NCBI GenBank assembly: GCA_963638805.1
Contig: CAVHTI010000005.1
Location: forward strand, 9,064-73,063
DNA: 64,000 nt
Direction: 5' to 3'
Origin: Anaerobutyricum sp.
GTDB lineage: Bacteria; Spirochaetota; Spirochaetia; Treponematales; Treponemataceae
Below are positions 1 through 64,000 of this stretch, piece by piece. Below the pieces are notes generated by a model. The model saw nothing but the letters and a program-made list of their open reading frames with translations, was not told the origin of the DNA and did not search any database. Positions within the stretch are counted from its first letter, which is position 1, and every line of letters begins with the position of its first letter. A program made the translations under genes and the position numbers.

Positions 1-24
1 ACGCAAAATCCTTCGTCGCCGTCT

Positions 25-927
25 TTGCACGAATATCTTTTGATGAATGGCGTTGAAGTTAAAGTTGAAAAAAATGCATCAGAAATTTTTGATATGATTT
101 TTAATGTATTTTTTTATATTTTCATCATTTTCATAATTTTTATTGCCTACCGCAAAGTTTTTGCTCCTGCAAGTTTTAAAATTGTCCACAAAACCGGAGT
201 AAAATTCGATGACGTTGTCGGTATGGACCGCCTGAAAAAAGATATGAGTCAGATTGTGGACATCATGAAAAATCCTGCCGCTTATGCCAAAAAAGGAATC
301 AGAATGCCAAAAGGTGTTTTGATGGAAGGCGAGCCTGGAAACGGTAAAACTCTGTTTGCAAAAGCAATGGCCGGTGAAGCTAAAGTAAATTTTATTGCAA
401 CAAAGGCAACTGATTTTGAAAGTATGTTTATGTCAATTGGCCCGATGAAAGTAAAAACTTTATTCAGAAAAGCGCGCCGTCATGCTCCGTGCATTGTTTT
501 TATTGATGAATTTGACGGAATTGGTACAAAAAGGAATTATTCCGGCTCCGGAATTGAAACTGAAAATACCCGCATTGTTACGGCGCTTTTAAATGAACTT
601 GACGGTTTTGAACCTGCCAGCGGAGTTCTTGTTCTTGCGGCAACAAATTCAATTCATGCACTTGATGAAGCGCTCATTCGTCCTGGCCGTTTTGATTTGA
701 AATTTTCCGTTCCATATCCGTCAACTGCAGAGCGTGAAAAACTTGTTCAAAAATATTCAAAATCTCATACCGATGAATGTTCAGCACAATTACTTGCAAA
801 AATGTTTGATGGCTATTCATGTGCAAAAATTGAATCCGTGTTAAATAAAGCCGCCCTTATAGCTAGTCAAGATAACCGCACGGAATTTTCTCTGGAAGAT
901 GTAAAAAGGGCAGAAAAAGAAGTTTAG
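25..927 (+). CDS. Membrane-anchored AAA+ ATPase, FtsH-like AAA module without an M41 protease domain
   Basis: 300-aa ORF. N-terminal hydrophobic helix (FNVFFYIFIIFIIFIAY), Walker A GEPGNGKT, Walker B CIVFIDEFD, second region of homology ATNSIHALDEALIRPGRFD. The ORF ends right after the AAA lid. Start is uncertain (TTG 25 or in-frame ATG 43). Confidence 0.75.
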   Translation: MHEYLLMNGVEVKVEKNASEIFDMIFNVFFYIFIIFIIFIAYRKVFAPASFKIVHKTGVKFDDVVGMDRLKKDMSQIVDIMKNPAAYAKKGIRMPKGVLMEGEPGNGKTLFAKAMAGEAKVNFIATKATDFESMFMSIGPMKVKTLFRKARRHAPCIVFIDEFDGIGTKRNYSGSGIETENTRIVTALLNELDGFEPASGVLVLAATNSIHALDEALIRPGRFDLKFSVPYPSTAEREKLVQKYSKSHTDECSAQLLAKMFDGYSCAKIESVLNKAALIASQDNRTEFSLEDVKRAEKEV

Positions 928-965
928 GCCGTGCATTACAAATTTTTTTTCCAAAATTAAAAATG

Positions 966-992
966 CAAAAAAAAGTGCGCCAAAAGCGCACT
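966..992 (-). terminator. Rho-independent terminator downstream of tRNA-Gln
   Basis: Stem AGTGCGC (974-980) / GCGCACT (986-992) with loop CAAAA. On the minus strand it is followed by a T8 run (complement of A967-A974). Confidence 0.6.
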
Positions 993-1001
993 TTCAAATA
1001 A

Positions 1002-1074
1002 CTGGGCCGACAGGATTCGAACCTGTGGAATGAAGGCACCAAAAGCCTTTGTCTTACCGCTTGACGACGGCCCA
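1002..1074 (-). tRNA. tRNA-Gln (anticodon UUG)
   Basis: The reverse complement reads TGGGCCGTCGTCAAGCGGTAAGACAAAGGCTTTTGGTGCCTTCATTCCACAGGTTCGAATCCTGTCGGCCCAG. It has a 7-bp acceptor stem, D-loop AAGCGGTAA, anticodon stem AAGGC/GCCTT with loop TTTTGGT (anticodon TTG), and T-arm ACAGG-TTCGAAT-CCTGT. No CCA is encoded. Confidence 0.85.
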
Positions 1075-1105
1075 ATTCTTCTTTTTCAAGAATGTAGCCA
1101 CTATT

Positions 1106-1384
1106 TTAATCTACTTCGCCACCAATTTCAACATGTCCAGCATTATATTCTGCAATTATTTGATCCTGTAATGCATTTCTGAATTCAGGACTGATAGGAT
1201 GGGCAACATCTTTATATTCGCCGTTTGCAGTTTTTCTGCTTGGCATTGCAATAAATAACCCTGATTTTCCTTCAATGATTTTTACATTGTGAACAACAAA
1301 ACAGTTGTCAAACGTAACAGTAACGTAAGCCTTTAACTTACCTTCATCCTCAACTTTTCTGATTCTCAATTCTGTAATCTGCAT
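1106..1384 (-). CDS. spoVG: Septation/regulatory protein SpoVG
   Basis: [11 protein letters not shown]...[36 protein letters not shown] is typical SpoVG. The ORF-track start at 1405 was trimmed to ATG 1384, which has GGAGG 5 nt upstream. Confidence 0.9.
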
Positions 1385-1405
1385 ATTATCCTCCGCAAAG
1401 TACAT

Positions 1406-2293
1406 TTAGACCGTTTCTACAAGTTTACAATTCCATTTTTGAGCAAGCACTTTACATATTGAGTCAGCTTCTCGCCTTGATGTAAACATTCCAAAAACTG
1501 TTGACCCTGAGCCCGACATTTCAGAGTAACAACATTCGGCTCTCTCCATATCTTTCAGAGCATTACGAACTTCAGAGAGAGAATTCATAATGACTGGTGT
1601 AAAAGAATTCTTAAAAGTCCATTTCTGAAGTGATTTATTGTAAATAAACTCAAGATCAGAAAAATCTGGACATTTTACAGAATTTCCCTTTTCAAAATAA
1701 TCATCCAGTAAAGCATAGGCTTCTTTTGTCGAAGAACTGCTTTCTGGGAAAATAAGAACAAGCGGTAAACCCGTCCTGCCCTTAATTTTTTTTATAACTT
1801 CGCCCCGTCCACTGACTAAGGCACAGTTTTTACCATCATCATCTGAATGCATAAAGAAAAAAACATCACTTCCGGTTTTGGCGGCAATAAAATCTTTTTC
1901 TTCTTCAGACAAATGGATTTTACAAATCTGTTCCAGTCCGCGAATCAAGGCCGCTGCATCTGCAGAACCACCGCCCAATCCGCCACCGGAAGGAATTCCT
2001 TTTTTCAACAAAACATTTACAGAAGGAATTTTGATTTTGTTTTCAAATAATTGTTTAAAAGCACCGTAGGCTTTTGTAAGCGTATTTTCCGAAGGTAAGT
2101 TCATCTGATCGCAAATGACATTACAAAAAGGCTCAGAGTTTGTTTCTGAAATAATCAGTTCATCAAAAAGACTGATTGTCTGGAAAATACCTTCAATATT
2201 GTGAAATCCCTTATTAATTCCGCTTTTGCAAACAGGCAAAACTTTCAGTCCAAAATTAATTTTTGCATAAGCTTTTACCCTGATTTCACTCAT
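1406..2293 (-). CDS. ispE: 4-diphosphocytidyl-2-C-methyl-D-erythritol kinase
   Basis: GHMP-kinase motif GIPSGGGLGGGSADAAA and N-terminal KINFGLKV. The ispE-spoVG arrangement is common. Confidence 0.9.
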   Translation of the reverse strand: MSEIRVKAYAKINFGLKVLPVCKSGINKGFHNIEGIFQTISLFDELIISETNSEPFCNVICDQMNLPSENTLTKAYGAFKQLFENKIKIPSVNVLLKKGIPSGGGLGGGSADAAALIRGLEQICKIHLSEEEKDFIAAKTGSDVFFFMHSDDDGKNCALVSGRGEVIKKIKGRTGLPLVLIFPESSSSTKEAYALLDDYFEKGNSVKCPDFSDLEFIYNKSLQKWTFKNSFTPVIMNSLSEVRNALKDMERAECCYSEMSGSGSTVFGMFTSRREADSICKVLAQKWNCKLVETV

Positions 2294-2364
2294 TTATTTA
2301 ATTATAGTGCAATTTTCCCCAAAGTCAAAAAAAACAAAAAGATTTGTAGAATGTACAAAATAAT

Positions 2365-2394
2365 GGGAGTGTCTAAAAACTGTAATTTTTAGAG
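2365..2394 (+). repeat. GGGAG-hairpin intergenic element, copy 1
   Basis: GGGAGTGTCTAAAAACTGTAATTTTTAGAG. 8-bp stem TCTAAAAA/TTTTTAGA with loop CTGTAA. Similar to the copies at 7770 and 28952. Confidence 0.5.
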
Positions 2395-2403
2395 AATTCT
2401 AAA

Positions 2404-3558
2404 TTAAAGTCTTATCAAAAAGAGTTGAGGGATTACGACGACTGCAAAAAACAAAAGACTTATGATTGTAAAAGTTTTTATAAAATTCCAGGCGTTTTTT
2501 GCGCCTTTGAATTCGCGGTTGTAAATCCTCAAATTTATTACACTTGCAAGGCTCCCGATTATTGAGCAAAGTCCGGCGCTGTCCAAACCGTAAAGGAGCG
2601 CTTTTAAATTTGAAATTTCAGTGCCGGTAAATGGCCACAAGACAATACTGGCCGGCACGTTGGAAATTATCTGACTCAAAAGAATGCTCCAAACGTATTC
2701 GTGATTTTTTACAGTTCTGCTCAAAAAATCTGCGACTTTTGCGTTTGAACAAATTGAAGAAGAAAATACAAAAAAACAGAAAAAAGTTAACAAAAGTACG
2801 TAATCAGTTTTTAAAAGAATTTTGCGGTCAAAAATCAAAATTATGATTGCCGTAAAAAGCGTTACAAATGGCCATAATTTTGTGCGGGTAACGACGGTTA
2901 AAATCACAAGGCAAAACAGTAAAATGTATAAAATTCTTTTTCCTTTGCGTTCTGCAAGCCATTCTTGAGAAACATTTTCCTTTTGAATTAAAATTTCTTC
3001 TTTTTCATCTTTTCTAAAAAGGAACAGAATGAACAAATAAAGCAGAAAAAAACTGAAAATCCACAGCGGAATCATAAGTTTTATGAAATTCCACGCAGAA
3101 ATTCCACTTTGACTGAAAATATAAAGATTTTGCGGGCTGCCAAAAGGCGTTAAAAGTGAACCTCGGATTGCCGCAATGTTTTCAAAAGTCAAAACCGGCA
3201 GAATGTACCTTTCTTTATTTCCGGCCTTAAAAAGCAAAATTGTGAGTGGCACAAAAATTATTAGCGAAACGTCATTTGTAACAAACATTGAAGTGAAAAA
3301 AACGCCGTACACAAGAAACATTGTAAGGTGGCGCATTTTTTTTAGATTTGCGCAGCGCTTTAAAAGCGGAGAAAAAATATTTTCGTTTTTAAATCCTTCA
3401 AGAACGGTCAGAAGCATAAAAAGCGTCGCGAGAGTTTTCCAGTCAATGCCGGCCATAAGATGCGGGCCCGGCGGAGTTATAAAAAGTGAAATCACGGCTG
3501 CAATCACGGAAACGGTCAGCATAGGTTCTTTTTTTAAGAAATTTTTAACAGAAAACAT
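2404..3558 (-). CDS. Polytopic anion permease (ArsB/NhaD / citrate-transporter-like superfamily)
   Basis: 384-aa highly hydrophobic ORF with about 10 predicted helices. The N-terminal GIDWKTLATLFMLL pattern is typical of this permease superfamily. Substrate is unknown. Confidence 0.55.
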   Translation of the reverse strand: MFSVKNFLKKEPMLTVSVIAAVISLFITPPGPHLMAGIDWKTLATLFMLLTVLEGFKNENIFSPLLKRCANLKKMRHLTMFLVYGVFFTSMFVTNDVSLIIFVPLTILLFKAGNKERYILPVLTFENIAAIRGSLLTPFGSPQNLYIFSQSGISAWNFIKLMIPLWIFSFFLLYLFILFLFRKDEKEEILIQKENVSQEWLAERKGKRILYILLFCLVILTVVTRTKLWPFVTLFTAIIILIFDRKILLKTDYVLLLTFFCFFVFSSSICSNAKVADFLSRTVKNHEYVWSILLSQIISNVPASIVLWPFTGTEISNLKALLYGLDSAGLCSIIGSLASVINLRIYNREFKGAKNAWNFIKTFTIISLLFFAVVVIPQLFLIRL

Positions 3559-3630
3559 AGCAAGAATAATAGCGTTAAAAATGACTCGTTTAAATAGAGG
3601 CCTAAAAATCTGTTATTCACAAATTAAAAA

Positions 3631-3658
3631 TTGAGTTTTGAAATTTTAAGGTTATAAT
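3631..3658 (+). promoter_or_regulatory. Candidate sigma70-type promoter for the beta-CASP gene
   Basis: TTGAGT (3631-3636), 16-nt spacer, TATAAT (3653-3658), about 45 nt upstream of the start codon. Confidence 0.35.
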
Positions 3659-3700
3659 TTTAATAATTCCACTTAATCACAGCTTAACGGAGGCGTTTTC

Positions 3701-5122
3701 TTGGGAATTGAATTATTTTCTTTAGGTGCAGCACAGGAAGTTACGGGTTCTAAACATATTTTTTCCATTGATGGACGTATGTTTATGGTTGATTGCGGTG
3801 CGTTTCAGGGCAAACGTAAAATTTCTGATGAAAAAAACCGTACTTTTGATTTTGATATAGAAAAACTTGAGTCTGTAATTTTGACTCACGGGCATCTTGA
3901 TCATTGCGGATTGCTGCCGGTTTTGTGCAAAAAAGGATATCAGGGAAATATTTATGCAACGCCGGCAACAAGAGACATCGCGAATCTTGTTATGATGGAC
4001 AGTGCAAGAATTCAGGCACGGGATGCGGAATATCTTGCAAAACAGGCTGCAAAAAAAGGAAAAAAATTTACCTGGCGCCCACTTTTTGATGAAAATGACT
4101 GTGTTTCTACGGCAAATCAGATTATTTCACTTTCTTATAATCGAAAAATGTTTATTGCGCCGGACGTTCAGCTTGAATTTTATGACGCGGGACATATTTT
4201 AGGCTCGGCATTTGCTTCAGTCACAATAAATCCGAATGTTAAAGAGCCAGAAAAAGAAACAAGAATTCTTTACACCGGCGATATTGGACGCAACTGCAAA
4301 CCGATTATCAGAAATCCGGCTTTGAATATGCCATCTCCGGATTATATTTATCTTGAGTCCACTTACGGAAACAAACTTCACGAAGATCATGTTTTTGCAA
4401 TGAAAGAACTTGAACGCATTGTTCGGGATACTTGTGCCAAAAAAGGAAAAATCATTATTCCGTCATTTGCGATTGAACGTGCCCAGGAACTTGTGTTTTA
4501 CCTGCATCTTCTTACTGATAAGAAAAAAATTCCGGTACTTCCAATTTACGTTGATTCTCCAATGGCTTCTAATGCGACTTCCGTTTTCCGCGTTCATCCG
4601 GAATGTTATGATGAAAGTGTAAACGAGGCATTTTTAAAGCATCACAAAAATCCTTTTGGATTTAATTCACTTTCGTACACGACTAGCGTTGAAGAGTCTA
4701 AGGCTTTGAATAAAAAAGAAGGCCCGATGATTATAATTTCTGCGGATGGAATGTGTGAAGCGGGCCGAGTTCTCTATCATCTGGCAAATGAAATTTCTAA
4801 TCCTAAAAATACAATTTTAATTGTCGGATATATGGCGGAAAATACTCTTGGACGAAAAATCCGGGATGGTCAGAAAGAAGTCAACATTCTTGGCGATTTG
4901 TATCACGTAAATGCAAAGGTAGAGCAGATTAACGCTTTTAGTGCTCACGCGGATTACAGCGAAATGATAACCTGGCTCAAAAATATTGATACGTCGCGTT
5001 TAAAGAAAATTTTTCTTGTTCACGGCGAAAAAGATCAGCAGGAAGGCTTTAAAAATCACCTTGCGGAAGCGGGATTTTCTAGCGTAGAAATTGTTGAAGA
5101 AGGCAAAAAGTACACTATATAG
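3701..5122 (+). CDS. MBL-fold beta-CASP RNA-metabolising hydrolase (CPSF/RNase J-like)
   Basis: HGHLDHCG metallo-beta-lactamase motif and a C-terminal FSAHAD motif typical of beta-CASP/RMMBL proteins. TTG start with GGAGG 7 nt upstream. Confidence 0.8.
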   Translation: MGIELFSLGAAQEVTGSKHIFSIDGRMFMVDCGAFQGKRKISDEKNRTFDFDIEKLESVILTHGHLDHCGLLPVLCKKGYQGNIYATPATRDIANLVMMDSARIQARDAEYLAKQAAKKGKKFTWRPLFDENDCVSTANQIISLSYNRKMFIAPDVQLEFYDAGHILGSAFASVTINPNVKEPEKETRILYTGDIGRNCKPIIRNPALNMPSPDYIYLESTYGNKLHEDHVFAMKELERIVRDTCAKKGKIIIPSFAIERAQELVFYLHLLTDKKKIPVLPIYVDSPMASNATSVFRVHPECYDESVNEAFLKHHKNPFGFNSLSYTTSVEESKALNKKEGPMIIISADGMCEAGRVLYHLANEISNPKNTILIVGYMAENTLGRKIRDGQKEVNILGDLYHVNAKVEQINAFSAHADYSEMITWLKNIDTSRLKKIFLVHGEKDQQEGFKNHLAEAGFSSVEIVEEGKKYTI

Positions 5123-5312
5123 GGGATTTTGATTAATTTTCCGCATTCAAATGTTGTTGCGGGAAGTTATAATTTATAATAGTATGTAACCGTTGAATGG
5201 AAAGTTTTTCCGTACTTTTGGTTTTGAAAATTTCATTCAGGACAAAAGATTCAACGTCAATTTTATCTGGAGAGAATGAAAGCGAGTACTCTCTGGAAAG
5301 AGGTAAATAATT

Positions 5313-7655
5313 ATGGCTTTAAGACCAGAATGGGAAGGATTTAATTCTGAAGGCTTATGGACTGGCGAAATCAATGTTCGCGACTTTATTCAGGCTAACT
5401 ACACTCAGTATGATGGTGATTCATCGTTTTTAAAGGGTTCAACACCAGCAACAGATAAGTTGTTTGATGAACTTCAGAAATTGCAGAAAGCTGAGCACAC
5501 AAAAGTTTCTGTTGGTCTGGATGGTAAGCAGAGAACTGGTGTTCTTGACATGGATACAGATGTTGTAACCGGTCTTACTGCTCATCCTGCTGCATATATT
5601 TGTCCGGAAGGAAAAGAACTGGAACAGGTTGTCGGATTGCAGACTGATAAACCTTTGAAACGTGCATTTATGCCTTTTGGTGGAATTCGTATGGCAGAAC
5701 AGTCTTGCGAAATGTACGGATACAAACCAAATCCTGAATTACACAAAATCTTTACTGAATATCATAAAACACACTCTGATGCAGTTTTCCAGGTTTACAC
5801 ACCTGAAATTCGTAAAGCGCGTTCTTCACACATTTTGACAGGTTTGCCTGATACTTACGGACGCGGACGAATCGTTGGTGATTACCGCCGAATTGCTCTT
5901 TATGGTATTGATTATCTTATTGAACAGAAACAGAAGGATTTTGCAAACATCGGTTATGGAACAATGACAGAAGATGTTATTCGTCTTCGTGAAGAAGTTG
6001 CTGAACAGATTAAGGCTCTCAAGGGCATTAAAGATATGGCAGCAATTTACGGTTATGATATTTCTAAACCGGCAACAACTGCAAAAGAAGCTTTCCAGTG
6101 GCTTTATTTTGGTTACCTTGCAGCAATCAAAACTCAGAACGGTGCTGCTATGTCAGTTGGACGTATTTCTACATTCCTTGACATTTATATTGAACGTGAC
6201 CTTAAAAAAGGCATCTTAACAGAAGAAAAGGCACAGGAACTTGTTGACCACATGGTTATGAAATTCCGTATGGTTCGTTTTGCTCGTATTGAATCTTACA
6301 ACAACTTGTTCTCTGGCGATCCAGTTTGGGCTACTCTTGAAGTTGGTGGTCTTGGACAGGACGGTCGTTCAATGGTAACAAAGAATGACTTCCGATTCCT
6401 CCATACCCTTGAAAACATGGGACCTTCTCCAGAACCAAACATGACAGTTCTTTATTCAAAGAGACTTCCAGAAGCATTCAGAAAGTACGCTGCAAAAATT
6501 TCTATTGATACATCTTCTATCCAGTATGAAAACGATGATATTATGCGTCCAATCTGGGGTGATGATTATTCAATCTGCTGTTGTGTATCTGCTACACAGA
6601 CTGGTAAGGAAATGCAGTTCTTCGGTGCTCGTGCTAACCTTGCAAAAGCTTTACTTTACGCTATCAACGGTGGTCGTGATGAAGAAGCCGGACTTACACC
6701 AGGTGTTCAGGTAGGACCTGCTTATGCTCCAATTACTTCTGAATATCTTGATTACAAAGAAGTTATGGCAAAATATGACCTTTACCTTGAATGGCTTGCA
6801 GATTTGTATGTAAACGCTTTGAATGCAATTCACTATATGCACGATAAATATTACTACGAAGCTGCTGAACTTGCCCTTGAAGACACAAATATTAAACGTA
6901 CATTTGCAACTGGTATTGCAGGATTCTCTCACGTAGTAGATTCCCTTTCTGCAATTAAATATGCAAAAGTAAAGGTTATCCGTGGCGATGTTGAAGTAAA
7001 AGACAAGAAAACTGGCGCTGTAAAAGAAGTTGTAAAAGGCCTTGCAAAAGACTTTGAAATTGAAGGCGACTTCCCACGCTATGGTCAGGACGATGAAAGA
7101 GCTGACGAAATTGCTGTATGGTTGCTCAAGACATTTATGTCTAAGATTGCAAAACATCCTACATACCGCAATGCTGAACCAACAACATCTATTCTTACAA
7201 TTACTTCTAACGTTGTTTACGGTAAGGCAACAGGTGCTCTTCCTGATGGACGTAAAGCACACGAACCATTCTCACCAGGAGCTAACCCTTCTTACGGTGC
7301 AGAAACAAAAGGTTTGATTAAGTCTTTGAACTCTGTAGCAAAAGTACCATACAAATATGCTTTGGACGGTATTTCTAATACTCAGACAATCAACCCTTCA
7401 GCACTTGGTCACTCTGAAGATGAACGTGTACAGAACCTTGTAAACGTTCTTGACGGATACTTCTCTAAGGGTGCTCATCACTTGAACGTAAACGTATTCG
7501 GTGTTGAAAAACTCAAGGATTGTCAGGCACATCCAGAAAAACCTGAATATGCAAACTTCACAGTTCGTGTATCTGGTTATGCTGTACGATTCATCAACCT
7601 TACAAAAGAGCAGCAGGACGATGTTATTGCTCGTACTTGCCACGCTGCATTGTAG
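5313..7655 (+). CDS. pflB: Pyruvate formate-lyase (formate C-acetyltransferase)
   Basis: 780 aa. Active-site CCCVS ([16 protein letters not shown]) and C-terminal glycyl-radical motif RVSGYAV. Confidence 0.95.
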
Positions 7656-7686
7656 GATTTATAAAGGTCGTTAAACCTTAAAATCA

Positions 7687-7722
7687 AAGCCGTTTCAGTT
7701 CTGCTGGGACGGCTTTTTTTTT
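7687..7722 (+). terminator. Rho-independent terminator after pflB
   Basis: AAGCCGT...ACGGCTT stem followed by a T9 run. Confidence 0.8.
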
Positions 7723-7769
7723 ATAATCAGAAGATGTGGCAGACGACAATTTAAAGTCATTTTTCATAA

Positions 7770-7798
7770 GGGAGTCTGGAAATTGCAATTTTAAGAGG
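7770..7798 (+). repeat. GGGAG-hairpin intergenic element, copy 2 (degenerate)
   Basis: GGGAGTCTGGAAATTGCAATTTTAAGAGG. Same TTGCAA loop and flanking TAAGGGAG as the copy at 28952. The stem has one mismatch and one G-U pair. Confidence 0.4.
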
Positions 7799-7864
7799 CA
7801 ACTCTGCCCATAAATTAAAAAATCTGCTAGATTTACTAGGCATATTTTTTTTGAGGTGTACAAA

Positions 7865-8611
7865 ATGGAAGGATATATTCATCAGTTGGAAAGTTTTGGT
7901 TGTGCAGATGGTCCTGGGTCAAGATTTATAATTTTCTTTGCCGGATGCCCGCTCCGCTGCCTTTATTGCCACAATCCAGATACATGGAATATGACGGACG
8001 GTAAAAAATACACTGTTGATGAACTTTTGCGCGAAGCCGAAAGTTGCCGTTGCTACTGGGGAACCAAGGGCGGAATCACGGTAAGTGGCGGTGAACCGCT
8101 TTTTCAGCTTGATTTTCTTCTTGAACTTTTGACTGAAGCAAAAAAGCGCGGAATAAATACCTGCATTGATACTGCCGGCGGTCCATTCAAAAAAGATGGC
8201 GAATGGTTTGAAAAATTCAAAAAACTGATGGAAGTCACGGACGTTCTTTTGATGGACATAAAGCACATTGACGACGAAGAACACAAAAAATTAACCGGTG
8301 CGGGCCGCGAAAATATTGAGCAAATGTTCCGCTACCTTGACGAAATAAACAAGCCAATCTGGATTCGCCACGTTCTTGTTCCCGGAATCACGGATAACGA
8401 TGAATATCTGGCGCGAACCCGAGATTTTATCCGAACGCTCCATAATGTTTACCGCGTGGAAATTCTGCCGTATCACGGACTTGGTGCCATAAAATACAAG
8501 GAACTTGGAATCGACTATCCGCTCAAAGATACCGAAAGTCCGACCGCAGAAAGAATTGAAAATGCAAAAAAAATCCTGGAATGCGAAAAATACAACCGTT
8601 GGAAAGACTAA
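7865..8611 (+). CDS. pflA: Pyruvate formate-lyase activating enzyme (radical SAM)
   Basis: CPLRCLYCHN (CX3CX2C) cluster motif, adjacent to pflB. The ORF-track GTG 7856 was trimmed to ATG 7865, with GAGG 8 nt upstream. Confidence 0.9.
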   Translation: MEGYIHQLESFGCADGPGSRFIIFFAGCPLRCLYCHNPDTWNMTDGKKYTVDELLREAESCRCYWGTKGGITVSGGEPLFQLDFLLELLTEAKKRGINTCIDTAGGPFKKDGEWFEKFKKLMEVTDVLLMDIKHIDDEEHKKLTGAGRENIEQMFRYLDEINKPIWIRHVLVPGITDNDEYLARTRDFIRTLHNVYRVEILPYHGLGAIKYKELGIDYPLKDTESPTAERIENAKKILECEKYNRWKD

Positions 8612-8650
8612 TCAAGGAGGGGGGGGAAAGCGAGTTTTGTTTACCAACGT

Positions 8651-10708
8651 CTATTTTTTCTGCAAAACAAGAACCGTCAAGTCATCTTTCAATGGCACGG
8701 AACTTGTAAAATTATTGAACGTTCCAAGTACATTATCAAGTTTTGACTGCGCCGAACCATTGCCACTTTCCGCAAATGCTTTTGCAACGCCATCTTGAGT
8801 AAATTCATCGCCATTTTTGTTATGAGATTCCGAAAGACAGTCCGTGTACATAATCAGGGCATCTCCTTCACTCATATTGAACTGAATGGCCGAAAAATCA
8901 ACGTCAAATCCCGGAATTCCTATAATGCCGCCGGACATTGCAGAAGAACTTTCTTCATCCTTTTTTTTCAGCTGAACCGGGTAACACTTTCCATTTTTCG
9001 CGCTCCGGAAAAAAACTGCCGGGTGGCCTGCGTTTATCAACTGAACTTTATTTCCGTCAGCCCTGAGCAAAAGCCCAGTAAGATAATTTTCAACGTCACC
9101 TTTTTCTGAAACAATCGCATTATTGATATTTTTCATTACAGTGCCAAGTTTTACACTCATGTCCGAAGTAAAATTTCTTGCAATAACAGTTTTGGCAAGC
9201 ATTGTTACAAGTCCAGAAGAAATTCCGTGCCCCGAAACATCAAAAAGTGCAATTCCGTCCAATTTTGTGCCCGTGTAGAAAAAATCATAAAGATCACCAG
9301 AAACCCCAGACATTGGTTTAAAAGTATAGGCAATTTCCCAATCCTTTAACTGCGGCACTCTTCTTGGATAAAACGACTGCTGAACCTGAACCGCAAGTTT
9401 CATATCATTATCCGCGGTCTGTTTTGCAAGTTCCAGTTTTTCGTTTAACTGAGTTAACTGCTGATTTGATTCAGATAATTCCTTAGTTCTTTCTTCAACT
9501 TCATCCTTTAAATGAACGTTCAGATATTCGGCTTCTTTACGCGCATTTGAAAAACGTCCCGCAAGAATAAAAAGAAGGGCAATCACAACCAGTTGCCACC
9601 CGATTGAAGTAAAGTACGGAAGATTATAAAACGCCGCAAAATTATGAAGAATCACATCAAGAAGTCCTGTAAAAATAAAAGGCGAAAATCCCCACAAAAG
9701 TGGCAGGGCGTCCTTCTTTTTTTGAATAACTCCTTTTATTACAAGAAAAAACACGTAAAGCATCGGCGGAATCAAAAACAACTGCGTCCAGGTTCTCATA
9801 GCGCGCAAGTGAACATAATCTTTGGCAAACAAAATCGCAATTACAGGAATTACAAGACAAATCCAGCGGACACACAAAACCGCAATATGATCTTTTTGTT
9901 TAAAAAATGCGTTAACAAATGACGGAATAAAGAAAACCATGAAAAACACAAGTCCGCTAGAAACAAGTTTCTGGAAAATCAGAAAATTCAAATTACTTGT
10001 GATGACAGACGGCAATTCCGGAATAAAAAATACACTCATATAAGCCGCCGAAACAAAATTTATAATCGCAAAAAACAAATTTTCTGATTCAACCTTGTGT
10101 CTGAGCCAGATCATAAAGTGGTAAAAGGCAATAATCACCATGAAAAACGCAATCAGGAAATTTAACTGAGAATTCCAGAATCTTGCGGCAGAACTTGCTT
10201 TTTTTACGTCCTCGTGAGTGCCTATAAACGGCGACGAAACAATGGAACCTTCGCCATTAACCCAGATTTCTACCAGAAGTTCGTTTTCTGACTCATAATT
10301 TAAAATTGTTTCTGGAATTTCGTAGAGGCGGACGGTGTTCCAGGCGGTAAATTCTTCCGGCGGAAAATATCCTTCGTTACCAATTAATGTTCCGTTTAAA
10401 TAAGTTTTGTCGGCAATTGTAATTCTTCCCAAAAATGCCGATAAATCTTCGTTTTTTAGTGATTCTGGAATTGTAAAAGTTTTTTTAAGCCATAAAGTTC
10501 CGTGTTTTCGTGGAACTAAGGTTTCCAGTTCTGATAATTTTGAATCATCAAGATTTTTAAAACTTTCAGGATTGAATTCCGGATTTTTTACCGTGTATTC
10601 CCAGCCTTTTGTTAAATCAATTCTTTCTGATTTTTTTGAATTCTGGCAGCCAGTAAAAACAAACGCCGTCAAAATAAAAAACAGAGCGAAAAATCGTAAA
10701 CTTTTCAT
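8651..10708 (-). CDS. 7TMR-DISM receptor fused to a PP2C/SpoIIE-type serine phosphatase (lipoprotein-type signal)
   Basis: Signal ending FTGC, an extracellular domain, about 7 TM helices, a coiled coil, then PP2C motifs GVSGDLYDFF, FDVSGHGISSG and MYTDCLSES. Confidence 0.8.
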   Translation of the reverse strand: MKSLRFFALFFILTAFVFTGCQNSKKSERIDLTKGWEYTVKNPEFNPESFKNLDDSKLSELETLVPRKHGTLWLKKTFTIPESLKNEDLSAFLGRITIADKTYLNGTLIGNEGYFPPEEFTAWNTVRLYEIPETILNYESENELLVEIWVNGEGSIVSSPFIGTHEDVKKASSAARFWNSQLNFLIAFFMVIIAFYHFMIWLRHKVESENLFFAIINFVSAAYMSVFFIPELPSVITSNLNFLIFQKLVSSGLVFFMVFFIPSFVNAFFKQKDHIAVLCVRWICLVIPVIAILFAKDYVHLRAMRTWTQLFLIPPMLYVFFLVIKGVIQKKKDALPLLWGFSPFIFTGLLDVILHNFAAFYNLPYFTSIGWQLVVIALLFILAGRFSNARKEAEYLNVHLKDEVEERTKELSESNQQLTQLNEKLELAKQTADNDMKLAVQVQQSFYPRRVPQLKDWEIAYTFKPMSGVSGDLYDFFYTGTKLDGIALFDVSGHGISSGLVTMLAKTVIARNFTSDMSVKLGTVMKNINNAIVSEKGDVENYLTGLLLRADGNKVQLINAGHPAVFFRSAKNGKCYPVQLKKKDEESSSAMSGGIIGIPGFDVDFSAIQFNMSEGDALIMYTDCLSESHNKNGDEFTQDGVAKAFAESGNGSAQSKLDNVLGTFNNFTSSVPLKDDLTVLVLQKK

Positions 10709-10851
10709 AAATTACCTCATTAAATCACTTTACAAATCTTAAATTGTAGTAATAGTTATTATATCTTTTTGATAGTTTAACTATCACTACAAAAACATTA
10801 TTATTTGAAAAGAGTTTATTGTCAAACAATTTTTCGATATAATCTTGATTT

Positions 10852-11772
10852 ATGGAAGAAAATACAAACGAAAAACCTTTAAGAACCGGAGTTGTTGCAA
10901 TTATTGGACGCCCCTCTGCCGGAAAATCTACTTTTTTGAACACTGCATGCCAGGTTGATGTGAGCATTGTTTCGCCTATTCCTCAGACAACACGAAACGC
11001 AATTAAAGGAATTGTAAATACTTCGTATGGTCAGCTTATTTTTATTGATACGCCGGGCTATCATAATTCGGATAAAAAACTGAATCTGCGATTAAAAAAT
11101 GTTACGGAAAGTCAGCTGAACGGAATTGACTGCGTACTTTATGTTATAGATTCAACGCGAGATATTGGTGAGGAAGAAATGCTCACCGCCGAACTTGTAA
11201 AAAAACTTCAGGCAAAAACAGTCGTTGCCATAAATAAAATTGACGACAGGCAAAGTCACCCGGAAAAAGTCCAGAAATTTATTTCAGAAACGCTGCCATT
11301 AATTCCTCAGGAGCGGATTTTTACAATGTCTGCAAAAAATGATACCGGAATTAACGAAATTTTAAAGGCGCTTTATATGATTTCGCCGGAAGGCCAGCCG
11401 GTTTATGATGAAGAAACTTACACGGATCAGAATTTAACTTTCCGCATTGCAGAAGTTATCCGCGGAGAAGCAATAAATCGTCTGCAAGATGAAATTCCTC
11501 ACGCAGTTTATGTTGAAGTTGCGGACGTTGAACATCGCAGTGAAGGCAAAAAACTGTGGATTCGGGCATTTTTGTGCGTTGAACGTGACAGTCAAAAAGG
11601 CATTGTAATTGGCAAAGGTGCCTCAAAAATCAAAGAAATCCGAGTTGCCGCAATCAAAAAACTCAGCCAGATTTATATCCAGAAAATTGACCTTGATTTG
11701 CAGGTAAAAGTTGACAAAAACTGGCGTCAGCGAGATTACACAATAAATCGTCTTGTGCCGGAAAATCAGTAA
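10852..11772 (+). CDS. era: GTPase Era
   Basis: G1 GRPSAGKST, G3 DTPG, G4 NKID and a C-terminal KH domain (VIGKGASKIKEI). Confidence 0.95.
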   Translation: MEENTNEKPLRTGVVAIIGRPSAGKSTFLNTACQVDVSIVSPIPQTTRNAIKGIVNTSYGQLIFIDTPGYHNSDKKLNLRLKNVTESQLNGIDCVLYVIDSTRDIGEEEMLTAELVKKLQAKTVVAINKIDDRQSHPEKVQKFISETLPLIPQERIFTMSAKNDTGINEILKALYMISPEGQPVYDEETYTDQNLTFRIAEVIRGEAINRLQDEIPHAVYVEVADVEHRSEGKKLWIRAFLCVERDSQKGIVIGKGASKIKEIRVAAIKKLSQIYIQKIDLDLQVKVDKNWRQRDYTINRLVPENQ

Positions 11773-11847
11773 AGGGAAGATTTTACAAAGTACGAGCTAA
11801 TTTCCCCGTGATTGTAAAAAAACTTGCATTCTTCTAAAATCAGTGAT

Positions 11848-13440
11848 ATGAAAAAAATTGATATTCTTGATTCGACTTTGCGTGATGGTTCCCAAGGGGA
11901 AGGTATTAGCTATTCTGTCCAGGACAAGATTCATATTTGTCAGGCACTGGATGAACTTGGAATTCAATATATTGAAGCAGGAAATCCCGGAAGTAATCCT
12001 AAGGATATGGAATTCTTTCAGGAAATTAAGAAAATTCAGTTTAAAAATTCACAGATTTGTGCTTTTGGCTCAACTCGCCGTAAAGATATAAAATGTTCGG
12101 AAGATTCTAATTTGCAGAGTCTTCTTGCTGCGGACACTAAATATTGCGTAATTTTCGGAAAATCATGGACATTTCAGGTTACTGATATTATCAGAACGAC
12201 TTTGGAAGAAAATCTGAAGATGATTCAGGAAACTTGTGCGTTTCTTAAAGAAAACGGTCGTACAGTTTTTTATGATGCGGAGCATTTTTTCACGGCATAC
12301 GCAGAAGATCGTGATTACGCATTTAAAACTTTGCAGGCCGCAATTGATGGTGGCGCCGAAGTTTTGTGTCTTTGCGAAACAAAAGGCGGTTTTATGATTG
12401 ACGATTTGCGAAAAGCTGTCGCCGATGTCGTAAAAACTTTTGGTTCAAAGGCAAAAATTGGAATTCATACTCATAATGATTCAGGACTTGCGGTTGCAAA
12501 TTCTCTGGTTGCGGTTTCAGAAGGTGCCGTTCATGTTCAAGGTGTCCTTCTTGGATTTGGTGAAAGAACCGGAAACGCAAATCTTTCGACAATTATCCCT
12601 GATTTGCAGTTAAAAATGGGGTACGACTGTATTCCATCAGAAAATATAAAAAATCTTACGGCAATTTGTAAACGTGTAAGTGAAATTACAAATATCAGTC
12701 TTGGTGCTCAGTTGCCTTATGTTGGTTCTTCTGCATTTGCACACAAGGCGGGAATGCACATTGATGCAGTTCTTAAAAATCCGGAAGCTTATGAGCATAT
12801 TTCACCGGAAACTGTAGGAAACAGTCGTGTATTCCTTATGAGTGAAGTTGCCGGCCGAAGTACGATCATAGAAAAAGTCCAGAAATTTGCACCGTCAATC
12901 AAAAAAGATGATCCTGTTGTAAAAGACATTATTGCAAAAATGAAGGAACTTGAATTCCAGGGTTATCAGTTTGAAGGTGCCGACGGCAGTTTTGAATTAA
13001 TGGTCAGAAAAATGATAGGTCAGTATCAGCCGTTCTTTAAATTGCATTATTATCAGACTAATGGTTCTAATCCGCGCCCTGAAGAAGGCGTTTGCTGTTG
13101 TGCCCAGACCAAAGTTGAAGTTGACGGTCAGATTGAAATAACGGCCGGCGAAGGTGACGGTCCTGTAAATGCTTTGGATATTGCGTTGCGTAAGGCTCTT
13201 GAACATTTTTATCCTGCTGTTTCAAAAATCCGCCTGGTTGACTTTAAAGTTAGAGTTTTGGACGGAAAATCTGCGACGGCGGCTAAGGTCCGCGTAATAA
13301 TTGAAAGTACGGACGGCGAGGCTAACTGGACGACCGTGGGCGTAAGTCAGGACTTGATTGAAGCTTCATGGATTGCTCTTGTTGATTCGTTTGAATACAA
13401 ACTTATCCGTGACATTGAAAAGCGATACAAAAGATTTTAA
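11848..13440 (+). CDS. cimA: (R)-citramalate synthase / 2-isopropylmalate synthase family
   Basis: MKKIDILDSTLRDGSQGEGISYS, IHTHNDSGLAVANS and a C-terminal LeuA-type regulatory domain (GDGPVNALDIALRKAL). The N-terminus resembles the CimA subfamily. The ORF-track TTG 11824 was trimmed to ATG 11848. Confidence 0.75.
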   Translation: MKKIDILDSTLRDGSQGEGISYSVQDKIHICQALDELGIQYIEAGNPGSNPKDMEFFQEIKKIQFKNSQICAFGSTRRKDIKCSEDSNLQSLLAADTKYCVIFGKSWTFQVTDIIRTTLEENLKMIQETCAFLKENGRTVFYDAEHFFTAYAEDRDYAFKTLQAAIDGGAEVLCLCETKGGFMIDDLRKAVADVVKTFGSKAKIGIHTHNDSGLAVANSLVAVSEGAVHVQGVLLGFGERTGNANLSTIIPDLQLKMGYDCIPSENIKNLTAICKRVSEITNISLGAQLPYVGSSAFAHKAGMHIDAVLKNPEAYEHISPETVGNSRVFLMSEVAGRSTIIEKVQKFAPSIKKDDPVVKDIIAKMKELEFQGYQFEGADGSFELMVRKMIGQYQPFFKLHYYQTNGSNPRPEEGVCCCAQTKVEVDGQIEITAGEGDGPVNALDIALRKALEHFYPAVSKIRLVDFKVRVLDGKSATAAKVRVIIESTDGEANWTTVGVSQDLIEASWIALVDSFEYKLIRDIEKRYKRF

Positions 13441-13457
13441 AAAAAAGGAGATGTAAT

Positions 13458-13493
13458 AAAAACTTTGCCTGGAATAGCGTCAAAGTTTTTATT
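13458..13493 (+). terminator. Terminator-like hairpin after cimA
   Basis: 10-bp stem AAAAACTTTG/CAAAGTTTTT with a 13-nt loop, running into TTTTTATT. Confidence 0.55.
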
Positions 13494-13613
13494 CACAAGT
13501 TTGCGTCGCAAACTTAATTATCTACTGCACATTCTCATTTCATTGCGAATGTGCTTAAAAAGTCAAATCGGAAATTGATATTTCCTCATTGACTTTTTAT
13601 GGGAGATATTTTT

Positions 13614-14702
13614 ATGGAAAAGACAATTGCTCTTATTCCAGGTGATGGAATTGGTCCTGATGTTGTTGCAGAAGCTGTAAAAGTGCTTGATGCAGTTGCA
13701 AAAAAGTATGGTCACAAATGGAACTATACTCATGTTCTGGCAGGCGGATGTGCTATTGATAAATTTGGTCATCCACTTCCAAAAGAACAGCTCCAGATTT
13801 GTCTTGATTCTGATGCTGCATTGCTTGGTGCCGTTGGTGGTCCAAAATGGGATAATCTTCCATCTGAAATTCGTCCTGAAAAGGCCCTGCTTGGAATGCG
13901 TGGCGGAATGAAAGTTTTTGCAAATCTTCGTCCGGCTGTAATGTTTAAGCAGCTTAAAGATGCTTGTCCACTTAAAGACGAAATTGTCGGTGATGGACTT
14001 GATATTCTTATTGTTCGTGAATTAACTGGTGGTATTTATTTTGGCGAAAGAGGAACTTCTGAAGACGGAAATACTGCCTGGGATACAGAAAAATATACTC
14101 GTCCTGAAATTGAAAGAATTGTAAGAATGGGTTTTGAATATGCAATGAATCGTCAGAAAAGACTTTGCGTTGTAGATAAAGCTAACATTTTGAACAGTTC
14201 CCAGTTGTGGCGCCGTGTTGCAGAAGACGTTAAAAAAGATTATCCGGAAGTTGCACTTTCTTATCTTTACATTGATAACGCTTCTATGCAGATGGTAAGA
14301 AATCCTAAACAGTTTGATGTTATTGCAACTTCAAATATGTTTGGTGATATTCTTTCTGATGAAGCTTCGCAAATTACAGGTTCAATTGGTATGCTTGCGT
14401 CTGCATCTTTGGGCGATGGAACAGGTCCTGGCCTTTATGAGCCAATTCACGGTTCTGCACCGGATATTGCCGGTAAAAACCTTGCAAACCCACTTGCAAC
14501 AATTCTTTCTGCAGCAATGCTTTTGCGCTATAGCTTTAAACTTGAAACAGAAGCTAAAGCAATTGAAGATGCAGTTCAGGCCGTTCTTGATGAAGGCTGG
14601 AGAACTGGTGATATTGCGGGTTCTCATCTTGCAGAAGTAAAAGCTGCCGGAAAACTTCTTGGAACTAAAGAAATGGGCCAGAAAGTTGCTGATAAGATCT
14701 AA
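13614..14702 (+). CDS. leuB: 3-isopropylmalate dehydrogenase
   Basis: [23 protein letters not shown] and GSAPDIAGK. Start trimmed to ATG 13614, with GGGAG 8 nt upstream. Confidence 0.9.
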
Positions 14703-14734
14703 AAACTGAAATTTTTAGAAGATTTATGAAAAAG

Positions 14735-14768
14735 ACCGTTCTGATTTTACTTACAGGACGGTTTTTTT
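14735..14768 (+). terminator. Rho-independent terminator after leuB
   Basis: ACCGTTCTG / CAGGACGGT stem (one G-U pair) followed by T7. Confidence 0.8.
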
Positions 14769-14769
14769 A

Positions 14770-15053
14770 TTGAAGGTATAAAAGTACCTTCAAAATGGCG
14801 ATGTCAAGGCCCTGAGTGAAGCGTGCCTTGACGCGACTTATTGAAGGTATAAAAGTACCTTCAAAACGGCGATGTCAAGGCCTTGAGCGAAGCGTGCCTT
14901 GACGCGACTTATTGAAGGTATAGAAGTACCTTCAAAATGGCGATGTCAAGGCCCTGAGCGAAGCGTGCCTTGACGCGACTTATTGAAGGTATAAAAGTAC
15001 CTTCAAAATGGCGATGTCAAGGCCTTGAGCGAAGCGTGCCTTGACGCGACTTA
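14770..15053. repeat. Tandem array of four complete 71-bp units, plus a degenerate fifth unit to about 15076
   Basis: Units start at 14770, 14841, 14912 and 14983 (period exactly 71). Each unit is TTGAAGGTATAAAAGTACCTTCAAAATGGCGATGTCAAGGCCCTGAGTGAAGCGTGCCTTGACGCGACTTA, with 4 variable sites in total. Confidence 0.95.
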
Positions 15054-15076
15054 TATAAGGTATAAAAATACTTTCA

Positions 15077-15320
15077 GCGTAAGCGATTGTAGCAGCCGCG
15101 AAGACTGTTTCAACAGCCGAAGCGGAAGCCCGGAGCGGCACTATTTGTGCCGCGAGGACTTTGGAGCGAACAGCGGAATTGCGCGATGTTTTGTTTTCCT
15201 TACGAATGTAAAATAGAAAACAAAACTCGTGAGTGAAGCGTAGATAGCGCGACCCTGGCAGGCGGTTTTTACAAAAAATTAACGGTTTTCTGTAGATTCC
15301 GCCGGACAGGGGATACGCCC
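15077..15320 (+). repeat. Dispersed hairpin-rich intergenic element, copy A (full length)
   Basis: 5' module GCGTAAGCGATTGTAGCAGCCGCGAAG, hairpins at 15103-15118 and 15135-15153, linker GGAGCGAACAGCGGAATTGCG, an 11-bp A/T hairpin at 15188-15226, CTCGTGAGTGAAGCGTA, and 3' end GGGGATACGCCC. Shares modules with copies B-F. Confidence 0.8.
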
Positions 15321-15341
15321 ATATTAGGAATGGGAGAGAAA

Positions 15342-16625
15342 ATGAATAGTTCTTTGCTTGATTATATTTTGTGGCGCGGAGATTTGAGTTTTGAACAGTG
15401 CGAATTTGGCGAAATTGACGCCTGCATTCTTGCTCATCTGGCGTATGAACATATTGAAGGTCTTGTGAGTTCGTCTTTTTCGCAGGGAATTACGCTTGCT
15501 GACCTTGCGGAAAATTTTAAAAAAACGGCGAATTTGCGCGAAAGAACGAGCATGGGCTATGGAATTAATCCTAAAACACCGGAAATTTTGTATAAATGCG
15601 GAGAATCAAGGCGTTTTGGCGGAATAAAAGTCTGCGGTTTGTGCGAAAATTTAAGTGAAGAAAAAAACGAACAGTTTGCGGCAATGACTTTTGTGATTGA
15701 TAAAACTGCCGTGATTGTTTTTCGGGGCACGGACGATACCGTTACCGGCTGGTGTGAAGATTTACTTCTAGCAAAAAATCCGGTTTTGCCTTCTCATACT
15801 GACGGTTTAAACTATTTTAATAAGGCGGCGTCATTTTTTAAGAAAAATCTGATTATTCTGGGACATTCAAAAGGCGGGACTGTTGCCGTTTATTGTGCCG
15901 TAAAAACTTCTGCGGCGGTTCAAAAAAGAATTCTTGCGGTTTATAACATGGACGGACCGGGCTGGCCAAAAGATTTTTACAAAACTGATGAATATAAAAA
16001 GGTGGAAAACCGCATACTTTCGGTTTATCCGGAAAGTGATATTGTCGGCAAAGTTTTTTATCCTACGGCAAAATATAAAATCATAAAGTCGGACGGGGTG
16101 GGAATTCAGCAGCACGATATGTTGAACTGGCATTGTGAAGGAAAATTTCTTTGCGAGGCGGAAGATTACACGGAAGACAGCAAAATTTTCTTTAAAAGCG
16201 TTAATGAATGGTATGAAAATGTGAGCGAGCCTTCCCGCCAAAGATTTATAGATACTCTGATAGAAATTTACAGGGCGAGCGGTTATAAAAATAATTTTGA
16301 TTTAATGAATAATAAAATTAATGCAACAAAAAATATGCTCGCTGAATATAATAAACTTGATAAAGAAACTAAAGCGGTCGTGAAAAAGGTTCTGTCAACG
16401 CTTGGCAAGGTACTTGTTTCTGAACTGCCGATTTTTAATTTTTTCAGGGAAGATTTTATAAAACTTTCCGCCAAAAAAGGCGTTGAAAAAATTGCTCAGA
16501 TTGTAAAAGAAATTAAAATGCAGGGCACAGAAAATCAGCCGGATTCTGAAAATTCAAAACTTTGCTTGCCGGATAATACAAATAATGATGACGAAAAATC
16601 CCATCAGGATTATTGCGGCGACTAA
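15342..16625 (+). CDS. DUF2974 / Mbeg1-like alpha/beta-hydrolase (lipase-like) protein
   Basis: N-terminal LLDYILWRGDLSF...LAHLAYE pattern and GHSKGG nucleophile elbow, as in the Mbeg1-like family. Start trimmed to ATG 15342 after GGGAGAG. Confidence 0.65.
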   Translation: MNSSLLDYILWRGDLSFEQCEFGEIDACILAHLAYEHIEGLVSSSFSQGITLADLAENFKKTANLRERTSMGYGINPKTPEILYKCGESRRFGGIKVCGLCENLSEEKNEQFAAMTFVIDKTAVIVFRGTDDTVTGWCEDLLLAKNPVLPSHTDGLNYFNKAASFFKKNLIILGHSKGGTVAVYCAVKTSAAVQKRILAVYNMDGPGWPKDFYKTDEYKKVENRILSVYPESDIVGKVFYPTAKYKIIKSDGVGIQQHDMLNWHCEGKFLCEAEDYTEDSKIFFKSVNEWYENVSEPSRQRFIDTLIEIYRASGYKNNFDLMNNKINATKNMLAEYNKLDKETKAVVKKVLSTLGKVLVSELPIFNFFREDFIKLSAKKGVEKIAQIVKEIKMQGTENQPDSENSKLCLPDNTNNDDEKSHQDYCGD

Positions 16626-16753
16626 GTTTTTAAAAATGCGGAGAAGGGTGGTTTTGTGCCGTGCGCTTACTTACTTCCGTGTGCCTTACTTTACTAAAAG
16701 GCGGAATTCTGATAAAGTTTTAAAACTTTTAGGATATAAGGAGCTTTAAGAAA

Positions 16754-17305
16754 ATGGGTAAGTTAGTTATTGAAGCTAAAACTCGAACGGTAACAGGTAA
16801 AACTGCTGCTAAAAATCTTCGCAAAGTAGGTCGTATCCCAGCTGTAGTTTACAATTCAAAAGGTGAAGCTACATCTATCGACGTTGACGAAGTTGAATTC
16901 AACAAGGTTTGGAGAAACATCACTCCATCTACATCAATCGTACTTAAGGTTGACGGAAAAGAATCTGCAGCTTTAATTAAAGACGCTGAATACAACATCA
17001 GAACTGACAAAGTTCTTCATGCTGATTTCTTTGCACCAAACGCTGATGAAAAATTAATTTACAATATTAAGATTCATTACACAGGAACTCCTGCTGGTCA
17101 ATTGAAAGGTGGTTTCAAGAAAGAACGCAACAATGTTGTAAAAGTAAAGGCTGTTATTGCAGACTTGCCAGAAACAATCACTGCTGATATTTCTAAAATC
17201 GGAATTAGTGAATGTCTGCGCGTAAAAGATCTTGATCTTGGAAAGAAAGTTGAAGTTCTTACAGACCCAGAACTTCCATTAGTAACTGTTTCTCCAGCTC
17301 GCTAA
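16754..17305 (+). CDS. rplY: 50S ribosomal protein L25 / general stress protein Ctc
   Basis: 183 aa, RKVGRIPAVVY motif, two-domain Ctc length. AAGGAG lies upstream. Confidence 0.9.
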   Translation: MGKLVIEAKTRTVTGKTAAKNLRKVGRIPAVVYNSKGEATSIDVDEVEFNKVWRNITPSTSIVLKVDGKESAALIKDAEYNIRTDKVLHADFFAPNADEKLIYNIKIHYTGTPAGQLKGGFKKERNNVVKVKAVIADLPETITADISKIGISECLRVKDLDLGKKVEVLTDPELPLVTVSPAR

Positions 17306-17325
17306 TAGTTTTTTCTGATTTATGA

Positions 17326-17361
17326 AAGGCTGTCATTTTTTAAGTGGCAGCCTTTTTTTTT
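17326..17361 (+). terminator. Rho-independent terminator after rplY
   Basis: AAGGCTGTCA / TGGCAGCCTT stem followed by T9. Confidence 0.8.
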
Positions 17362-17381
17362 AAGGAAATATTAGTACTTTT

Positions 17382-18779
17382 ATGGAAACTGATTTTTGTG
17401 CTGATTTTGAAAAGAAGATTTTTTCTCAACTTGTAAAACTTACCGGCTCTAACAATAATTCGCTGTCTTCTGATTTGAGGCTTGGTCTTGCAGTTAGTGG
17501 CGGCGCGGATTCCGTTTCTCTTTTTGTTTCTGTAAAAGAAATTTGCCACAACTTGAATATTCCGCTTTATGTTGTAACCGTGAATCATAATATTCGGGAA
17601 GCGGAAGAAACTGACGGCGATGCTGAATTTGTTCGGGAATTATGTGAAAAAAATCCGGATTTTGACGTTCATTTTACGCTAAAAATTCTGGAAAGAGGTT
17701 TAGTGGCGCGGACGGCAGAGGAGCGTGGTGGCGGAATAGAAGAAGCGGCGCGGTTCTTGCGTTATCAGGCTTTTGAAGATTTTATAAACGAAAATCATCT
17801 TGATTATCTTTGCCTTGCGCATAATAAAAATGATCAGATTGAAACTCTTTTGATGCGCTTTTTGCAGGGAAATGGACTTGAAGGTTCGTGTGGAATTTCT
17901 GCAAAACGAGGAAAATTTATTCGGCCGTTGCTGGAAACTTCCCGCGCGGAAATTGAAAAATATCTGAAAATTAAAAAAATCACGTGGCGAACAGATTGTA
18001 CAAATTCTGATACTCAATATCTCAGAAATAAAATCCGGCTGAAACTTGTTCCTTTTTTGTCTGAAAATTTTACGGGCTGGCAGAATGCTTTAATTCACGG
18101 AGCAAAAAAAGCAGAAATTGACTGTCAGTTTATAAATTCTCAGGTCAACATTGCTCAAAATCTGATTGATAATAAAAATTCTGTAGAAATAAAATCATTT
18201 TGTGCCCTTGATGATGCCGTGAAATATCGTATTTTGCTGCGGATGTTTAATAATGCGGGTGAAAATAATCGTGTGCCTTCTGTGCTCGTAAATGAAATAA
18301 TTTTTCAGCTGAAAAAAGGCGACGTTAAAAAATATTATGGAAATTCGGAAATTATTAGCGACGGCGACAGACTTTTTATAAAAAAATGCAGTAAAACTCA
18401 AACTGATTTGTGGTTTTCTGATATAATAAAAAAAGACGGTGTTTATGAATTTCCTTTTGGGGAAATTTGTTCTGTCCAGAAGTTTAATGGCTTTAATCAA
18501 AGTGAAATTGAACTTTCGTGCGGTCAATTTTCTGTTTCGCTGAAAATTTCTTATCCTTTTTGCATAAGAAACTGGCAGACTGGGGACTGCATCAAAACAA
18601 AGTCTGGAAATTATAAAAAAATTGCAGATATTTTTGCAGACTGGCAGGTCAGTTTACAAAAACGTTCAATGATTCCTTTAGTTCAGGAACTTGAAACTGC
18701 AGAGCAGGAAATTCTGTGTATCTTTGGAAAATCTGCCGGGTTTTATAATTGGGTCGTAAATGAAAAAATTAACAATTAG
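17382..18779 (+). CDS. tilS: tRNA(Ile)-lysidine synthase
   Basis: PP-loop motif AVSGGADSVSL, 465 aa, with a TilS C-terminal domain. Confidence 0.85.
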   Translation: METDFCADFEKKIFSQLVKLTGSNNNSLSSDLRLGLAVSGGADSVSLFVSVKEICHNLNIPLYVVTVNHNIREAEETDGDAEFVRELCEKNPDFDVHFTLKILERGLVARTAEERGGGIEEAARFLRYQAFEDFINENHLDYLCLAHNKNDQIETLLMRFLQGNGLEGSCGISAKRGKFIRPLLETSRAEIEKYLKIKKITWRTDCTNSDTQYLRNKIRLKLVPFLSENFTGWQNALIHGAKKAEIDCQFINSQVNIAQNLIDNKNSVEIKSFCALDDAVKYRILLRMFNNAGENNRVPSVLVNEIIFQLKKGDVKKYYGNSEIISDGDRLFIKKCSKTQTDLWFSDIIKKDGVYEFPFGEICSVQKFNGFNQSEIELSCGQFSVSLKISYPFCIRNWQTGDCIKTKSGNYKKIADIFADWQVSLQKRSMIPLVQELETAEQEILCIFGKSAGFYNWVVNEKINN

Positions 18780-20862
18780 TATTTTTGCAGTTTTCTTTCT
18801 TTTTGCAGGGCTTTACGCACAAAAAGCAAATCGTAATACGGCAGTGCGCTGTTTAAAACTTGCAGAAAGTTCTTTAATCGGTCAGGACTGGTCGGCCGCG
18901 TATGAACAGGCTGAACTTGGTCTTTCTTATGATGATTCAATTTCTGATTTATATTATGTAAAGGCGGCTTCGCTTGCTCATTCAGAAAATTCTAAAACTG
19001 AACTCATAGAAATTATGAATCAGGCTTTTGAAAAAAATGATTGGGTGGATTATTCCAAAAACGGCGCGCGAATTTTACTTGCAGATTTACTTTGCGATAT
19101 CGGTTCTTATGAAGAATCCTTGAAAATTCTTGACGAAGCGCCTTTTATTTATTCCGCAGATTCAGAATTTATCCGGATAAAAAATTATTACAGGATTGCA
19201 ACTCCCGCTTCTTTAGAAAAAGCCCGCGACAAAATAGAAACTTCCCGCCGTGTTTATTCTTCAGATTCAAGATTCCCACAGATTTTCTTTATGTTTGAAT
19301 TTTATCACAAAATGAATGCGGAATTTTCTGATGAAAATTTTAAAATTCCTGCAAAAGTTCAAAAAATTGCAGATTCCTATATCATAAAACTTCCCGACTA
19401 CAAAGGCGAAAATACGGTAACGGAACTTTTAGCGTCGTTTTTTGCAGAAGAAAATCTTGCCAGCCGGCTTATAAAGGCGATTGATTCTAAAAATCAGACA
19501 AAAAATCCGCTTTTGGTGCTTGCCGGCTTGCAAACTGGACTTTATTCACAGCAAAAAGCTTATGAACTGTTTTTTGAATTATCGCAGGACAACGTGAATC
19601 TTTTTTATCTTGAATGTCTTGCAAAACTTATAACAGAACCGGCGGTGCAGGAAATGCTTGTTGAACGCCTTACGAATTTTGGCGGCACGGTTTTAATTGA
19701 CGAAAACGGCGATTTACAAAATGAAATGTCAGTGAAATATTTTCTTGGCCGCCCGCAAACCGTAAATTACGATTCAAATAATGACGGCGAACGGGAACTT
19801 TACGCGCTTTGCGATAATGGCGCGCCGTATTATGTTCTTTTTGACAATTCTGAAATTGAATTAAATTACGATGTTTACCCTCAGATTAAAAAAGTTTTAT
19901 TCAAAAATAATAATTATGCCTTTAATTTTCTTTATGATGATTTTGAATATTCTCCGCTGCAAATGACTCCTGATTCGGTGTTAAAAAATTACGGCCTTGA
20001 TTTTTATATTCCGGAATCTGTGCACAATCCTCAAATTTTTGATTATCAGAATCTTTCAAAATTGTGTACGACCCTTGAAATTCCGGTAACTGAGCGCGAA
20101 AATGCAAAAATTGTCTATACAATGCAAAATGGTGGCGCGGTTTTTGCTGATTTTTATGAGGACGAAAAACATTATGCCTTTGCAGATTTTGCTCACGGCC
20201 TGCCTTTTAAACGTTTTGCAGATTATGATGAGGACGGTTATTTTGAAACTGTCGAGACTTTTGACGTTTTGTCTGGAAATTATGAAAATCAAGATTCTGA
20301 ACTTTCGGATCCTGAGTATATGACTTCAATTTTTAGTGAAGCCGCAAATGGAACGGACATTGTTCTGAAAAAAATCCAAATCGACAGAAATCAAAATACA
20401 TTTTTTGAATATTCTGAAGAATATCTTGCGGAAGAAAACACGAAAATTTGTTATTGGGACGACAACGATGACGGAATTACCGACTGCAAATATACTCGTA
20501 GCGGTCTTTCGGATAATTTGCGTGAAGAAACGGTTTATTATAAAAATGACGGCACGGAACTTGTTTGTGTTACTTCGCTCAATTCAATTCCGTTAAAAAT
20601 GCGTTTTGAAAACAAAGAAATGATAATTTTTTCGGGCAAAAATCAAAATTTTTACTGGATAAATGATGAAGGAACTCCAAAAGCGGAAGAAGAAGCCTTA
20701 AAATTTGCAGAATCTGGCGCAATTCAAGGCAATGTTCAGGTTATAAACGCTGACTCTAGCAGAGTTCTCATTATAAAAGTTGGTGACAATTATTTTTGCA
20801 GAATGCTTGCGCCACAAGATTATTACGATATTGAACTTGAGAATCCGGAGACTAACGAATAA
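18760..20862 (+). CDS. Secreted protein of unknown function with repeated D-x-[DN]-x-DG calcium-binding-like motifs
   Basis: 700 aa with signal peptide MKKLTISIFAVFFLFAGLYAQ. Motifs are SNNDGERE, DYDEDGYFE and DDNDDGITD. Overlaps tilS by 20 nt and the next gene by 1 nt. Confidence 0.6.
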   Translation: MKKLTISIFAVFFLFAGLYAQKANRNTAVRCLKLAESSLIGQDWSAAYEQAELGLSYDDSISDLYYVKAASLAHSENSKTELIEIMNQAFEKNDWVDYSKNGARILLADLLCDIGSYEESLKILDEAPFIYSADSEFIRIKNYYRIATPASLEKARDKIETSRRVYSSDSRFPQIFFMFEFYHKMNAEFSDENFKIPAKVQKIADSYIIKLPDYKGENTVTELLASFFAEENLASRLIKAIDSKNQTKNPLLVLAGLQTGLYSQQKAYELFFELSQDNVNLFYLECLAKLITEPAVQEMLVERLTNFGGTVLIDENGDLQNEMSVKYFLGRPQTVNYDSNNDGERELYALCDNGAPYYVLFDNSEIELNYDVYPQIKKVLFKNNNYAFNFLYDDFEYSPLQMTPDSVLKNYGLDFYIPESVHNPQIFDYQNLSKLCTTLEIPVTERENAKIVYTMQNGGAVFADFYEDEKHYAFADFAHGLPFKRFADYDEDGYFETVETFDVLSGNYENQDSELSDPEYMTSIFSEAANGTDIVLKKIQIDRNQNTFFEYSEEYLAEENTKICYWDDNDDGITDCKYTRSGLSDNLREETVYYKNDGTELVCVTSLNSIPLKMRFENKEMIIFSGKNQNFYWINDEGTPKAEEEALKFAESGAIQGNVQVINADSSRVLIIKVGDNYFCRMLAPQDYYDIELENPETNE

Positions 20863-22472
20863 TGAAATTAAACAAACTTTTTTGTGCGGCTATGATTGTC
20901 CCGTTTTTCTTTATGTCCTGCACTTCAATTCAGCAGCCTCAGGAAGTTTCAAAGCCTCTTGATTATTCTGATGAAGATGTAAAAAAAAGTGAAATCGCAA
21001 AAATTCGCGAATTGCAATTAACGGAGCCCGTAAAAGCATTGTGGCGCGCGCATCTTTTAAATGACGAAGAAATCATCACGGAATGTACGGAACTTTGCAA
21101 AAATAAAATGAACGAATATATCGCGTCAAACGACGTTTTGACAGCTCAAAGATATTATTCTTCCCTGGTGGCTAGCGGTTGGGACGATGAAAATTCAATT
21201 CAGTTGCCGCAAATAAGCGATGTTCCGGGCCTTGCTCCAGAAAATCCTTATGCGCCAAAAACAATAGAAGATTGTATGAATACGACCGTCACAATCTGGG
21301 TTGACCGTGGCTGGAAGGTTACAAACGGCGCCGGCACGGTTGATATTGTAATCGGGTCGGGATTTTTTATTGATCGGCGCGGATATTTAATTACGAATCA
21401 TCACGTAATTGAATCAATGGTCGATGAAAAATATGAAGGCTACACAAGACTTTACATCAAGCTCCTTTCTGATCCTGATACAAAAATTCCTGCAAAAGTG
21501 GTTGGCTATGATCCTACAATGGACCTTGCTCTTTTGAAAGTTGAAATTACGCCGGAATTTGTTTTTAGTCTTGGAAGTTCTTCTGATTTGCGCATTGGCG
21601 ACAAAGTTTCTGCAATCGGAACTCCGGTTGGCCTTGAAGGCACGCTGACTTCAGGCATTATTTCTTCAACGGAACGAAAACTTTTGACTTTAGGCAACGT
21701 TTTTCAAATTGATGCCGCGGTAAATTCAGGAAATTCCGGCGGTCCTTTGATTGACGAAAAATTAAACGTCCAGGCAATTGTTTTTGCCGGAATGGTTCAG
21801 CTTCAGGGCTTGAATTTTGCAATTCCTGTTGAATATTTAAAGCAGGAACTTCCGCTCCTTTACAATAATGGGGAAGGCGGCCAGGTTATTCATTCGTGGA
21901 CTGGCTCTTACGGTCACACAAAACGCACCGGAAATAAAAAAACTGGACTTGAAGTTCAGTATGTTATGCCCGGTGGTTCTTCTTTTATGACCGGATTACG
22001 CGAAGATAACGTTATCACGGCAATTGATGGCAAAAAAGTAAATTCCCTTGAGGACTTTCAGTTCATTATGCTAGCCCTTCAGCCTCAGTCAATTGTCCGC
22101 TGTGACTATCTTGATTCAGAAGAAAATGAAAAATCTTCGCTGCTTTATCTTGATATTCGCCCGGATCAGCCGTTGAAAAAAATATTCAGTTCAGATTTCT
22201 TGAATAATTCGTTTGTGCCGATTGTCGGAATGAAACTTGTGCGCAATTCTACGGAAATGCGAAATTCTTATGCCGTTCAAAAAGTAATAAAAGGCAGCGT
22301 CGCAGATCAGATGAGTTTTTCAGAAACTGATATAATTATTGTGCGCGAAGTAAAATTTGATGACGAAAATGAACAGTTCTATGCTCAAATTTACTGTAAA
22401 CGCAAACAAAAAGGCTTTCTTGATGCGTCCCTCGTGGTTGGTTCATCTTATGATTCGCCTTATTACTTTTAA
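20862..22472 (+). CDS. Trypsin-like serine protease lipoprotein (HtrA/DegP-like, with PDZ-like region)
   Basis: Lipobox FFFMSC and catalytic triad contexts TNHHV, DLALLKV and GNSGGPL. Confidence 0.8.
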   Translation: MKLNKLFCAAMIVPFFFMSCTSIQQPQEVSKPLDYSDEDVKKSEIAKIRELQLTEPVKALWRAHLLNDEEIITECTELCKNKMNEYIASNDVLTAQRYYSSLVASGWDDENSIQLPQISDVPGLAPENPYAPKTIEDCMNTTVTIWVDRGWKVTNGAGTVDIVIGSGFFIDRRGYLITNHHVIESMVDEKYEGYTRLYIKLLSDPDTKIPAKVVGYDPTMDLALLKVEITPEFVFSLGSSSDLRIGDKVSAIGTPVGLEGTLTSGIISSTERKLLTLGNVFQIDAAVNSGNSGGPLIDEKLNVQAIVFAGMVQLQGLNFAIPVEYLKQELPLLYNNGEGGQVIHSWTGSYGHTKRTGNKKTGLEVQYVMPGGSSFMTGLREDNVITAIDGKKVNSLEDFQFIMLALQPQSIVRCDYLDSEENEKSSLLYLDIRPDQPLKKIFSSDFLNNSFVPIVGMKLVRNSTEMRNSYAVQKVIKGSVADQMSFSETDIIIVREVKFDDENEQFYAQIYCKRKQKGFLDASLVVGSSYDSPYYF

Positions 22473-22497
22473 AAATTAAAATTGTACGGAGTTTTTT

Positions 22498-24297
22498 ATG
22501 GATATGAAATATAAGCGCAACTTTTGTATTGTTGCACACATTGATCACGGAAAATCAACACTTTCGGACAGGCTGATTCAAAAAGCAAAAATCATTGATG
22601 ACCGCAAAATGGTAAATCAGATTCTTGATAACATGGATATTGAGCGCGAACGCGGAATCACAATAAAAAGTCAGGCGGTAACAATTCCTTATCACGCAAA
22701 AGACGGCCACGACTATGAATTGAATTTCGTTGACACTCCCGGCCACGTCGATTTTTCTTACGAAGTAAGCCGTGCAATTGCCTCGTGTGAAGGCGCTCTG
22801 CTTTTGATTGATGCAACTCAGGGGGTTGAAAGTCAAACCGTAAGTAATATGTACATGGCTTTGGAACAGGATTTGACGATTGTGCCGGTAATAAACAAAA
22901 TTGACCTTGCAAGTGCCGATATTCCGTCCTGTTTAAATCAGATTGATAAAGAACTTGGCCTTGATTCTTCCGAAGCGCTTTTAGTTTCCGCAAAAACTGG
23001 CGAAGGCATTGACGAGCTTATGGAAGCGATTGTTACAAAATTTCCCGCTCCAAACGGAAATCCGGACGGAAAACCTGCCGCTTTAATTTTTGACTGTCAT
23101 TATGATGCCTACCGCGGTGTAATTGTCCATGTTCGTGTAATGGAAGGCAGATTCAAGACTGGCGACGCAATCAAAATGATGAGCACGGGAACTCAGTACA
23201 AAGTAGAGCAGTGCGGAGTTTTCAAAATTGATTATGAAGAAACTGGCGTCCTTGAAGCCGGCGATGTTGGCTATATTATTTCCGGCCTTAAAACCGTAAG
23301 CGACGTAAAAGTCGGCGATACGATCACTTCCGTAGAAAATCCTCTGGAACAGCCACTTCCGGGATTCAAAGAAGTAAAACCGGTCGTTTATTCTTCAATT
23401 TACCCGATGGATTCAAACGACTACGAAGAACTTAAAAGCAGCATGGAAAAATTAAAACTGAACGACGCGAGTCTTGTTTACGAAAAGGACAATTCCCTTG
23501 CGCTTGGAAACGGTTTCCGCTGCGGATTTCTGGGACTTCTTCATCTTGAAATTATCCAGGAACGCCTTGAACGCGACTTTGACCAGGCTGTAATTTTTAC
23601 CGCGCCGTCCGTTCGTTACAAGCTTGAACTTACAAGCGGCGAAGAAACTTATATCGATAATCCTTCCGAATATCCTCAGGGCAGAATAAAATCCGCGGAA
23701 GAACCTTATATCAAGGCTTCTGTAATTACTCCGGCGACTTATCTTGGTTCAATTATTGCACTTTGCACGGAAAAACGCGGCGTCCAGACAAATATGCAGT
23801 ACCTTGACGAAAAACGCGTCGAACTCACTTACGAAATGCCACTTGCCGAAGTTCTTTTTGATTTTTACGACAAATTAAAAAGTTACAGTCGAGGTTATGC
23901 CTCTTTTGACTACGAAGTTATCGGTTATCGCCCGACAGAACTCGTAAAAGTTGACATTCTTTTGAACGGAAAAATGGTCGACGCGCTCAGTCAGCTTACT
24001 TTTAAGCAAAATGCAGTTGAACGCGCTAGAAAAGTCTGTGAACGTCTCAAGGACGAAATCAGCCGTCAGCAGTTTAAAATTGCAATTCAGGGCGCAATCG
24101 GTAGTCAGGTAATTGCCCGCGAAACCGTAAATCCTGTGCGCAAGGACGTTCTTGCAAAGTGTTACGGCGGCGACATTACCCGTAAGCGCAAACTTCTGGA
24201 AAAGCAGAAGGAAGGTAAAAAGCGAATGAAGATGATTGGCGACGTTGAATTGTCTCAGAGTGCTTTCCTCGCCGTTCTTAAAGAAAAGGAAGAATAG
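22498..24297 (+). CDS. lepA: Elongation factor 4
   Basis: AHIDHGKST, DTPGH, NKID, and the LepA C-terminal domain ending in KRMK..GDVELSQSAF. Confidence 0.95.
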   Translation: MDMKYKRNFCIVAHIDHGKSTLSDRLIQKAKIIDDRKMVNQILDNMDIERERGITIKSQAVTIPYHAKDGHDYELNFVDTPGHVDFSYEVSRAIASCEGALLLIDATQGVESQTVSNMYMALEQDLTIVPVINKIDLASADIPSCLNQIDKELGLDSSEALLVSAKTGEGIDELMEAIVTKFPAPNGNPDGKPAALIFDCHYDAYRGVIVHVRVMEGRFKTGDAIKMMSTGTQYKVEQCGVFKIDYEETGVLEAGDVGYIISGLKTVSDVKVGDTITSVENPLEQPLPGFKEVKPVVYSSIYPMDSNDYEELKSSMEKLKLNDASLVYEKDNSLALGNGFRCGFLGLLHLEIIQERLERDFDQAVIFTAPSVRYKLELTSGEETYIDNPSEYPQGRIKSAEEPYIKASVITPATYLGSIIALCTEKRGVQTNMQYLDEKRVELTYEMPLAEVLFDFYDKLKSYSRGYASFDYEVIGYRPTELVKVDILLNGKMVDALSQLTFKQNAVERARKVCERLKDEISRQQFKIAIQGAIGSQVIARETVNPVRKDVLAKCYGGDITRKRKLLEKQKEGKKRMKMIGDVELSQSAFLAVLKEKEE

Positions 24298-24305
24298 ATT
24301 TTTCT

Positions 24306-24613
24306 GGGCGTATCCCTCCGCTGCGCTCCGGGTCAGGCTTTTTACGCTTCGCTCACGAGTTTTGTTTTCTATTTTACTTTCGTAAGAAAAACAAAACATC
24401 GCGCGGTTCCGCTGTTCGCTTCAAACTTTTGCAATTTACAGTCAATTATAATTCGATTTTATGTGTTTGTGGGAGCTCGATCTTATGTCAGCCCGAATTT
24501 ATTTCGGGATCTCGGTGTAACAGATGCTGAAATGAATTCAGCATGACTTTTTGAAGAACTTTTCAGTCCAATTGCAAAAGTTCGGCTTCGCCGCCCCTCC
24601 AATCCTTTACGTG
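24306..24613 (-). repeat. Dispersed hairpin-rich element, copy B (inverted, with an internal insertion)
   Basis: Its reverse complement carries GAAGCGAACAGCGGAACCGCGCGATG, the A/T hairpin, CTCGTGAGCGAAGCGTA and ...GGGATACGCCC, with a degenerate 5' module at 24586-24613. A 13-nt inverted repeat AACTTTTGCAATT (24424-24436 / 24570-24582) brackets a 133-nt insert. Confidence 0.7.
24524..24552 (+). terminator. Terminator hairpin for lepA (shared module)
   Basis: ATGCTGAA / TTCAGCAT 8-bp stem with a 5-nt loop, then GAC TTTTT. Confidence 0.55.
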
Positions 24614-24618
24614 TCCCA

Positions 24619-26256
24619 CTAATTTAAAATTTTCAGAAAAAAATCAATTTGTGCTCTGATTCTGTTTAAAAAACTCTGATTGTATTGAAATTTCCAACCG
24701 TCAGGAAAGTGCAGATAAAGATATTCACGGTTTTCTGCGGTTTTTGAAATTTCTTCTTTTAATTTTTCTTTACTAAAGTCTGTTTTTTCAGTTAACAGGG
24801 ATTTTAAATACAAAAGAGCATTTTTCTCCTGCAAAATCCATTTTTCTGTATCATAAAAAATGAAATCAGAATTTTCTTTGCCGTTACCACAATTATTTTC
24901 CGCATCAAAATTGCAAGGTTCTGGAAATTTCCGCTCAATTTTCAGCGGAATTCCACAAATTCCGGCATCAAAAAGATTTTCTGTATCGCAAAAAAATGAA
25001 TTAAAAAGTTCAGAATATTTTTTCATAACCGGCATTGTGTAAAAAATATTTCCGTTTTTGTCCGCAAATTTTGTGCTATGAATATTAAAACAAGAGCCGT
25101 AATTTTGAATCGGATTTAGTTTTGTATTTACTAACATTTGCGTTTTGTAGGCTAAAGTGCCTTTTGCGTGGGTTTTGCCGGCAGAATAAGAAAAATCAAG
25201 ACCAGTAACATAAATCGGCACTGAAGAATTTTTGCGGAATTTCAATGCAAAGTAAACGGCGGTAAGTCCAACAGAACCAAACGGCGGAATTGAAGGCGGA
25301 ATTATTTTATTTTGCAGGCAGTTTTGTAAAAAATCACAATCAGAATAAAGTGTCGTAAAAAAACTTATTTTGTTTAACGCAAAAATTCGTGCAAGCGAAG
25401 AAACTGCAGAAAGTCCCGCAAAAATATGAAAATCATATTCGTTTTTATTTGTGCCAATAAATGCTTTTGTAATAACTTGCTGTGTTTCTTCAACAAAAAC
25501 TCCGTCCGGAATAATTTTGTTGGCTAAAAGTGGCTGCAGGGCAGTGTCAGCGCATAAAATACAGAAGTTCTTAGCATTTTTTTTCAGTTCAGGAATGGAA
25601 AAATCAAGACTTTCGCCGGCACCACAAACAACAATTGGTTTTGAAATTTTTTCAAAATAATTTTGAATGGGCACGGTTTTGTTCAAAACTTTCAGATTTT
25701 TAAAAAAATTTTCTGAATATTTCCTTCCAAATTTCGTGAGTGTTATGCGGTTTGACCACCAGGTCATAATTGCGTTTGTGCAGGCGCTATAAAGTTCTTT
25801 GTAAAGCGCGTCGTTAAAAGTGCTGCCTGCCGAAAAATCAATTTTTATAACTCGTTTAAAAGTTCCGGCCGGCGGAAATTCAACGCCACATTCAAGAATG
25901 TACTTTTTTTTGTTTAAAATTACCGGCAAGTTGTAAATTTCATTAAGATTTAAATATCCCAAGCCGGAAGTTTTTAAATATTCGGATTTTTCAAATTCTA
26001 AAAGTTCTTTTTCTGCTTCGCACACAAGAATCATACAGTTTTCTTTTAATTTTTGATTTAATTCTTTTAGTCCGTAGGGCAGCACTGGCGAACAGCATAA
26101 AAATAATGTGCCGGGCAAAATCTGCAAATTTTCTATAGTTCTTAATATTGTTCCGGCCGGATTGTATTTTGAATAGAGAAATTTTTGTCTGTAAGAAACT
26201 GAAAAGCCCTGCGGTGTATTTAACAGGCAGGGCTTTTGATTATTAATTTTGTTCAA
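24619..26256 (-). CDS. DUF115 (MptE-like / motility-accessory-factor-like) domain protein
   Basis: 545 aa. Central VVCGAGESLD...ILCADTAL pattern resembles the Maf/DUF115 glycosyltransferase-like family. Last gene of the murE-ddl operon. Confidence 0.5.
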   Translation of the reverse strand: MNKINNQKPCLLNTPQGFSVSYRQKFLYSKYNPAGTILRTIENLQILPGTLFLCCSPVLPYGLKELNQKLKENCMILVCEAEKELLEFEKSEYLKTSGLGYLNLNEIYNLPVILNKKKYILECGVEFPPAGTFKRVIKIDFSAGSTFNDALYKELYSACTNAIMTWWSNRITLTKFGRKYSENFFKNLKVLNKTVPIQNYFEKISKPIVVCGAGESLDFSIPELKKNAKNFCILCADTALQPLLANKIIPDGVFVEETQQVITKAFIGTNKNEYDFHIFAGLSAVSSLARIFALNKISFFTTLYSDCDFLQNCLQNKIIPPSIPPFGSVGLTAVYFALKFRKNSSVPIYVTGLDFSYSAGKTHAKGTLAYKTQMLVNTKLNPIQNYGSCFNIHSTKFADKNGNIFYTMPVMKKYSELFNSFFCDTENLFDAGICGIPLKIERKFPEPCNFDAENNCGNGKENSDFIFYDTEKWILQEKNALLYLKSLLTEKTDFSKEKLKEEISKTAENREYLYLHFPDGWKFQYNQSFLNRIRAQIDFFLKILN

Positions 26257-26264
26257 CTTTAATT

Positions 26265-27719
26265 TTAGTTATTATTGCTGCTGAAATTAGCAAAATAAGT
26301 TTCTGCAAAGTTATTTTTTAATTTTTTGCTCTGCATAATTGCATTCTGTGCAGAAGTTGAATCAAAGTTTTCAATCTGTGTTAATGCGGCTGAAGGTTCG
26401 CCTTCTTCTGCGGTTGTGTACTGAAGAACAACTACATTATTGTTCAATACAACAGGCTCTGAATATTCATTTAATTCAAGAGAGAATGCTGTTTTTAAGA
26501 AGTTTTCGTTTGATTCAGCACCGCTAAGTCCTGTAACAGATGTGAAAGTATCTGCGATTGAAGAATTACCGTAATTTAATGGGAAAGGCGCAATTGTTTC
26601 TGCTGTAATGCCAGTAGCTTCGCAACCGTTTTCAAAAGTTGAAGCCTTTGCAACTGCGGTAAATTCCTTAGCTTTGTTTGTAAAATAATCTTCAATTACT
26701 GAATTTTCGTAAGTTGAAATGTAATTTCCTACGATGCGCAAAATTTCACTGTTAGTAAAATCAGCTTCTTTGACTGCCGAATTTGCCTTGAAAATTGCAA
26801 ATGTTCCGTTCAAATCAATAACATCACTTACGCTACCTTCAGAAAGTTTTGCAAGAACATCAATGTCAGATTTGTTTGTAAGGAGATTTTCAATCTGATA
26901 CTGGTAAGGATTTATAAGTTTACCTTCTGTGTCAGTGAAAGATTTTGTAGAAACTTCTGAAACTTCATCTTCAAAAGTTTTTGTTCCGTTTTTAAGTTCT
27001 GCGGCAACTTTATCAGCGGTTGCTTTATCAGAAAGTGTAATTGCAGAAAGATCATACTGAGTGAATTTTGCAGCGTTTTCTTTTCCGAATTTTGCTTTTT
27101 CTTCATCAGGATAATCAGCTGACTTAAAAATTGCAGCCTTAAAACCACGTTTGTTTGTGTTCAAAGATGAAAGGAAATCAAGTTCGGCATCAGATTCTTT
27201 AAGACCGTACAAATTATTTTCAGCGCCAAAAACATCATCGTAAAAGCGCTGAACTAAAAGATCCTGTTCAACAGTTTTTGTGTAATTCTGAACTTCTGAG
27301 TTAGAAGCCTGATTGTAAAGTTTTGCAGAAAAATTACCGTTTTCATCAGAATAAATCTGACGGAGCTGGCGGTTTACTGCAGCCTGAGGAACTGTGTAGC
27401 CTGTCTGTTTTACAAAATCCTTGAAAGCGGCACGCTGAACGCAAGTCTGGAATGCATTGTTGAAAATGTAGTAAAGGTAAGTATCATTCAATTCAATTCC
27501 GTAATTCTGATACATTGTTGCCATTTGACTTACATTGTTGGCAAGTTCAGTTCCATTACCGTATTTTATTTCCTCTTTACCGTATTTTCCGAACACCTTG
27601 TCTTGATTCTGTTCTTTTTCTAGACTACATTGCTGTATAGTTTGTAAAAATACGAATACGAAAGCAGAAATTAAAAGAATAATTAATGTTCCGATTGTGT
27701 AAGCAGTTTTCTTTTTCAT
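26265..27719 (-). CDS. Membrane-anchored PpiD/SurA-N-like periplasmic chaperone
   Basis: 484 aa with a single N-terminal TM helix. SurA-N-like region and a degenerate parvulin-like segment (SVSDVIDLNGTFAIFKA). Assignment is tentative. Confidence 0.45.
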   Translation of the reverse strand: MKKKTAYTIGTLIILLISAFVFVFLQTIQQCSLEKEQNQDKVFGKYGKEEIKYGNGTELANNVSQMATMYQNYGIELNDTYLYYIFNNAFQTCVQRAAFKDFVKQTGYTVPQAAVNRQLRQIYSDENGNFSAKLYNQASNSEVQNYTKTVEQDLLVQRFYDDVFGAENNLYGLKESDAELDFLSSLNTNKRGFKAAIFKSADYPDEEKAKFGKENAAKFTQYDLSAITLSDKATADKVAAELKNGTKTFEDEVSEVSTKSFTDTEGKLINPYQYQIENLLTNKSDIDVLAKLSEGSVSDVIDLNGTFAIFKANSAVKEADFTNSEILRIVGNYISTYENSVIEDYFTNKAKEFTAVAKASTFENGCEATGITAETIAPFPLNYGNSSIADTFTSVTGLSGAESNENFLKTAFSLELNEYSEPVVLNNNVVVLQYTTAEEGEPSAALTQIENFDSTSAQNAIMQSKKLKNNFAETYFANFSSNNN

Positions 27720-27769
27720 TTTTAAAATCCTTATACTTGTTATTTTATATGGGTAGTAATTTTAACATT

Positions 27770-28900
27770 TTATCTTGATGTTATCAATGTTTTCTTAGAC
27801 TTGTATTTTTCAAGCGCTTCACTGATAAGAAGATCAATGAGTTCCGGGTAGTTTAAGCCGGCTGCATCGCACATTTTTGGGAACATACTGATTGAAGTAA
27901 ATCCCGGCATTGTGTTGATTTCATTCAGATAAACCTGACCGGAATCCTTATCAATAAAAAAGTCAACGCGCGAAAGGCCACTTGCATCCAGAGTTTTGTA
28001 CGCGGCACAGGCAGTTTTTCTGATTTTTTCAAGATCATTTTCGCTAAGATTTGCAGGAATTTGAAGTCTTGCGCCGTCCGGGTCATTGTATTTTGCATCA
28101 AAATCATAAAAAGTGTGGGTTGGCACAATTTCGCCTGGAATATACGCAACAACGTCTTCAACTTCGCTTTCTGGCGCGAAAGTCACGGAATTTCCTGTGA
28201 CGGAACATTCAACTTCGCGGGCGTTAATTGCTTTTTCAATCAGAACTTTATCGTCCCACTGAAAAGCCTGCATCAACTGATAAGACAATTCGCGGCGGTT
28301 ATTTGCTTTTCCGGCGCCATTTGAACTTCCGGCACAGCAAGGTTTTACAAACAGAGGATATCCACCAAGTTCTTTTTCAGTTTCTTCAATAAAAGAATCA
28401 TACAAAACAGAATCAAGCATGACAAAACGTTTCATGCAGACATAAGGAACGACCGGCAGCCCCGCACTTTGCCAAATCATTTTGGTTTTTTCCTTGTCCA
28501 TGGTCACGGCACTTGCAAGAGTTGTACATCCAACATACGGAATGTCTGCCATATCAAAAAGTCCCTGAATTGTTCCGTCCTCGCCGTAAGTTCCGTGAAG
28601 GGCAGGGAATACAACGTCAATTTCCAGAGGTTTTCCGCAAACAGCAAAAGCATTTTTTCCGTTGCCTGGAATAATGCTGACTGCAGATTTTTCATCTTCC
28701 ATGATTTTTAAAGTTGCACTTGAATCTTTGCAGATTCTTTCGTATTCAGATTCTGGCTGAAGATACCATTTTCCGCTTTTAGTAATTGCAATCAGAATGA
28801 CATTGTTTTCTTTTTTAATGTTTCTGACAATTGATGATGCAGAAATGAGGGAAATTTCATGTTCTCCGGATTTTCCGCCATAAATTACACAAATGTTCAT
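27770..28900 (-). CDS. ddl: D-alanine--D-alanine ligase
   Basis: ATP-grasp with a typical Ddl N-terminus (GGKSGEHEISLISA) and C-terminal EINTMPGFT. Confidence 0.9.
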   Translation of the reverse strand: MNICVIYGGKSGEHEISLISASSIVRNIKKENNVILIAITKSGKWYLQPESEYERICKDSSATLKIMEDEKSAVSIIPGNGKNAFAVCGKPLEIDVVFPALHGTYGEDGTIQGLFDMADIPYVGCTTLASAVTMDKEKTKMIWQSAGLPVVPYVCMKRFVMLDSVLYDSFIEETEKELGGYPLFVKPCCAGSSNGAGKANNRRELSYQLMQAFQWDDKVLIEKAINAREVECSVTGNSVTFAPESEVEDVVAYIPGEIVPTHTFYDFDAKYNDPDGARLQIPANLSENDLEKIRKTACAAYKTLDASGLSRVDFFIDKDSGQVYLNEINTMPGFTSISMFPKMCDAAGLNYPELIDLLISEALEKYKSKKTLITSR

Positions 28901-28951
28901 ATTTTTCCTTTTATTTTTTCAGCCGGAAAAATTCCGGCGATTTTATCTTAA

Positions 28952-28980
28952 GGGAGCCTCTAAAATTGCAATTTTTAGAG
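28952..28980 (+). repeat. GGGAG-hairpin intergenic element, copy 3
   Basis: GGGAGCCTCTAAAATTGCAATTTTTAGAG. 8-bp stem CTCTAAAA/TTTTAGAG. A GCCGGAA/TTCCGGC hairpin lies 13 nt upstream at 28922-28938. Confidence 0.5.
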
Positions 28981-28986
28981 ATGTCC

Positions 28987-30699
28987 TTAAATTAATTTTA
29001 AATCCTTCAGGGCATTTTCTGCTTCCGTGATTTCATCATATTTCATCGTGAAATCTTTGTAGATAATGCTGTTTTCGTGAGATTTTCCAAGAAGCAGGAC
29101 AATATCATTTTTGCCGGCCATTTTAAAAGTTTCGCGGATTGCCTGCGGTCTGTCGTGAATTATAAATAAATCTTTGTTCATGACTTTGCCTTGTTTTTCG
29201 GCGCCCACGGCAATCATTTTTAAAAGCTCCACAGGATCTTCACCGCGCGGATCTTCGTCAGCAAGTACGATTGTGTCACAATATTTTGCTGCAATTTCCC
29301 CTTGCAAAGGACGTTTTGTTAAATCACGTTCACCGCCACTGCCAAATACACAGAACATTTTTCCTTTACAGCGTTTTCTTAACGGAGGGAAGATAGTTTC
29401 AAAACTTGACGGGGTATGAGCGTAATCTACAATCAGTTCAAAATCCTGACCTTTTTTGATTTCTGTCATTCGTCCTTTGATAGGATTGAGTTTTGCAATG
29501 AGCGCGCTAAGTTTTTCAAAATCAATTCCGGTGACAGAATTTACCGCAATCATTGTTGCCATAATGTTATAGGCGTTAAAACTTCCCGGAAGTTTAGAAT
29601 CCACGTGAGTAGAAACTTTTTTGTTGCTTGAAATAAAATCAAACGAAAGACTTTCGTCATCAGATTTTATATTTTGAGCTTCATAATAAAGCTGGATTTT
29701 TTGAGGAACGGGCGGTAAATCAATTTTTTTGTCCGTAACGGCAGCTTTTCCGGCAAGTCCAAGGGACGTAAATCCTGTAACATTTTGTTTTGTTGCATTT
29801 GCAAAAAATTCTGCAGATGGATCTTCAAGATTTACAATTCCAAGTGACGGAATTTTTACTTCGCGGCCACCGATGATTTTTTTGTGGTCGTGTTTATCAA
29901 GGGCGCGGAAAAGATTTGCCTTATCACTTCTGTAAGTTTCAAAATTCTTATGAAATTCAAGATGTTCAAGGGTAACATTCATAAAAATGCCGCAGTCAAA
30001 CAAAATATTTCCGCATCGGTTTAATTTTTCAGAAAGTCCGTGGCTTGAAGTTTCCACAACTGCATATTCACAGCCGTTTTTGAGCATTTCGTTTAAATGA
30101 TGCTGAATAATCGGGGCTTCTGGAGTCGTCTGATGCTGAGGATTTGGCAGGGCTTCTCCTCCAAACGAATATTCAACTGTGCTTATAAATCCACATTTTT
30201 TACCGCAGGCTTTAAGCAACTGCCATATAAAACTTACCGTACTTGATTTGCCTTCCGTGCCGGTAACGCCAAAAACAACCATATGAGCACTTGGATTATC
30301 ATAAAATTCAGCAGAAACCGGTGCCATGGAATGACGCGCAGACGAAACCTTTATGAGAACCGGCGCAAATTTTGGATTTTCGTCACTCAGGCCATTTTGC
30401 AATGTGCGGGAAACAATCGCTTTTGCAATTTCTGACTGAAGATTTTTGTCATCATTAAGATTTCCTTCAAAAACAATTGCGTTGGCGCCTTTTTTAATAG
30501 CAGCTGGAATAAAAGATTTTCCGTCAACGTGAGTACCCGGCAATGCAAAATAAAGAGAGTTTTTTTCAATCTGACGGGAATCAAAAGTCAAAGATGAAAT
30601 TGAAATGCCGTCAATTTCCGGGTCATTAATTTCTGAACCATCTGCCGCAACAATTTTGTGCTCAAAAGCAGGCAGTAACTGTGAAAGATATTTTGTCAT
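28987..30699 (-). CDS. murE: UDP-N-acetylmuramoyl-L-alanyl-D-glutamate--diamino-acid ligase
   Basis: Mur ligase P-loop GVTGTEGKSS and DYAHTP. 570 aa, upstream of ddl. Confidence 0.9.
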   Translation of the reverse strand: MTKYLSQLLPAFEHKIVAADGSEINDPEIDGISISSLTFDSRQIEKNSLYFALPGTHVDGKSFIPAAIKKGANAIVFEGNLNDDKNLQSEIAKAIVSRTLQNGLSDENPKFAPVLIKVSSARHSMAPVSAEFYDNPSAHMVVFGVTGTEGKSSTVSFIWQLLKACGKKCGFISTVEYSFGGEALPNPQHQTTPEAPIIQHHLNEMLKNGCEYAVVETSSHGLSEKLNRCGNILFDCGIFMNVTLEHLEFHKNFETYRSDKANLFRALDKHDHKKIIGGREVKIPSLGIVNLEDPSAEFFANATKQNVTGFTSLGLAGKAAVTDKKIDLPPVPQKIQLYYEAQNIKSDDESLSFDFISSNKKVSTHVDSKLPGSFNAYNIMATMIAVNSVTGIDFEKLSALIAKLNPIKGRMTEIKKGQDFELIVDYAHTPSSFETIFPPLRKRCKGKMFCVFGSGGERDLTKRPLQGEIAAKYCDTIVLADEDPRGEDPVELLKMIAVGAEKQGKVMNKDLFIIHDRPQAIRETFKMAGKNDIVLLLGKSHENSIIYKDFTMKYDEITEAENALKDLKLI

Positions 30700-30851
30700 A
30701 ACCGCTATTCTAGTACTTATTTTTTAAAAAGTCTTTAGAAATTATCTTAGTATGAAGAGGGGGCCAGATTCAGAAGAATTAAATTGTTGAAGTTCAACTA
30801 ATATCAAACGAAAAATTTGCTTATGACCGGAAGAATGTATAAAATGTGGCT

Positions 30852-31256
30852 ATGTTTAGTGTACGGGTTCAAGCGGATTTTAGTGCGGCGCATTTTTTGC
30901 GGGATTATAACGGTAAGTGTGAAAATCTTCACGGGCATAATTATAAGGTTTTTGCTCATGTGCGGGGAAATGAACTGAACGAAGGCGGTATGCTTCTTGA
31001 TTTTTCAAAATTGAAGGCTGTGCTCCGGCAGTGCTGCAAAACGCTGGATCATACAAATTTAAATGATTTTGAAATTTTTAAACAGAATCCAAGTGCAGAA
31101 CGGATTGCGCTTTATATTTACGATCAGATTATTCAGGAAATGAAAAATCAGGGGCTGGATTTGACTTTTGAAGAAGGAAAACAGAGTGCATATCTTTGGG
31201 CCGTTGATGTTTTTGAAACGGAAACCAGCCGCGCAAGGTATTCGGTTTTGCCGTAG
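30852..31256 (+). CDS. queD: 6-carboxy-5,6,7,8-tetrahydropterin synthase
   Basis: FSAAHFL...CENLHGHNY motif at QueD size. Start trimmed to ATG 30852. Confidence 0.85.
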   Translation: MFSVRVQADFSAAHFLRDYNGKCENLHGHNYKVFAHVRGNELNEGGMLLDFSKLKAVLRQCCKTLDHTNLNDFEIFKQNPSAERIALYIYDQIIQEMKNQGLDLTFEEGKQSAYLWAVDVFETETSRARYSVLP

Positions 31257-31260
31257 AAAT

Positions 31261-31337
31261 AAAAACAGGCCGTCTAATATAGTGTAGATGCTGGAATAAA
31301 TTCAGCACGACACTACTTTTTGAACAGCCTGTTTTTT
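31261..31337. terminator. Bidirectional terminator between queD and the xylanase gene
   Basis: Outer stem AAAAACAGGC / GCCTGTTTTT encloses an inner hairpin TGCTGGAA..TTCAGCA. T-runs are present on both strands. Confidence 0.6.
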
Positions 31338-31342
31338 AATTT

Positions 31343-32836
31343 TTACTCTTTGTGAGCATTTATCACGGCCCAGAAAGATTCGTTTGGAGTGTAAGAATCA
31401 CCGACGTCGTAAAGTGGCAGTTGTTCGGTGCCGGTTTTGTAATTTGCAGACTTTGTTGATTTTGAAACATTGTCAATTAAATTAAAAAGCAGAGGATAAG
31501 TTTTTTTGCCATTTGAAGGATTTATCCAGGAATTTTCGTCATTTAAACCCCACACTGTAACACATTCAATTTTATTTGTGCCGGAATAAGAATTTCCGTA
31601 TTTTTGGAAAAGTGTGAAATAGTCTTTGTAGGCTTTTACGGCATCGGAACGACTTGTTGCAGTAAAATCCATTTCTGAAACATGAATGTCGCAGCCTAAC
31701 GCAAGGAATTTTTTGATTGCAGATTCATAAGCGGTTGTTCCAGGCCATGAAGTGCCAAGATGCGACTGCATACCGACAACATCGATGCGCGGTTTTACTG
31801 ATTTTCCGTTTACCGTCTGTTCTTCGCCGTTTTGAATGTCTTTGACAATCTGGCAAATTGCAGGAGTTTTTGAGCCCATGTACTCGTTATAGTCGTTGTA
31901 GCACAGTTTTACGTCTGACGGGGCATAGGCATTTGCAAAACGGAATGCGTTTACAATAAATTCGTCGTTACCATAAATCTGATACCACCGTGAACCGCCA
32001 TTGCCCGGAGCCTTATCTCTTGTGCCGTCAGTTGACCCGCGCAGGAAATTTGCAGAAGAACCGGAATAAATCTGGCCCGCGTCATCAGCGGCCGCTTCGT
32101 TTACAACGTCCCAAACCCAGATTAAATGATTGCCTTCGCCATAACCGTTTGCTTTTTCCCATTCAGAAACACATTCCAAAACTGATTTGATGTACCATTC
32201 GTGACGGGCTGTCATAGTTTCTTTGTCAACGATATTAGAAAGAAGTTCCCCGTCAAATTTTGCACTGTAATTTTCCGCAAAAAAATCATCTGGAGTCTGT
32301 GAATGCCAGGTGAGGACGTGGCCACGCATTTTTACCCCGGCATCTTTTGCGGCATTCAGTGTTGCATAAATTAACTGTTCATTATTTAAATAGGACGGTA
32401 CTTTTATAGTTTTTCCGTTTGAGGCGGTAAAATCTGTCATAGATTGTTTTGCACCGTTGCCAATAGACCACCAGGCAAGTACAAACTGAGGTTTTAATTC
32501 ATTGCCAAGCGTTATGGAATTTGCGTGTTTTGCAATGCCGTTTCTGATTTCTTTGTAATAAAGTTCTGATGGGCTGCCCCAGCCCCAGTAAGTATATTTT
32601 GCGGTGTATTTATTTGAACCGTCTTTTTTTAATCCAAAGTTTCCATATTCTGCGGCAATTCCGATGTAGTCAAACTGATCTTTGTAAGTTTGGTAAAGTG
32701 AAGGCACGGAAGAGTCCAGCCAGGTGACAGTTCCTGAATTGTCTTGAGATTGAATTGTGCTGCAGGAAACAAATGCGCACAAAAGTAAAATCTGCGGTAA
32801 AACTTTTATTAACCTGTTGATTTTGATTTTTTTCAT
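31343..32836 (-). CDS. Glycoside hydrolase family 10 endo-1,4-beta-xylanase lipoprotein
   Basis: Lipobox LLCAFVSC. GH10 motifs GHVLTWHSQTP, WDVVNEA (acid/base Glu) and HVSEMD (nucleophile Glu context). Confidence 0.85.
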   Translation of the reverse strand: MKKIKINRLIKVLPQILLLCAFVSCSTIQSQDNSGTVTWLDSSVPSLYQTYKDQFDYIGIAAEYGNFGLKKDGSNKYTAKYTYWGWGSPSELYYKEIRNGIAKHANSITLGNELKPQFVLAWWSIGNGAKQSMTDFTASNGKTIKVPSYLNNEQLIYATLNAAKDAGVKMRGHVLTWHSQTPDDFFAENYSAKFDGELLSNIVDKETMTARHEWYIKSVLECVSEWEKANGYGEGNHLIWVWDVVNEAAADDAGQIYSGSSANFLRGSTDGTRDKAPGNGGSRWYQIYGNDEFIVNAFRFANAYAPSDVKLCYNDYNEYMGSKTPAICQIVKDIQNGEEQTVNGKSVKPRIDVVGMQSHLGTSWPGTTAYESAIKKFLALGCDIHVSEMDFTATSRSDAVKAYKDYFTLFQKYGNSYSGTNKIECVTVWGLNDENSWINPSNGKKTYPLLFNLIDNVSKSTKSANYKTGTEQLPLYDVGDSYTPNESFWAVINAHKE

Positions 32837-32891
32837 AAAAACTCCTGAAAAAATTTATATTTGGCGGCAAAATTTTATTTTTTTGCTCGGC

Positions 32892-33017
32892 GCGTAAGCG
32901 ATTGTAGCAGCCGCGAAAGCGGGCCACGGCCTATGAGCGCCATTGTTCTGGCGCGGAATGCCGGGGCTGGAGCGAACAGCGGAACTGCGCAAAGCGCGAC
33001 CCGATAGGGGTACGCCC
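32892..33017 (+). repeat. Dispersed hairpin-rich element, copy C (short form)
   Basis: GCGTAAGCGATTGTAGCAGCCGCGAA is identical to copy A over 26 nt. It also has the hairpin GCGCCA-TTGTTC-TGGCGC (32937-32954), GGAGCGAACAGCGGAACTGCGC, and the end GGGGTACGCCC. Confidence 0.75.
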
Positions 33018-33115
33018 TGAAAATTCCTAAAAATAGTCTGATTGTAAGTCTTAAGAATTTTAATAGGTGAAATTCTGTAAAATGCCGGCGCGGATTTTTG
33101 GATTTTCTGATTTTC

Positions 33116-33144
33116 TTGTAAAACGCTTTTCTTTACATTAATAT
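33116..33144 (+). promoter_or_regulatory. Candidate promoter for tpiA
   Basis: TTGTAA, 17-nt spacer, TAATAT, about 35 nt upstream of the tpiA start. Confidence 0.3.
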
Positions 33145-33177
33145 TAGAAAAAATTAATTATAGGAGTAAGAGAAATT

Positions 33178-33927
33178 ATGGCTCGTACACATTATATTGC
33201 CGGTAACTGGAAAATGAACACTTCTAAAGCAGAAGCTGTTGCATTAGCAAAAGATTTGGTTGAACAGTTGAAAGGAAAAACAAACAAATTTATGATTGGC
33301 GTTCCTTTTGTTTATCTTGATGCTGTTGCTCAGGTTGTAAAAGGCTCAAATATTATTTTGGCTGCTCAGGATTGTGCTGCAACTTCAAATGGTGCTCACA
33401 CTGGTGAAGTTTCTACAACTATGCTCAAGGATATTGGATGTCAGTGCGTTATTCTTGGTCACTCAGAACGTCGCCACGAAATTGGTGAATCTGATGAATT
33501 GATTAACAAAAAAGTTCGCAAGGCTTTGAACGATGGTCTTGAAGTTGATCTTTGTATTGGTGAACTTCTGGCTGAACGTGAAGCTGGCGAGGCTGAACAG
33601 GTTTGTGCATTCCAGCTTTCTGCTGACCTTGCTGGCGTTACAGAAGAACAGATGAAAAACGTTACAATCGCTTATGAACCTGTTTGGGCTATTGGAACTG
33701 GCAAAACTGCTACTCCTGCTGATGCTGAAGCAATTCACAAGTTTATTCGTGGTTATATTGCAAAACTTTACAACCAGAAAGTTGCTGATGAAATTATCAT
33801 TCAGTACGGTGGTTCAATGAAGGCTTCTAACGCTCCTGAACTTTTGGCTCAGCCTGATATTGACGGTGGCTTGATTGGTGGAGCTTCCCTTAAAGCTGAA
33901 ACATTTGTTCCAATCTGCGTGCTCTAA
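33178..33927 (+). CDS. tpiA: Triosephosphate isomerase
   Basis: IAGNWKMN, GHSERR, AYEPVWAIGTG and GGASL. Confidence 0.95.
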   Translation: MARTHYIAGNWKMNTSKAEAVALAKDLVEQLKGKTNKFMIGVPFVYLDAVAQVVKGSNIILAAQDCAATSNGAHTGEVSTTMLKDIGCQCVILGHSERRHEIGESDELINKKVRKALNDGLEVDLCIGELLAEREAGEAEQVCAFQLSADLAGVTEEQMKNVTIAYEPVWAIGTGKTATPADAEAIHKFIRGYIAKLYNQKVADEIIIQYGGSMKASNAPELLAQPDIDGGLIGGASLKAETFVPICVL

Positions 33928-33956
33928 TCTTAGAAAAATCGTAGTAACGTGATTAA

Positions 33957-34000
33957 AATCCCTGCCCCCTGGAATTTATTTTTAGGACAGGGATTTTTTT
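33957..34000 (+). terminator. Rho-independent terminator after tpiA
   Basis: AATCCCTG / CAGGGATT stem followed by T7. Confidence 0.8.
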
Positions 34001-34058
34001 ATGGCCCCGTGTCACTCTAAACACGCAACCATGAGAATATACAAGATTTAAGGTGGTG

Positions 34059-34370
34059 GCACTAAAAATGAGTAACGGAAGGCGTGCTAAAACACACGAT
34101 ATTAAGAATATGCGTGAGAAAAAGCAATATAATGTGAACGGTACTGAAAATTAGTAACGGAAGGCGGGGTTCCGACCCTGAAAAAAAATCTGCACAAGCG
34201 AAGCGCGGAAGCCTTTTTTTCAGGGCGGGTTCACGCCTGAAGTTTACTGTAGTTACCCAGCGGGCCCCGTGCTTTTTCGTAAGCATATTCGACATTTATC
34301 ACGCAAGTTCACGCCTGAAGTTACTGATAGTTTCATCACCCGCACCACGCTTTTTCGTAAGCATATTCGA
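34059..34370. repeat. Composite tandem repeats in the tpiA-secG spacer
   Basis: An 82-bp-period pair (34059-34084 / 34141-34166, ..TAGTAACGGAAGGCG). A 78-bp-period pair (34229-34292 / 34307-34370, GTTCACGCCTGAAGTT..TTTTTCGTAAGCATATTCGA). A 12-bp inverted repeat CCCTGAAAAAAA/TTTTTTTCAGGG (34176-34225). Confidence 0.75.
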
Positions 34371-34450
34371 TTCAACTATGGACAAAAATATTTGATTTTA
34401 TTAAAATGACAGAACATTTAAAATGATTAAAACTATATTGGAGTAAATAA

Positions 34451-34843
34451 ATGAGTACAGTTGGTATTGTTCTTTTAGTATTTTTTGTCATCGTTAGTTT
34501 GTTGCTGGTTCTTCTTGTTGCAATTCAGGACGATGGCGAAAGTGGAATGGGCGGACTTTTAGGTGGTCGTGGAACTGCTGCATTCGGTTCTCATTCTGCA
34601 AGTGTACTGACAAAAGCAACTGCTGTTCTGGTTGTTCTTTTCTTTGTATTGGCTTTAGGTCTTGCTCTTGTGAATAAACCAAAACATAAGGCAGCTGCAA
34701 TTGATGAAGTAAAAACTACTGCAACTTCAGAAGAAAGTATAACAGAAAATTCTTCATCTACTTGGTGGACAGAAAATTCTGAAAATGCTAACATAACGGC
34801 AACTGAAGAAACTGTTCCTGCTGAATCTGCAGAAACGGAGTAA
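34451..34843 (+). CDS. secG: Preprotein translocase subunit SecG
   Basis: Two TM helices flank the GMGGLLGG..G motif. Found downstream of tpiA, the usual synteny. Has a long acidic/Thr-rich C-terminal tail. Confidence 0.85.
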   Translation: MSTVGIVLLVFFVIVSLLLVLLVAIQDDGESGMGGLLGGRGTAAFGSHSASVLTKATAVLVVLFFVLALGLALVNKPKHKAAAIDEVKTTATSEESITENSSSTWWTENSENANITATEETVPAESAETE

Positions 34844-34883
34844 AAATCGGCTCACTAAAGAGGAGCTATTTTGACGAATAAAA

Positions 34884-34941
34884 ATACCCTGAAAATATGG
34901 TCCGGCCGACAGCCAGAAATGTTTTCAGGGTATTTTTTTTT
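34884..34941 (+). terminator. Rho-independent terminator after secG
   Basis: 12-bp stem ATACCCTGAAAA / TTTTCAGGGTAT followed by T9. Confidence 0.85.
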
Positions 34942-35001
34942 GGAAAATCTCTAAAAAAAATCAATTTTACGAGGTTTTCATAAAAGACGGGAGAAATGTT
35001 T

Positions 35002-35469
35002 ATGATAAGCGAATTAATTACACCTGGCGATATTAAAGTAAATCTTGACAGTACAGAACGGGACGAATCTTTTGCAGAACTTCTTGAAATTGCGGCTGTA
35101 AAAAATCCTGAAATTAATCGTAGTCAGGCTTTGAATGCACTTCTTGAACGTGAAGCGAAAATGAGCACGGCAGTTTATCCTTTTGTTGCTGTTCCGCACG
35201 TTGTTTTAAAAAATCTTCCAAAAACTATTGTTTCTGTGGGAATTGACCGCCGTGGAATTGAATTTGATTCGATTGATTCAAAGGAATATAATCCAGTGAA
35301 AGTAAATGTCATCTTTGAAATCCTTTTTGATGAAAAAGAAACTGATGCACATTTGAATATTTTACGTGATATTTTACAACTTGCTTCAAATCCTGATTTT
35401 GTAAAGAGAATCAAGGAGGCTTCTAATCAGCAGGAAGCATACGATATTATTGCTGAACTTGAAGCATAG
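35002..35469 (+). CDS. PTS EIIA type-2 (PtsN-like) domain protein
   Basis: ELITPGDIKVNL...FVAVPHV contains the phospho-His context of EIIA-2/PtsN. ATG 35002 has GGGAG 8 nt upstream, whereas the ORF-track ATG 34996 has only 2-nt spacing. Confidence 0.7.
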   Translation: MISELITPGDIKVNLDSTERDESFAELLEIAAVKNPEINRSQALNALLEREAKMSTAVYPFVAVPHVVLKNLPKTIVSVGIDRRGIEFDSIDSKEYNPVKVNVIFEILFDEKETDAHLNILRDILQLASNPDFVKRIKEASNQQEAYDIIAELEA

Positions 35470-35488
35470 AGCTTTACAGGAGAAAAAT

Positions 35489-35806
35489 ATGGCTGACAAT
35501 GTTGAACTTGAAATTATAAATCATTTGCTGGATGTAGAAAAAAATGCTTCTATTTTGATTGACGATGCAAAAATTGAAGCGGACAGACGTACCAGCGAAG
35601 CTAAGGCAAAGTACAATCAGGAATATAAAGAAAAAATTGACGTTCTTGCCGCAGAAAAGGACAAGGCATATCACGAAAAAATGCAGCAAATTAAAGAAAA
35701 ACACGCTGCCGCAATGGAAGAATTCAAGAAAAGTTATGAAAATCTTCCGCAAAATAAAGAAAATTTAAAGGCTCTTCTTGAAAAACTGTTGTTTCAAAAT
35801 GCTTAA
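35489..35806 (+). CDS. V-type ATPase peripheral-stalk subunit (G/H-like coiled coil)
   Basis: 106-aa charged coiled-coil protein, first in the V-ATPase operon. AGGAG lies 6 nt upstream of ATG 35489. Confidence 0.5.
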   Translation: MADNVELEIINHLLDVEKNASILIDDAKIEADRRTSEAKAKYNQEYKEKIDVLAAEKDKAYHEKMQQIKEKHAAAMEEFKKSYENLPQNKENLKALLEKLLFQNA

Positions 35807-35839
35807 TTTGAATAAGGCTTAAGACGGAGTAGATTTGCA

Positions 35840-36850
35840 ATGGACAAGAAAGCAGCTGAGGCTTACATTTATGCAAAAGCCAGCGGAATTATAGGAAAAT
35901 CTTTTGTTGATTCAAGGTCAGCGGATATTTTTGAAGCAAAGTCTCTTACAGATTTATGGACTTTGATTTTCAGAACTCCGGCGCCTGCAATTCCTGAAAT
36001 TATGCTGGCAGAGCGGATTGAAAAAGAAGCGTTCAAAAGATTTGTAGATCAATACACGTATTTTGTTTCGCTTTACGATAAACCGGATCAGATTTTAATT
36101 GATCAGCTTTTTATTTATGAATCTGAAAATTTAAAGGCAATTGGTTCTGCGCTTTGTGCAGGCGACAAGGAATGTCCTCATTTAATCAATTTTGGTAAAT
36201 TTTCTCAGTTAAATTACAAGGCCTGGCCGGATGTTGCAAAAATCACGGCAAAATCGCCTTACAGTTGGTATGATCACGTGCCTTCAATTCATGAACAGCA
36301 GAGTCTGGAATTTAAAATTGACTTGCAGGTTATCAGACATTTGTGGAAGGCAATTCAAAAAACTACCGGCGAGACTCGCATTCAACTGGAAGACTTGTAT
36401 CTGAACGAATATTGCATAAAAAATATTGTCTGGGCATTGAGACTGAAAATAAATTACAAGTGGGATAAAGATAAAATCATCGAAAATCTGATTTATGTTA
36501 CGGATTCGCCTTCGGCTTCTGATCCTATTGCGGGGCCGGCAATTCAGATTTTGAACAAAGAAACTGACGTTTATGAACAGTGGGCAGACTGGAAATACAG
36601 GGCACTTTTAAATCCTCATATTGCAGGTGAAGTGTGGTCTGTGCAGTCAAGTTGGATTGAACGAAAAAATCGTGTAAGAATGGGAAGACTTGCGAGTCAC
36701 GTTTTTCACGCTTACCCGATGAGTACCGTTGCTTTAATCGGCTGGTATAAAATGAAAAATTTTGAAATGAGTTGTATTCGTACGGCGGTTGAGAGTTTAC
36801 GAATGGGAATTAGTTCCCAGGATGCAAAAGATGCCGTTGGCATAAATTAG
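35840..36850 (+). CDS. V-type ATPase subunit C (V0 d-like)
   Basis: 336 aa. Position and size fit the prokaryotic V/A-ATPase C subunit. Sequence recognition is weak. Confidence 0.6.
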   Translation: MDKKAAEAYIYAKASGIIGKSFVDSRSADIFEAKSLTDLWTLIFRTPAPAIPEIMLAERIEKEAFKRFVDQYTYFVSLYDKPDQILIDQLFIYESENLKAIGSALCAGDKECPHLINFGKFSQLNYKAWPDVAKITAKSPYSWYDHVPSIHEQQSLEFKIDLQVIRHLWKAIQKTTGETRIQLEDLYLNEYCIKNIVWALRLKINYKWDKDKIIENLIYVTDSPSASDPIAGPAIQILNKETDVYEQWADWKYRALLNPHIAGEVWSVQSSWIERKNRVRMGRLASHVFHAYPMSTVALIGWYKMKNFEMSCIRTAVESLRMGISSQDAKDAVGIN

Positions 36851-36860
36851 TGAGGTGGAA

Positions 36861-38870
36861 ATGGCAAAAACTGCAAAAATGAAACTTGTAGAACTGATGG
36901 TCCTGAAACAGGATATTTCCAAAGTTATTGAGTTTATTGGAAAAAAAGGTTCTTTTCAGTTTCAGAAAAAAGACAAAAAAACTAATAACGCTGGCGCGGA
37001 AGATGCCCAGAAAATTCTGGGTATTTCCAATGCGGATTCTCAATATTACGCAGAAATCAAAAAAATCTGTAATATTCTGGAAATAAAGGATTTGCCGGAA
37101 AATTTAAATGATTTTTCCGCTCCGGATGATCAGACAAGGGCAATGGCAAATAATCTTATTGCAGCCTATAAAGAACTGGAAGACAGAATTTCTGAGGCAA
37201 GCGACAATGTTGCAAAGGTAAATAATACTTACAAAGAGGCAATGGCATTTTCTAATCTTCAGGTTTCTTATTCTGAACTTGAACATCTTTCATTTCTTTC
37301 GCTGAAAATTGGAAAAATTCCGTCTGAAAATTTTGATGATTTGAAGGAAAGTCTTGAATCTAACGCGATTGTTGTTGCTCTTGGCGATGATAAATCTCAT
37401 ATTCTGGTGGCTTCTTCAAGGAAAGGTCGTTTTGCACTTAACACGGAACTCAAAAATCATGGTTTTGTGGAAATGGAAGTTCCTCATGATTTTAAAGGTG
37501 TGCCGGCTGATGTTCTTGAAAGTTTAAAAGCTCAAAAAGAACTTGCAGAAAAACAGATTGCTGAACTCCAGGTTGAAAAACAGAATTTTGCAGAAACTCA
37601 CAAACAGATAATTTTAAAATTGATTGGAACTTTTGCGATTGGTGTTCAGATTGCGGAAGTTGTAGATAATCTTGAGTCAACGGAACTTGTTTATCGTCTT
37701 ACAGGCTGGATTCCGGAAGCTGAATCTGAATCTTATATGAAAGGTCTTGACGAAATTACGGAAGGCAGAATTGCAATTCGTGAATTTAGCCCGATGGAAG
37801 TGCCGTCTGTAATCAACGGAAAAGAAAAAGTGCCTGTAAAACTGAATCACGGAAAATTTATTTCAAGTTTTGAACGAATGATTTTCAGTTACGGTTCGCC
37901 GGTTTACGGAACAATTGACCCAACTCCGTTTGTTGCAGTTTTCTTTACAATTTTGTTTGGATTTATGTTCGGCGATTTGGGACAGGGCCTTGTGTTTGTC
38001 CTCGCCGGAATTTTAATGCACTTTAAAATCATAAAAGTTGGCGGCTGGAACAAATTTGCCCCGATTTTTATTGCAATTGGTTGTACTTCCTCTGTGATGG
38101 GACTTTTGACGGGTGAATTCTTCAGTAATGAAACCTTGCTTGAACCGTTTGCAATGTGGGTAACTGGACTTTTTGGAAATCCTCACGCCCCGATTTTGAA
38201 GGTTATGCCGTCTTCTGATCCTAATTCAATTAAAACAATGTTTGGTGTTTTTGGCGTTGCAGTAGCGGTTGGATTTGTAATTAACAGTATTGGTCTTGTA
38301 ATCAATTTTATTAATAATATTATCCGTCGTAAGTGGGCAGATGCTTTCTTTGGAAAGAACGGTCTTGCCGGTGCAGTATTCTTCTGGTACGTTGTTGCAA
38401 CAGTTTTGCGTGTTGTTCTTGCAAAACACAAGATTGCACCTTATGACATTGTGATTTTAGCTGTTTCTTTGTTCTTTGCAGCGTTTGCAAGTCCTTTTGA
38501 AAGAGCTTTAAATCATGAAAAACCTCTGTTTGAAAATGGATTTGGAACATATCTGATTAGTTCTGTTGTAGAAGTAATTGAAGTTATTTCCGGATACCTT
38601 TCTAACACGGTAAGTTTTATTCGTGTCGGGGCATTTGCGTTGTCACACGCGGTTTTGGATTATGTAATTTATCTGTTGACCGGACTTTGTGGCGGGGCAG
38701 GTTCACCAGGCGGAATTGCAGTTCTGATTGTTGGTAACGCGCTGATTGTTGTTCTTGAAGGAATGATTGTTGCAATTCAGGTAATCCGACTTCAGTATTA
38801 TGAATTCTTCTCGAAATTCTTTAATGAAACTGGCGAAGAATTTAAACCTTTTGTATTTGAATATAAATAA
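36861..38870 (+). CDS. V-type ATPase subunit I (a-like)
   Basis: About 670 aa, with a soluble coiled N-terminal half and a polytopic C-terminal half (..RLQYYEFFSKF..). Confidence 0.85.
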   Translation: MAKTAKMKLVELMVLKQDISKVIEFIGKKGSFQFQKKDKKTNNAGAEDAQKILGISNADSQYYAEIKKICNILEIKDLPENLNDFSAPDDQTRAMANNLIAAYKELEDRISEASDNVAKVNNTYKEAMAFSNLQVSYSELEHLSFLSLKIGKIPSENFDDLKESLESNAIVVALGDDKSHILVASSRKGRFALNTELKNHGFVEMEVPHDFKGVPADVLESLKAQKELAEKQIAELQVEKQNFAETHKQIILKLIGTFAIGVQIAEVVDNLESTELVYRLTGWIPEAESESYMKGLDEITEGRIAIREFSPMEVPSVINGKEKVPVKLNHGKFISSFERMIFSYGSPVYGTIDPTPFVAVFFTILFGFMFGDLGQGLVFVLAGILMHFKIIKVGGWNKFAPIFIAIGCTSSVMGLLTGEFFSNETLLEPFAMWVTGLFGNPHAPILKVMPSSDPNSIKTMFGVFGVAVAVGFVINSIGLVINFINNIIRRKWADAFFGKNGLAGAVFFWYVVATVLRVVLAKHKIAPYDIVILAVSLFFAAFASPFERALNHEKPLFENGFGTYLISSVVEVIEVISGYLSNTVSFIRVGAFALSHAVLDYVIYLLTGLCGGAGSPGGIAVLIVGNALIVVLEGMIVAIQVIRLQYYEFFSKFFNETGEEFKPFVFEYK

Positions 38871-38905
38871 TAGTTCTTTGAACTAAAATAAATAGGAGAA
38901 TTAAA

Positions 38906-39226
38906 ATGAAAAAGAGAATTTTTTCAATCTTGGTTGTATTTGCATGTGTAACTGGAGCAATCTTTGCACAGGAATCTGGTGAAGCTGCCACAGTAGCCGT
39001 AAATCACCTTGCAATTGGTGATGGTCTTAAATACATTGCTGCTGCATTTGCCGTTGCATTTGCTTGTCTTGCCGGTGGTGGAGCAGTTGGAAAAATTGGT
39101 GCAGCAGCTATGGGTGCTATGAGCGAAAATCCTGAACTTTCTGGTAAAGCCCTTCCATTCGTTGGTCTTGCCGAAGGTATTTGTCTTTGGGGAATGCTTG
39201 TAGCCGTATTGATTCTGGTACTGTAG
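38906..39226 (+). CDS. V-type ATPase proteolipid subunit K (c-like)
   Basis: Gly/Ala-rich helical hairpin with the conserved carboxylate in GLAEGI, preceded by a signal-like N-terminal hydrophobic segment. Confidence 0.8.
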   Translation: MKKRIFSILVVFACVTGAIFAQESGEAATVAVNHLAIGDGLKYIAAAFAVAFACLAGGGAVGKIGAAAMGAMSENPELSGKALPFVGLAEGICLWGMLVAVLILVL

Positions 39227-39239
39227 TTATAAAGCAAAA

Positions 39240-39572
39240 ATGAAATTTTATATAATTGGCGAGCGGGAGCTTGTCCTGGCTTTTAAATTGACTGGCGTAA
39301 GCGGAAGTGTCGCAGAAACTCGTGCGGAAGTTCTTGATGCATTTAATCGTGTAACAGGAAAAGGCGGTTTTGCAAATCTTCCGTCCGGCGAAGTTCCGCG
39401 TGTTCTGATTTTGACGGAGCAGGCAGCCAGTCAAATTGAAGCCGAAGAAATTGAATGGCAGAAAAGCGGTAAATTTCCTCTGATTGTTGAAATTCCGGGA
39501 CTGAATGGTCACGTGGAAGGCAAAAAAACGTTGTCTGATGCAATTCGCGAGGCAATTGGGGTTAACGTTTAG
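39240..39572 (+). CDS. V-type ATPase subunit F
   Basis: MKFYIIGERELVLAFKLTGV.. is typical of subunit F. 110 aa. Confidence 0.75.
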   Translation: MKFYIIGERELVLAFKLTGVSGSVAETRAEVLDAFNRVTGKGGFANLPSGEVPRVLILTEQAASQIEAEEIEWQKSGKFPLIVEIPGLNGHVEGKKTLSDAIREAIGVNV

Positions 39573-39653
39573 TTTTTGTTCTGCCAGTTTACAGGTGTGT
39601 TTTTATTTTTTTACAAGACACACTGTTTCTTCACCTTTCTAAAGGATTTTAAT

Positions 39654-40292
39654 ATGAATGAATTAAGATCAACTGAGATTCTGGATAAAGAAATTCATGC
39701 TGATGCTGTAAAAAAGGTTGAAAAAATTTTACAGAAAGCTGACTCAGAATGTAAGGAAATTCTTGCTTCTGTAGATGCGGGAATTCAAAAAGCCAGCGCA
39801 GATAAAGATGAATTTTATGCAAAAAAACTTGAAGCTTTTGAAAAAGATCAGACGGCTTCTATTCCTCTTGAAAAAGAACGTTTTGAAGTTTCTTTTATTC
39901 AGAGTGAAATTTGCAAAAATATTAATGAATATTTGAATACACTCGGCGAAGAAAAAAGAATTGAACTTGTGTTAAAGCAGTTTGATTTTTCATCTGAAGC
40001 TGTTAAAGATAAAAAAATTCGCGCTTATGTTTATGGTTTTGATGTAGAAAAAATCAAAAAGGTTCTGACTGAAAAATTTGGAAAAAATCTGACTTCTTGT
40101 GAAAAAACTGAATTCGGAAAAATCAGTATTGAAGCAGAAATCTTGGACAAACCGGAAGGAATTATTCTTGAAACAGAAGATAAATCTTTGCGTTTAAGAC
40201 TTACTTTAAGCGAAGTTATTTCTAATCTTCTGGACAAACATCGTGGCGCTTTGAGTGAAGCTTTGTTTGGTAGTAAGGGAGGTGCGGCATGA
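39654..40292 (+). CDS. V-type ATPase subunit E
   Basis: A charged N-terminal helix ([25 protein letters not shown]) followed by a globular C-terminal domain. The ORF-track start 39576 was trimmed to ATG 39654. Confidence 0.7.
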
Positions 40293-42049
40293 TAGAAGGT
40301 AGAATTACCCGTATTTCAGGTCCTATTGTTTATGCTGAAGGACTTGACGGCTGCGGTCTTTACGACGTTGTTGACGTTGGCGAAAAAAAACTTATTGGCG
40401 AAATTATCCGCCAGAATAAAGGAAATGCCACGATTCAGGTTTACGAGGAAGACACCGGTATGCACATTGGGGAAAAGGTTGTTTGTACACAGCGACCGCT
40501 TTCTTTGCGACTTGGACCGGGCCTTGTAGGAAATATTTACGATGGTATTCAGCGACCTTTGCAGTCAATGTATGAAACTTCCGGTGATTTTTTGTTGCCG
40601 GGTGAGCGTACTGAACCTCTTGCTGTAAATAAAAAGTGGCATTTTGATGCAGTCGAAGGCATTGGCGAAGGTACAGAAATTGTGCCGGGCTTTGTTCTTG
40701 GAACTGTAAAAGAAACTGAATCAATTACTCAGAAGATTATGGTTCCTTCTGATATTCGCGGTAAAAAATTAAAAAGTTTTACCGGAAGTGGTGATTTTAC
40801 GGTTGATGAAGTAATTGCCACTACAGAATTTGATGAAGAAATCAAACTGTCACATTATTGGGCGGTGCGTGTCCCTCGTCCATATTCTGCAAAACTTGCC
40901 GTTACAGAACCTTTGATTACCGGTCAGCGTGTTATTGATGTTTTCTTCCCGCTTTCTAAGGGTGGAACGGCCGCAATTCCTGGTGGATTTGGTACAGGAA
41001 AAACTATGACTCAGCATGCCATTGCAAAGTGGTGTGATGCAGATTTGATTGTTTACATTGGTTGCGGTGAACGTGGAAACGAAATGACAGAAGTTCTTTC
41101 TGAATTCCCGGCCCTTATTGACCCGCGAACCGGTCGTTCAATCATGGAACGTACAATTCTCATTGCAAATACTTCTAATATGCCGGTTGCGGCGCGTGAA
41201 GTTTCACTTTATTCGGGAATTACCCTTGCAGAATATTTCCGTGATATGGGAATGACAGTCGCAATCATGGCAGATTCTACTTCGCGATGGGCAGAAGCGT
41301 TGCGTGAACTTTCCGGCCGTATGGAAGAAATGCCGGCGGAGGAAGGATTCCCTGCATATTTGCCAACTCGACTTGCATCATTCTATGAACGTGCCGGCCG
41401 TGTAAAAACTTTAAGTCAGGTTGAAGGTTCAGTTTCCATTATTGGTGCAGTTTCGCCACCGGGCGGTGACTTTTCTGAGCCGGTAACTCAGCATACTAAG
41501 CGTTTTATCCGTTGTTTCTGGGCGCTGGACAGGGAACTTGCAAATGCCCGTCACTATCCTGCAATTGGTTGGATAGATTCTTATTCCGAATATGCTGATG
41601 AAGTAAAAGACTGGTGGGAAGTTCACAATCCTCTTTGGGCACAATTGCGTCAGGAAGCTCTTGATTTGCTCAAGGAAGAACAGAAATTGCAGCAGATTGT
41701 TCGTCTTGTTGGACCGGATGCTTTGCCGGACAGTCAGCGACTTCTTCTTAAAGTTGCAGAAATGATTAAAAACGGATTTTTGCAGCAGAATGCTTTTGAT
41801 GATGTTGATAAATATTGTTCTTCAGAAAAACAGATTAAGATTATTGAACTTATGATGCTTTACTACAAACGAGCTCTTGAGTGCGTTAAAAATGGCGCTC
41901 CATTGCCAAATGTCGTAAATCTTCCGGTTTGTGAAGAACTTGTCCGAATCAAAACTGCTTACACAAATGAAGAAATGGACAAAATTGAAAGTGTAAGGGA
42001 TCACCTTGATGCCCAGCTTGGTGAACTGGAACGCACATATTGCAGATAG
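40289..42049 (+). CDS. V-type ATPase catalytic subunit A
   Basis: Walker [10 protein letters not shown] and a non-homologous insert region. 586 aa. Confidence 0.95.
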
Positions 42050-42071
42050 AACTGCATAGGAGACTATTGAA

Positions 42072-43445
42072 ATGAAAGGAATAGAATACAGAGGCGTTAC
42101 ATCAGTAGATGGTCCAATTGTTGTTCTAAAAAGAACCGAAAATGTTTTTTATAACGAAACGGTTTATGTTCGCGACCGTTATGGCCAGAAACGAACCGGA
42201 AAAGTTGTTGATATTTCTGGTAAAGCGGTAATTGTACAGGTTTTTGGAAGTACAACCGGCCTTGATCTTGATGATTCTACTTTTGAATTTTTGCAGGAGC
42301 CACTTGAACTTCGTGTTGGCGAAGGACTTTTGGGACGTGTTTTTAACGGTCTTGGCGAGCCAATTGACGGTTACCCTCCGATTATTTCGGATAAAAAACT
42401 GAACGTAAACGGAAATCCTATAAATCCGTTCGCACGAGTTTATCCGCGTGACTTTATTCAGACAGGAATCTCTGCAATTGACGGTATGAACTCGCTTGTT
42501 CGTGGTCAAAAACTCCCGATTTTTTCTGGAAACGGACTTCCGCATAATAAACTTGCCGCTCAGATTATTCGTCAGGCAAAGCTGCGCAACAGTGATGAAC
42601 AGTTTGTAATGGTTTTTGCCGGAATGGGAATTAAATACGACGTTGCAAAATTCTTCATTGATACTTTTGAAGAATCTGGTGTTCTTTCAAAGGTTGTTAT
42701 GTTCCAGTCTCTGGCTGATGCCCCGTCCATTGAACGAACAATTACTCCGCGTTGTGCTTTAACTGCGGCAGAATATCTTGCGTTTGAAAAAGGAATGCAC
42801 GTTCTTGTAGTTATGACTGATATGACAAACTATTGTGAAGCGTTGCGTGAAATTTCTACAACTCGTGGTGAAGTTCCTGGACGAAAAGGTTACCCAGGAT
42901 ACCTTTATTCTGACCTTGCCGAACTTTATGAAAGAGCCGGCCGTGTAAAAGGTTCAAAGGGTTCAATCACTCAGATTCCAATTTTGACAATGCCTAACGA
43001 CGATATTTCGCACCCAATTCCAGACTTGACCGGATACATTACGGAAGGTCAGATTGTAATTGGCCGTGAATTAAGTCAGCAGGGAATTTACCCGGGCGTA
43101 AGTTCATTGCCATCGCTCAGTCGTTTGATGAAAGACGGTATTGGCCCAGAAATGACTCGCGAAGATCATGCAAATGTTTCTTCCCAGCTTTTCGCGGCAT
43201 ATTCAAAGGTAAAGTCAATCAGAAACCTTGCTGCAATCATTGGTGAAGAAGAATTGAGTGACCTTGACCGTAAATATCTTAAATTTGGCGAAAGATTTGA
43301 AAATGAATTCCTTTCTCAAGGTGAATATGAGGAAAGAACCATTGAAAGAACTCTGGAAATTGCCTGGGATGTTTTAAAAGAACTTCCGCGCGAAGAACTT
43401 ACCCGAATCAAGCCTGAGTTCATTGATAAATACGGAAAATTTTAG
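42072..43445 (+). CDS. V-type ATPase subunit B
   Basis: 457 aa. Typical B-subunit motifs ([23 protein letters not shown]). Confidence 0.95.
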
Positions 43446-43502
43446 TTTTTAGAATTTTTTGTGAGGCAATGCCTTGTTGTTTTTTGAGTAAGGAATGTAT
43501 TT

Positions 43503-44126
43503 ATGGCAAAACTAAATGTTGCACCAACAAAGTCAAATCTGCTTTCCATAAAAGAACAGCTTACAGTTTCTACAAATGGATACGAATTGCTTGAAGAAAA
43601 GCGAGAAATTCTTGTCCGCGAGCTTATGCATCTGGTAGAAAAGGTTAAGCTTCTGGAAAAAGAAATTGACAAGGTAATAGGCGAGGCTTATCCTGCATTT
43701 AGAAGGATGCTGATGCTTGACGGTGCGGATCAGATAGAAAGAATTGCACACGCAGTTCATTATGAATTTGATATGACCGAAAAAAAGATGGTTATTGGGG
43801 GTATGCCATTTTCTTCAATGGACGTTGTTCTTCCAGAAAAAGAACTGTTTTATTCGTTCATTGGAACTTATGCTAATACTGATGAAACCATCAATAAATT
43901 TTTTGAATTGCTTTCCCTGCTTACTCAGATGGCTTCAATCAGAACAATTGTATGGCGCCTTGCAGAAGAAGTTAAAAAAACTCAGCGACGTGTAAACGCA
44001 CTGGACAAAATGATAATTCCGCAGGCAGAAGAAACAAAAAAATACATTGAAAGCGTACTTGAAGAGCGCGAAAGGGATAACACTTTTGTCCTGAAGTCTC
44101 TGAAAAAGCGCAATAATAAGATGTAA
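43503..44126 (+). CDS. V-type ATPase subunit D
   Basis: MAKLNVAPTKSNLL...LLEEKREIL is the characteristic D-subunit N-terminus. Confidence 0.9.
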   Translation: MAKLNVAPTKSNLLSIKEQLTVSTNGYELLEEKREILVRELMHLVEKVKLLEKEIDKVIGEAYPAFRRMLMLDGADQIERIAHAVHYEFDMTEKKMVIGGMPFSSMDVVLPEKELFYSFIGTYANTDETINKFFELLSLLTQMASIRTIVWRLAEEVKKTQRRVNALDKMIIPQAEETKKYIESVLEERERDNTFVLKSLKKRNNKM

Positions 44127-44158
44127 AAGTCTAAAAAAGCATCGGGGTGCATAAGAAT

Positions 44159-44656
44159 ATGGCAAAAAAATTTTTTAAGAAAATTATAGTTGCAGTCAAT
44201 GGCCGTCAGTCTTCCGTTCATGCGGCAATGTACGGAATTATGATGGCTAGGACTTATGGTCTTGAGCTGAAATTTGTTTATGTAGTTGATACAGCTACCA
44301 TAAAATATCTTTCTATGAACAAACTTTTGATTACAGACGAAAAAGTTGATTTTGAAGAAAGATTAAAGGATGATGGTCAGCACTATTTGAATTATGCCAG
44401 CATGATAGCCGCCACAAAAGGTGTAAAATCTGAAACGGAATTGAGATGTGGCGGCGTTTTTACGGAAATTATAAATGCTGCAGAAGAATATGAAGCAGAT
44501 CTTATAATTCTTGGTGGAAACGAAAAAGAAAGTCAGAACGGCGGAATAAGACGGGCAGTTGTTGGTAATGACAAAAATGATATTCTGAACAATGCAAAAT
44601 GCCCTGTCCTAGTTGTTCAAAAAGATGATATTGAGGCAGTTTTCAAAATTTTCTAA
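44159..44656 (+). CDS. Universal stress protein (UspA family)
   Basis: KKIIVAVNG..., DLIILGG and VLVV are typical Usp motifs. Confidence 0.8.
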   Translation: MAKKFFKKIIVAVNGRQSSVHAAMYGIMMARTYGLELKFVYVVDTATIKYLSMNKLLITDEKVDFEERLKDDGQHYLNYASMIAATKGVKSETELRCGGVFTEIINAAEEYEADLIILGGNEKESQNGGIRRAVVGNDKNDILNNAKCPVLVVQKDDIEAVFKIF

Positions 44657-44665
44657 AATAAAACA

Positions 44666-45424
44666 ATGATAGATTGTTATAAAATTCTGAATGTCAGACA
44701 GAATGCAACGCTAACCGAAATTAAGCGCGCTTACCGCAAAAAAGTAAAGCTTTTGCATCCTGATTCTTCTGGGGATGTCAGCAAGAGTGAAGAATTTAAC
44801 GAAGTTGTGCAGGCTTACAGAATTCTTTCTGACAGTCGTGAACGGAATATTTTTGACGAATCCTTTTTTTCACAACTAAAGCGCAAGAACGTAAATTTAA
44901 ATTCCTTTGATTATTATAAGTGGCTGAATGAACGCCAGGACGAAGAAAGTCGCGCAAAGTTGATTTTTTACACTTTGATGCATGGGCGCGAGGACGAAGC
45001 CGTTGCAGAATTTAAACGAATGCAGATGAATCACAGTGATTTTAGTTTAAAAAAATGGTTCAGCCGTGAAGATTTTATGGATTACGGTTATATTTTGTGC
45101 GAAGAACTGGTTTTGCGCGCGGAATATTACGACGCCTTTATCCTTCTTGAGCAGATAATCAAGATGGAATATTCATATTCTTATTTTTATATATTTTTTC
45201 CGGAAGTTATTGATTTTACTTTGAATATTTTAAAACACAATATTGACGGCGTTATTTCTGATGAACTTGCCCTTGATGTTTATGAACGCGCCCTTGATTT
45301 GCAGTTTGGCAAGACAAATGATTTGTTTTTTCTGGAAAAAATGGCAGAAGAATACGAACGTCTTGGTGACTTTGCAATGGCCGAAGCTTGCAGAAAGGTG
45401 CAGACGAACGGAAAATTTGTTTAA
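44666..45424 (+). CDS. J-domain (DnaJ-like) protein
   Basis: N-terminal J domain CYKILNV...EIKRAYRKKVKLLHPD with the HPD tripeptide. The remainder is helical with no Zn-finger. Confidence 0.75.
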   Translation: MIDCYKILNVRQNATLTEIKRAYRKKVKLLHPDSSGDVSKSEEFNEVVQAYRILSDSRERNIFDESFFSQLKRKNVNLNSFDYYKWLNERQDEESRAKLIFYTLMHGREDEAVAEFKRMQMNHSDFSLKKWFSREDFMDYGYILCEELVLRAEYYDAFILLEQIIKMEYSYSYFYIFFPEVIDFTLNILKHNIDGVISDELALDVYERALDLQFGKTNDLFFLEKMAEEYERLGDFAMAEACRKVQTNGKFV

Positions 45425-45489
45425 AATCGTGCTGGTTAGTGCGAACTAACATAAAAATCTAGTCATTTATTTTAATTAGTGCTAAAATT

Positions 45490-45590
45490 GGGGCGTTGCG
45501 GGGCCAAATGGAAAATAGATTGCCCCGCTAGAAGGGGTAGCGAGCAACGAAGTGCGAGCGAGGGGAAGGCTTTCCCCGCCTTTGCAAATT
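45490..45590. repeat. Probable divergent member of the dispersed element family (copy F)
   Basis: Starts GGGGCGTTGCGGGG. Hairpins are GCGGGGC..GCCCCGC and GGGGAA..TTCCCC, with GCGAGCAACGAAGTGCGAGCGAGG and ..CCTTTGCAAATT resembling copies B and E. Orientation is uncertain. Confidence 0.4.
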
Positions 45591-45612
45591 ATAAGTTGTT
45601 TCTGAAAGATTT

Positions 45613-46419
45613 ATGATTCATTTAAAGACAGAAGAACAGATTAACGGAATTAGAAAAGCTTGCCATTTGACGGCGGATATGTTTAATGAGATTATCCCAA
45701 AAATTCACAGCGGAATGAGTACTTGGGAAATTGACCAGCTTTTTAAGAAATTTATTGAAGGTCACGGTGGAACGCCGGCGTGGTATCACGAAGATTATCC
45801 GGGGGCTGTTTGCATTAGCGTAAATGAACAGGTTATTCACGGTTTGCCAAGTAAAAAACGCATTGTGCAGAATGGCGACCTTGTGAGTCTTGATGTTGGA
45901 ATTGATTTGGACGGATATATAAGTGACACGACTCATTCGCTTTTGATTGGCGATAAGGTGCCGGCAAAGGTTCGGGAATTGCAGAAAGTTACGGCAGAAT
46001 GTCTTAAAGCGGGAATTGAAGCGTGCAAAGTTGGAAACAGAATTAGTGACGTGGCAAATGCGGTTTATGATATTGCGGTTGCTCACGGTTATGGCGTTGT
46101 TTCTGATTATTGCGGACACGGAGTTGGCCTTGATGTTCACGAAGATCCTAGTATTCCAAACTGTCCGTTCCGCGGAATGAATCCTAGAATTAAGCCGGGA
46201 ATGGTACTTGCCATTGAACCTATGATAAATCTGGGCACTGCCGATGTTGAAGTTTTAAAAGACGGTTGGACGGTTGTGACTTGTGACAGAAAAGTTTCTT
46301 GCCACGAAGAGCACACGGTTGCGGTTTTTGAAGATCACACGGAAGTTTTGACTGCCTTGGATTACAACGGAAAGAGTTATTTAAAAGACAATTCTGATAT
46401 AAGCGTTACTTATTTTTAA
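45613..46419 (+). CDS. map: Type I methionine aminopeptidase
   Basis: 268 aa. Metal-ligand contexts VIHGLP, DVGIDLDGYISD, GHGVG, EPM and EHT. Confidence 0.95.
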   Translation: MIHLKTEEQINGIRKACHLTADMFNEIIPKIHSGMSTWEIDQLFKKFIEGHGGTPAWYHEDYPGAVCISVNEQVIHGLPSKKRIVQNGDLVSLDVGIDLDGYISDTTHSLLIGDKVPAKVRELQKVTAECLKAGIEACKVGNRISDVANAVYDIAVAHGYGVVSDYCGHGVGLDVHEDPSIPNCPFRGMNPRIKPGMVLAIEPMINLGTADVEVLKDGWTVVTCDRKVSCHEEHTVAVFEDHTEVLTALDYNGKSYLKDNSDISVTYF

Positions 46420-46429
46420 TATTGGGCCT

Positions 46430-47242
46430 ATGACTGCTGTAGAAATAATGCCGTTTCTTGCATTTTTGACTGAAGATTGCGACCGTAAGGCGTATATTCA
46501 GCAGTTTTTAACGCAAAACGGAGTTGATTCTGCAATTCTTTCGCTTGCCGGAAAAAATCATATTTACGTGAAGTTTCCTCAAAATCAATATGATTCAATG
46601 TTTAAAATAAAAACCGTGATTGCGCATTATGACCGGGTTGAAGGAAGTCCCGGTGCAAATGATAATTCGGCGGCGGTTTTTTGCATTATGAACTGGGCAG
46701 TACGACTTTTTAAAATGAATTTTGCCCATAATGTAAGGATTATTTTTACTGACGGCGAAGAACTTGGCGAAAACGGAATTCAAGAGCAGGGGGCCTTTGA
46801 GCTTGCCAAAGTTTACAAAAAACTTGGAATTACGGACGACGAAATTTATGTTTTTGACAGTATGGGGCGCGGAAATGTCCCGATTATCTGTCAGTATGAT
46901 TTGCCGCCCGCAATGGATAAAACTTTTTTGAGTCATCTTAATTCTCTGGAAAATAAAGTTACAAGACTTTTGAGTTCTGCCTGCAACGGCCGTTATTTTA
47001 AACTAAAGTGTAATTACAGCGACAACGCAAGTTTTCTTGTTAACGGGATTCCTTCTGTGGCCGTGACCATGCTGCCGTCTTTGGAAGTTGAAAATTATGT
47101 TAAAAACGGCGAAATTCCTTTGACCTGGCGGAAATTTCATACAAAAGATGATGATTTTTTTAGTCTTGATAGTGAAAGTTTTGATTTATTCGGAAAGATT
47201 CTTGATAATCTGGCCGTGCAAAAAACAATTACAGAAATCTAA
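46430..47242 (+). CDS. M28-like Zn-peptidase family protein (tentative)
   Basis: HYDRVEGSPGANDNSAAV and FTDGEELG resemble M28 metal-ligand motifs. Confidence 0.45.
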   Translation: MTAVEIMPFLAFLTEDCDRKAYIQQFLTQNGVDSAILSLAGKNHIYVKFPQNQYDSMFKIKTVIAHYDRVEGSPGANDNSAAVFCIMNWAVRLFKMNFAHNVRIIFTDGEELGENGIQEQGAFELAKVYKKLGITDDEIYVFDSMGRGNVPIICQYDLPPAMDKTFLSHLNSLENKVTRLLSSACNGRYFKLKCNYSDNASFLVNGIPSVAVTMLPSLEVENYVKNGEIPLTWRKFHTKDDDFFSLDSESFDLFGKILDNLAVQKTITEI

Positions 47243-47254
47243 AAATTACAATTA

Positions 47255-47283
47255 TTGACTTTACGTACTTCTATATTTAAAAT
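47255..47283 (+). promoter_or_regulatory. Candidate promoter for the topoisomerase B-subunit gene
   Basis: TTGACT, 17-nt spacer, TAAAAT. Confidence 0.35.
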
Positions 47284-47370
47284 TAACGATACGACTTTTT
47301 AGTGCAAACGTCCAAAAAACTGAATTTTTTTGAAGGTTTGCTTTAGTCACAAACAAAACGGGTGGGAAAA

Positions 47371-49416
47371 ATGGCTGTAAAATCAAAAAGTTCTGATGAT
47401 GAAAAAAAATCTGGTGCAAAAACTGAAGTAAAAAAGACTGGGAGCGCAAAGGCCGCGTCAACTACTGTAAAATCTGAAAAATCAAAAACTCAGGAAAAGC
47501 CTGCAGAAAGCGAAAAAAAAACATCAGAAACTGCAAAAACTAAGACTACACGTGCAAAAGCCACAGAATCCGCTCCGGCTGAATATAACGAAGATTCAAT
47601 TTTGCACCTTGAAGGACTTGAGCACATTCGTCTTAGGCCGGGAATGTACATTGGTTCGCTTGGGGACGGTAGCAACGAAAATGACGGAATTTATATTCTT
47701 TTGAAGGAAGGAATTGATAATGCCGTTGATGAATTTTCGCAAGGTTTTGGAAAACGCATTGACATAGAAATTAAAGATGGCCGTGTAAAAATCCGCGATT
47801 ATGGACGAGGAATTCCGCTTGGAAAACTTGAAGATTGTGTAAGCAACGTAAACACCGGCGCAAAATATAATAATTCGGTTTTTAAACAGGCAATCGGAAT
47901 GAACGGCGTTGGTATAAAAGCTACTAATGCCCTGTCATCATATTTTAGGGCCGCTTCTATTCGTGACGGAAAAATGGCGGTTGTGGAGTACGCAAAAGGC
48001 GAAAAAACGTCATCAAAAACCGGACGTGCAAAAGAAGGTGTGCCAAACGGAACTTATCTTGAATTTGTGCCTGATTCTGAACTTTTTGGAAATTATTCCT
48101 ACCACATGGATATGGTAGAAAAACGTCTGTGGAATTACGCTTATTTAAATCCTGGACTTTTGATTAAATGCAACGGCAAAGAATATATCAGTCAAAATGG
48201 TATAAAGGATCTTTTGATTCACGAAATGGGCGGCGAAGCAAAATCACTTTATCCGATGTTTGATTACAAAGGCCAGAATCTTCAGTTTGTTTTGACTCAC
48301 GCGTCTTCTCTTGATAAATGTGTTTATTCGTTTGTAAACGGCCAGAGTACTGAGGACGGCGGAACTCACGTTACGGCATTTCTTGATGGATTTACAAAGG
48401 GTGCTAATGAATTTTTCAAAAAAGAATATGATATTAAGGACGTTACCGCAGGCCTTTTTGTAGCTTTAAAAGTTGGACTTGATAATCCAATGTTCACTTC
48501 TCAGACAAAAAATAAACTTGGAAACGTAGAAATCAGGGCTCCGATTATAAAAGAAACTCAGCTTGCCGTTGATGACTGGCTGCGCCATAATCCCGAAATT
48601 GCCGGCCAGCTGGAAGAAAAAATCATCAAAAATCAGAAAGCGCGTAACGAAATTAATTCTGTTACGGATAAACAACTGCGCGAAGCCGAAAAATCTGTAA
48701 TGCTCAAAATCAAAAAACTTCTGGACTGCCGCTATCATTTGCAGGACGGTGCAAAGGGCGCAAATTCTATGATTTTTATTACGGAAGGAGATTCTGCCAC
48801 CGGTTCAATGATTCATGGCCGCGACGTTTCTTATCAGGCAATTTTTTCTTTGCGAGGAAAACCTGCAAATATGTTCGGAATGAAAAAGTCCGCAATTTTT
48901 GATGTTGAAGAACTAAAAAATCTTACTTTTAGTCTTGGCGTTCAAAAGGACGTTGCAAACCTCCGTTATGATAAAATTGTAATTGCAACCGATGCCGATA
49001 ACGACGGGTACCATATCAGAAATCTTGTTTTGACATATCTTCTTTCGTTTTTTGAAGAACTTGTGCTGGGCGGGCACGTTTACATTCTTGAAACTCCGCT
49101 TTTCCGTGTGCGCAACAAAACAAAAACCGTTTACTGTTATTCAGAAAAAAGCCGTGACCGCGAAGTTAAAAAACTCGGAAAAACTGCCGAAGTTACGCGC
49201 TTTAAAGGTCTTGGAGAAATCAGCGACAAGGAATTTGGAATGTTTATCCGTCCGCGCAAAGAAGGCGAATCCGAGGATGTTGGAATCCATCTTACTCCTG
49301 TTTCCATTCAGACGCTCAAAGATATTCCCGAAATTCTTGAATTTTACATGGGCAAAAACACTCCAGAACGCCGTGATTTTATTGTTCATCACCTTGCCGC
49401 AGAAATTGACGTTTAA
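47371..49416 (+). CDS. Type IIA topoisomerase B subunit (ParE/GyrB family) with Lys-rich N-terminal tail
   Basis: GHKL ATPase (RPGMYIGS, GIDNAVDE, GRGIP) and Toprim (ITEGDSATGS, DADNDGYHI) domains. About 75 aa of K/S/T/E/A low-complexity sequence precede the core. ATG 47371 was preferred over GTG 47362. Confidence 0.8.
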   Translation: MAVKSKSSDDEKKSGAKTEVKKTGSAKAASTTVKSEKSKTQEKPAESEKKTSETAKTKTTRAKATESAPAEYNEDSILHLEGLEHIRLRPGMYIGSLGDGSNENDGIYILLKEGIDNAVDEFSQGFGKRIDIEIKDGRVKIRDYGRGIPLGKLEDCVSNVNTGAKYNNSVFKQAIGMNGVGIKATNALSSYFRAASIRDGKMAVVEYAKGEKTSSKTGRAKEGVPNGTYLEFVPDSELFGNYSYHMDMVEKRLWNYAYLNPGLLIKCNGKEYISQNGIKDLLIHEMGGEAKSLYPMFDYKGQNLQFVLTHASSLDKCVYSFVNGQSTEDGGTHVTAFLDGFTKGANEFFKKEYDIKDVTAGLFVALKVGLDNPMFTSQTKNKLGNVEIRAPIIKETQLAVDDWLRHNPEIAGQLEEKIIKNQKARNEINSVTDKQLREAEKSVMLKIKKLLDCRYHLQDGAKGANSMIFITEGDSATGSMIHGRDVSYQAIFSLRGKPANMFGMKKSAIFDVEELKNLTFSLGVQKDVANLRYDKIVIATDADNDGYHIRNLVLTYLLSFFEELVLGGHVYILETPLFRVRNKTKTVYCYSEKSRDREVKKLGKTAEVTRFKGLGEISDKEFGMFIRPRKEGESEDVGIHLTPVSIQTLKDIPEILEFYMGKNTPERRDFIVHHLAAEIDV

Positions 49417-49422
49417 TTTTAC

Positions 49423-49580
49423 GGGCGCATTTTTGCTCCGCTACGGCTTTGCCTTCGTTTCGCAAAAAACGGGCTTTTCAGGGTTCCGCTATCGCTCCAA
49501 ACCTTTGCACTTCGCGCCAGAACAATGTCGCTACGTTTGCAAATGTTCACGCTTCGCGTGCCCTTACAATCCCATTGCGC
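49423..49580 (-). repeat. Dispersed hairpin-rich element, copy E (inverted, degenerate)
   Basis: GGGCGCATTTTTGCTCCGCTACGG.., GGTTCCGCTATCGCTCCAAACCTTTGC, CGCGCCAGAACAATGTCGCT and CTTACAATCCCATTGCGC align with the reverse complements of copies C and A. Confidence 0.65.
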
Positions 49581-49652
49581 AATTTTACACTGTTCAATGT
49601 TTATTTATTTTGTTAAAATGTTGCTTTCATTATCATTTTGCGAGGTGCTTTT

Positions 49653-50651
49653 ATGGCATGTGATTTAACAGGAAGAAATTTTCTTACACTAAAAGATTTT
49701 ACTCCGGAAGAAATTATCAGTCTTTTGGATTTAGCTGCAGATTTAAAGGAAAAGAAAAAGAAAAATATTCCCGTTGATATTCACCGTGGAAAAAATATTG
49801 CCCTCATTTTTGAAAAAACAAGTACAAGAACTCGCTGCGCTTTTGAAGTTGCCGCTCACGATTTGGGAATTCAAACGACATATCTTGCGGAAGGTTCTCA
49901 GATTGGCAAAAAAGAAAGCATTGCAGATACAGCGCGCGTGCTTGGCAGAATGTTTGACGGCATTGAATACCGTGGCTACGAACAAAAACTTGTGGAAGAT
50001 CTCGCAAAATATTCAGGCAAAATCGTCTGGAACGGCCTTACAAACGAATATCACCCGACACAAATGCTTGCCGATATGCTTACAATCCGCGAACATTACG
50101 GAAAATTAAAGGGCTTGAAATTAGTTTATTACGGCGATGCTCGTTACAATATTGGAAATTCTTTGAGCATTGTTTGCGCAAAACTTGGTTTGAATCTTGT
50201 TCTTTGTGCTCCATCAAAATATTGTCCTTCAAAAGAATTATTAAAAGAATGTGAACCGTGGTGCAATGCAAGTGGCGGTTCAATTACTCTTGAAAGTGAT
50301 GTTCAAAAAGCAACAAAAGACGCTGATATTCTTTATACGGACGTTTGGGTAAGCATGGGTGAACCTGATGAAGTTTGGGCAGAGCGCATTAAAGATTTAA
50401 AACCGTATCAGGTAAATATGGATGTCTTGAAAATGGCAAAACCGACTGCAATTTTTATGCATGATTTGCCGTCGTTCCATGATTTAAACACAAAAATCGG
50501 CAAGGAAATCAATCAGAAATTTGGACTTACGGCAATGGAAGTTACCGACGAAGTTTTTGAATGTCCTCAGTCAGTTGTTTTTGATGAAGCAGAAAACCGA
50601 ATGCATACAATAAAAGCTGTTATGGCAGCAACATTAGGAAATAATTTTTAA
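49653..50651 (+). CDS. argF: Ornithine carbamoyltransferase family protein
   Basis: STRTR, HPTQ, DVWVSMGE and a C-terminus closely resembling E. coli OTC (MEVTDEVFE...VFDEAENRMHTIKAVM). The HCLP motif reads HDLP. Start trimmed to ATG 49653, with GAGGTG 5 nt upstream. Confidence 0.85.
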   Translation: MACDLTGRNFLTLKDFTPEEIISLLDLAADLKEKKKKNIPVDIHRGKNIALIFEKTSTRTRCAFEVAAHDLGIQTTYLAEGSQIGKKESIADTARVLGRMFDGIEYRGYEQKLVEDLAKYSGKIVWNGLTNEYHPTQMLADMLTIREHYGKLKGLKLVYYGDARYNIGNSLSIVCAKLGLNLVLCAPSKYCPSKELLKECEPWCNASGGSITLESDVQKATKDADILYTDVWVSMGEPDEVWAERIKDLKPYQVNMDVLKMAKPTAIFMHDLPSFHDLNTKIGKEINQKFGLTAMEVTDEVFECPQSVVFDEAENRMHTIKAVMAATLGNNF

Positions 50652-50670
50652 TTTCTGGGAGGAAAATTTT

Positions 50671-50940
50671 ATGAACGCGATTATTACAGTTGTTGGAAGC
50701 GATAAGGTCGGCATTATTGCAAAGGTCAGTGCATTTCTTGCAGAACACAAAATCAACATTAAAGACATTTCACAGACAATTCTTTCTGGAAACTTTGTCA
50801 TGATGATGATGGTAGAATTAAACGAATCAGATATTTCAGTTGATGAAGTCAGAAAGGAACTTGAAAAAATCAGTTCTGAAATGGGCGTCGAAATCAACAC
50901 TATGAGCGAAAAAGTTTTTTCTGCCATGCACAGAATCTAA
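50671..50940 (+). CDS. ACT-domain protein (UPF0237-like)
   Basis: 89 aa. MNAIITVVGSDKVGIIAKVSAFLAEHKINI is typical of stand-alone ACT proteins. Confidence 0.75.
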   Translation: MNAIITVVGSDKVGIIAKVSAFLAEHKINIKDISQTILSGNFVMMMMVELNESDISVDEVRKELEKISSEMGVEINTMSEKVFSAMHRI

Positions 50941-50953
50941 TTTCCAAAAATTT

Positions 50954-50997
50954 AAAAAACGAGGCACCGTCAAACCGTCAGTGCCTCGTTTTGCGTT
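50954..50997. terminator. Bidirectional terminator between the ACT gene and the dGTPase-like gene
   Basis: 9-bp stem ACGAGGCAC / GTGCCTCGT, flanked by an A-run upstream and TTTGCGTTTT downstream. Confidence 0.75.
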
Positions 50998-52287
50998 TTA
51001 AAATGTAATGATTTCTTCGTAGACCTTTATTGCGTACAGGTCGGTCATTCCCGAAATATATTCAATTACACATTTTTTATAAGATTCTTCGTCGGCTATG
51101 TCAAAAACGACCGGCGTATTCCATTTTTTTCCTTTCTTGATATTTTCAAATTTTCCGGTTGCCTTGTTATAAGGCTGATAAACCGTATATTTTATGAGCC
51201 ATTCTTCAAAACTTTCGCGCAGGTTAGGGTAGCGCTTTAGTGCAATATAAACCTTGCCAGTTTTTACGTACGCGTGAGTCTTCATAAGCAGGCGGAAAAT
51301 TGTCTGAATTATATTTTCTGCATAGATTGCAAATTCCTGAAGCCGCCAGTGATTGTAAATAAAATTAAAGTTGAATTTTTTGATTTCCTGCAAAAACTTA
51401 AAATAATTTTCAGAAAAACAAAGTCCCTTTTCCGGAGAAGAAGAATTGCACAAATCAACAATCAAATCATTTATCAAAACTGAAGGATTTACGGCCCGTC
51501 CACTGCGCATGGACTGGGTTCCTTTCGCCGGAATTCCGAGCGTACTACCGACAATTTCGCGCATCTGGCGGTAGGCCGTCATATTATTGATTATTCCGTA
51601 AGTAAATGCGTCCTGAATGTCGCGTCCCAAAAATGCAATTTTGTCAGAAACTTTAACAACGCAGGCTTCCCAGGTAAACGGCTGCACAATTCCCGGACGT
51701 TTTATTGAATAAAGGTCAATGGCCTCGTCTCGCGGTTTAATTCCCTGCTGATCAATTTCGCCACAATGACAAATAAGTCCATCGCGAACGGCGTAAGTTA
51801 AATCAAGAGGACGTGCAACGCCGTCAGGGTCGTACAAAGTTTCAATATAGTCTGCAAAAAATAAAGAATTCCGTTCATGCCAGAATTTTTTGGGAGCATT
51901 CGCGCCCTGTTTTTGTTCCAGAAGTCTGTTCAGACAATCCTCTCCGTGATGCCCAAACGGAGCGTGCCCAATATCATGACCAATGGCCGACGCCTGAGTG
52001 AGCTGTTCATTTAATCCCAGAGATTTTGCAATGGTCGTTGAAACAGAAGCAACGTGCAGAACATGCTCCATTCTTGTACAAATATGATCATTGTGCGGTG
52101 AATAAAAAACCTGAGTTTTATGCTTAAGCCTGCTGAACGCCTGCGAATGTAAAAGCCGCGTGTAATCCCTTTCAAATTCCGAACGTATAGAGTTATTTCT
52201 GTTGTAAAGCGAGTTTTCTCTTTTTATTGCCTGTTCCCACTTAGGATTTTCCGGACAGCATTTTTCTTTTTCAAATAATTTTTCCAT
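50998..52287 (-). CDS. dGTP triphosphohydrolase-like HD-domain protein
   Basis: RDYTRLLHSQAFSRLKHKTQVF, RMEHVLHVASV and HDIGHAPFGH are characteristic of the dGTPase family. Confidence 0.85.
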   Translation of the reverse strand: MEKLFEKEKCCPENPKWEQAIKRENSLYNRNNSIRSEFERDYTRLLHSQAFSRLKHKTQVFYSPHNDHICTRMEHVLHVASVSTTIAKSLGLNEQLTQASAIGHDIGHAPFGHHGEDCLNRLLEQKQGANAPKKFWHERNSLFFADYIETLYDPDGVARPLDLTYAVRDGLICHCGEIDQQGIKPRDEAIDLYSIKRPGIVQPFTWEACVVKVSDKIAFLGRDIQDAFTYGIINNMTAYRQMREIVGSTLGIPAKGTQSMRSGRAVNPSVLINDLIVDLCNSSSPEKGLCFSENYFKFLQEIKKFNFNFIYNHWRLQEFAIYAENIIQTIFRLLMKTHAYVKTGKVYIALKRYPNLRESFEEWLIKYTVYQPYNKATGKFENIKKGKKWNTPVVFDIADEESYKKCVIEYISGMTDLYAIKVYEEIITF

Positions 52288-52404
52288 GCAATTATTTTAA
52301 TGCAGAACACTTGTCTTGTCAGAATTTGTTTTCTGAAGATGGTTCCGTTTTCTGAAAATAAAATGTTGACAACAAAATTATTAATGTTTAAATTAAATGT
52401 GTGA

Positions 52405-52473
52405 GTGTATCTCGGCTCAATAAACGAGAACTGTATAAGTAGGTGTATCTCAGCCTTATAAATGAGAACTGTA
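52405..52473. repeat. Two tandem 38-nt repeats, each with a small hairpin
   Basis: GTGTATCTCGGCTCAATAAACGAGAACTGTA (52405) and GTGTATCTCAGCCTTATAAATGAGAACTGTA (52443). The stems are TCTCG/CGAGA and TCTCA/TGAGA. Confidence 0.6.
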
Positions 52474-52490
52474 ACAGCGGGGATGAGAAA

Positions 52491-53267
52491 TCATCTCTTC
52501 CGTTTTCTAAAAATCATAAAAATTATGACTCCGCAGGCCAGGACAAAAAGAAAAATGCTTATCCACTGTGAAGTCGAAAATGCCCCGTAGATTTTTCTTT
52601 CGGCGTCGCCACGTAAATATTCAAGAAAAAATCTGGTTACGCTGTAATATAAAACGTAAAAAATCACGGAAACTTTTTTGTCCTTAAAATATCTGAAAAT
52701 CATAATGAGCGCAAAAATAATCATCAAAAGCGATTCTAAAAGCTGGACGGGAAAAATTCCGGTGTCTGGTGGCACGTTTGTAATTGGATTGTGATAGTAA
52801 ACTGCAAATGGCCCGTCATATAAAATCCCGTAACAGCACCCGCCACAAAAACAGCCCAACCTTCCAAAAGCATGGCACCACGGAATAAGAAAAGTCAGTT
52901 CTTCAAAAAAATAATTGATTTTGCACTTAGCAATCAAACTGCCAAGAAAATATCCAAAACATCCAAAAATCAATCCTCCGTAAAAAACAAAACCTTCGCC
53001 CAGTTGCGTTTGTTTTGGTTTAAAAAGCATATAAAAAATAATTTTTGGAATGTCCTTTAGCGGATATGTTATGACCAGAAAAAGAAGTTTTGCGCCAATA
53101 AAACTAAAAAAAGTAACAAGCGCCGCAATTATAATAAAAGAATAAAAATCTTTTCCCTTTTTTTTGCATCCTTTAAAAACAATAAAAGCCCCGGAAAATA
53201 TTCCAAGAACAATGCAAAGGCCATAAAGCGGGATTTTTATAAAACCAAGATTAATAAAGGGAAGCAT
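52491..53267 (-). CDS. lgt: Prolipoprotein diacylglyceryl transferase
   Basis: 258-aa polytopic protein. N-terminal IKIPLYGLCIVLGI and FGRLGCFCGGCCYG resemble Lgt signatures. Confidence 0.7.
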   Translation of the reverse strand: MLPFINLGFIKIPLYGLCIVLGIFSGAFIVFKGCKKKGKDFYSFIIIAALVTFFSFIGAKLLFLVITYPLKDIPKIIFYMLFKPKQTQLGEGFVFYGGLIFGCFGYFLGSLIAKCKINYFFEELTFLIPWCHAFGRLGCFCGGCCYGILYDGPFAVYYHNPITNVPPDTGIFPVQLLESLLMIIFALIMIFRYFKDKKVSVIFYVLYYSVTRFFLEYLRGDAERKIYGAFSTSQWISIFLFVLACGVIIFMIFRKRKR

Positions 53268-53337
53268 ATCAAAAGTGAAGATTGCAAAAAAAAATGAGCC
53301 GTATTATTTCAACGGCCCATCCTAATTCTTTTGTATT

Positions 53338-53601
53338 TTAGAACAGACTAGAGAAGTCTATAGCTGCTGCGCTGGCACCAATGCATATAGCGCAAACAAT
53401 TGTAGCAATAATACCCCAAGTAAGTGCAATAATTCCAAAAATCATTCCGACTTTTCCGGCTTTACTTCGTTTTGCAGAAATTGCACCAAAAATAATTGCA
53501 AAAACACCAAGAATCGAACCAACCCATCCAAGACTGAATGCTCCACCAATAGTACTGCTGAGTAATGAAAGAATACCAGCAACCAATGCAAATGCGCCCA
53601 T
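53338..53601 (-). CDS. Small Gly/Ala/Ile-rich membrane protein of unknown function
   Basis: 87 aa with three hydrophobic segments. No recognisable family. Confidence 0.55.
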   Translation of the reverse strand: MGAFALVAGILSLLSSTIGGAFSLGWVGSILGVFAIIFGAISAKRSKAGKVGMIFGIIALTWGIIATIVCAICIGASAAAIDFSSLF

Positions 53602-53676
53602 ACGAACTCCTTTTTTTTTATAATTTACATATATTTTAAATGAGAATACTGAATTGTCAAATTTTTATTTTTTTAC

Positions 53677-53820
53677 GGGTGGCCCGGCAATAAATTGCCG
53701 TCGGGCTTTCCGCAATTCCGCTGTTCGCTCCAAAGTCCTCGGCGTGCAAATGGCACGCCTGTGGGCTTTCGCTTCGGCAATTGAAATTGCCTTCGCGCTT
53801 GCTACAATCCCTGCCACAGG
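53677..53820 (-). repeat. Dispersed hairpin-rich element, copy D (inverted)
   Basis: The reverse complement aligns with copy A: GGGATTGTAGCAAGCGCGAAG, hairpins at 53776-53791 and 53741-53759, and GAGGACTTTGGAGCGAACAGCGGAATTGCG (30 nt identical to A). Confidence 0.75.
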
Positions 53821-53851
53821 TGTACATTCAAAATTAAATTTCAGAAATAAA

Positions 53852-54517
53852 ATGAAACGTGGTAAAATAAATTTTATGTCTTTAATTCGTGCTTTTAACT
53901 GGTTCACAAAAATTACTGCGTGGCCAATTTATAACTTTCTTTCCAGGCCAAAATATTATTACGAAGATAAAAAAATCCAGAACAGAAAAATAAAAGGCGG
54001 AGCAATTATTGTTTCAAATCACACGGCATTGTTTGATTATCCGGTTTTTATGTTTACGTTTTTTTGCCGTACGCTACGCTACCAAATGGCAGAAGTTTTG
54101 TTTGAAAAAAAAGTTCTGGGCTGGCTTTTAAAAAGACTTGGTGCCATTTATGTTGACCGCCGGACTTTTGATTTTTCCTTTATAAAAAAATCAGAAGATA
54201 TTTTAAAAAATGGCGGAGTAGTTGGAATTTTCCCAGAAAGCAGGCTTCCCCGCCCACAAGAAGAACGGCCGTTGCCATTTAAACCAAGTTTTGCTTACGT
54301 TGCATTTTCTTCCGGTGCACCGCTTATTCCTTGTTTTACAAATGGTTCATATTTTTCAAAAAAAAGAACACGGGTCATAATCGGAAAACCTCTTTATCCT
54401 CAGGATTATTTTGATAAAACAAAAACTAAAAAAGAAAATATGGCGGAACTTTCAAAAGTTGTACGCGAAAAAATCATTGAATTAGGAAAATTATTAGATG
54501 AACAGTGCAAAAAATAA
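53852..54517 (+). CDS. PlsC-type (LPLAT) acyltransferase 1
   Basis: HX4D motif VSNHTALFDYP and the IFPESR motif. The ORF-track start 53654 reads through repeat copy D, so it was trimmed to ATG 53852 (221 aa, matching the 220-aa paralogue). Confidence 0.8.
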   Translation: MKRGKINFMSLIRAFNWFTKITAWPIYNFLSRPKYYYEDKKIQNRKIKGGAIIVSNHTALFDYPVFMFTFFCRTLRYQMAEVLFEKKVLGWLLKRLGAIYVDRRTFDFSFIKKSEDILKNGGVVGIFPESRLPRPQEERPLPFKPSFAYVAFSSGAPLIPCFTNGSYFSKKRTRVIIGKPLYPQDYFDKTKTKKENMAELSKVVREKIIELGKLLDEQCKK

Positions 54518-55160
54518 AAAAAGCGGATTATTTTCATTAAAGTACCTTATGTATGATTTTTTGCGAATTATACTCTGGTTTCCGGGATTCCTTGTGTGGC
54601 GCCCAAAATATCTTTACGAAAACAAAACTGCCAGCAAAAAAATAAAAGGCGGGGCCGTCGTAATTTCCAATCATCTGGGATTTATGGATCCGGTTTATTT
54701 AATGTACGGACTTTGGTACAGAAGACTTCATATCGTGGCACTTTCGGTGCTTTTTAATACAAAAATCAAAAATTTTTTCTTCCGGCATTTTTTGTGCATC
54801 CCGGTTGATCGCGAAAATTTTAATATGTCCACTTTCCGCGAAATTATTTCGGTTTTAAAACAAAATCAGATTGTCGCAATTTTTCCGGAAGGCAGAATAA
54901 ATTTTGAAAACAAAGGACTTCAGACTTTTAAATCCGGAATGGTTTTAATGGCAATGCAAAGTGGCAAACCTGTCGTCCCGGTTTTTATAGAAAAGAAAAA
55001 AGGATTAATTAATCGCCTCGTCGTTGTCGTTGGTGAGCCGATATTAATTGACTCAAAAAACTCAAATCTGAAAATGATTGAGAATGTAACATCTGAAATA
55101 TATAATAAAGAAAATATACTAAAAAAAATCGCAGAAGATTACAGGAGTAAAAATGACTAA
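54498..55160 (+). CDS. PlsC-type (LPLAT) acyltransferase 2
   Basis: HX4D motif ISNHLGFMDP and the IFPEGR motif. Overlaps the upstream gene by 20 nt. Confidence 0.8.
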   Translation: MNSAKNKKSGLFSLKYLMYDFLRIILWFPGFLVWRPKYLYENKTASKKIKGGAVVISNHLGFMDPVYLMYGLWYRRLHIVALSVLFNTKIKNFFFRHFLCIPVDRENFNMSTFREIISVLKQNQIVAIFPEGRINFENKGLQTFKSGMVLMAMQSGKPVVPVFIEKKKGLINRLVVVVGEPILIDSKNSNLKMIENVTSEIYNKENILKKIAEDYRSKND

Positions 55161-56658
55161 TTCTGATGTTTTTAAAAAGTACACGGATAAAGAAACTTTT
55201 GAAAAAATTGTAAATTATGATTCAATATCTCAAATGTGGCAGAATTGTATTCAAAAATATTCTGAACTGAATGCAATTGATTTTGACGGAAAAAAATATA
55301 CCTTTGCCCAGCTGGAAAATGATGTTTCCGCTTTTAGATCGTTATTGAAAAGTCTTGAAAGAGGGCAGCGCGTCGCTTTGTTCAGTTCAAATTCTTACAA
55401 TTTTGTAAAAGTTTATCTTGCAATTGTAACTTCCGGACTGTCTTGTGTGATTTTGCCAGCTCATCTTGATGAAATGTCAGTTTTTGGCTGTTGTATGAAA
55501 TTTGGCGCAAAAACTCTTGTAACTTCGCCGGAACTTGAAGAAAAAACAAAAATCGCGGCAAGCAAAGGCATTAATATCCTAAAAACTTCTGATTTTGGTG
55601 AAGAAAAACTTCCGCCTGTTGAAGTAAAACCAGAATCAGAGGCCGTTTTGATGTTTACTGGCGGAACAACCGGCAAAAGCAAGGCCGCAATTTTAAATAA
55701 TCGTGCAATAATGCAGGGCACTGTGAACGGTTGCTACGGATATAAAGACGTATTTAATCAAAAATATATTCTTGTACTTCCGCTTTCTCATGTTTTTGGT
55801 TTAATCAGAAATCTTATGACTTCGCTGTATACCGGCAGTGAACTGTTAATTTGTAAAAATAATAAGGATATGTTTAAAGATATTGCAGTTTTTAAACCTA
55901 CAATCCTTGTTGCTGTCCCGGCCCTTTTGGAAATGTCGCTGAATCTTTCTCGTCAGTTTGGAAAAAATATGCTTGGTGAGTCTATGAAATATGTAATTTG
56001 CGGGGCCGCTGCAGTTCCTCCGTATTTAATTTCTGAATGGAAAAAGTATAATGTCACGGTTTTTGCCGGCTATGGCTTAACGGAATCTGCAAATCTTGTG
56101 TGCGGAAATCCTGAAAGTGCCACAAAACCTGATTCTGTTGGATTTTTGTATCCGAATCAGGAAGTTAAAATTGTTGACGGTGAACTTTATCTCAAGGGTA
56201 ATAATATGTTTACCGAATATGCTGCCGAACCGGAAGAAAATAAAAATGCTTTTGACGACGGTTGGTTTAAAACCGGAGACCTGGTTCGCCTTGATGATGA
56301 CGGATTCCTTTACATTACGGGCCGCATAAAAGAAGTCATTGTTCTGACAACTGGCGAAAATATTTCTCCGGCGGAAGTTGAAGTTCACTTTAATCAGCTG
56401 AATCTTATCCAGGATTCTCAGGTTTACGAAGATATTGATGAAAGTGGCAAACATTTTCTGGCACTGGAAGTTGTTCCGCGCGCTACGGAAATGGCAAAAC
56501 TCAAAGAAGAAAACAAGGCCGAAGTTCTTACAAAGGAACTTGAAAAAATCAATAATTCGTTGCCTTTATTTGAACGCGTTTCAAAAATCATTATCCGCAC
56601 TTCAGATTTTGAAAGAACTCCAAGCATGAAAATCAAGAGATACAAAAAATGCAATTAA
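55153..56658 (+). CDS. ANL-superfamily AMP-dependent ligase (acyl-carrier-protein/CoA synthetase-like)
   Basis: FTGGTTGKSK (A3), GYGLTES (A5), TGD (A8) and C-terminal MKIKR. AGGAG lies 5 nt upstream. Overlaps the upstream gene by 8 nt. Confidence 0.85.
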   Translation: MTNSDVFKKYTDKETFEKIVNYDSISQMWQNCIQKYSELNAIDFDGKKYTFAQLENDVSAFRSLLKSLERGQRVALFSSNSYNFVKVYLAIVTSGLSCVILPAHLDEMSVFGCCMKFGAKTLVTSPELEEKTKIAASKGINILKTSDFGEEKLPPVEVKPESEAVLMFTGGTTGKSKAAILNNRAIMQGTVNGCYGYKDVFNQKYILVLPLSHVFGLIRNLMTSLYTGSELLICKNNKDMFKDIAVFKPTILVAVPALLEMSLNLSRQFGKNMLGESMKYVICGAAAVPPYLISEWKKYNVTVFAGYGLTESANLVCGNPESATKPDSVGFLYPNQEVKIVDGELYLKGNNMFTEYAAEPEENKNAFDDGWFKTGDLVRLDDDGFLYITGRIKEVIVLTTGENISPAEVEVHFNQLNLIQDSQVYEDIDESGKHFLALEVVPRATEMAKLKEENKAEVLTKELEKINNSLPLFERVSKIIIRTSDFERTPSMKIKRYKKCN

Positions 56659-56906
56659 ATAAAGATGAAATTGTTAAAAAACTGGTAGAAATTCTTATAA
56701 ATCAGGACGAAAAATATAAGTCCCTTGAATCAAACGTGACGGACGATATGTCTCTCACGACGGATTTGGGGCTTAATTCTGTGGGAATGCTTTATCTTGT
56801 GATTGTGATTGAAGAAACTTTCGGTATTCATTTTGAAGACATTGGAATTGATGATTTCAAGACTTTTGGTGATATGGTCAGTTATATTCAAGAAAATCAA
56901 AAATGA
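56649..56906 (+). CDS. Acyl/peptidyl carrier protein
   Basis: 85 aa. The phosphopantetheine-attachment context DLGLNSVGM differs from the canonical FAS ACP motif DLGADSLD. Confidence 0.8.
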   Translation: MQLNKDEIVKKLVEILINQDEKYKSLESNVTDDMSLTTDLGLNSVGMLYLVIVIEETFGIHFEDIGIDDFKTFGDMVSYIQENQK

Positions 56907-57556
56907 CGACTTTCGATTTTTTTTCTGTGTTTAAAAAAAAACTTCCGGTTCTTGACGTTTATATTTCAAGAATCCCTGAAAATTTGCAGATAAAACCGGT
57001 TTTTCCGCCTGAACGCTATGATGAAATTCAAAATGTAAAAAATGAAAGCGTAAAGTGCCAAAAATACTGGTCGTGGAAGGTTTTAGAAAATGCTTTGTCA
57101 AAAAGTTTTGGTTTAAAAATGGAGGACATCAGGTTTTCAAAAACTAAAAAAGGAAAATGGCTTTGCAATAAATGCTATTTTTCAATTTCAAACACAGAAA
57201 AAATTGTTGCGATTGCCGTTTCAAATAAAACTGTCGGAGTTGATATAGAAAATATTGAAAAATTTTCTTCAAAAGAGCACAAAATAAAAAATCTTTTTGA
57301 AAGAATTGCAAATCCGACAGAATTAAAACTGGCAAACGAAGAAATTTCCGTAAAAGATTTTCTTGAACTCTGGACTAAAAAAGAGGCCGCGTATAAATCT
57401 GAAAAAAAACAGAAAAATTTTAATCCGCAGAAAATGGTTTTAAACGAAAATTACGTTTTTACAAAATTCGGCGTCCTGGAAAATACCGGATATTGCCTGT
57501 CGCTGTATTCTCCGCTAAAAAATTCTGTTCAGTTTTTTGATTTCACCGAGGAATAA
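56903..57556 (+). CDS. Sfp-type 4'-phosphopantetheinyl transferase
   Basis: 217 aa (two-domain Sfp size rather than the ~120-aa AcpS). Motifs VGVDIE and WTKKEAAYK. ATGA overlap with the carrier gene. Confidence 0.8.
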   Translation: MTTFDFFSVFKKKLPVLDVYISRIPENLQIKPVFPPERYDEIQNVKNESVKCQKYWSWKVLENALSKSFGLKMEDIRFSKTKKGKWLCNKCYFSISNTEKIVAIAVSNKTVGVDIENIEKFSSKEHKIKNLFERIANPTELKLANEEISVKDFLELWTKKEAAYKSEKKQKNFNPQKMVLNENYVFTKFGVLENTGYCLSLYSPLKNSVQFFDFTEE

Positions 57557-57558
57557 AA

Positions 57559-58464
57559 ATGATTATTTTTCTTATAACTTTGTTTTCTCTGATTATTCCC
57601 GTCATTCTGGCGCCTTTTGGTTTTCCGTTCGGCGTTTTTTTTAGTCTCCTTTTTCGGCATAAAAAATTTGTAAAAGATGATGATTTTGAAATTCAGTTTG
57701 ATAAAGAAATCCTTGAGTTAAAAAATTATAAAAAGATTAAAGCTGAAATAAAAACCCGCGATCACCTAAAATTAAAAGCAGAATATTTTGATTTTGGTTT
57801 TAAAAAAGCTGTAATTTTGATTCCGGGTTATAAAAATTCTCCATATTTTAATTTTTCGGATTCTGCAAAAGTTTTTGTTCAAAATGGTTACAATCTTCTG
57901 ATGACTCATCAGCGCGCTTACGGAAAACACACCGGGCATTATTGCGGGACGGGTTTAAAAGAACAGTACGATTTGCTCCAGTGGATTGACTACCTCAGTA
58001 AAAACACGGATTGCCAGAGTATTGTCATTTACGGAGTTTCTATGGGCGCTGCGACCGTTGCCTATTGTTCAGAAAAAATCAAAGATGAAAAAGTAAAAAC
58101 ACTTTTGATTGATTCGGCGTACACGTCTTTTTATGATATGCTTTATTTGTCCGCTTCAAAAAGAAAAATTATGGGCCCGCTTGTTTTAAAAGTGATTCCT
58201 TTTCTTGCAAAAACTTTTTTAAAAATCAATTTAAAGTCGCAAACTTCTGATTGTTTAAAAAATAACAAAATTCCTTCGATTTTTCTGGCCGGCTCTGAAG
58301 ACAAAACGGTTCCGGTATCTAATTTTTTAAACTTGTATTATAATAATAGTTCTGAAAAACTATTAATCATCGTGCCGGGTGCTTCTCATATAAAAGCGTT
58401 TACAGTTGGCGGGCCGGTAGTTCAGAAAAAAATATTTGATTTTATAAAAAAGGTGGATTGTTAA
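57559..58464 (+). CDS. Membrane-anchored alpha/beta hydrolase (paralogue 1, Ser nucleophile)
   Basis: N-terminal TM helix, nucleophile elbow GVSMG, and Asp (GSEDK) and His (GASHI) contexts. Confidence 0.75.
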   Translation: MIIFLITLFSLIIPVILAPFGFPFGVFFSLLFRHKKFVKDDDFEIQFDKEILELKNYKKIKAEIKTRDHLKLKAEYFDFGFKKAVILIPGYKNSPYFNFSDSAKVFVQNGYNLLMTHQRAYGKHTGHYCGTGLKEQYDLLQWIDYLSKNTDCQSIVIYGVSMGAATVAYCSEKIKDEKVKTLLIDSAYTSFYDMLYLSASKRKIMGPLVLKVIPFLAKTFLKINLKSQTSDCLKNNKIPSIFLAGSEDKTVPVSNFLNLYYNNSSEKLLIIVPGASHIKAFTVGGPVVQKKIFDFIKKVDC

Positions 58465-59400
58465 ATGTCTGATTTTGCGATTGTAACAGATTCTTTTTGT
58501 GAACTGAGTAAAGAAATTCGTGACCGCTACGATATTGATTTTGTTCCTGGCCATATTGCTTTTCCGGATGGAAGGGAAGGAAAATTAAATCTTGAGTGGG
58601 ATTTAATGCCGGAAGAAGAATTTTATTCTAATATCAAAAAAAATCCGGATTTTTACAAAAGTTCACCGGCAAATGTCGCAGAAATGGCTCAAAAATTTGA
58701 ATCTTACGCAAAAAATAAAAAAGGCGTTTTGTTTATTGCAATTTCCACGGCAATTAGTGGCACTTACAATTTTGCACTTCAGGCTAAAAAAATCGTTCAG
58801 GAAAAATATCCCGAATCTCAAATAGAAATTATTGATTCTATGCGTTATGGTCACGGACACGGCCTTATGTGTGTTCATGCTTCGCAAATGCGGGATTCTG
58901 GAAAATCTTTGAATGAAGTTTACGAATATATGAATTCAAACAAAAACACTTATCATCAGGGGGGCTGGCTTGATGATTTGTCTTTTGTCGCAAAAAAAGG
59001 CAGAATTTCTAATTCAAAGGCATTTTTTGGAACTTTAGTCGGCATTAAACCAATCGGTGAATTTGATGATGCCGGCCTGACAACAATTCTTGGCAACGTT
59101 AAAGGCGAAAAAACTGCATATAAAGTTGTCCTGGATTACATTGAAAATACAATTCTTGATGCTCAGAATCAGACAATTATTATTGGTTACACAAAACGAG
59201 AAAAACAGGCGGAAATTCTTAAAGCAATGATAGAAGACAGATTTCATCCAAAAGAAATTCTTATGAGTAAGTTTTTCTGCGGTTGTGGAATTAACGTTGG
59301 CCCTGGATTAATGAGTGCCTACTATTCTGGAAAACCTATTTCTAAAGGTCTTGAAACAGAAAAAAAACTTTTTGCAGAACTGATTGCAAAAAACAAGTAG
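58465..59400 (+). CDS. DegV-family fatty-acid-binding protein (FakB-like)
   Basis: Starts IVTDSFCELS, about 310 aa, DegV-type two-domain pattern. Confidence 0.8.
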   Translation: MSDFAIVTDSFCELSKEIRDRYDIDFVPGHIAFPDGREGKLNLEWDLMPEEEFYSNIKKNPDFYKSSPANVAEMAQKFESYAKNKKGVLFIAISTAISGTYNFALQAKKIVQEKYPESQIEIIDSMRYGHGHGLMCVHASQMRDSGKSLNEVYEYMNSNKNTYHQGGWLDDLSFVAKKGRISNSKAFFGTLVGIKPIGEFDDAGLTTILGNVKGEKTAYKVVLDYIENTILDAQNQTIIIGYTKREKQAEILKAMIEDRFHPKEILMSKFFCGCGINVGPGLMSAYYSGKPISKGLETEKKLFAELIAKNK

Positions 59401-59407
59401 GACAAAA

Positions 59408-61063
59408 ATGAGCGTAACAAGTTTAAACGGCGAAATTTTACGGGGAATGTTGCAAAACGGATTAAATAATATCCGTGTTCACGAAACTGAAGTAAATGAC
59501 ATGAATGTTTTTCCGGTCCCTGATGGTGATACCGGTACAAATATGCGCCTGACCTTGCAAAATGGCCTTGCAAATGCACCTGCCGACCGGGATTTGGGTG
59601 CTTATCTGAAAAAAGTAAAAAAAGGAATGCTTCTTGGTGCGCGCGGAAATTCCGGAGTAATTTTATCTCAGTTGTTTTCCGGCCTTTCTGAATCTTTGGA
59701 ACGAGACAGCATCGTCAATGTCGATGAATTTCGTGATGCTCTTGTACAGGCATATAAAACCGCCTACAAATCTGTTATAAAACCCGTTGAAGGTACAATT
59801 TTGACGGTGGCGCGGGAAGGTATTGAGCAGATAAAACATCAGATTAGCCGCAGAATTACTTTTGAAACTGAACTTTCTATGTATATTGCTCAAATGCGAA
59901 AAAGTTTGAAATTGACGCCGGAACTTCTGCCGGTTTTAAAAGATGCCGGCGTTATGGACAGTGGCGCGACCGGCTATATTTATATTTTTGAAGGTATGCT
60001 TTCGTATTTGAACGGCGAAATTATTTCTGCGGAAGAAAAATCTGAAAAAGAAATACAAAATCCAGTGTCAAATTTAAATACTCAAAGTTTTACTGCGGAC
60101 AGCAAATTTGAGGACGGATATTGTACGGAATTTCTTCTGCAGCTTTTAAAGGACGAAAAATACAATCAGGATTTTAACATTGATGATTTTATAAAAGAAA
60201 TTTCTTTGCTTGGAAATTCTCTTGTGGTTTTGCAGGAGGACGACCGCGTAAAAGTTCATATTCACAGTTTAAAACCTGCTGCCGTTATAGAAAAAGCTCA
60301 AAAATACGGCGAATTTGTTACATTCAAAATGGAAAATATGCAGTTGCAACACAACGAACATATTGTTCACATGCAGGAAATTCAGCAGCGCGCAGAACAT
60401 AAAGAATTTGCCGTAATTGCAGTTGCAAACGGAGAAGGAATCACAGAACTTTTTAATTCTATGGGTTGTGACATTGTGATTGACGGTGGCCCGACGATGA
60501 ATACTTCTGCGGAAGAATTTTTGAACGCTTACAAAAAATTAAATGCAGATTTTATTGTAGTTTTGCCGAATAATAAAAATATTTTCCAGTCCGTAAAACA
60601 GTCAATTGAACTTTCCGGAAATTCCAATATCAAGATGCTTGAAACTCAAAATCTTGTGGAAGGCTACTATGCACTTGCAATGGGTAACGTTGAATCTTCC
60701 GACCGCGACTATAAACTTTCGCTTATGCAGGACGGAATTGACGGTGTGGACGTTGTTTCCATCACGGTTGCGTCGCGCGATTATTCTAACGACGGAGTTT
60801 CCTGCCTGAAAAATGATTTTGTTGCCCTTTTGAATGGAAAACTTATTGCGTCTGCAAATGAATTAAAAAATCTTATAGAAAATATTTCTGATAAAATACC
60901 TGACATCAAAGAAAAAGAATCCTGTGTTGTGTTCAAAGGCGCCGAAGCTGACGATGATTTGCAAAATCAATTGCAGGAAATTCTTTGCGATGCCATTCCT
61001 GACACGGAATTCAGTTTTGTTGACGGTGGCCAGAAAATTTTTTACTTTTTGATGGGATTTTAG
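59408..61063 (+). CDS. DAK2-domain protein, YloV/FakA-like fatty acid kinase subunit
   Basis: NVFPVPDGDTGTNM DhaL/Dak2 signature and a long C-terminal extension, as in YloV. The ORF-track start 59384 was trimmed to ATG 59408, just after the degV stop. Confidence 0.8.
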   Translation: MSVTSLNGEILRGMLQNGLNNIRVHETEVNDMNVFPVPDGDTGTNMRLTLQNGLANAPADRDLGAYLKKVKKGMLLGARGNSGVILSQLFSGLSESLERDSIVNVDEFRDALVQAYKTAYKSVIKPVEGTILTVAREGIEQIKHQISRRITFETELSMYIAQMRKSLKLTPELLPVLKDAGVMDSGATGYIYIFEGMLSYLNGEIISAEEKSEKEIQNPVSNLNTQSFTADSKFEDGYCTEFLLQLLKDEKYNQDFNIDDFIKEISLLGNSLVVLQEDDRVKVHIHSLKPAAVIEKAQKYGEFVTFKMENMQLQHNEHIVHMQEIQQRAEHKEFAVIAVANGEGITELFNSMGCDIVIDGGPTMNTSAEEFLNAYKKLNADFIVVLPNNKNIFQSVKQSIELSGNSNIKMLETQNLVEGYYALAMGNVESSDRDYKLSLMQDGIDGVDVVSITVASRDYSNDGVSCLKNDFVALLNGKLIASANELKNLIENISDKIPDIKEKESCVVFKGAEADDDLQNQLQEILCDAIPDTEFSFVDGGQKIFYFLMGF

Positions 61064-61073
61064 GATTTTCATT

Positions 61074-62012
61074 ATGATTTCAAGAATTTTTTTAATCATT
61101 GCTGCTTTTATTATTTTTTCGGCAGTAGTTTTTATTTTGGTTCCGCCGTTTATTGTTTATAAAATTCTGCTTGTTCGTACAAAAAAATCAAAATGGGGAC
61201 GCGAATGCAGCATGACGACGGATAAAGAACAGATGGAAATGTTTTCTACCGGCGAACAATGGCTTGAAACTTATAAAGAATTTTCCTCAGATGTAAAAAT
61301 TAACAGTGAAGGTTTTAATCTTGCGGGCATTTATTTTGATTTTGGTTTTAAAAAATCCGTAATCATAATTGCCGGAAGAAGTGAAAGCTGCCTGTACTGC
61401 TGTTATTTTGCCGAACCTTACAGAAAAAGCGGTTATAACGTGCTTGTAATTGATAATCGTTGTCACGGATTGTCTGACGGAAAGTACAATACCGTTGGTT
61501 ATAAGGAATACGCCGACATTCTTGCCTGGGGAAAATTCCTTCATGATGAAAAAAATAACGAAAGTGTAATTTGTCACGGAATTTGTATTGGTTCAACGAC
61601 TGCGTTGTATGCGCTCATAAGGCCTGAATGTCCTGACTATATGAAAGGTTTGATTGCGGACGGAATGTTCACGACTTTTAAAGAATCTTTTAATAATCAT
61701 CTTATTGATCAGCATCGCCTGCAATTCCCGACTACTCAAATTGTGATGCTTCTTCTTTCCATTCATTCTGGGGAAAATGCGTTTAAAAAAGGCCCCGTGA
61801 CCGTAATTCAAGATTATAAAAAGCCGATTTTGTTTTTGTACAGCAAGCAGGATAAATTTTCCCTGCCCAAAAATGCCGAAGAACTTTATTCAAAATGTAA
61901 TTCAAAAAAGAAACTCGTGTGGTTTGAAAAGGGCGTGCATTCACATTTGCGCATAAATGCACCAGAAAAATACGATGATTCAATCTGCGAATTTGTAAAA
62001 GAAAATTTCTAA
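61074..62012 (+). CDS. Membrane-anchored alpha/beta hydrolase (paralogue 2, Cys at the nucleophile position)
   Basis: Paralogue of 57559-58464 (shared YFDFGFKK[AS]VI). The elbow reads GICIG (TGT at 61584-61586). Asp (SKQDK) and His (GVHSH) contexts are retained. Confidence 0.75.
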   Translation: MISRIFLIIAAFIIFSAVVFILVPPFIVYKILLVRTKKSKWGRECSMTTDKEQMEMFSTGEQWLETYKEFSSDVKINSEGFNLAGIYFDFGFKKSVIIIAGRSESCLYCCYFAEPYRKSGYNVLVIDNRCHGLSDGKYNTVGYKEYADILAWGKFLHDEKNNESVICHGICIGSTTALYALIRPECPDYMKGLIADGMFTTFKESFNNHLIDQHRLQFPTTQIVMLLLSIHSGENAFKKGPVTVIQDYKKPILFLYSKQDKFSLPKNAEELYSKCNSKKKLVWFEKGVHSHLRINAPEKYDDSICEFVKENF

Positions 62013-62024
62013 AAGACTAAATAT

Positions 62025-62900
62025 ATGGAAAAAACTGCTTTTATAACAATGGATGTTGAATCTTTTTATGATACAAGTTGCGTAAAGGCAAAATTTCCTT
62101 GTGAAAATCAAAAGCAAAATTTTTCCTGTGCGGAAGAAATCCTGAACTTTGCGGAACTTTTACAAAAATATGATTGCAAGGCCACGTTTTTTATAACCGG
62201 AACTTTTATTGACGAAATTAAAAAATATTTTCCGGCCTTAATTCAGTCAAAAAACGAAATTTCACTGCATTGTTATAAACACGTTTCGCCATTAACTCAA
62301 AATTTGGATGAATTTGATGAGGATATAAAAAAAGCGTGCCGTTTGATAAAAGAAAATTCTGGAGTTTTCCCGGCCGGCTACAGGGCGCCTTGTTTTGGAA
62401 TTGATGACGAGAGGCTCAAAATTGTGCGTCAAAATCAGATGAAATACGATTCATCATTTATGGACACGAGTTTGTCGGTTTACAACGGCCGGATTAATAT
62501 GGACGGTTACAAAAAAATCAATGATTCGCTTTATGAAAAAAACGGATTTTATGAATGTGTGCCGTCCGTTGTAAAATTTCTTGGCATAAAATATCCGGTT
62601 TCTGGGGGAGCATATCTGCGCATTCCGCCTTATTTTTTTGTGAAAATTCTTTTAAAAAAATATTTGAAAAACGCGGACAGTTATCTTTTTTACGTTCATC
62701 CTTTTGAAATTTCAAAAAAACGCCTGCCACTTTCTAAAAAATTCAGTCTTGCAGAAATCCTTTATATAAATCGTGGGCGGCGCAGATATTTAAAAAGAAT
62801 TGAAAAAATTTTTATCCTTTTGAAAAAATACGGTTATACTTTTTATACAATTGGTGACTTTGCTGAAAAAATCAAAAATCCGGAGGAAAAAAATGTCTGA
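62025..62900 (+). CDS. Polysaccharide deacetylase (CE4/NodB-like) family protein
   Basis: N-terminal FITMDVESFYD and the SLHCYKH His-pair context resemble CE4 deacetylases. Confidence 0.6.
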   Translation: MEKTAFITMDVESFYDTSCVKAKFPCENQKQNFSCAEEILNFAELLQKYDCKATFFITGTFIDEIKKYFPALIQSKNEISLHCYKHVSPLTQNLDEFDEDIKKACRLIKENSGVFPAGYRAPCFGIDDERLKIVRQNQMKYDSSFMDTSLSVYNGRINMDGYKKINDSLYEKNGFYECVPSVVKFLGIKYPVSGGAYLRIPPYFFVKILLKKYLKNADSYLFYVHPFEISKKRLPLSKKFSLAEILYINRGRRRYLKRIEKIFILLKKYGYTFYTIGDFAEKIKNPEEKNV

Positions 62901-63960
62901 TGATAAGAAAAAATCTGGATCTGAAACTGCAAAAAAAATTTTAGGCGCGGTTGCAGTCACGGCTGGAATTGGAGCGGGAATTTACGGGGCAACATCACTG
63001 TACAATTCATTTTTTGGACGATACGAAAAACTCGACTACAAAGTAAATCCGGGCTTGTATGATTACGAAAAAGTAAAAGATAAATTAAATCGCGAAGAAA
63101 TTTCGTTTTATTCAGATAACGTAAGACTTCAGGGATATTATTATTTTGTGGAAGGTGCAAAAGGTCTTGTGGTTATAAGTCACGGGCTGCACGCCGGCGG
63201 GGACGATTACCTTCCGATTACAATGTTTTTTGTAAAAAATGGCTACGATGTTTTTTCTTTTGATTACAAGGGCACTTACAATTCTGACGGAAAATCGACG
63301 GTTGGAATGAGCGAATCTCTTGTAGATTTAAATAATGCCTTGAATTTTATAAAATCTGACAACAAATTTTATGGCCTAAAAATATTTCTTGTTGGACATT
63401 CCTGGGGCGGTTTTGCAACGGCGGCGGTTTTGTCTTTACAAAAAGGAATCAGTGCGGCCGCGTGCATTGCAGGATTTAACAGCGGTTACACTTTAATCCG
63501 CGAAAAAGGTTTTCAGTACGGCGGAGAACTTGCCGCAAACGGAATTCCCAAAATGTTTCTGGACACTTATCAAAAAATTTTATTTAAAGATTATGCAAAA
63601 TATGATGCGGTTACGGGAATTAACGCTCAGTTCATTCCGGTTTTGCTTGCGCACGGAAAAAAGGATTTTGTAATTGATTTTAATCTTCAGTCAATTGTGT
63701 GTCATGCAAACGAAATCAGAAATCCTCAGGTTCAGTATTATATTGGCGAGGAAGAGCAGGCCGGTCATGATTCAATCTGGCATTCAAAAAATTCTGTTGC
63801 TTATAAAAAATCCGTGGATAAAAAAATCAAGGAAATCAAAAAAAACGGAACAGAGGAAGATTTAATAAAATATTGTTCAACAATTGATGATGAACTTTAC
63901 AGTGAAATAAATTACGAGCTTTTTAATAAAATTCTGATAATGTTTAATAATGTGTTATAA
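62893..63960 (+). CDS. Membrane-anchored alpha/beta hydrolase (third, distinct family member)
   Basis: TM helix, then GHSWGG elbow, with HGKKD and GHDS contexts. ATG 62893 has GGAGG 6 nt upstream and overlaps the CE4 gene stop by 8 nt. The ORF-track TTG 62851 was rejected. Confidence 0.75.
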   Translation: MSDDKKKSGSETAKKILGAVAVTAGIGAGIYGATSLYNSFFGRYEKLDYKVNPGLYDYEKVKDKLNREEISFYSDNVRLQGYYYFVEGAKGLVVISHGLHAGGDDYLPITMFFVKNGYDVFSFDYKGTYNSDGKSTVGMSESLVDLNNALNFIKSDNKFYGLKIFLVGHSWGGFATAAVLSLQKGISAAACIAGFNSGYTLIREKGFQYGGELAANGIPKMFLDTYQKILFKDYAKYDAVTGINAQFIPVLLAHGKKDFVIDFNLQSIVCHANEIRNPQVQYYIGEEEQAGHDSIWHSKNSVAYKKSVDKKIKEIKKNGTEEDLIKYCSTIDDELYSEINYELFNKILIMFNNVL

Positions 63961-64000
63961 TAAGAACAATCTGAAAAAAAAGGTGAAAATCAATGTATTG

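Follow-up and report, generated by a model that had tools for sequence, protein, structure and literature searches.

A tandem array of 71-bp units directly behind the leuB terminator is non-coding repeat DNA—not a gene, a CRISPR array or a known riboswitch—and we put at roughly 60% the probability that it represents a local, VNTR-like tandem amplification of a lineage-restricted family of non-coding modules, here called H1–H2 after their two hairpins, that resembles the REP, BIME, BOX, MIRU and NIME repeats. The module is dispersed through its carrier genomes, its stems are maintained by pairing, the apex of its second hairpin is conserved, its copies face T-runs with a fixed polarity, its presence differs between close relatives and its arrays recur at separate loci. 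H1–H2 is new as a family, but the kind of system to which it belongs is familiar.

The array occupies positions 14767–15076 of the window, that is, the whole 64,000-nucleotide stretch of DNA that was analysed. TRF describes it as 4.4 copies of period 71 with 94% matches, 0% indels and a score of 557, and a consensus unit, allowed up to two mismatches, finds four matches where shuffles predict 0. Both agree with the four unit starts given by a first-pass annotation that was made from the letters alone. The features of the region are as follows.

13599–14702, + strand: leuB (3-isopropylmalate dehydrogenase), upstream of the array (Pfam Iso_dh, E = 6e-138; open reading frame list).
14735–14768, + strand: intrinsic terminator specific to leuB, adjoined by the array (read from the sequence).
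14770–14840, + strand: unit 1 (TRF, consensus match, sequence and RNA fold).
14841–14911, + strand: unit 2, the layout of unit 1 shifted by 71 (sequence, TRF and consensus match).
14912–14982, + strand: unit 3, the layout of unit 1 shifted by 142 (sequence, TRF and consensus match).
14983–15053, + strand: unit 4, the layout of unit 1 shifted by 213 (sequence, TRF and consensus match).
15054–15076, + strand: degenerate remnant of a fifth, partial unit, H1 only (sequence; BLAST hits of module 1 start at about 15077).
15077–15184, + strand: dispersed module 1, G+C-rich, with GCGAAG-type motifs (BLAST within the genome).
15180–15255, + strand: dispersed module 2, in which TGAGTGAAGCGT comes after a 10-bp hairpin (15 copies in the genome).
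15330–16625, + strand: Mbeg1-like gene, downstream of and co-directional with leuB (Pfam PF11187, E = 4e-64).

The leuB terminator comprises an 8–9-bp stem (14736–14743 with 14754–14761), a 10-nt loop and seven T residues at 14762–14768, and the first unit begins one base past this T-run, as had been proposed. In unit 1, H1 pairs 14770–14778 with 14785–14793; the upper stem of H2 pairs 14803–14810 with 14825–14832, and the intervening bases, 14811–14824, hold a bulge, a mini-stem and a GAA loop. The two 8-bp hairpins of the first-pass annotation are therefore both present in a richer form: H1 (TTGAAGGTA / TACCTTCAA in this array) has 9–10 bp, H2 has an additional lower stem and the 14-nt H2 loop is itself structured, with a 3-nt bulge, an R–T pair and a 2-bp mini-stem. 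The four variable positions of the unit (12, 27, 43 and 48) had been assigned to loops and linkers throughout. The accompanying estimate of 0.09 is arithmetically right, being (39/71)^4, and position 12 does lie in the H1 loop and position 43 in the H2 bulge, but positions 27 and 48 both take part in pairs of the family structure: position 27 belongs to the lower stem and is unpaired in the leuB array, where its partner is mutated too, and at position 48 a C:G pair of the H2 mini-stem becomes T.G. No frame is conserved, as 71 is not divisible by 3 and the array contains only two short, overlapping open reading frames; this, too, had been noted. CRISPR was rejected at both stages, as the units abut at period 71 with zero spacers. 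In four contig runs, of DNA or unknown type, positions 14784–14997 have low cover, a pattern that is not interpretable.

Downstream, the array breaks off in the remnant at 15054–15076, the degenerate fifth unit of the first-pass annotation, which retains an H1-like hairpin only and abuts module 1 at about 15077. The remnant's loop, TAAAAA, is that of H1 at other loci, unlike those of units 1–4. Module 1 is a high-copy intergenic repeat that adjoins the array and is unrelated to it: BLAST places 118 hits of 45 nt or more on 64 of the genome's contigs, and the module produces a depth spike in metagenome contigs. Modules 1 and 2 together make up what had been labelled copy A of a dispersed element, and the array had been suggested to be a local amplification of that element. 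An amplified dispersed element it is, with a parent family of its own that is distinct from copy A. The sequence sharing that had been noticed with the 3′ module of the element is real—the 12-mer TGAGYGAAGCGT at 15230 has six matches in the window against 0.02 expected, and the 12-mer TGAGTGAAGCGT of module 2 also occurs in the array unit—and this mini-hairpin motif is all that module 2 has in common with the unit.

The anatomy of the family was defined from 150 distinct copies, in which the parts run ATT, H1, spacer and H2, often after a T-run, with a module size of about 71–91 bp. Folded as RNA, one unit forms the two hairpins at −29.6 kcal/mol (z = −5.5); folded as DNA it reaches −16.3 kcal/mol (z = −6.2), and folds with DNA parameters give z = −6 to −8. 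H1 is mostly a perfect 10-bp stem with a 4–11-nt loop, and its 5′ arm takes 82 distinct sequences among the 150 copies. The spacer between H1 and H2 is exactly 1 nt in 112 of the 150. H2 opens with a lower stem of about seven pairs containing a conserved G.A mismatch, usually with one unpaired base beside the core; in about a fifth of copies (27 of 150, mainly the class B copies described below) the lower stem adopts a register without a bulge. The upper stem, GTCAAGGC / GCCTTGAC, appears invariant and is topped by the bulge, the R–T pair and the 2-bp mini-stem, which is closed by a GAA or a G-N-N-A (GNRA-type) loop. Most copies were gathered by a pattern that fixes the H2 core, so that its invariance among them is partly built in; in copies found by BLAST, nhmmer or the covariance model the core is the same, with few variants, among them a compensatory one at one locus of the genome (GTCAAGAC / GTCTTGAC, on contig C61).

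Both stems are kept by compensatory substitutions. Alignment of whole units with MAFFT and RNAalifold recovered the H2 apex alone, because H1 was misaligned, and was replaced by anchored counts and an alignment restricted to H2. In the latter, both partners have changed in six pairs, the covariation score of 0.211 compares with 0.105 in shuffles and was reached by none of 500 shuffles, and 93.6% of cells are paired, against 22–46% when the partner is slid. By anchored count, lower-stem positions occur in GC, AT, TA and CG alternatives. Across species, the upper stem and apex of H2 are conserved in sequence, whereas its lower stem and H1 covary freely.

Several signals, constrained in part by the search pattern, indicate which strand folds. 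The + strand of the window carries the G-N(N)-A apical loops, G.T wobbles at H2 pairs 19–35 and 23–34 without A.C counterparts, and tandem G.A in the class B lower stem, and it has the lower folding free energy in 106 of 122 copies, with a mean difference of 2.9 kcal/mol. We consider it likely, short of proof, that the + strand is the one that folds.

Searching the genome and its relatives with the unit, as the first-pass annotation had proposed, returned further copies in the former and matches in 14 of 24 same-genus genomes, compared with 0 of 16 genomes from other genera of the order. A covariance model of H2 counts 14 copies at nine loci in the window's own genome (G000); besides the leuB array, BLAST and an nhmmer profile place further copies on contigs C28 (three tandem units), C61, C15, C19, C42, C79, C121 (with a different H1) and C67 (H2 alone). 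C42 and C79 end inside an array, and the family explains contig breaks in assemblies of these Treponema genomes. Applied to 151 genomes sampled evenly across the order, the model matched 10 of the 17 from the same genus and one sister genus carrying nine copies, and elsewhere gave one weak match (E = 5e-4). Several same-genus genomes that are at least 98% complete have zero copies by the same model. Carriers, which are related to one another so that their counts are not independent, hold 1–23 copies each, one genome in six contigs (G002) holds at least 23 that are near-identical, and another in two contigs (G159) holds 11. An exact-pattern scan over one genome per prokaryotic species added at least 119 further stretches; among the matches listed, nearly every one is from a rumen or gut Treponema (T. 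bryantii, T. porcinum, JC4, C6A8 and many metagenome-assembled genomes), with one from a Lachnospiraceae metagenome-assembled genome. Plasmids gave no match to the module and viral contigs two isolated copies. The Rfam search that had also been proposed gave no family for the units: Rfam 15 held none matching the array or seven other loci at E values up to 1, and over the terminator and first unit there were only sub-threshold, chance-level hits (His_leader, 27 bits against a gathering threshold of 49). Self-cleaving ribozymes and riboswitches were set aside on this basis. Spirochaete genomes, those of Treponema included, have been reported to be rich in small repeat elements (PMC11602168). 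In the part of the literature that our search covered, a description of the H1–H2 family was not found.

The copies are all intergenic, and their polarity with respect to T-runs is fixed. Every locus with a complete unit in G000 (the window, C28, C61, C15, C42 and C19) lies directly after a different, gene-specific terminator hairpin and T-run. Over 138 loci, a run of at least four T residues lies within 14 nt on the H1 side in 63 and on the H2 side in 14, and a terminator-like hairpin with a T-run is found on the H1 side in 34 and on the H2 side in 2; the H1 side thus faces the T-run. It faces a gene end at 77 loci and a gene start at 36, and 41 loci lie between convergent genes compared with 26 between co-directional ones. 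Orientation relative to neighbouring genes is mixed, and that relative to local GC skew is weakly biased (66 versus 39). Clustering of 242 flanking open reading frames, which fall into 211 clusters, revealed no recurrent neighbour gene.

Comparison of relatives captures the module as a presence/absence polymorphism. A 79-nt H1–H2 unit in T. bryantii XBD1002 is precisely absent from strain NK4A124, with both flanks aligned; a 4-nt repeat, GTCG, possibly marks the junctions in this single clean pair, and a third relative has a copy of another subfamily behind a terminator in the same intergenic region. At a second locus, a 165-nt composite in XBD1002, in which the unit is nested between 11-bp inverted repeats of another element, corresponds to 22 unrelated bases in NK4A124. 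The clean filled/empty comparison is thus one pair in which deletion is indistinguishable from insertion, and two other differences are replacements. For the loci of G000, orthologous empty sites were not recovered in the nearest species, in which leuB is about 83% identical, synteny is lost and the regions downstream of leuB differ.

Arrays are a recurrent state of the family. Besides the leuB array, there are 2.9 copies of period 73 on C28, 3.4 copies of period 91 at a further locus (L146) and unit pairs at several more, with arrays in at least four loci and species. The units of the leuB array are 94–97% alike and at most 90% like any copy elsewhere; they share private substitutions, and the remnant at their edge has the loop common to other loci. 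From these three features together we conclude that the array grew by local duplication. A contig from a metagenome run, derived from a related strain and 96% identical over leuB, joins position 14794 to 15072 and so skips 277 bases—all four H2 modules—while keeping one H1. The first-pass annotation had regarded absence or collapse of the array in other assemblies as the mark of an artefact; this contig is in part such a case, and we read it as a copy-number polymorphism instead, since independent genomes also carry arrays of this family.

In its general features the family fits the VNTR-type modular intergenic repeats (BOX-, MIRU- or NIME-like), a class that is descriptive and implies no homology. 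Like the REP and BIME elements of enterobacteria and pseudomonads, which RAYT Y1 transposases mobilize, H1–H2 modules are short, structured, palindromic, extragenic repeats that often lie 3′ of genes, keep their stems by pairing, cluster with other repeat modules into mosaics and have no coding capacity. REPs, however, are single palindromes of 20–40 nt with a GTAG-type head that occur in hundreds of copies, in alternating orientation and alongside a RAYT gene, whereas H1–H2 combines two different hairpins in direct tandem at 1–23 copies per genome. A RAYT-associated REP or REPIN system was rejected for the two unlike hairpins in direct order, the low copy number and the lack of a Y1 HUH transposase: Y1_Tnp (PF01797) was found in none of five carriers (G000, G002, T. 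bryantii XBD1002, NK4A124 and SIG99), two isolate genomes among them, and the controls matched. A search for Y2/IS91 transposases also gave no match but is uninformative, as the control genomes were silent too.

The BOX elements of Streptococcus pneumoniae have the order A–B(n)–C with variable numbers of tandem internal modules; effects on the expression of neighbouring genes have been proposed for them, and their means of mobilization is unknown. H1–H2 is like BOX in being a modular, non-coding intergenic repeat with strong predicted secondary structure and differs in that the whole unit repeats and in sequence and lineage; no sequence similarity between the two was found and none is expected. 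With the MIRU/VNTR loci of Mycobacterium tuberculosis it shares head-to-tail intergenic units in the 40–100-bp range, a unit number that varies between strains and dispersal over several tens of loci. MIRUs lie inside operons, where their short open reading frames couple the translation of flanking genes, in contrast to a 71-bp unit without a frame behind a terminator.

Among small mobile elements, the PATEs derived from IS200/IS605 offer the likeness of lacking terminal inverted repeats and of having subterminal hairpins, a strand-specific structure and insertion beside a short sequence motif; they also lack evident target duplications, for which the single clean H1–H2 pair shows a possible 4-nt repeat. 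Yet PATEs need a TnpA Y1 transposase, of which the five carriers have none, and their hairpins are alike, whereas H1 and H2 differ and the replication-orientation bias of H1–H2 is weak; an IS200/IS605-type element served by TnpA in trans was rejected on the same two counts, transposase and skew (only 66:39). MITEs such as the Correia elements of Neisseria are likewise small, non-autonomous and intergenic, show presence/absence polymorphism and can bring regulatory signals, but have terminal inverted repeats and target-site duplications (TA for Correia). A classical MITE was excluded, since the unit ends, ATTG... and ...CGTAT(T), are not complementary and no consistent duplication is seen. Compared by eye with integron attC sites, in which one imperfect hairpin is bounded by RYYYAAC and GTTRRRY cores, the unit has ends AAAC...GTAT, no GTTRRRY and two hairpins, and its flanking genes are unrelated housekeeping genes.

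A minority of copies, termed class B, are placed differently: they have the opposite orientation and lie directly upstream of start codons. Read along the gene strand, a promoter comes first, then a short conserved GTGATATAC, then the complements of H2 and H1 in that order, and finally ATG; the H1 complement presents AGGAGG, a Shine–Dalgarno sequence, in its loop. The promoters are good sigma-70-like ones, and the genes concerned are unrelated: HSP70/dnaK, glnA (glutamine synthetase), dapB, a GH94 phosphorylase, luxS, leuS (LeuRS), a flagellar rod protein and a class II aldolase. One identical H1 with the Shine–Dalgarno loop abuts the ATG of three unrelated genes. At the GH94 gene, the module of NK4A124 stands in place of about 35 bases; the native ribosome-binding site, kept in XBD1002, is among them. 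To judge from sequence and position, this placement is what hints most strongly at a selected regulatory role, and it is the main reason why a simple selfish-repeat reading is held no higher than the probability given at the outset. A portable promoter on the − strand, formed by TTGACA in H2 and the H1 loop, was considered and rejected; its spacing would be 18–21 nt, no recurrent promoter is seen and the predicted start would fall past the Shine–Dalgarno sequence in class B copies.

The regulatory hint can be carried further, to a module that is primarily a cis-acting structured RNA tuning mRNA stability or translation, with dispersal as a secondary matter. Its transcript would be that of the window's − strand, in the 3′ untranslated regions of convergent genes or in class B 5′ leaders, where the H2 complement would form a 5′ stem–loop and the loop of the H1 complement would present the Shine–Dalgarno sequence before the ATG. 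The position of class B copies between promoters and start codons of eight unrelated genes, the shared H1 at three of them and the replaced GH94 leader all suit such a role, as do the covariation, which backs the pairing, and the enrichment of convergent contexts. The strand signals, from loops, wobbles and tandem G.A to the energies of 106 of 122 copies, nonetheless favour the + strand; orientation towards neighbouring genes is mixed; and the window array itself lies behind a terminator, with no convergent gene. Nor did a scan of both strands of 14600–15400 score any unit as a terminator, under a rule strict enough to miss the leuB terminator too. The H2 complement as a − strand terminator found no support, with only 4–5 T residues following it and no call in the scan. 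Promoter-like sites were called inside module 1 and across the junction of unit 4 with the remnant, one each, and none recurs from unit to unit; Rfam is silent. We therefore regard a primarily RNA-level function as rather unlikely. It sits alongside a second functional reading, which we judge distinctly improbable, in which the module is a DNA recognition site: a + strand hairpin or cruciform to which a conserved Treponema protein would bind—perhaps a nucleoid protein, a structure-specific recombinase or a single-strand initiation factor—with arrays as clustered sites. Sequence conservation of the H2 upper stem and apex beside a covarying lower stem and H1 speaks for such a site, the apical GCGAAGC / GCGNNAGC mini-hairpins are of a type that we take to be unusually stable in single-stranded DNA, and the strongly negative z-scores of the DNA folds and the fixed T-run polarity agree with it. 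Against these stand the lack of a candidate protein or a conserved neighbour gene in our searches, the weak GC-skew bias and integron attC core sites not being seen by eye, and an essential chromosomal site is hard to square with a low and varying copy number and with nearly complete genomes of the genus that have none.

A more prosaic explanation is that short-read assembly created the array, or at any rate its four-unit count, as an artefact. The count does come from one short-read assembly of a metagenome-derived genome in 188 contigs, two of whose other contigs end inside family copies; the sole independent contig over the junction lacks the four H2 modules, and exact-pattern scans of metagenomes for the terminator/unit and unit/unit junctions returned no match. 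But each unit has its own combination of the four variable sites, which determines the assembly path, independently assembled genomes and other species have family arrays too, and the contig that skips the units is 4% diverged and hence from another strain, so that we give an artefact very little credence. These three alternatives are compatible with the repeat reading rather than exclusive of it. Several considerations weigh against the repeat reading directly: conservation of the H2 apex across the genus and a sister genus exceeds what a selfish element needs and suggests a host function; no mobilizing enzyme was identified in five carriers; the copy number is low, unlike that of classical REPs; only one clean filled/empty pair was obtained; and the class B placement before start codons looks selected.

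Taking the array as a local amplification of a dispersed repeat, we propose that the module spreads as a non-autonomous element and that the conserved H2 apex may be what a conserved trans-acting factor recognizes on a folded single strand, for which the + strand of the window would fit best. Arrays would then gain and lose units through slippage or unequal recombination among them and not by repeated insertion, because the units resemble each other at 94–97% and copies elsewhere at no more than 90%. A bolder and unlikely version casts the module as a mobile regulatory cassette that is recognized through the H2 apex by a Treponema-specific factor and, depending on its orientation, either parks harmlessly behind terminators or overwrites translation-initiation regions, where it would provide a 5′ stem–loop and a Shine–Dalgarno sequence in a loop just ahead of the start codon. 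If that were true, expression would have been rewired by the spread of a repeat without a known transposase, the native initiation regions of dnaK, glnA, dapB, luxS and leuS would have been overwritten, and the spread itself might have proceeded through a folded single strand or a T-run-primed RNA intermediate.

Rumen and gut Treponema are abundant fibre-degraders whose non-coding DNA is almost unstudied, and H1–H2 gives them a defined, alignable structured element that is in no RNA or repeat library and whose arrays offer VNTR loci for strain typing. Its unusual traits are the lack of a known mobilizing enzyme and a variant that supplies ribosome-binding sites; with no terminal repeats, no known transposase and a polar attachment to T-runs, it poses a small question of how such an element moves. 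The two cultivable T. bryantii strains, in which one gene is found with and without the module in its leader, constitute a natural experiment that can test the effect of a small repeat on translation or mRNA stability.

The tandem array of 71-bp H1-H2 units (a two-hairpin intergenic repeat) behind the leuB terminator is set among the following features of the window:

13487-13604, forward strand: match to the TD-1 RNA motif (Rfam RF03155), at 62.6 bits (E 5e-9) slightly below the gathering score of 64.5
15077-15184, forward strand: G+C-rich dispersed module 1, with BLAST copies elsewhere in the genome
15180-15255, forward strand, and about 24330-24404, reverse strand: dispersed module 2, with 15 copies in the genome
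15330-16625, forward strand: Mbeg1-like protein gene (PF11187), the next gene after the repeat cluster

Module 1, which carries repeated GCGAAG and CCGAAGCGG motifs, is a separate high-copy repeat family of its own. BLAST gives 118 matches to it that are 45 nt or longer, spread over 64 of the genome's contigs, and metagenome contigs show a depth spike over it. In module 2, a 10-bp hairpin (TTTTGTTTTC) precedes TGAGYGAAGCGT, a 12-mer mini-hairpin motif that also occurs in the 71-bp H1-H2 unit; because the two share this 12-mer, GCGAAGC-type mini-hairpins are a building block common among the repeats of this genome. Among the related species examined, the Mbeg1-like gene was not found adjoining leuB, and the repeat cluster therefore marks a synteny break. 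The TD-1 family is a cis-regulatory candidate of the Treponema denticola type, and leuB starts immediately 3′ of the match.

Copies on DNA stretches from outside this genome occur in several settings:

L084:270-440 (T. bryantii XBD1002), also L052, L111 and L100: H1-H2 unit nested in a second small element
L053, L078, L114, L033, L097, L023, L122, L138 and L144: reverse-oriented class B modules
L218:1003-1031 (IMG/VR contig, 161 kb) and L217:6711-6741: H2 core in two viral-contig records

The element enclosing these units, which come from T. bryantii relatives, ends in 11-bp inverted repeats (GTCATTGCGAG ... CTCGCAATGAC) and looks like a classical MITE; the orthologous site in strain NK4A124 lacks it. 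Class B modules present a Shine–Dalgarno sequence in a hairpin immediately 5′ of the ATG of unrelated housekeeping genes. In front of these modules lies a conserved GTGATATAC, which looks like an extended −10 element. The L218 copy has a good H2 (the long bulged hairpin) without a typical H1 (the variable 10-bp hairpin).

Within the genome itself, contigs C42 and C79 both start inside copies of the H1-H2 family and have identical right flanks, probably reflecting an assembly break within another tandem array, such that these repeats would contribute to the fragmentation of the assembly into 188 contigs.

Follow-up and report, generated by a model that had tools for sequence, protein, structure and literature searches.

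Dispersed, structured, and probably non-autonomous repeats: an undescribed family in gut and rumen Treponema chromosomes

The window analyzed here is a 64,000-nt stretch of DNA that carries housekeeping genes (leuA/leuB, lepA, murein ligases, ddl, tpiA, secG, a V-type ATPase operon, and a parE-like gene, together with the OTCase, lgt, and fatty-acid kinase genes) at a G+C content of 35-42% and under a uniformly positive GC skew. Orthologues of the window genes in Treponema MAGs are 72-84% identical. A preliminary description had proposed that six positions of the window (A to F) hold related hairpin-rich elements, and it was unclear whether these are truly a family, whether they are confined to this region, and whether their folds serve in RNA or in DNA. 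Using two covariance models, we found that copies A to E are the only copies in the window, as the next matches were at noise level. The copies are listed below in order of position together with an adjoining tandem repeat, where P0 to P4 denote paired regions and J1 and J2 joints of the common fold.

14767..15076, + strand: 71-nt tandem repeat of 4.4 units, abutting copy A.
15077..15321, + strand: copy A, a full element; covariance-model match at 15077-15208, 41.4 bits; P0 is GCGTA/TACGC and the core GGAGCGAACAGCGGAA lies at 15163-15178; the P4 is long, and an extra hairpin module of 59 nt spans 15184-15242.
24306..24612, - strand: copy B, degenerate, spanning ~300 nt; covariance-model match at 24352-24612, 43.4 bits; core GAAGCGAACAGCGGAA, one mismatch in P1, a large insert from P2 to the core, and the 59-nt module shared with A.
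32892..33018, + strand: copy C, the reference copy; covariance-model match of 84.6 bits; helices P0 at 32892-32896/33011-33015, P1a at 32898-32900/32995-32997, and P1 at 32907-32910/32985-32988; hairpins P2 at 32911-32922, P3 at 32923-32967, and P4 at 33000-33010; core at 32969-32984; joints J1, ATTGTA, at 32901-32906 and J2, GCAAAG, at 32989-32994.
49422..49581, - strand: copy E, a full element; covariance-model match at 49422-49580, 63.2 bits; P0 is GCGCA/TGCGC and the core is the variant GGAGCGATAGCGGAA.
53676..53817, - strand: copy D, a full element; covariance-model match of 72.5 bits; P0 is GTGGC/GCCAC and the core is canonical.

All five of these copies were detected by both covariance models, with scores of 41.4-84.6 bits, and they do form one family. 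The sixth proposed member, F (45490-45590), is removed from it, as it scores 9.9 bits with E = 4.3, which is noise, and contains none of the modules. The strings previously singled out as conserved were found in their reported places and far above chance: GGAGCGAACAGCGGAAYTGCG occurs at 15163(+), 24402(-, with 2 mismatches), 32969(+), and 53711(-), while GCGATTGTAGCAGCCGCGAAG occurs at 15083, 32898, and 53791(-), with 0 occurrences of either expected from shuffled sequences. The individual hairpins that had been cited also read as described, and a further string, GTGAGYGAAGCGTA, is present in A and B and recurs in the four units of the 71-nt tandem array that precedes A. Additional strings of the 71-nt unit (GCGATG, GAGCGAAGCGT, and CGCGAC) recur in the 59-nt module and in the 3' part of A. 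In pairwise comparison, copy A is 90% identical to B over 96 nt and 80% identical to D over 102 nt. The A and B similarity could be taken to suggest chance resemblance or a local duplication restricted to this region, but this is scarcely credible, since 0 matches are expected in shuffles and the 63 copies are spread over ~15 assemblies of goat, horse, and further gut or rumen origin.

As had been suspected, the elements are a dispersed, structured, intergenic family, and it extends beyond the window into many genomes. Among the matches listed for a bare 16-mer, most were due to chance. Therefore, longer patterns were used; an exact-pattern scan of one genome per species identified 33 stretches, 31 of which are true elements, and a looser pattern added four more. 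The second covariance model, applied to 359 kb of fetched loci, yielded 63 copies (60 distinct) located in 46 stretches from ~15 assemblies plus strain contigs. The carrier assemblies originate from goat rumen, horse faeces, and other gut samples, and they are labelled Treponema, Spirochaetia, or are evidently mislabelled. Each carrier genome holds tens of copies, of which the pattern scan detects 3-9 copies with the canonical core per GTDB genome. JGI metagenomes gave only 5 matches, and viral contigs searched with the element pattern gave 0. Comparison with the covariance models of Rfam 15, including TD-1/TD-2 and the self-cleaving ribozymes, returned nothing at any copy at E values of up to 5 in the window and up to 1 in five loci, or with gathering thresholds. 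A full-text literature search for the core 14-/15-mers retrieved only primers matching GGGATTGTAG, and the literature on Treponema with RNA motifs or REP/RAYT contained nothing on this element. The repeats, which are structured, dispersed, and probably non-autonomous, make up a family of gut and rumen Treponema chromosomes that has not been described before.

When ~60 copies from the window and from ~15 gut or rumen Treponema assemblies were read side by side, a common architecture became apparent. It begins with 5'-P0(5 nt)-A-[P1a, 3 nt]-AUUGKA-[P1, 4 nt]-[P2 hairpin]-[P3 hairpin, very variable]-U-, continues with GGA-[GC-GAACA-GC]-GGAA-[P1']-GNAWAG-[P1a']-GA-, and ends with [P4 hairpin, variable]-(G)-[P0']-CC. 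In the alignment, copies are 82-261 nt long (median 121) and have six helices, two multi-helix junctions, and ~30 near-invariant, purine-rich unpaired positions; short "type 2" copies are without P0 and P4. The modules had originally been regarded as single-stranded linkers. The conserved strings are real, but parts of them are strands of long-range helices (GCGTA...TACGC is P0, GCG...CGC is P1a, and GCAG...CTGC is P1), and the core contains a mini-hairpin, GC-GNNA-GC, which is situated between GGA and GGAA in a junction with P2 and P3. This mini-hairpin is found as GC-GAACA-GC (38 copies), GC-GAAA-GC, GC-GATA-GC, GCGC-TTA-GCGC, and GGC-GAAT-GCC, while the sequence of P0 is freely variable (GCGTT, GCACC, GCGCC, GTGGC, and others). 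The segment between P1a and P1 has the order P1a, A·G, U-A, U-A/A-U, G·A, N·N, A·G, and then P1. Because its internal-loop columns 14 and 357 covary (43 copies have U-A, 13 have A-U, and 3 have some other combination), this connection is an irregular helix, flanked by A·G and G·A oppositions. By eye, we also considered a K-turn, a sarcin-ricin loop, a tRNA-like CCA end, CsrA GGA sites, and attC core sites, none of which is supported by the variable positions.

MAFFT alignments of whole copies are not structure-aware, and the variable hairpins were left unaligned in them. The first covariance model was built from 17 pruned core sequences and the hand-read structure; the real copies were then re-aligned with it, and the second model was built from these re-aligned copies. 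Among the 60 distinct copies, standard pairing was seen in 95.4% of 1366 cells and compensatory change in 404, with double-sided changes in 24/24 modelled base pairs. It should be noted that these pair counts lean towards the model, since the copies were re-aligned with a model derived from the hand-read structure, but the controls were far lower. Sliding the partners by 1-3 columns reduced pairing to 33-42%, and among 500 shuffles none reached the observed percentage of pairing, number of compensatory cells, or covariation score, and just two reached the count of double-sided pairs. A first, smaller set of copies gave the same covariation picture. The compensatory stem variation first noticed within the window remains significant at 60 copies against both shuffled and slid controls, and the covariation-supported secondary structure that serves as a criterion for structured noncoding RNAs is present.

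Such a fold could be put to use in RNA or in DNA. The reading that we place first, with a confidence that falls a little short of even, is that of a non-autonomous structured repeat akin to REP/BIME. Such a repeat would be maintained as DNA or as a single strand, would be transcribed only passively, and would act as single-stranded DNA. It is placed first due to the rarity of wobble pairs, the loop types, the folds obtained with DNA parameters, the mixed orientation of the copies, the presence of copies outside transcription units and of one inside a coding region, and the decay of copies among strains. Pairing is nearly all Watson-Crick, with G·U in 23/1366 cells (1.7%) and A·C in 18/1366 (1.3%). 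As G·U is about as rare as A·C, strand-specific wobble tolerance is not apparent, nor do the predicted G·U fractions point to the sense strand. In typical RNA families, wobble pairs are not as rare as in this element, although the rarity could also merely stem from short, GC-rich helices. The P2 and P3 loops are of the C-GNA-G or GNNA type and the core reads GCGAACAGC or GCGAAAGC; these loops and the core resemble d(GCGAAGC) and d(GCGAAAGC), which are exceptionally stable DNA mini-hairpins. With DNA parameters, the minimum-energy fold equals the covariation structure for copies C and D and for L119, a copy from another locus, whereas RNA parameters reproduce it only for D.

The strongest competitor is a functional structured RNA, whose fold would form in transcripts and would either be bound by a cellular factor or be active itself. 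It could serve in operons as a processing or stability punctuation element or be a protein-binding module; the most extreme possibilities would be a small ribozyme and a domain that binds a ligand. It would be present in multiple copies because the module is useful in many mRNAs. We consider this possible, but somewhat less probable than maintenance at the DNA level. The complex fold with its two junctions and ~30 near-invariant, purine-rich unpaired positions speaks for it, as do several GNRA-like loops (GAAA and GTAA). By the same token, junctions and invariant purines are a difficulty for the DNA-level reading, because they are more typical of functional RNAs, whereas known single-stranded DNA substrates are simple hairpins. 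Wobble pairs being no more frequent than A·C mismatches weighs on the other side. The sense strand is stabler than its complement in 59/60 copies with DNA parameters and in 57/60 with RNA parameters; the former counts for the DNA-level reading and the latter for a functional RNA. One particular strand matters in both readings.

The genes surrounding the copies provide a further means to distinguish between these possibilities. In the window, the neighbours are unrelated (leuB, Mbeg1-like, lepA, MptE-like, GH10 glycosidase, tpiA, acyltransferase, parE-like, and OTCase genes), and those of a copy in another assembly (L118) encode NfeD, a GNAT acetyltransferase, and LivH. All-against-all clustering of the ORFs adjoining copies recovered only syntenic orthologues and ABC ATPases. 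There is no regulon, as the neighbouring genes have no common function, which counts against a functional RNA. Inconsistent orientation relative to flanking genes, already remarked upon for the window, is general: ~23 copies are possibly read in sense with a neighbour, and ~8, or about a quarter, are antisense to both neighbours. Copy E belongs to the latter group, being antisense to the parE-like gene and the ornithine carbamoyltransferase gene. Copy D is located between divergent genes, upstream of a strong promoter-like site (11/12; 53660-53633, - strand) for an 87-aa gene, while D itself contains a second promoter-like site, at 53781-53808(+) on the opposite strand. Outward promoter-like hexamers (TTGAAA-16-TACAAT) are found in A, D, and a third copy (L136) on their complementary strand. 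We saw neither terminator-like sites accompanying the copies nor promoters of their own. Unrelated neighbours, mixed orientation, and the placement of D upstream of its neighbour's promoter-like site are all in agreement with the DNA-level reading. Conversely, a functional RNA has to contend with the intact state of the quarter of copies that are antisense to both neighbours (E being intact in all strains examined), with the position of D, and with the lack of any visible promoter or terminator of the copies' own.

Copies A and C are upstream of same-strand genes, as are the "type 2" copies, which are without exception in sense and precede a start codon by 40-67 nt. The latter regularity is at odds with the DNA-level reading, and together these positions might suggest a riboswitch or other gene-specific 5'-UTR regulator. 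We regard this as very improbable, because the downstream genes are functionally unrelated, copies are also found 3' of genes, in antisense, and inside a coding region, and there is no match to an Rfam family. More favourable to a functional RNA are the syntenic operon spacers in which the fold is kept in sense across species, namely the livK-like/livH spacer in L118, L120, and L137 and an ABC ATPase/binding-protein operon spacer in L111 and L127. Fold conservation at orthologous sites across species could mean selection for a host function at each site, which is a point against the DNA-level reading. Orthology of copies across species, for these two spacers as well as for the metH linker, was judged by conserved flanks. 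The neighbourhoods of a further locus, L124, and of the window are not syntenic. The window also contains a TD-1 RNA match (cmscan) near threshold at 13487-13604, which does not overlap any copy of the element. This match, along with the 72-84% identical orthologues in Treponema MAGs, assigns the window to a gut Treponema.

The metH linker is the sole coding-region site known for the element. In five loci (L134, L135, L014, L181, and L182), an in-frame, sense copy sits in MetH as an insert of 33-40 aa within the linker that joins the pterin-binding domain to the B12-cap domain, where GGGATTGGA is translated as G-I-G and AATGGAGCGAACAGCGGA as N-G-A-N-S-G. Among 22 aligned MetH orthologues, the carriers of the insert range from 100% down to ~75% identity, whereas MetH of T. 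ruminis, at 91% identity, has a short linker with possible remnants, as do some other closer relatives. The exact core likewise had no match in T. ruminis. The five nucleotide versions of metH exhibit compensated changes in P0, P1, P2, P3, and P4, and since the frame stays open despite these changes, the element is translated rather than spliced. That the metH copies retain all helices even though the encoded peptide varies is an argument for a functional RNA.

The behaviour of the copies among closely related strains was assessed on contigs chosen by identical TpiA, LepA, LeuB, or OTCase proteins. In one such assembly, GCA_963648145.1, TpiA is identical to that of the window and the flanks are 92-96% identical. 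The five sites are all occupied in the strains examined (one other strain in the case of D), and variation consists of internal insertions and deletions only. Whole-element presence/absence polymorphism was not seen among 10-20 strains, which is a weakness of the DNA-level reading. Copy C is present at the same site in 20/20 strain contigs, E is present in 6/6 strain sequences aligned, with a 22-nt P4 insert in the window and L165 only, and D has a match of the same score (72.5 bits) and length in the one other strain tested, L151. Site A gave no model match in 9/10 strains, and site B gave only weak matches of 22-33 bits in 10/10 strains. The 59-nt module of A is present in the window and in L207-type strains and absent in L164, L213, and H07677, while the 5' 45 nt of A are deleted between AGCG repeats in L207-L210. 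In B, ~127 nt (roughly 24338-24464, comprising the core and the module) are missing in the 4 strains aligned. The 71-nt tandem repeat next to A ranges from none to several units among strains, compared to 4.4 in the window. Much of the difference in intergenic length between strains of this species is explained by the family. The 5'-truncated A and the coreless B of the strains aligned are characteristic of non-essential, recombining DNA, as expected of a repeat maintained at the DNA level, whereas the breakage of A and B in most strains, with nothing taking their place, is an argument against a functional RNA.

The differences between strains are also informative regarding the origin of the compensatory changes. 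Between the window and H07677, ~10 bp of copy A differ in P2, the inserted hairpin, P3, and the core mini-hairpin, and all of these are compensated, while the 3' half of A has few differences and the flanking DNA is 92-96% identical. Moreover, A and C of H07677 both carry GGCGAATGCC, both of these copies in the window strain carry GCGAACAGC, and three strains have GGCGAATGCC as the core mini-hairpin of C. Segment replacement and concerted change at separate loci point to recombination or gene conversion between copies. If it occurs, gene conversion would explain how "compensatory" differences can arise faster than point mutation allows.

Among DNA-level systems, the REP sequences mobilized by RAYT transposases had been suggested as relatives based upon a conserved GTAG. 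Taken strictly, the element would be a REP/REPIN, that is, the substrate of a single-copy RAYT (an IS200/IS605-type Y1 HUH transposase) recognizing a GTAG-tagged hairpin. This is improbable, although a G-[T/G]-A-G string does lie directly 5' of P1, target-site duplications are absent, both orientations are found, and the copies are vertically inherited and persist at the same sites, as has been reported for REPINs. The proposed RAYT link is not supported by the tetranucleotide itself, which is GTAG in just 28/60 copies (GGAG in 13, GGAA in 8, GTAA in 3, and others in 8) and whose last G is the first, covarying base of P1. Furthermore, the element is 82-261 nt long with six helices as opposed to a 20-40-nt palindrome, the five copies of the 64-kb window include no inverted doublets, and 3-9 canonical-core copies are found per genome versus more than 100. 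Among the 50 window ORFs there is no transposase, Y1 or other, and no integrase or reverse transcriptase, and the genes between inverted copy pairs 1.5-1.9 kb apart encode LysR, an acetyltransferase, HisB/HisG, and PFK, with no transposase among them. This failure to find a mobilizing enzyme among the window ORFs or between inverted pairs also counts against the broader DNA-level reading.

Several other classes of DNA element were considered as well. The proposed MITE-like nature of the copies was not borne out, as there are no terminal inverted repeats beyond the 5-bp P0 and no target-site duplication. Flanking direct repeats at the copies are no longer than those in mismatched flank pairs, and since they do not exceed this null the element is not a classical MITE. 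The lack of whole-copy presence/absence polymorphism among the close strains examined likewise speaks against a MITE. A 7-8-nt repeat flanking E is probably due to chance. For an IS200/IS605-derived element (PATE), an orientation bias with replication would be expected, but the window has 2 copies on the + strand and 3 on the - strand under its uniformly positive GC skew, and orientation over all loci relative to local GC skew is 32 vs 16. An integron attC site was likewise rejected, as P0 varies freely, orientation is mixed, and the neighbours are housekeeping genes.

Returning to the favoured reading, the fold of one defined strand would act as a recognition scaffold of single-stranded nucleic acid that is used and maintained at the DNA level. 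The copies would have been seeded in ancient times by an enzyme encoded elsewhere, presumably a dedicated trans-acting one, and would since have been inherited vertically. They may be kept similar through recombination or putative gene conversion among themselves and may diversify as small hairpin modules are gained and lost. Transcription would be only passive, together with the neighbours, and in the resulting transcripts the stable fold may incidentally punctuate or stabilize mRNA. A rather unlikely extension is that the core, i.e. the irregular purine-rich helix and the GGA-[GC-GNNA-GC]-GGAA junction, forms the centre of a new functional nucleic acid. This idea takes two forms, which even when considered jointly remain doubtful: a repeat-borne catalytic, ligand-binding, or protein-binding RNA, or the substrate of an unknown single-strand-specific recombinase or transposase. 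In the second form, the enzyme could keep the family in spirochaetes through a REPIN-like symbiosis.

Most known dispersed structured repeats come from proteobacteria and firmicutes, and REP-RAYT biology has been worked out only recently. The analogous element of uncultured gut spirochaetes is structurally far more complex, and it is notable for its unusually clean covariation and for its locations in operon spacers, beside promoters, and inside methionine synthase. The family is a natural test case for RNA-structure selection versus DNA-level palindrome maintenance and gene conversion, and it could represent a new class of RNA or a new enzyme system acting on single-strand DNA. Its covariance model is usable for annotating these genomes, whose GC-rich islands otherwise lead to inflated ORF calls and broken assemblies.

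Among known systems, TD-1 and TD-2 of T. denticola (Weinberg 2007; TD-1 is Rfam RF03155) are similar in being multi-copy, covarying Treponema motifs that may be either RNAs or repeats. They occur in 28 and 36 copies, respectively, with covarying, modular stems and no coherent gene association (PMC1950547), and serve as a precedent for a functional RNA. However, they have no sequence or model match to the element and a different architecture, and the base-pair support of the element is much cleaner (95% paired). Like the Rickettsia palindromic elements (RPE), the element is a structured repeat found in frame within a gene and translated as an extra peptide, but its sequence and host are unrelated, it has a single known coding-region site, and RPEs are simple palindromes. 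BOX of pneumococcus and Correia/NEMIS of Neisseria are similarly modular, with variable numbers of modules and possible outward promoter-like hexamers, and are transcribed with neighbouring genes, as we propose for the element. Correia differs in its terminal inverted repeats and TA duplication, BOX differs in its boxA, boxB, and boxC modules, and neither has a conserved multi-junction fold with invariant junction bases. The closest parallels are with REP/BIME and REPIN-RAYT of proteobacteria, which are likewise dispersed, mostly intergenic, GC-rich relative to the genome, folded as single strands, present in both orientations, free of target-site duplications, vertically inherited at fixed sites, and mosaic or modular. 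REP/BIME and the element are also both often situated between operon genes, such as those for binding proteins and permeases. Unlike REP/BIME, the element is 3-6x longer, is built from long-range helices and two junctions instead of a single palindrome, is without an invariant GTAG/CGTC tag, inverted doublets, or a RAYT found in the window, and is present in tens rather than hundreds of copies per genome in a spirochaete host. The element works most like REP/BIME/REPIN, yet it departs from each of their defining features tested here.

Many gut Treponema carry the element, a dispersed structured repeat, in frame within the interdomain linker of MetH, where its translation reads roughly GIGAPPSGVPNAERNGANSG. 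In-frame copies of this kind were found at the following loci outside the window.

L134, 951-1050: in-frame metH copy
L135, 7669-7768: in-frame metH copy
L014, 913-1033: in-frame metH copy
L181, 2088-2181: in-frame metH copy
L182, 1968-2064: in-frame metH copy

In T. ruminis and others, the MetH linker is short and contains possible remnants of the element. It should be noted that L134 also holds a near-identical second copy of the metH 3' part, comprising the B12-binding domains (6174-6971), whose start coincides exactly with an element copy belonging to another subtype and whose sole start codon is the ATG at the junction of the P3 and core parts of the element. This partial metH copy may stem from a recombination event or a duplication of part of the gene at the element, or it may be an artefact of MAG assembly.

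The opposite strand of the element has a feature of its own. The conserved ATTGTA reads TACAAT on the complementary strand, and where the P2 part has a small hairpin with a TTTCAA loop, this strand carries TTGAAA-16 nt-(TG)nTACAAT. Judged by its sequence, this is a good sigma-70-like promoter directed outward from the 5' end of the element. The site is also present in the L136 copy, and within the window it occurs in copies D and A.

Window 53781-53808, plus strand: sigma-70-like promoter inside copy D
Window about 15090-15117, minus strand: sigma-70-like promoter in copy A

It faces a divergent gene in D and L136, but not in A or L128.

The region at 45490-45590 (F), which the preliminary description had listed as a probable sixth copy, is not a member of the family, as it is without any family module and its model score is at noise level. 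It is an intergenic spacer, rich in GC and prone to form hairpins, flanked by a DnaJ-domain gene on one side and by a methionine aminopeptidase-like gene on the other. Copy E has the direct repeat GTAAAAT(T) on both sides (window 49574-49581 and 49419-49426). Across 27 copies, however, flanking repeats were no longer than those of mismatched flank pairs, and thus the repeat around E is probably due to chance. In some strains, an extra 135-nt hairpin-rich insert, absent from the window, lies next to copy E on the side of the parE-like gene (L166/L168, about 1143-1290); it seems to be one more small palindromic module.

Tandem repeats also occur at two places in the window.

Window 14767-15076: tandem repeat with a unit of 71 nt, present 4.4 times with 94% matches, abutting copy A upstream
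Window 33928-34450: 76-80-nt tandem-repeat arrays in the tpiA-secG spacer; also at L142, 3250-4500

The 71-nt repeat ranges from no units to several in other strains with identical or near-identical flanks, and its unit has the strings GCGATG, GAGCGAAGCGT, and CGCGAC in common with the 59-nt hairpin module of copies A and B. The tpiA-secG spacer likewise varies from 381 to 1249 nt across strains with identical TpiA.

The element was also found in several 'cleanbin' assemblies (loci L039-L139, L189, L196, L206), whose titles name Lachnospiraceae, Parabacteroides distasonis, Anaerovoracaceae, Prevotella, Desulfovibrionaceae, or only 'bacterium'. Given that the related strain genome H07677 has a TpiA identical to that of the window and 92-96% nucleotide identity to the window, these taxon labels look wrong.

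Lastly, the leuA/leuB spacer holds a match to a known RNA, slightly below its gathering score.

Window 13487-13604, plus strand: TD-1 RNA (RF03155), 62.6 bits (gathering score, 64.5)

TD-1 was described as occurring in Treponema denticola only; from this match, its range seems to extend to gut Treponema as well.

Follow-up and report, generated by a model that had tools for sequence, protein, structure and literature searches.

A conserved two-module operon in a Treponema genome that may acquire and re-use lipid acyl chains

What eleven consecutive genes for acyltransferases, an adenylate-forming ligase, a carrier, a fatty acid kinase pair, hydrolases and a deacetylase do together is the question raised by this locus of a rumen or gut Treponema. 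The genes were confirmed as open reading frames on the + strand (Table 1) near the end of the window, the 64,000-nucleotide stretch of DNA that was analysed. All eleven domain calls of the initial annotation passed the Pfam gathering scores, and NCBIfam agrees. The Pfam set comprises PF01553 (twice), PF00501, PF00550, PF01648, PF02645, PF02734 with PF21645 and PF13684, and PF01522 with PF11959, and three proteins each match an alpha/beta-hydrolase model (PF12146 and PF00561). The annotation knew of no characterised operon of such composition, and a full-text literature search likewise found no paper describing the cluster.

Table 1. Features of the cluster and its upstream region (positions in the window)
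Feature	Coordinates	Strand	Remarks
Lgt (prolipoprotein diacylglyceryl transferase)	52491..53267	-	PF01790, 120 bits; divergent neighbour
GC-rich, hairpin-forming intergenic element	53670..53825	.	Upstream of gene 1
PlsC1, LPLAT/PlsC-family acyltransferase	53876..54517	+	213 aa from the probable start at 53876; PF01553, 67.8 bits
PlsC2, LPLAT/PlsC-family acyltransferase	54498..55160	+	PF01553, 82.3 bits
ANL (adenylate-forming) ligase	55153..56658	+	PF00501, 190 bits
Dedicated acyl carrier protein (ACP)	56649..56906	+	85 aa; PF00550, 26.1 bits
Sfp-type 4'-phosphopantetheinyl transferase (PPTase)	56903..57556	+	217 aa; PF01648
abH1, alpha/beta hydrolase, Ser nucleophile, N-terminal TM anchor	57559..58464	+	PF12146 and PF00561
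DegV/FakB fatty-acid-binding protein	58465..59400	+	PF02645, 198 bits; TIGR00762, 210 bits (cutoff 99.7)
FakA/YloV fatty acid kinase catalytic subunit	59408..61063	+	Dak2, FakA-like_M and FakA-like_C all found
abH2, TM-anchored alpha/beta hydrolase, Cys171-Asp260-His289 triad	61074..62012	+	Downstream of FakA
CE4 deacetylase with DUF3473 domain	62025..62900	+	PF01522 and PF11959
abH3, alpha/beta hydrolase, Ser nucleophile	62893..63960	+	PF12146, 60.7 bits
Gene 12 start	63993..64000	+	Zinc-ribbon and multi-TM (DUF4190-type) membrane protein; cut by the window end

The recomputed junctions between genes 1 and 11 are -20, -8, -10, -4, +2, 0, +7, +10, +12 and -8 nt, identical to the annotated values, and +32 nt separate abH3 from the ATG at 63993. 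Among the remaining 31 same-strand junctions of the window, the median is 57 nt and 29% are 12 nt or shorter, indicating that ten consecutive junctions of this kind would arise with p ~4e-6 if junctions are independent. The frequency of terminator-like sites inside the eleven genes was not above that in shuffled sequence. Two details of the annotation were revised. Gene 1 probably starts at 53876 and not at 53852, since the ATG at 53852 reads CTG in the sister genome L002 (96% identical) and the clostridial PlsC1 orthologues begin where the next ATG lies. The claim of Shine-Dalgarno motifs at most starts was too generous: such a motif was detected at about 7 of the 11 starts scanned, several being AGGA alone, and none precedes PlsC1, ACP, PPTase or CE4. 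The twelfth gene is real, as its complete form in L001 and L002 encodes a 192-aa product matching Zn_Ribbon_1 and DUF4190, and its family occurs again on the + strand inside the cluster at 35 further loci. In L002, abH3 is followed by three further genes (gene 12, a GT2 glycosyltransferase and a 97-aa membrane protein) and then by a strong terminator with a 19-bp stem, indicating that the window truncates a unit of about 14 genes.

The cluster is widely conserved, and the possibility raised at the outset that its genes are not co-conserved fails decisively. The order PlsC1-PlsC2-ligase-ACP-(PPTase)-abH1-DegV-FakA-abH2-(CE4)-abH3 is common to 80 species-level genomes of Clostridia, Treponema, Ornithospirochaeta and Sphaerochaetaceae, and to an uncultured Bacilli MAG found separately from this set. 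All hosts are rumen or gut anaerobes. Order and strand are retained across three bacterial classes or phyla at just 30-65% protein identity. The PlsC2-ligase-ACP core is invariant (75/75, 80/80 and 79/79 loci), with PlsC2 always immediately upstream of the ligase and the carrier gene directly after it, here with a stop/start overlap (-10 nt). PlsC1 is present in 66 of 72 assessable loci, the PPTase in 42 of 74 and abH3 in 33 of 53. The genes abH1, DegV, FakA and abH2 occur as all four in 49 loci, as three in 3 and not at all in 9; about 15% of loci have no Fak module beside the ligase module, and DegV-FakA-abH2 is inverted en bloc in two other Treponema genomes. The genes group into two modules, one for acyl carrier and acyltransferases and one for Fak, the latter being all-or-none. 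CE4, annotated as part of the operon, is present here but is an accessory gene and not core (4 of 57 assessable loci).

The eleven-gene set represents a larger two-module locus in a trimmed form specific to its lineage. Clostridial loci add an ANL-carrier fusion, an LRAT/PLAAT-type Cys acyltransferase and an MFS_2 transporter, which sits within the Fak module of relatives. The LRAT/PLAAT domain carries HYGIF and NCEHF motifs and is often joined to the PPTase in a true gene fusion; no signal peptide was found in its sequence, nor a detectable sequence match to any PDB chain. Both LRAT and the MFS transporter are absent from the Treponema cluster. GpsA, MMPL and extra esterases were added in single lineages. 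An apparent PlsC-ligase fusion in L079 was rejected as an ORF-calling artefact.

PlsC1 and PlsC2 are paralogues that share 31% identity. The HX4D and FPExR motifs of PlsC1 are present in 51 of 52 orthologues, and HX4D of PlsC2 is retained in 56 of 62; the closest solved structure to PlsC2 is T. maritima PlsC (5kym). Neither paralogue reaches the TIGR00530 cutoff, and the second-best NCBIfam match of both is the acyltransferase domain of the Aas-type acyl-[ACP]--phospholipid O-acyltransferase. The ANL ligase, by our inference an acyl-carrier-protein synthetase, shares 54-67% identity among Clostridia and spirochaetes and reaches no NCBIfam equivalog cutoff, including that of any fatty-acid-specific equivalog. 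Its closest solved relatives are oxalate-, malonate- and o-succinylbenzoate-CoA ligases and FadD13 (E ~1e-32 to 1e-25), from which a substrate is not assignable. The Aas-like logic proposed earlier has some backing from the matches of the acyltransferases. The carrier misses all AcpP equivalog cutoffs of NCBIfam (best 46.5 bits versus 70), and the orthologue consensus retains the Ser that aligns with E. coli AcpP Ser36. The top NCBIfam matches of the PPTase are AusB, HetI, AcpT and EntD, in agreement with the annotated pairing of an Sfp-type enzyme with a carrier that does not look like a housekeeping one.

The annotation of DegV and DAK2 as FakB and FakA was upheld, with FakA scoring 510.7 bits against TIGR03599 YloV (cutoff 396). 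The hydrolases abH1 and abH2 are paralogues. The TM segment of abH1 spans residues 2-20 and is followed by RHKK, and its GxSMG motif is found in 44 of 44 orthologues. The Cys variant noticed among the hydrolases is abH2, whose nucleophile motif is GICIGS; the Cys is present in 38 of 38 orthologues, and C171, D260 and H289 are invariant among 31 homologues. The closest folds to its AF2 model (pLDDT 94.8) are Pf2001 esterase and bacterial and human monoglyceride lipases. The Cys nucleophile argues for acyl transfer over plain hydrolysis. The topology of the hydrolases was predicted from hydropathy and the positive-inside rule alone, and the positive patch after the TM helix suggests cytoplasmic catalytic domains for abH1 and abH2. 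The N-terminus of abH3 has positive charge and then a hydrophobic stretch; all 37 of 37 orthologues have its GHSxG Ser, and its PDB neighbours are again Pf2001 esterase and monoglyceride lipases. In CE4, neither a signal peptide nor a TM segment was found, the TxDVES and HxxxH motifs are present in 6 of 6 orthologues, and the closest solved structure is H. pylori PgdA (3qbu).

These data directly support the protein family assignments, the intact state of the catalytic motifs, the order of the genes, module co-inheritance and the phyletic spread. An even chance is given to the cluster being the form taken in Treponema by a two-module operon that is shared horizontally and acquires or re-uses lipid acyl chains, exogenous or recycled. 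It looks like an undescribed route to membrane lipids from scavenged fat, for which we infer substrates, acceptors, membrane topology and flux direction as follows. In the first module (PlsC1-PlsC2-ligase-ACP-PPTase), the PPTase would produce the holo form of the dedicated carrier, the ligase would use ATP to load it with a free acid, most likely a long-chain fatty acid, and PlsC1 and PlsC2 would pass the acyl group to lyso-glycerolipid or glycerol-phosphate acceptors, following the logic of E. coli Aas with separate proteins. In the second (abH1-DegV/FakB-FakA-abH2), the membrane-anchored monoglyceride-lipase-fold enzymes would act at the membrane to free or transfer acyl chains of acyl-glycerol or lyso-lipid esters, FakB would bind the fatty acid and FakA would phosphorylate it to acyl-phosphate. 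Acyl-phosphate is the donor for PlsY. The catalytic domain of abH3 is predicted to face outward and may act on external esters. Between them, the two modules would turn lipid of exogenous or recycled origin into both acyl donors that the PlsY/PlsC pathway uses.

Several points count against salvage. The ligase matches no fatty-acid-specific equivalog, and its solved relatives include ligases of short dicarboxylic and aromatic acids. The PlsC paralogues score below the TIGR00530 cutoff, and HX4D is lost in about 6 of 62 PlsC2 orthologues. An organism with Fak and PlsX would need no acyl-ACP synthetase. Salvage also does not explain CE4, the zinc-ribbon protein or GT2. In its favour, the genes added by relatives are all lipid-related. 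Fatty-acid uptake by rumen bacteria has been described as largely unexplored (PMC12394162).

Several known systems resemble parts of the cluster. FakA/FakB of S. aureus, Streptococcus and E. faecalis likewise consists of a DegV-family binding protein and a three-domain Dak2 kinase, and in Firmicutes it serves exogenous fatty acid uptake, which is ascribed to the cluster too. Here, however, the pair occurs in a spirochaete, is flanked by two TM-anchored lipase-fold paralogues (one with a Cys nucleophile) and is co-operonic with the ligase/ACP/PlsC module, relatives carry MFS_2 in the module, and the cluster proteins do not reach the S. aureus equivalog cutoffs FakA_VfrB and FakB1. E. coli Aas/LplT likewise brings together an ANL ligase, ACP and a PlsC-type acyltransferase, and an MFS transporter is added in relatives of the cluster. 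The cluster differs in that its proteins are separate and not fused, with two acyltransferase paralogues and a dedicated carrier with its own PPTase; the transporter of relatives, absent in the window, is MFS_2 and not of the LplT family, and the Aas cutoffs are missed more than tenfold. The OaaA/OaaACP/OaaC pathway for NRPS-like fatty-acid amides, also from gut Clostridia, adenylates dietary or host fatty acid, and in Coprococcus eutactus a dedicated small ACP is charged with oleate by the pathway's stand-alone A domain (PMC13310621). In contrast, the cluster has no condensation domain but PlsC-family O-acyltransferases, and has Fak, lipases and LRAT in addition. The operon brings the Fak pair together with a ligase, a dedicated carrier, acyltransferases and membrane-anchored lipases.

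It is unlikely that the cluster instead serves lysophospholipid repair or Lands-type remodelling of the cell's own membrane in conjunction with lipoprotein lipidation. In that case abH1 and abH2, facing the cytoplasm, and in Clostridia also LRAT would detach or relocate acyl chains of endogenous phospholipids, Fak would take up the freed fatty acids again, and the ligase, ACP and PlsC1/2 would re-acylate lyso-lipids. E. coli Aas/LplT re-acylates lyso-PE left by lipoprotein N-acylation; the match of both PlsC paralogues to the Aas acyltransferase domain and the positive patch of abH1 and abH2 favour such a role, but the missed Aas cutoffs do not. Lgt adjoins the cluster here and lies directly upstream, in the orientation of the cluster, in L014, L047 and L067, all three from Lachnospiraceae, and may be functionally linked to it, although this adjacency occurs in just 4 lineages of about 80. 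A CPBP/Rce1-like gene beside the cluster in L073 also fits repair. A permuted His...NCEHF Cys dyad, as in the clostridial LRAT, is characteristic of enzymes with a phospholipid as acyl donor. The dyad links the clostridial LRAT to staphylococcal LnsA, an LRAT-type enzyme that uses the PG sn-1 acyl chain for lipoprotein N-acylation and is a precedent for this role, but LnsA is secreted (PMC13559823), whereas the cluster LRAT lacks a signal peptide, is fused to a cytoplasmic PPTase and, like the MFS transporter, is missing from this Treponema.

Biosynthesis of a specialised acylated envelope lipid, e.g., an N- or O-acylated amino-sugar lipid, is similarly doubtful. The acyl group on the dedicated carrier would go to an acceptor, glycosyl- or polyprenyl-linked, that GT2 makes and CE4 de-N-acetylates, following NodC/NodB/NodF-NodA or ArnC/ArnD logic. 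The combination of an Sfp-type PPTase and a non-AcpP carrier is characteristic of dedicated pathways, and the Cys-nucleophile abH2 and LRAT both suggest transacylation. The lack of an export signal in CE4 indicates a cytoplasmic, possibly lipid-linked substrate, and CE4 again lies directly after abH2 in the distant Bacilli MAG and Ca. Coproplasma. The sister operon ends in GT2, a PpgS/AglJ-like polyprenyl-phosphate glycosyltransferase, and small membrane proteins, and the same GT2 accompanies abH2-FakA-DegV in two other Treponema genomes. However, CE4 is rare among the loci, GT2 is confined to Treponema loci, the invariant core has no glycosyltransferase, no acceptor-forming enzyme is conserved family-wide, and FakA/FakB are primary-metabolism enzymes.

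It is very improbable that housekeeping fakAB and plsC are co-transcribed with unrelated hydrolases, ligase and carrier without a common pathway: all components come from large, common families, the Fak module is sometimes missing beside the ligase module and a promoter-like site precedes gene 12 (promoter scan), but order and strand persist at low protein identity, the Fak module is all-or-none, LRAT-PPTase is a true fusion, and the junctions overlap or abut with no excess of internal terminator-like sites.

The intergenic element upstream of gene 1 is single copy in the window, had no match in an Rfam search and is partly kept, with indels, in L002. Its RNA fold has a z of -3.0, and the promoter scan placed a promoter-like site within it at 53781-53808 (TTGAAA-16-TACAAT with a TG extension).

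The eleven genes of the cluster lie on the forward strand in the order PlsC1-PlsC2-ligase-ACP-PPTase-abH1-DegV-FakA-abH2-CE4-abH3, where abH1 to abH3 denote three alpha/beta hydrolases. The ORF coordinates of the initial annotation were reproduced, and the recomputed junctions were -20, -8, -10, -4, +2, 0, +7, +10, +12, and -8 nt, in agreement with the coupling it had claimed. All of its domain calls were also correct, passing the Pfam gathering scores. The other same-strand junctions in the window (n = 31) had a median of 57 nt, and 29% of them were 12 nt or shorter. A run of ten tight junctions therefore does not appear to be due to chance (P of about 4e-6, assuming independent junctions). 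Terminator-like sites were not enriched within the region (7 versus 9.1 ± 3.7 in shuffles). The statement that most starts have their own SD motif needs correction: an SD-like motif was detected at 7 of the 11 starts, and several of these are just AGGA. The start of gene 1 (PlsC1) had been placed at 53852. This ATG reads CTG in the 96% identical sister genome, and the next ATG is where the proteins of the clostridial orthologues begin, making 53876 the most likely start of gene 1.

The twelfth start, an ATG at 63993 located 32 nt past abH3, corresponds to a complete gene in the species-level sister contig (L002; the sister MAG is the assembly with CAVJCY010000012.1), where gene 12 encodes a zinc-ribbon/multi-TM protein of 192 aa. 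It is followed by genes for a 243-aa GT2 and a 97-aa membrane protein, and the operon ends there at a T-tailed terminator with a 19-bp stem, opposite a permease gene in convergent orientation. A transcription unit of 14 genes, running past the window end, is therefore probable. A promoter-like site precedes gene 12, which leaves room for a sub-operon. Upstream, a small membrane protein gene and lgt are divergently oriented. The window also contains a V-type ATPase operon and pyruvate formate-lyase. Its LepA shares 90 to 92% identity with that of two Treponema isolates from the rumen, JC4 and C6A8, and of numerous Treponema MAGs.

Close homologues of the ligase number in the thousands. Identity ranges from 58 to 98% among the best 120, and the source names of the best homologues include Treponema, Ruminococcus, Lachnospiraceae, Oscillospiraceae, and Clostridia. 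To compare gene order, one genome per GTDB species was scanned, and the best 80 of 547 ligase relatives were kept with 10-kb flanks; the eleven window proteins and extra proteins from relatives served as tblastn queries. The initial annotation had made its reading depend on co-conservation in related genomes, and the gene set was clearly kept, on a common strand and in a common order, across the best 80 loci. Among loci long enough to judge, and with counts that vary with tblastn thresholds and contig ends, the ligase (80/80), ACP (79/79), and PlsC2 (75/75) form an invariant core. PlsC1 was present in 66/72, DegV in 59/70, abH1 in 58/73, FakA and abH2 each in 52/61, PPTase in 42/74, abH3 in 33/53, and CE4 in 4/57.

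The hosts among the best 80 are chiefly rumen and gut Clostridia, together with four other Treponema, Candidatus Ornithospirochaeta, and one Sphaerochaetaceae MAG. Through abH2 homologues, two hosts were added: an uncultured Bacilli MAG with the complete cluster, and Candidatus Coproplasma. In neighbor-joining trees, which are crude, the Treponema ligases formed a single clade, and the Ornithospirochaeta and Sphaerochaetaceae sequences were placed elsewhere among Clostridia. Identity between phyla is 45 to 65%, with gene order kept. This tree placement and the retained order suggest that the cluster has spread horizontally among inhabitants of the gut and rumen.

PlsC1 and PlsC2 are paralogues (31% identical), each with the HX4D and FPEG/SR motifs in a PF01553 domain. 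HX4D and FPExR were found in 51 of the 52 PlsC1 orthologues, and HX4D in 56 of the 62 PlsC2 orthologues. PlsC2 matches T. maritima PlsC (5kym), and the second-best NCBIfam match of both proteins is the acyltransferase domain of Aas-type enzymes. Because the curated LPAAT cutoff (TIGR00530) was missed, at 58.9 and 75 bits versus 102.95, both are filed as members of the LPLAT superfamily and, at most, as putative LPA acyltransferases. The nearest solved relatives of the ligase are oxalate-CoA ligase, FadD13, MenE, and malonyl-CoA synthetase, a similarity that is generic to ANL enzymes only. Since the carrier gene invariably adjoins the ligase gene, we infer that the carrier protein is the acceptor.

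The carrier had been regarded as dedicated, and indeed it does not look like a housekeeping protein: every AcpP equivalog cutoff was missed (best, 46.5 bits versus 70), and its context is ligase and PPTase, without fab genes. The serine aligned with the phosphopantetheine serine of AcpP (Ser36) is conserved. The PPTase (217 aa, PF01648) has its best NCBIfam matches in AusB, HetI, AcpT, and EntD, all below the equivalog cutoffs. Its length and these resemblances support the earlier Sfp-type call; group II enzymes have approximately 220 to 240 aa, two half-domains, and an ACPS-superfamily signature, versus approximately 120 aa for AcpS. D-Alanylation of the DltA/DltC type was considered and rejected, as the MBOAT/DltD partner is absent and the amino-acid-adenylation match of the ligase is weak and far from the top.

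FakA contains the Dak2, middle, and C-terminal domains (PF02734, PF21645, and PF13684), each above its cutoff. The assignment of FakA and DegV to a fatty acid kinase was borne out by TIGR03599 (YloV; 510.7 bits versus a cutoff of 396) and TIGR00762 (DegV; 210 versus 99.7), and DegV, whose gene lies 7 nt upstream of fakA, scored 198 bits with PF02645. Against the S. aureus equivalog NF038248, FakA reached 404 bits versus a cutoff of 975. Judged by these profiles, both are bona fide family members.

The hydrolases abH1 and abH2 are paralogues (28% identical, E = 7e-25) with Ser in one and Cys in the other at the same position. The Cys of abH2 is kept in 38/38 orthologues, and Cys171, Asp260, and His289 are invariant across 31 database homologues. 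In the AlphaFold model of abH2 (pLDDT 94.8), an N-terminal helix of 32 residues accompanies an alpha/beta-hydrolase core. Among solved structures, this fold comes closest to the Pf2001 esterase of Pyrococcus and to monoglyceride lipases from mycobacteria and humans. A Cys in the lipase box, as in BAAT and PHA synthase, favours acyl transfer over hydrolysis. Both proteins have one hydropathic N-terminal anchor, directly followed by basic RHKK in abH1 and RTKKSK in abH2, which suggests that the catalytic domains are cytoplasmic. In abH3, a basic N-terminus precedes a hydrophobic stretch that scores under the hydropathy threshold; this order suggests an outward-facing domain.

CE4 comprises a NodB-homology domain (PF01522) and PF11959 (DUF3473), with TxDVES and HxxxH conserved and the Asp and His-His metal motifs intact. 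It has no export signal and is closest to H. pylori PgdA; with the XrtA equivalog TIGR03006 it scored 110 bits versus 276. The exosortase/XrtA-associated set (ligase_PEP_1, hydr1/2_PEP, and CE4) was rejected as a match, since the CE4 and ligase scores are below cutoff and the hydrolases miss the PEP hydrolase models. The GT2 of the sister contig resembles the polyprenyl-phosphate glycosyltransferases PpgS and AglJ, under their cutoffs. The same GT2 occurs with abH2-FakA-DegV in two other Treponema.

The genes abH1-DegV-FakA-abH2 accompany the ligase module in an all-or-none manner: all four were present in 49 loci, three in 3 loci, and none in 9 loci. A block inversion of DegV-FakA-abH2 is seen in two loci (L005 and L006). 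Several further members occur in the clostridial and Bacilli versions. At the 5' end of the clostridial and Bacilli clusters, a fusion of ANL and carrier domains (637 to 657 aa) was found by position in 51 of 64 loci, in the assessed loci never without PlsC1. Between ACP and PPTase, a 138-aa LRAT/PLAAT-family protein with HYGIF and NCEHF motifs occurs in 62/77 loci (Clostridia and Bacilli). In many cases it forms a genuine fusion with the PPTase, one protein of 330 to 340 aa with both Pfam domains (L041, L007, L076, and L081); the LRAT part is of the Cys acyltransferase type and the PPTase part is Sfp-type. A description of this architecture was not found in the literature searched. A 12-TM MFS_2 (GPH-family) transporter lies between DegV and FakA in 43/66 loci. 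PDB sequence searches gave no matches for the MFS_2 and LRAT proteins. Family clustering placed the zinc-ribbon/DUF4190 membrane protein of the gene 12 type in 35 further loci.

No homologue of LRAT, MFS_2, or the ANL-carrier fusion was found in the whole 64-kb window, and the Treponema operon is a trimmed version of the cluster. In other Treponema, a BD-FAE esterase replaces PlsC1, an MMPL transporter follows ACP, and an inverted GT2-abH2-FakA-DegV block is present. In one of them, the rumen Treponema locus L005, the carrier gene is followed by genes for a 383-aa membrane protein and a 792-aa MMPL-family transporter. As recurrent flankers, plsX, plsY, cdsA, and fab were not found; clustering of 618 unlabelled flank ORFs gave the zinc-ribbon family and antisense-ORF artefacts only, and GpsA was seen in a single locus. 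A TMEM164-family protein directly upstream of the cluster was seen once, in a Christensenellaceae MAG.

Three routes are known for the activation of exogenous fatty acid, and its uptake by rumen bacteria has been described as largely unexplored (PMC12394162). A stand-alone adenylating enzyme of Coprococcus eutactus, a gut clostridium, loads oleate onto a dedicated ACP (PMC13310621), and a bacterial LRAT-type enzyme uses the sn-1 chain of PG (PMC13559823). Literature precedents exist for each part, and no precedent was found for the ensemble; full-text literature searches did not return a description of the gene set. Each protein comes from a known superfamily, and the set itself would belong with the known systems for using exogenous or recycled fatty acids, as a version not described in the literature searched.

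The cluster is not a member of the Oaa fatty-acid-amide pathway or LnsAB, and probably not of Aas/LplT. In Aas, the PlsC and ANL domains are fused, whereas here PlsC2, ligase, and ACP are adjacent, overlapping, separate genes in 75 to 80 of the 80 loci, and the Aas models NF005959, NF006386, and NF005291 gave 32 to 64 bits versus cutoffs of 886 to 1349. An apparent PlsC-ligase fusion in one locus (L079), which would have been a Rosetta-stone link to Aas, proved to be a long-ORF artefact of two tblastn matches in different frames. The cluster falls outside the Oaa pathway because a free-standing condensation domain of that type is absent from every cluster gene, in the window and in relatives. 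LnsAB combines a secreted LRAT-like LnsA with a CPBP partner; the window has no LRAT gene, and the clostridial LRAT, unlike LnsA, lacks a signal peptide and is fused to PPTase, with a CPBP gene adjoining the cluster in one locus only (L073).

The best-supported model, which has about an even chance of being correct, treats the locus as a system for salvage and re-acylation that draws on two activation chemistries. FakB/FakA would produce acyl-phosphate, the PlsY donor, as established for the family. The cluster PPTase would make a dedicated holo-carrier, which the ligase would load, and the PlsC paralogues may transfer the acyl group from acyl-carrier to lyso-glycerolipid or glycerol-phosphate acceptors. 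The lipase-fold proteins may supply or shuttle acyl chains. The MFS_2 transporter and the LRAT protein of Clostridia could widen the scheme to imported lyso-lipids or transacylation.

Lands-cycle activity or lysophospholipid repair tied to lipoprotein lipidation, suggested by the adjoining Lgt, is possible, if unlikely. Synthesis of a special acylated amino-sugar lipid, for which CE4, GT2, and the dedicated carrier speak, has a similarly low probability. For part of the flux, salvage might proceed without ATP, with abH2 Cys and the clostridial LRAT-PPTase forming thioester acyl-enzymes; acyl chains of dietary or host (lyso)glycerolipids, or of acyl-phosphate, would then move in a direct transfer to the dedicated carrier or new acceptors. 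This is quite unlikely. If true, it would link Fak and ACP chemistry without PlsX, or alternatively it could yield a class of lipid that has yet to be described from rumen and gut anaerobes. Mere co-location without a common pathway is very unlikely because of the cross-phylum synteny and the gene fusion.

The uptake and use of dietary fatty acids by rumen and gut anaerobes, described as largely unexplored (PMC12394162), matter for fibre digestion, for the toxic effect of unsaturated fat on rumen bacteria, and for resistance to drugs that target FASII. The locus is a concrete candidate gene set that brings together, within a single operon, two of the three known chemistries of fatty-acid activation. 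It is widely distributed, over three classes or phyla and at least 80 species, with 547 relatives of the ligase found in the scan. It adds components to which no role has been assigned: an enzyme with a Cys-Asp-His triad and a monoglyceride-lipase fold, co-inherited with FakA; the LRAT-PPTase fusion; and the zinc-ribbon membrane protein. The carriers include Ruminococcus sp. JE7B6 (NZ_CP162391.1), which has a complete genome, and Butyrivibrio crossotus, a named cultured gut species seen as a MAG; the hypotheses are therefore directly testable.

The flanks showed several further features (coordinates in the table). In three Lachnospiraceae species (L014, L047, and L067), lgt is located directly upstream of the cluster and on its strand. 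Small multi-TM proteins without a Pfam family surround the operon, namely, the 87-aa protein, the membrane part of gene 12, and the 97-aa protein of the last gene, a type that also occurs upstream of the cluster in L014 and L047. A GC-rich element of approximately 150 nt, in surroundings of 35% GC, separates PlsC1 from the divergent small membrane-protein gene. The element folds into several hairpins (fold z = -3.0), and in the sister genome it has indels, with the first hairpin pairing kept despite sequence change. It is single copy in the window and had no Rfam match to a riboswitch or known ncRNA, at gathering or E <= 1. Elsewhere in the window, a 71-nt tandem repeat (4.4 copies, 94% identity) has two hairpin-forming palindromes per unit and is not CRISPR-like, because the entire unit repeats. 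A 523-nt gap between ORFs contains a pair of 64-nt direct repeats that share 77% identity and are separated by 78 nt.

Coordinates of features in the window and in related loci
Feature	Sequence	Position	Strand
ORF before the 71-nt tandem repeat	window	13599-14702	
71-nt tandem repeat	window	14767-15076	
Mbeg1-like gene after the 71-nt tandem repeat	window	15330-16625	
ORF before the 64-nt direct repeats	window	33178-33927	
64-nt direct repeats	window	34229-34370	
ORF after the 64-nt direct repeats	window	34451-34843	
Lgt (prolipoprotein diacylglyceryl transferase)	window	52491-53267	-
87-aa small multi-TM protein	window	53338-53601	-
GC-rich element	window	53670-53825	
GT2 and 97-aa membrane protein	L002 (sister contig)	16709-17804	
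97-aa membrane protein, last gene	L002 (sister contig)	17511-17804	
383-aa membrane protein and MMPL transporter, after the carrier gene	L005 (rumen Treponema)	11818-15348	
LRAT-PPTase fusion	L041	11732-12751	
TMEM164-family protein	L081 (Christensenellaceae MAG)	7413-8195
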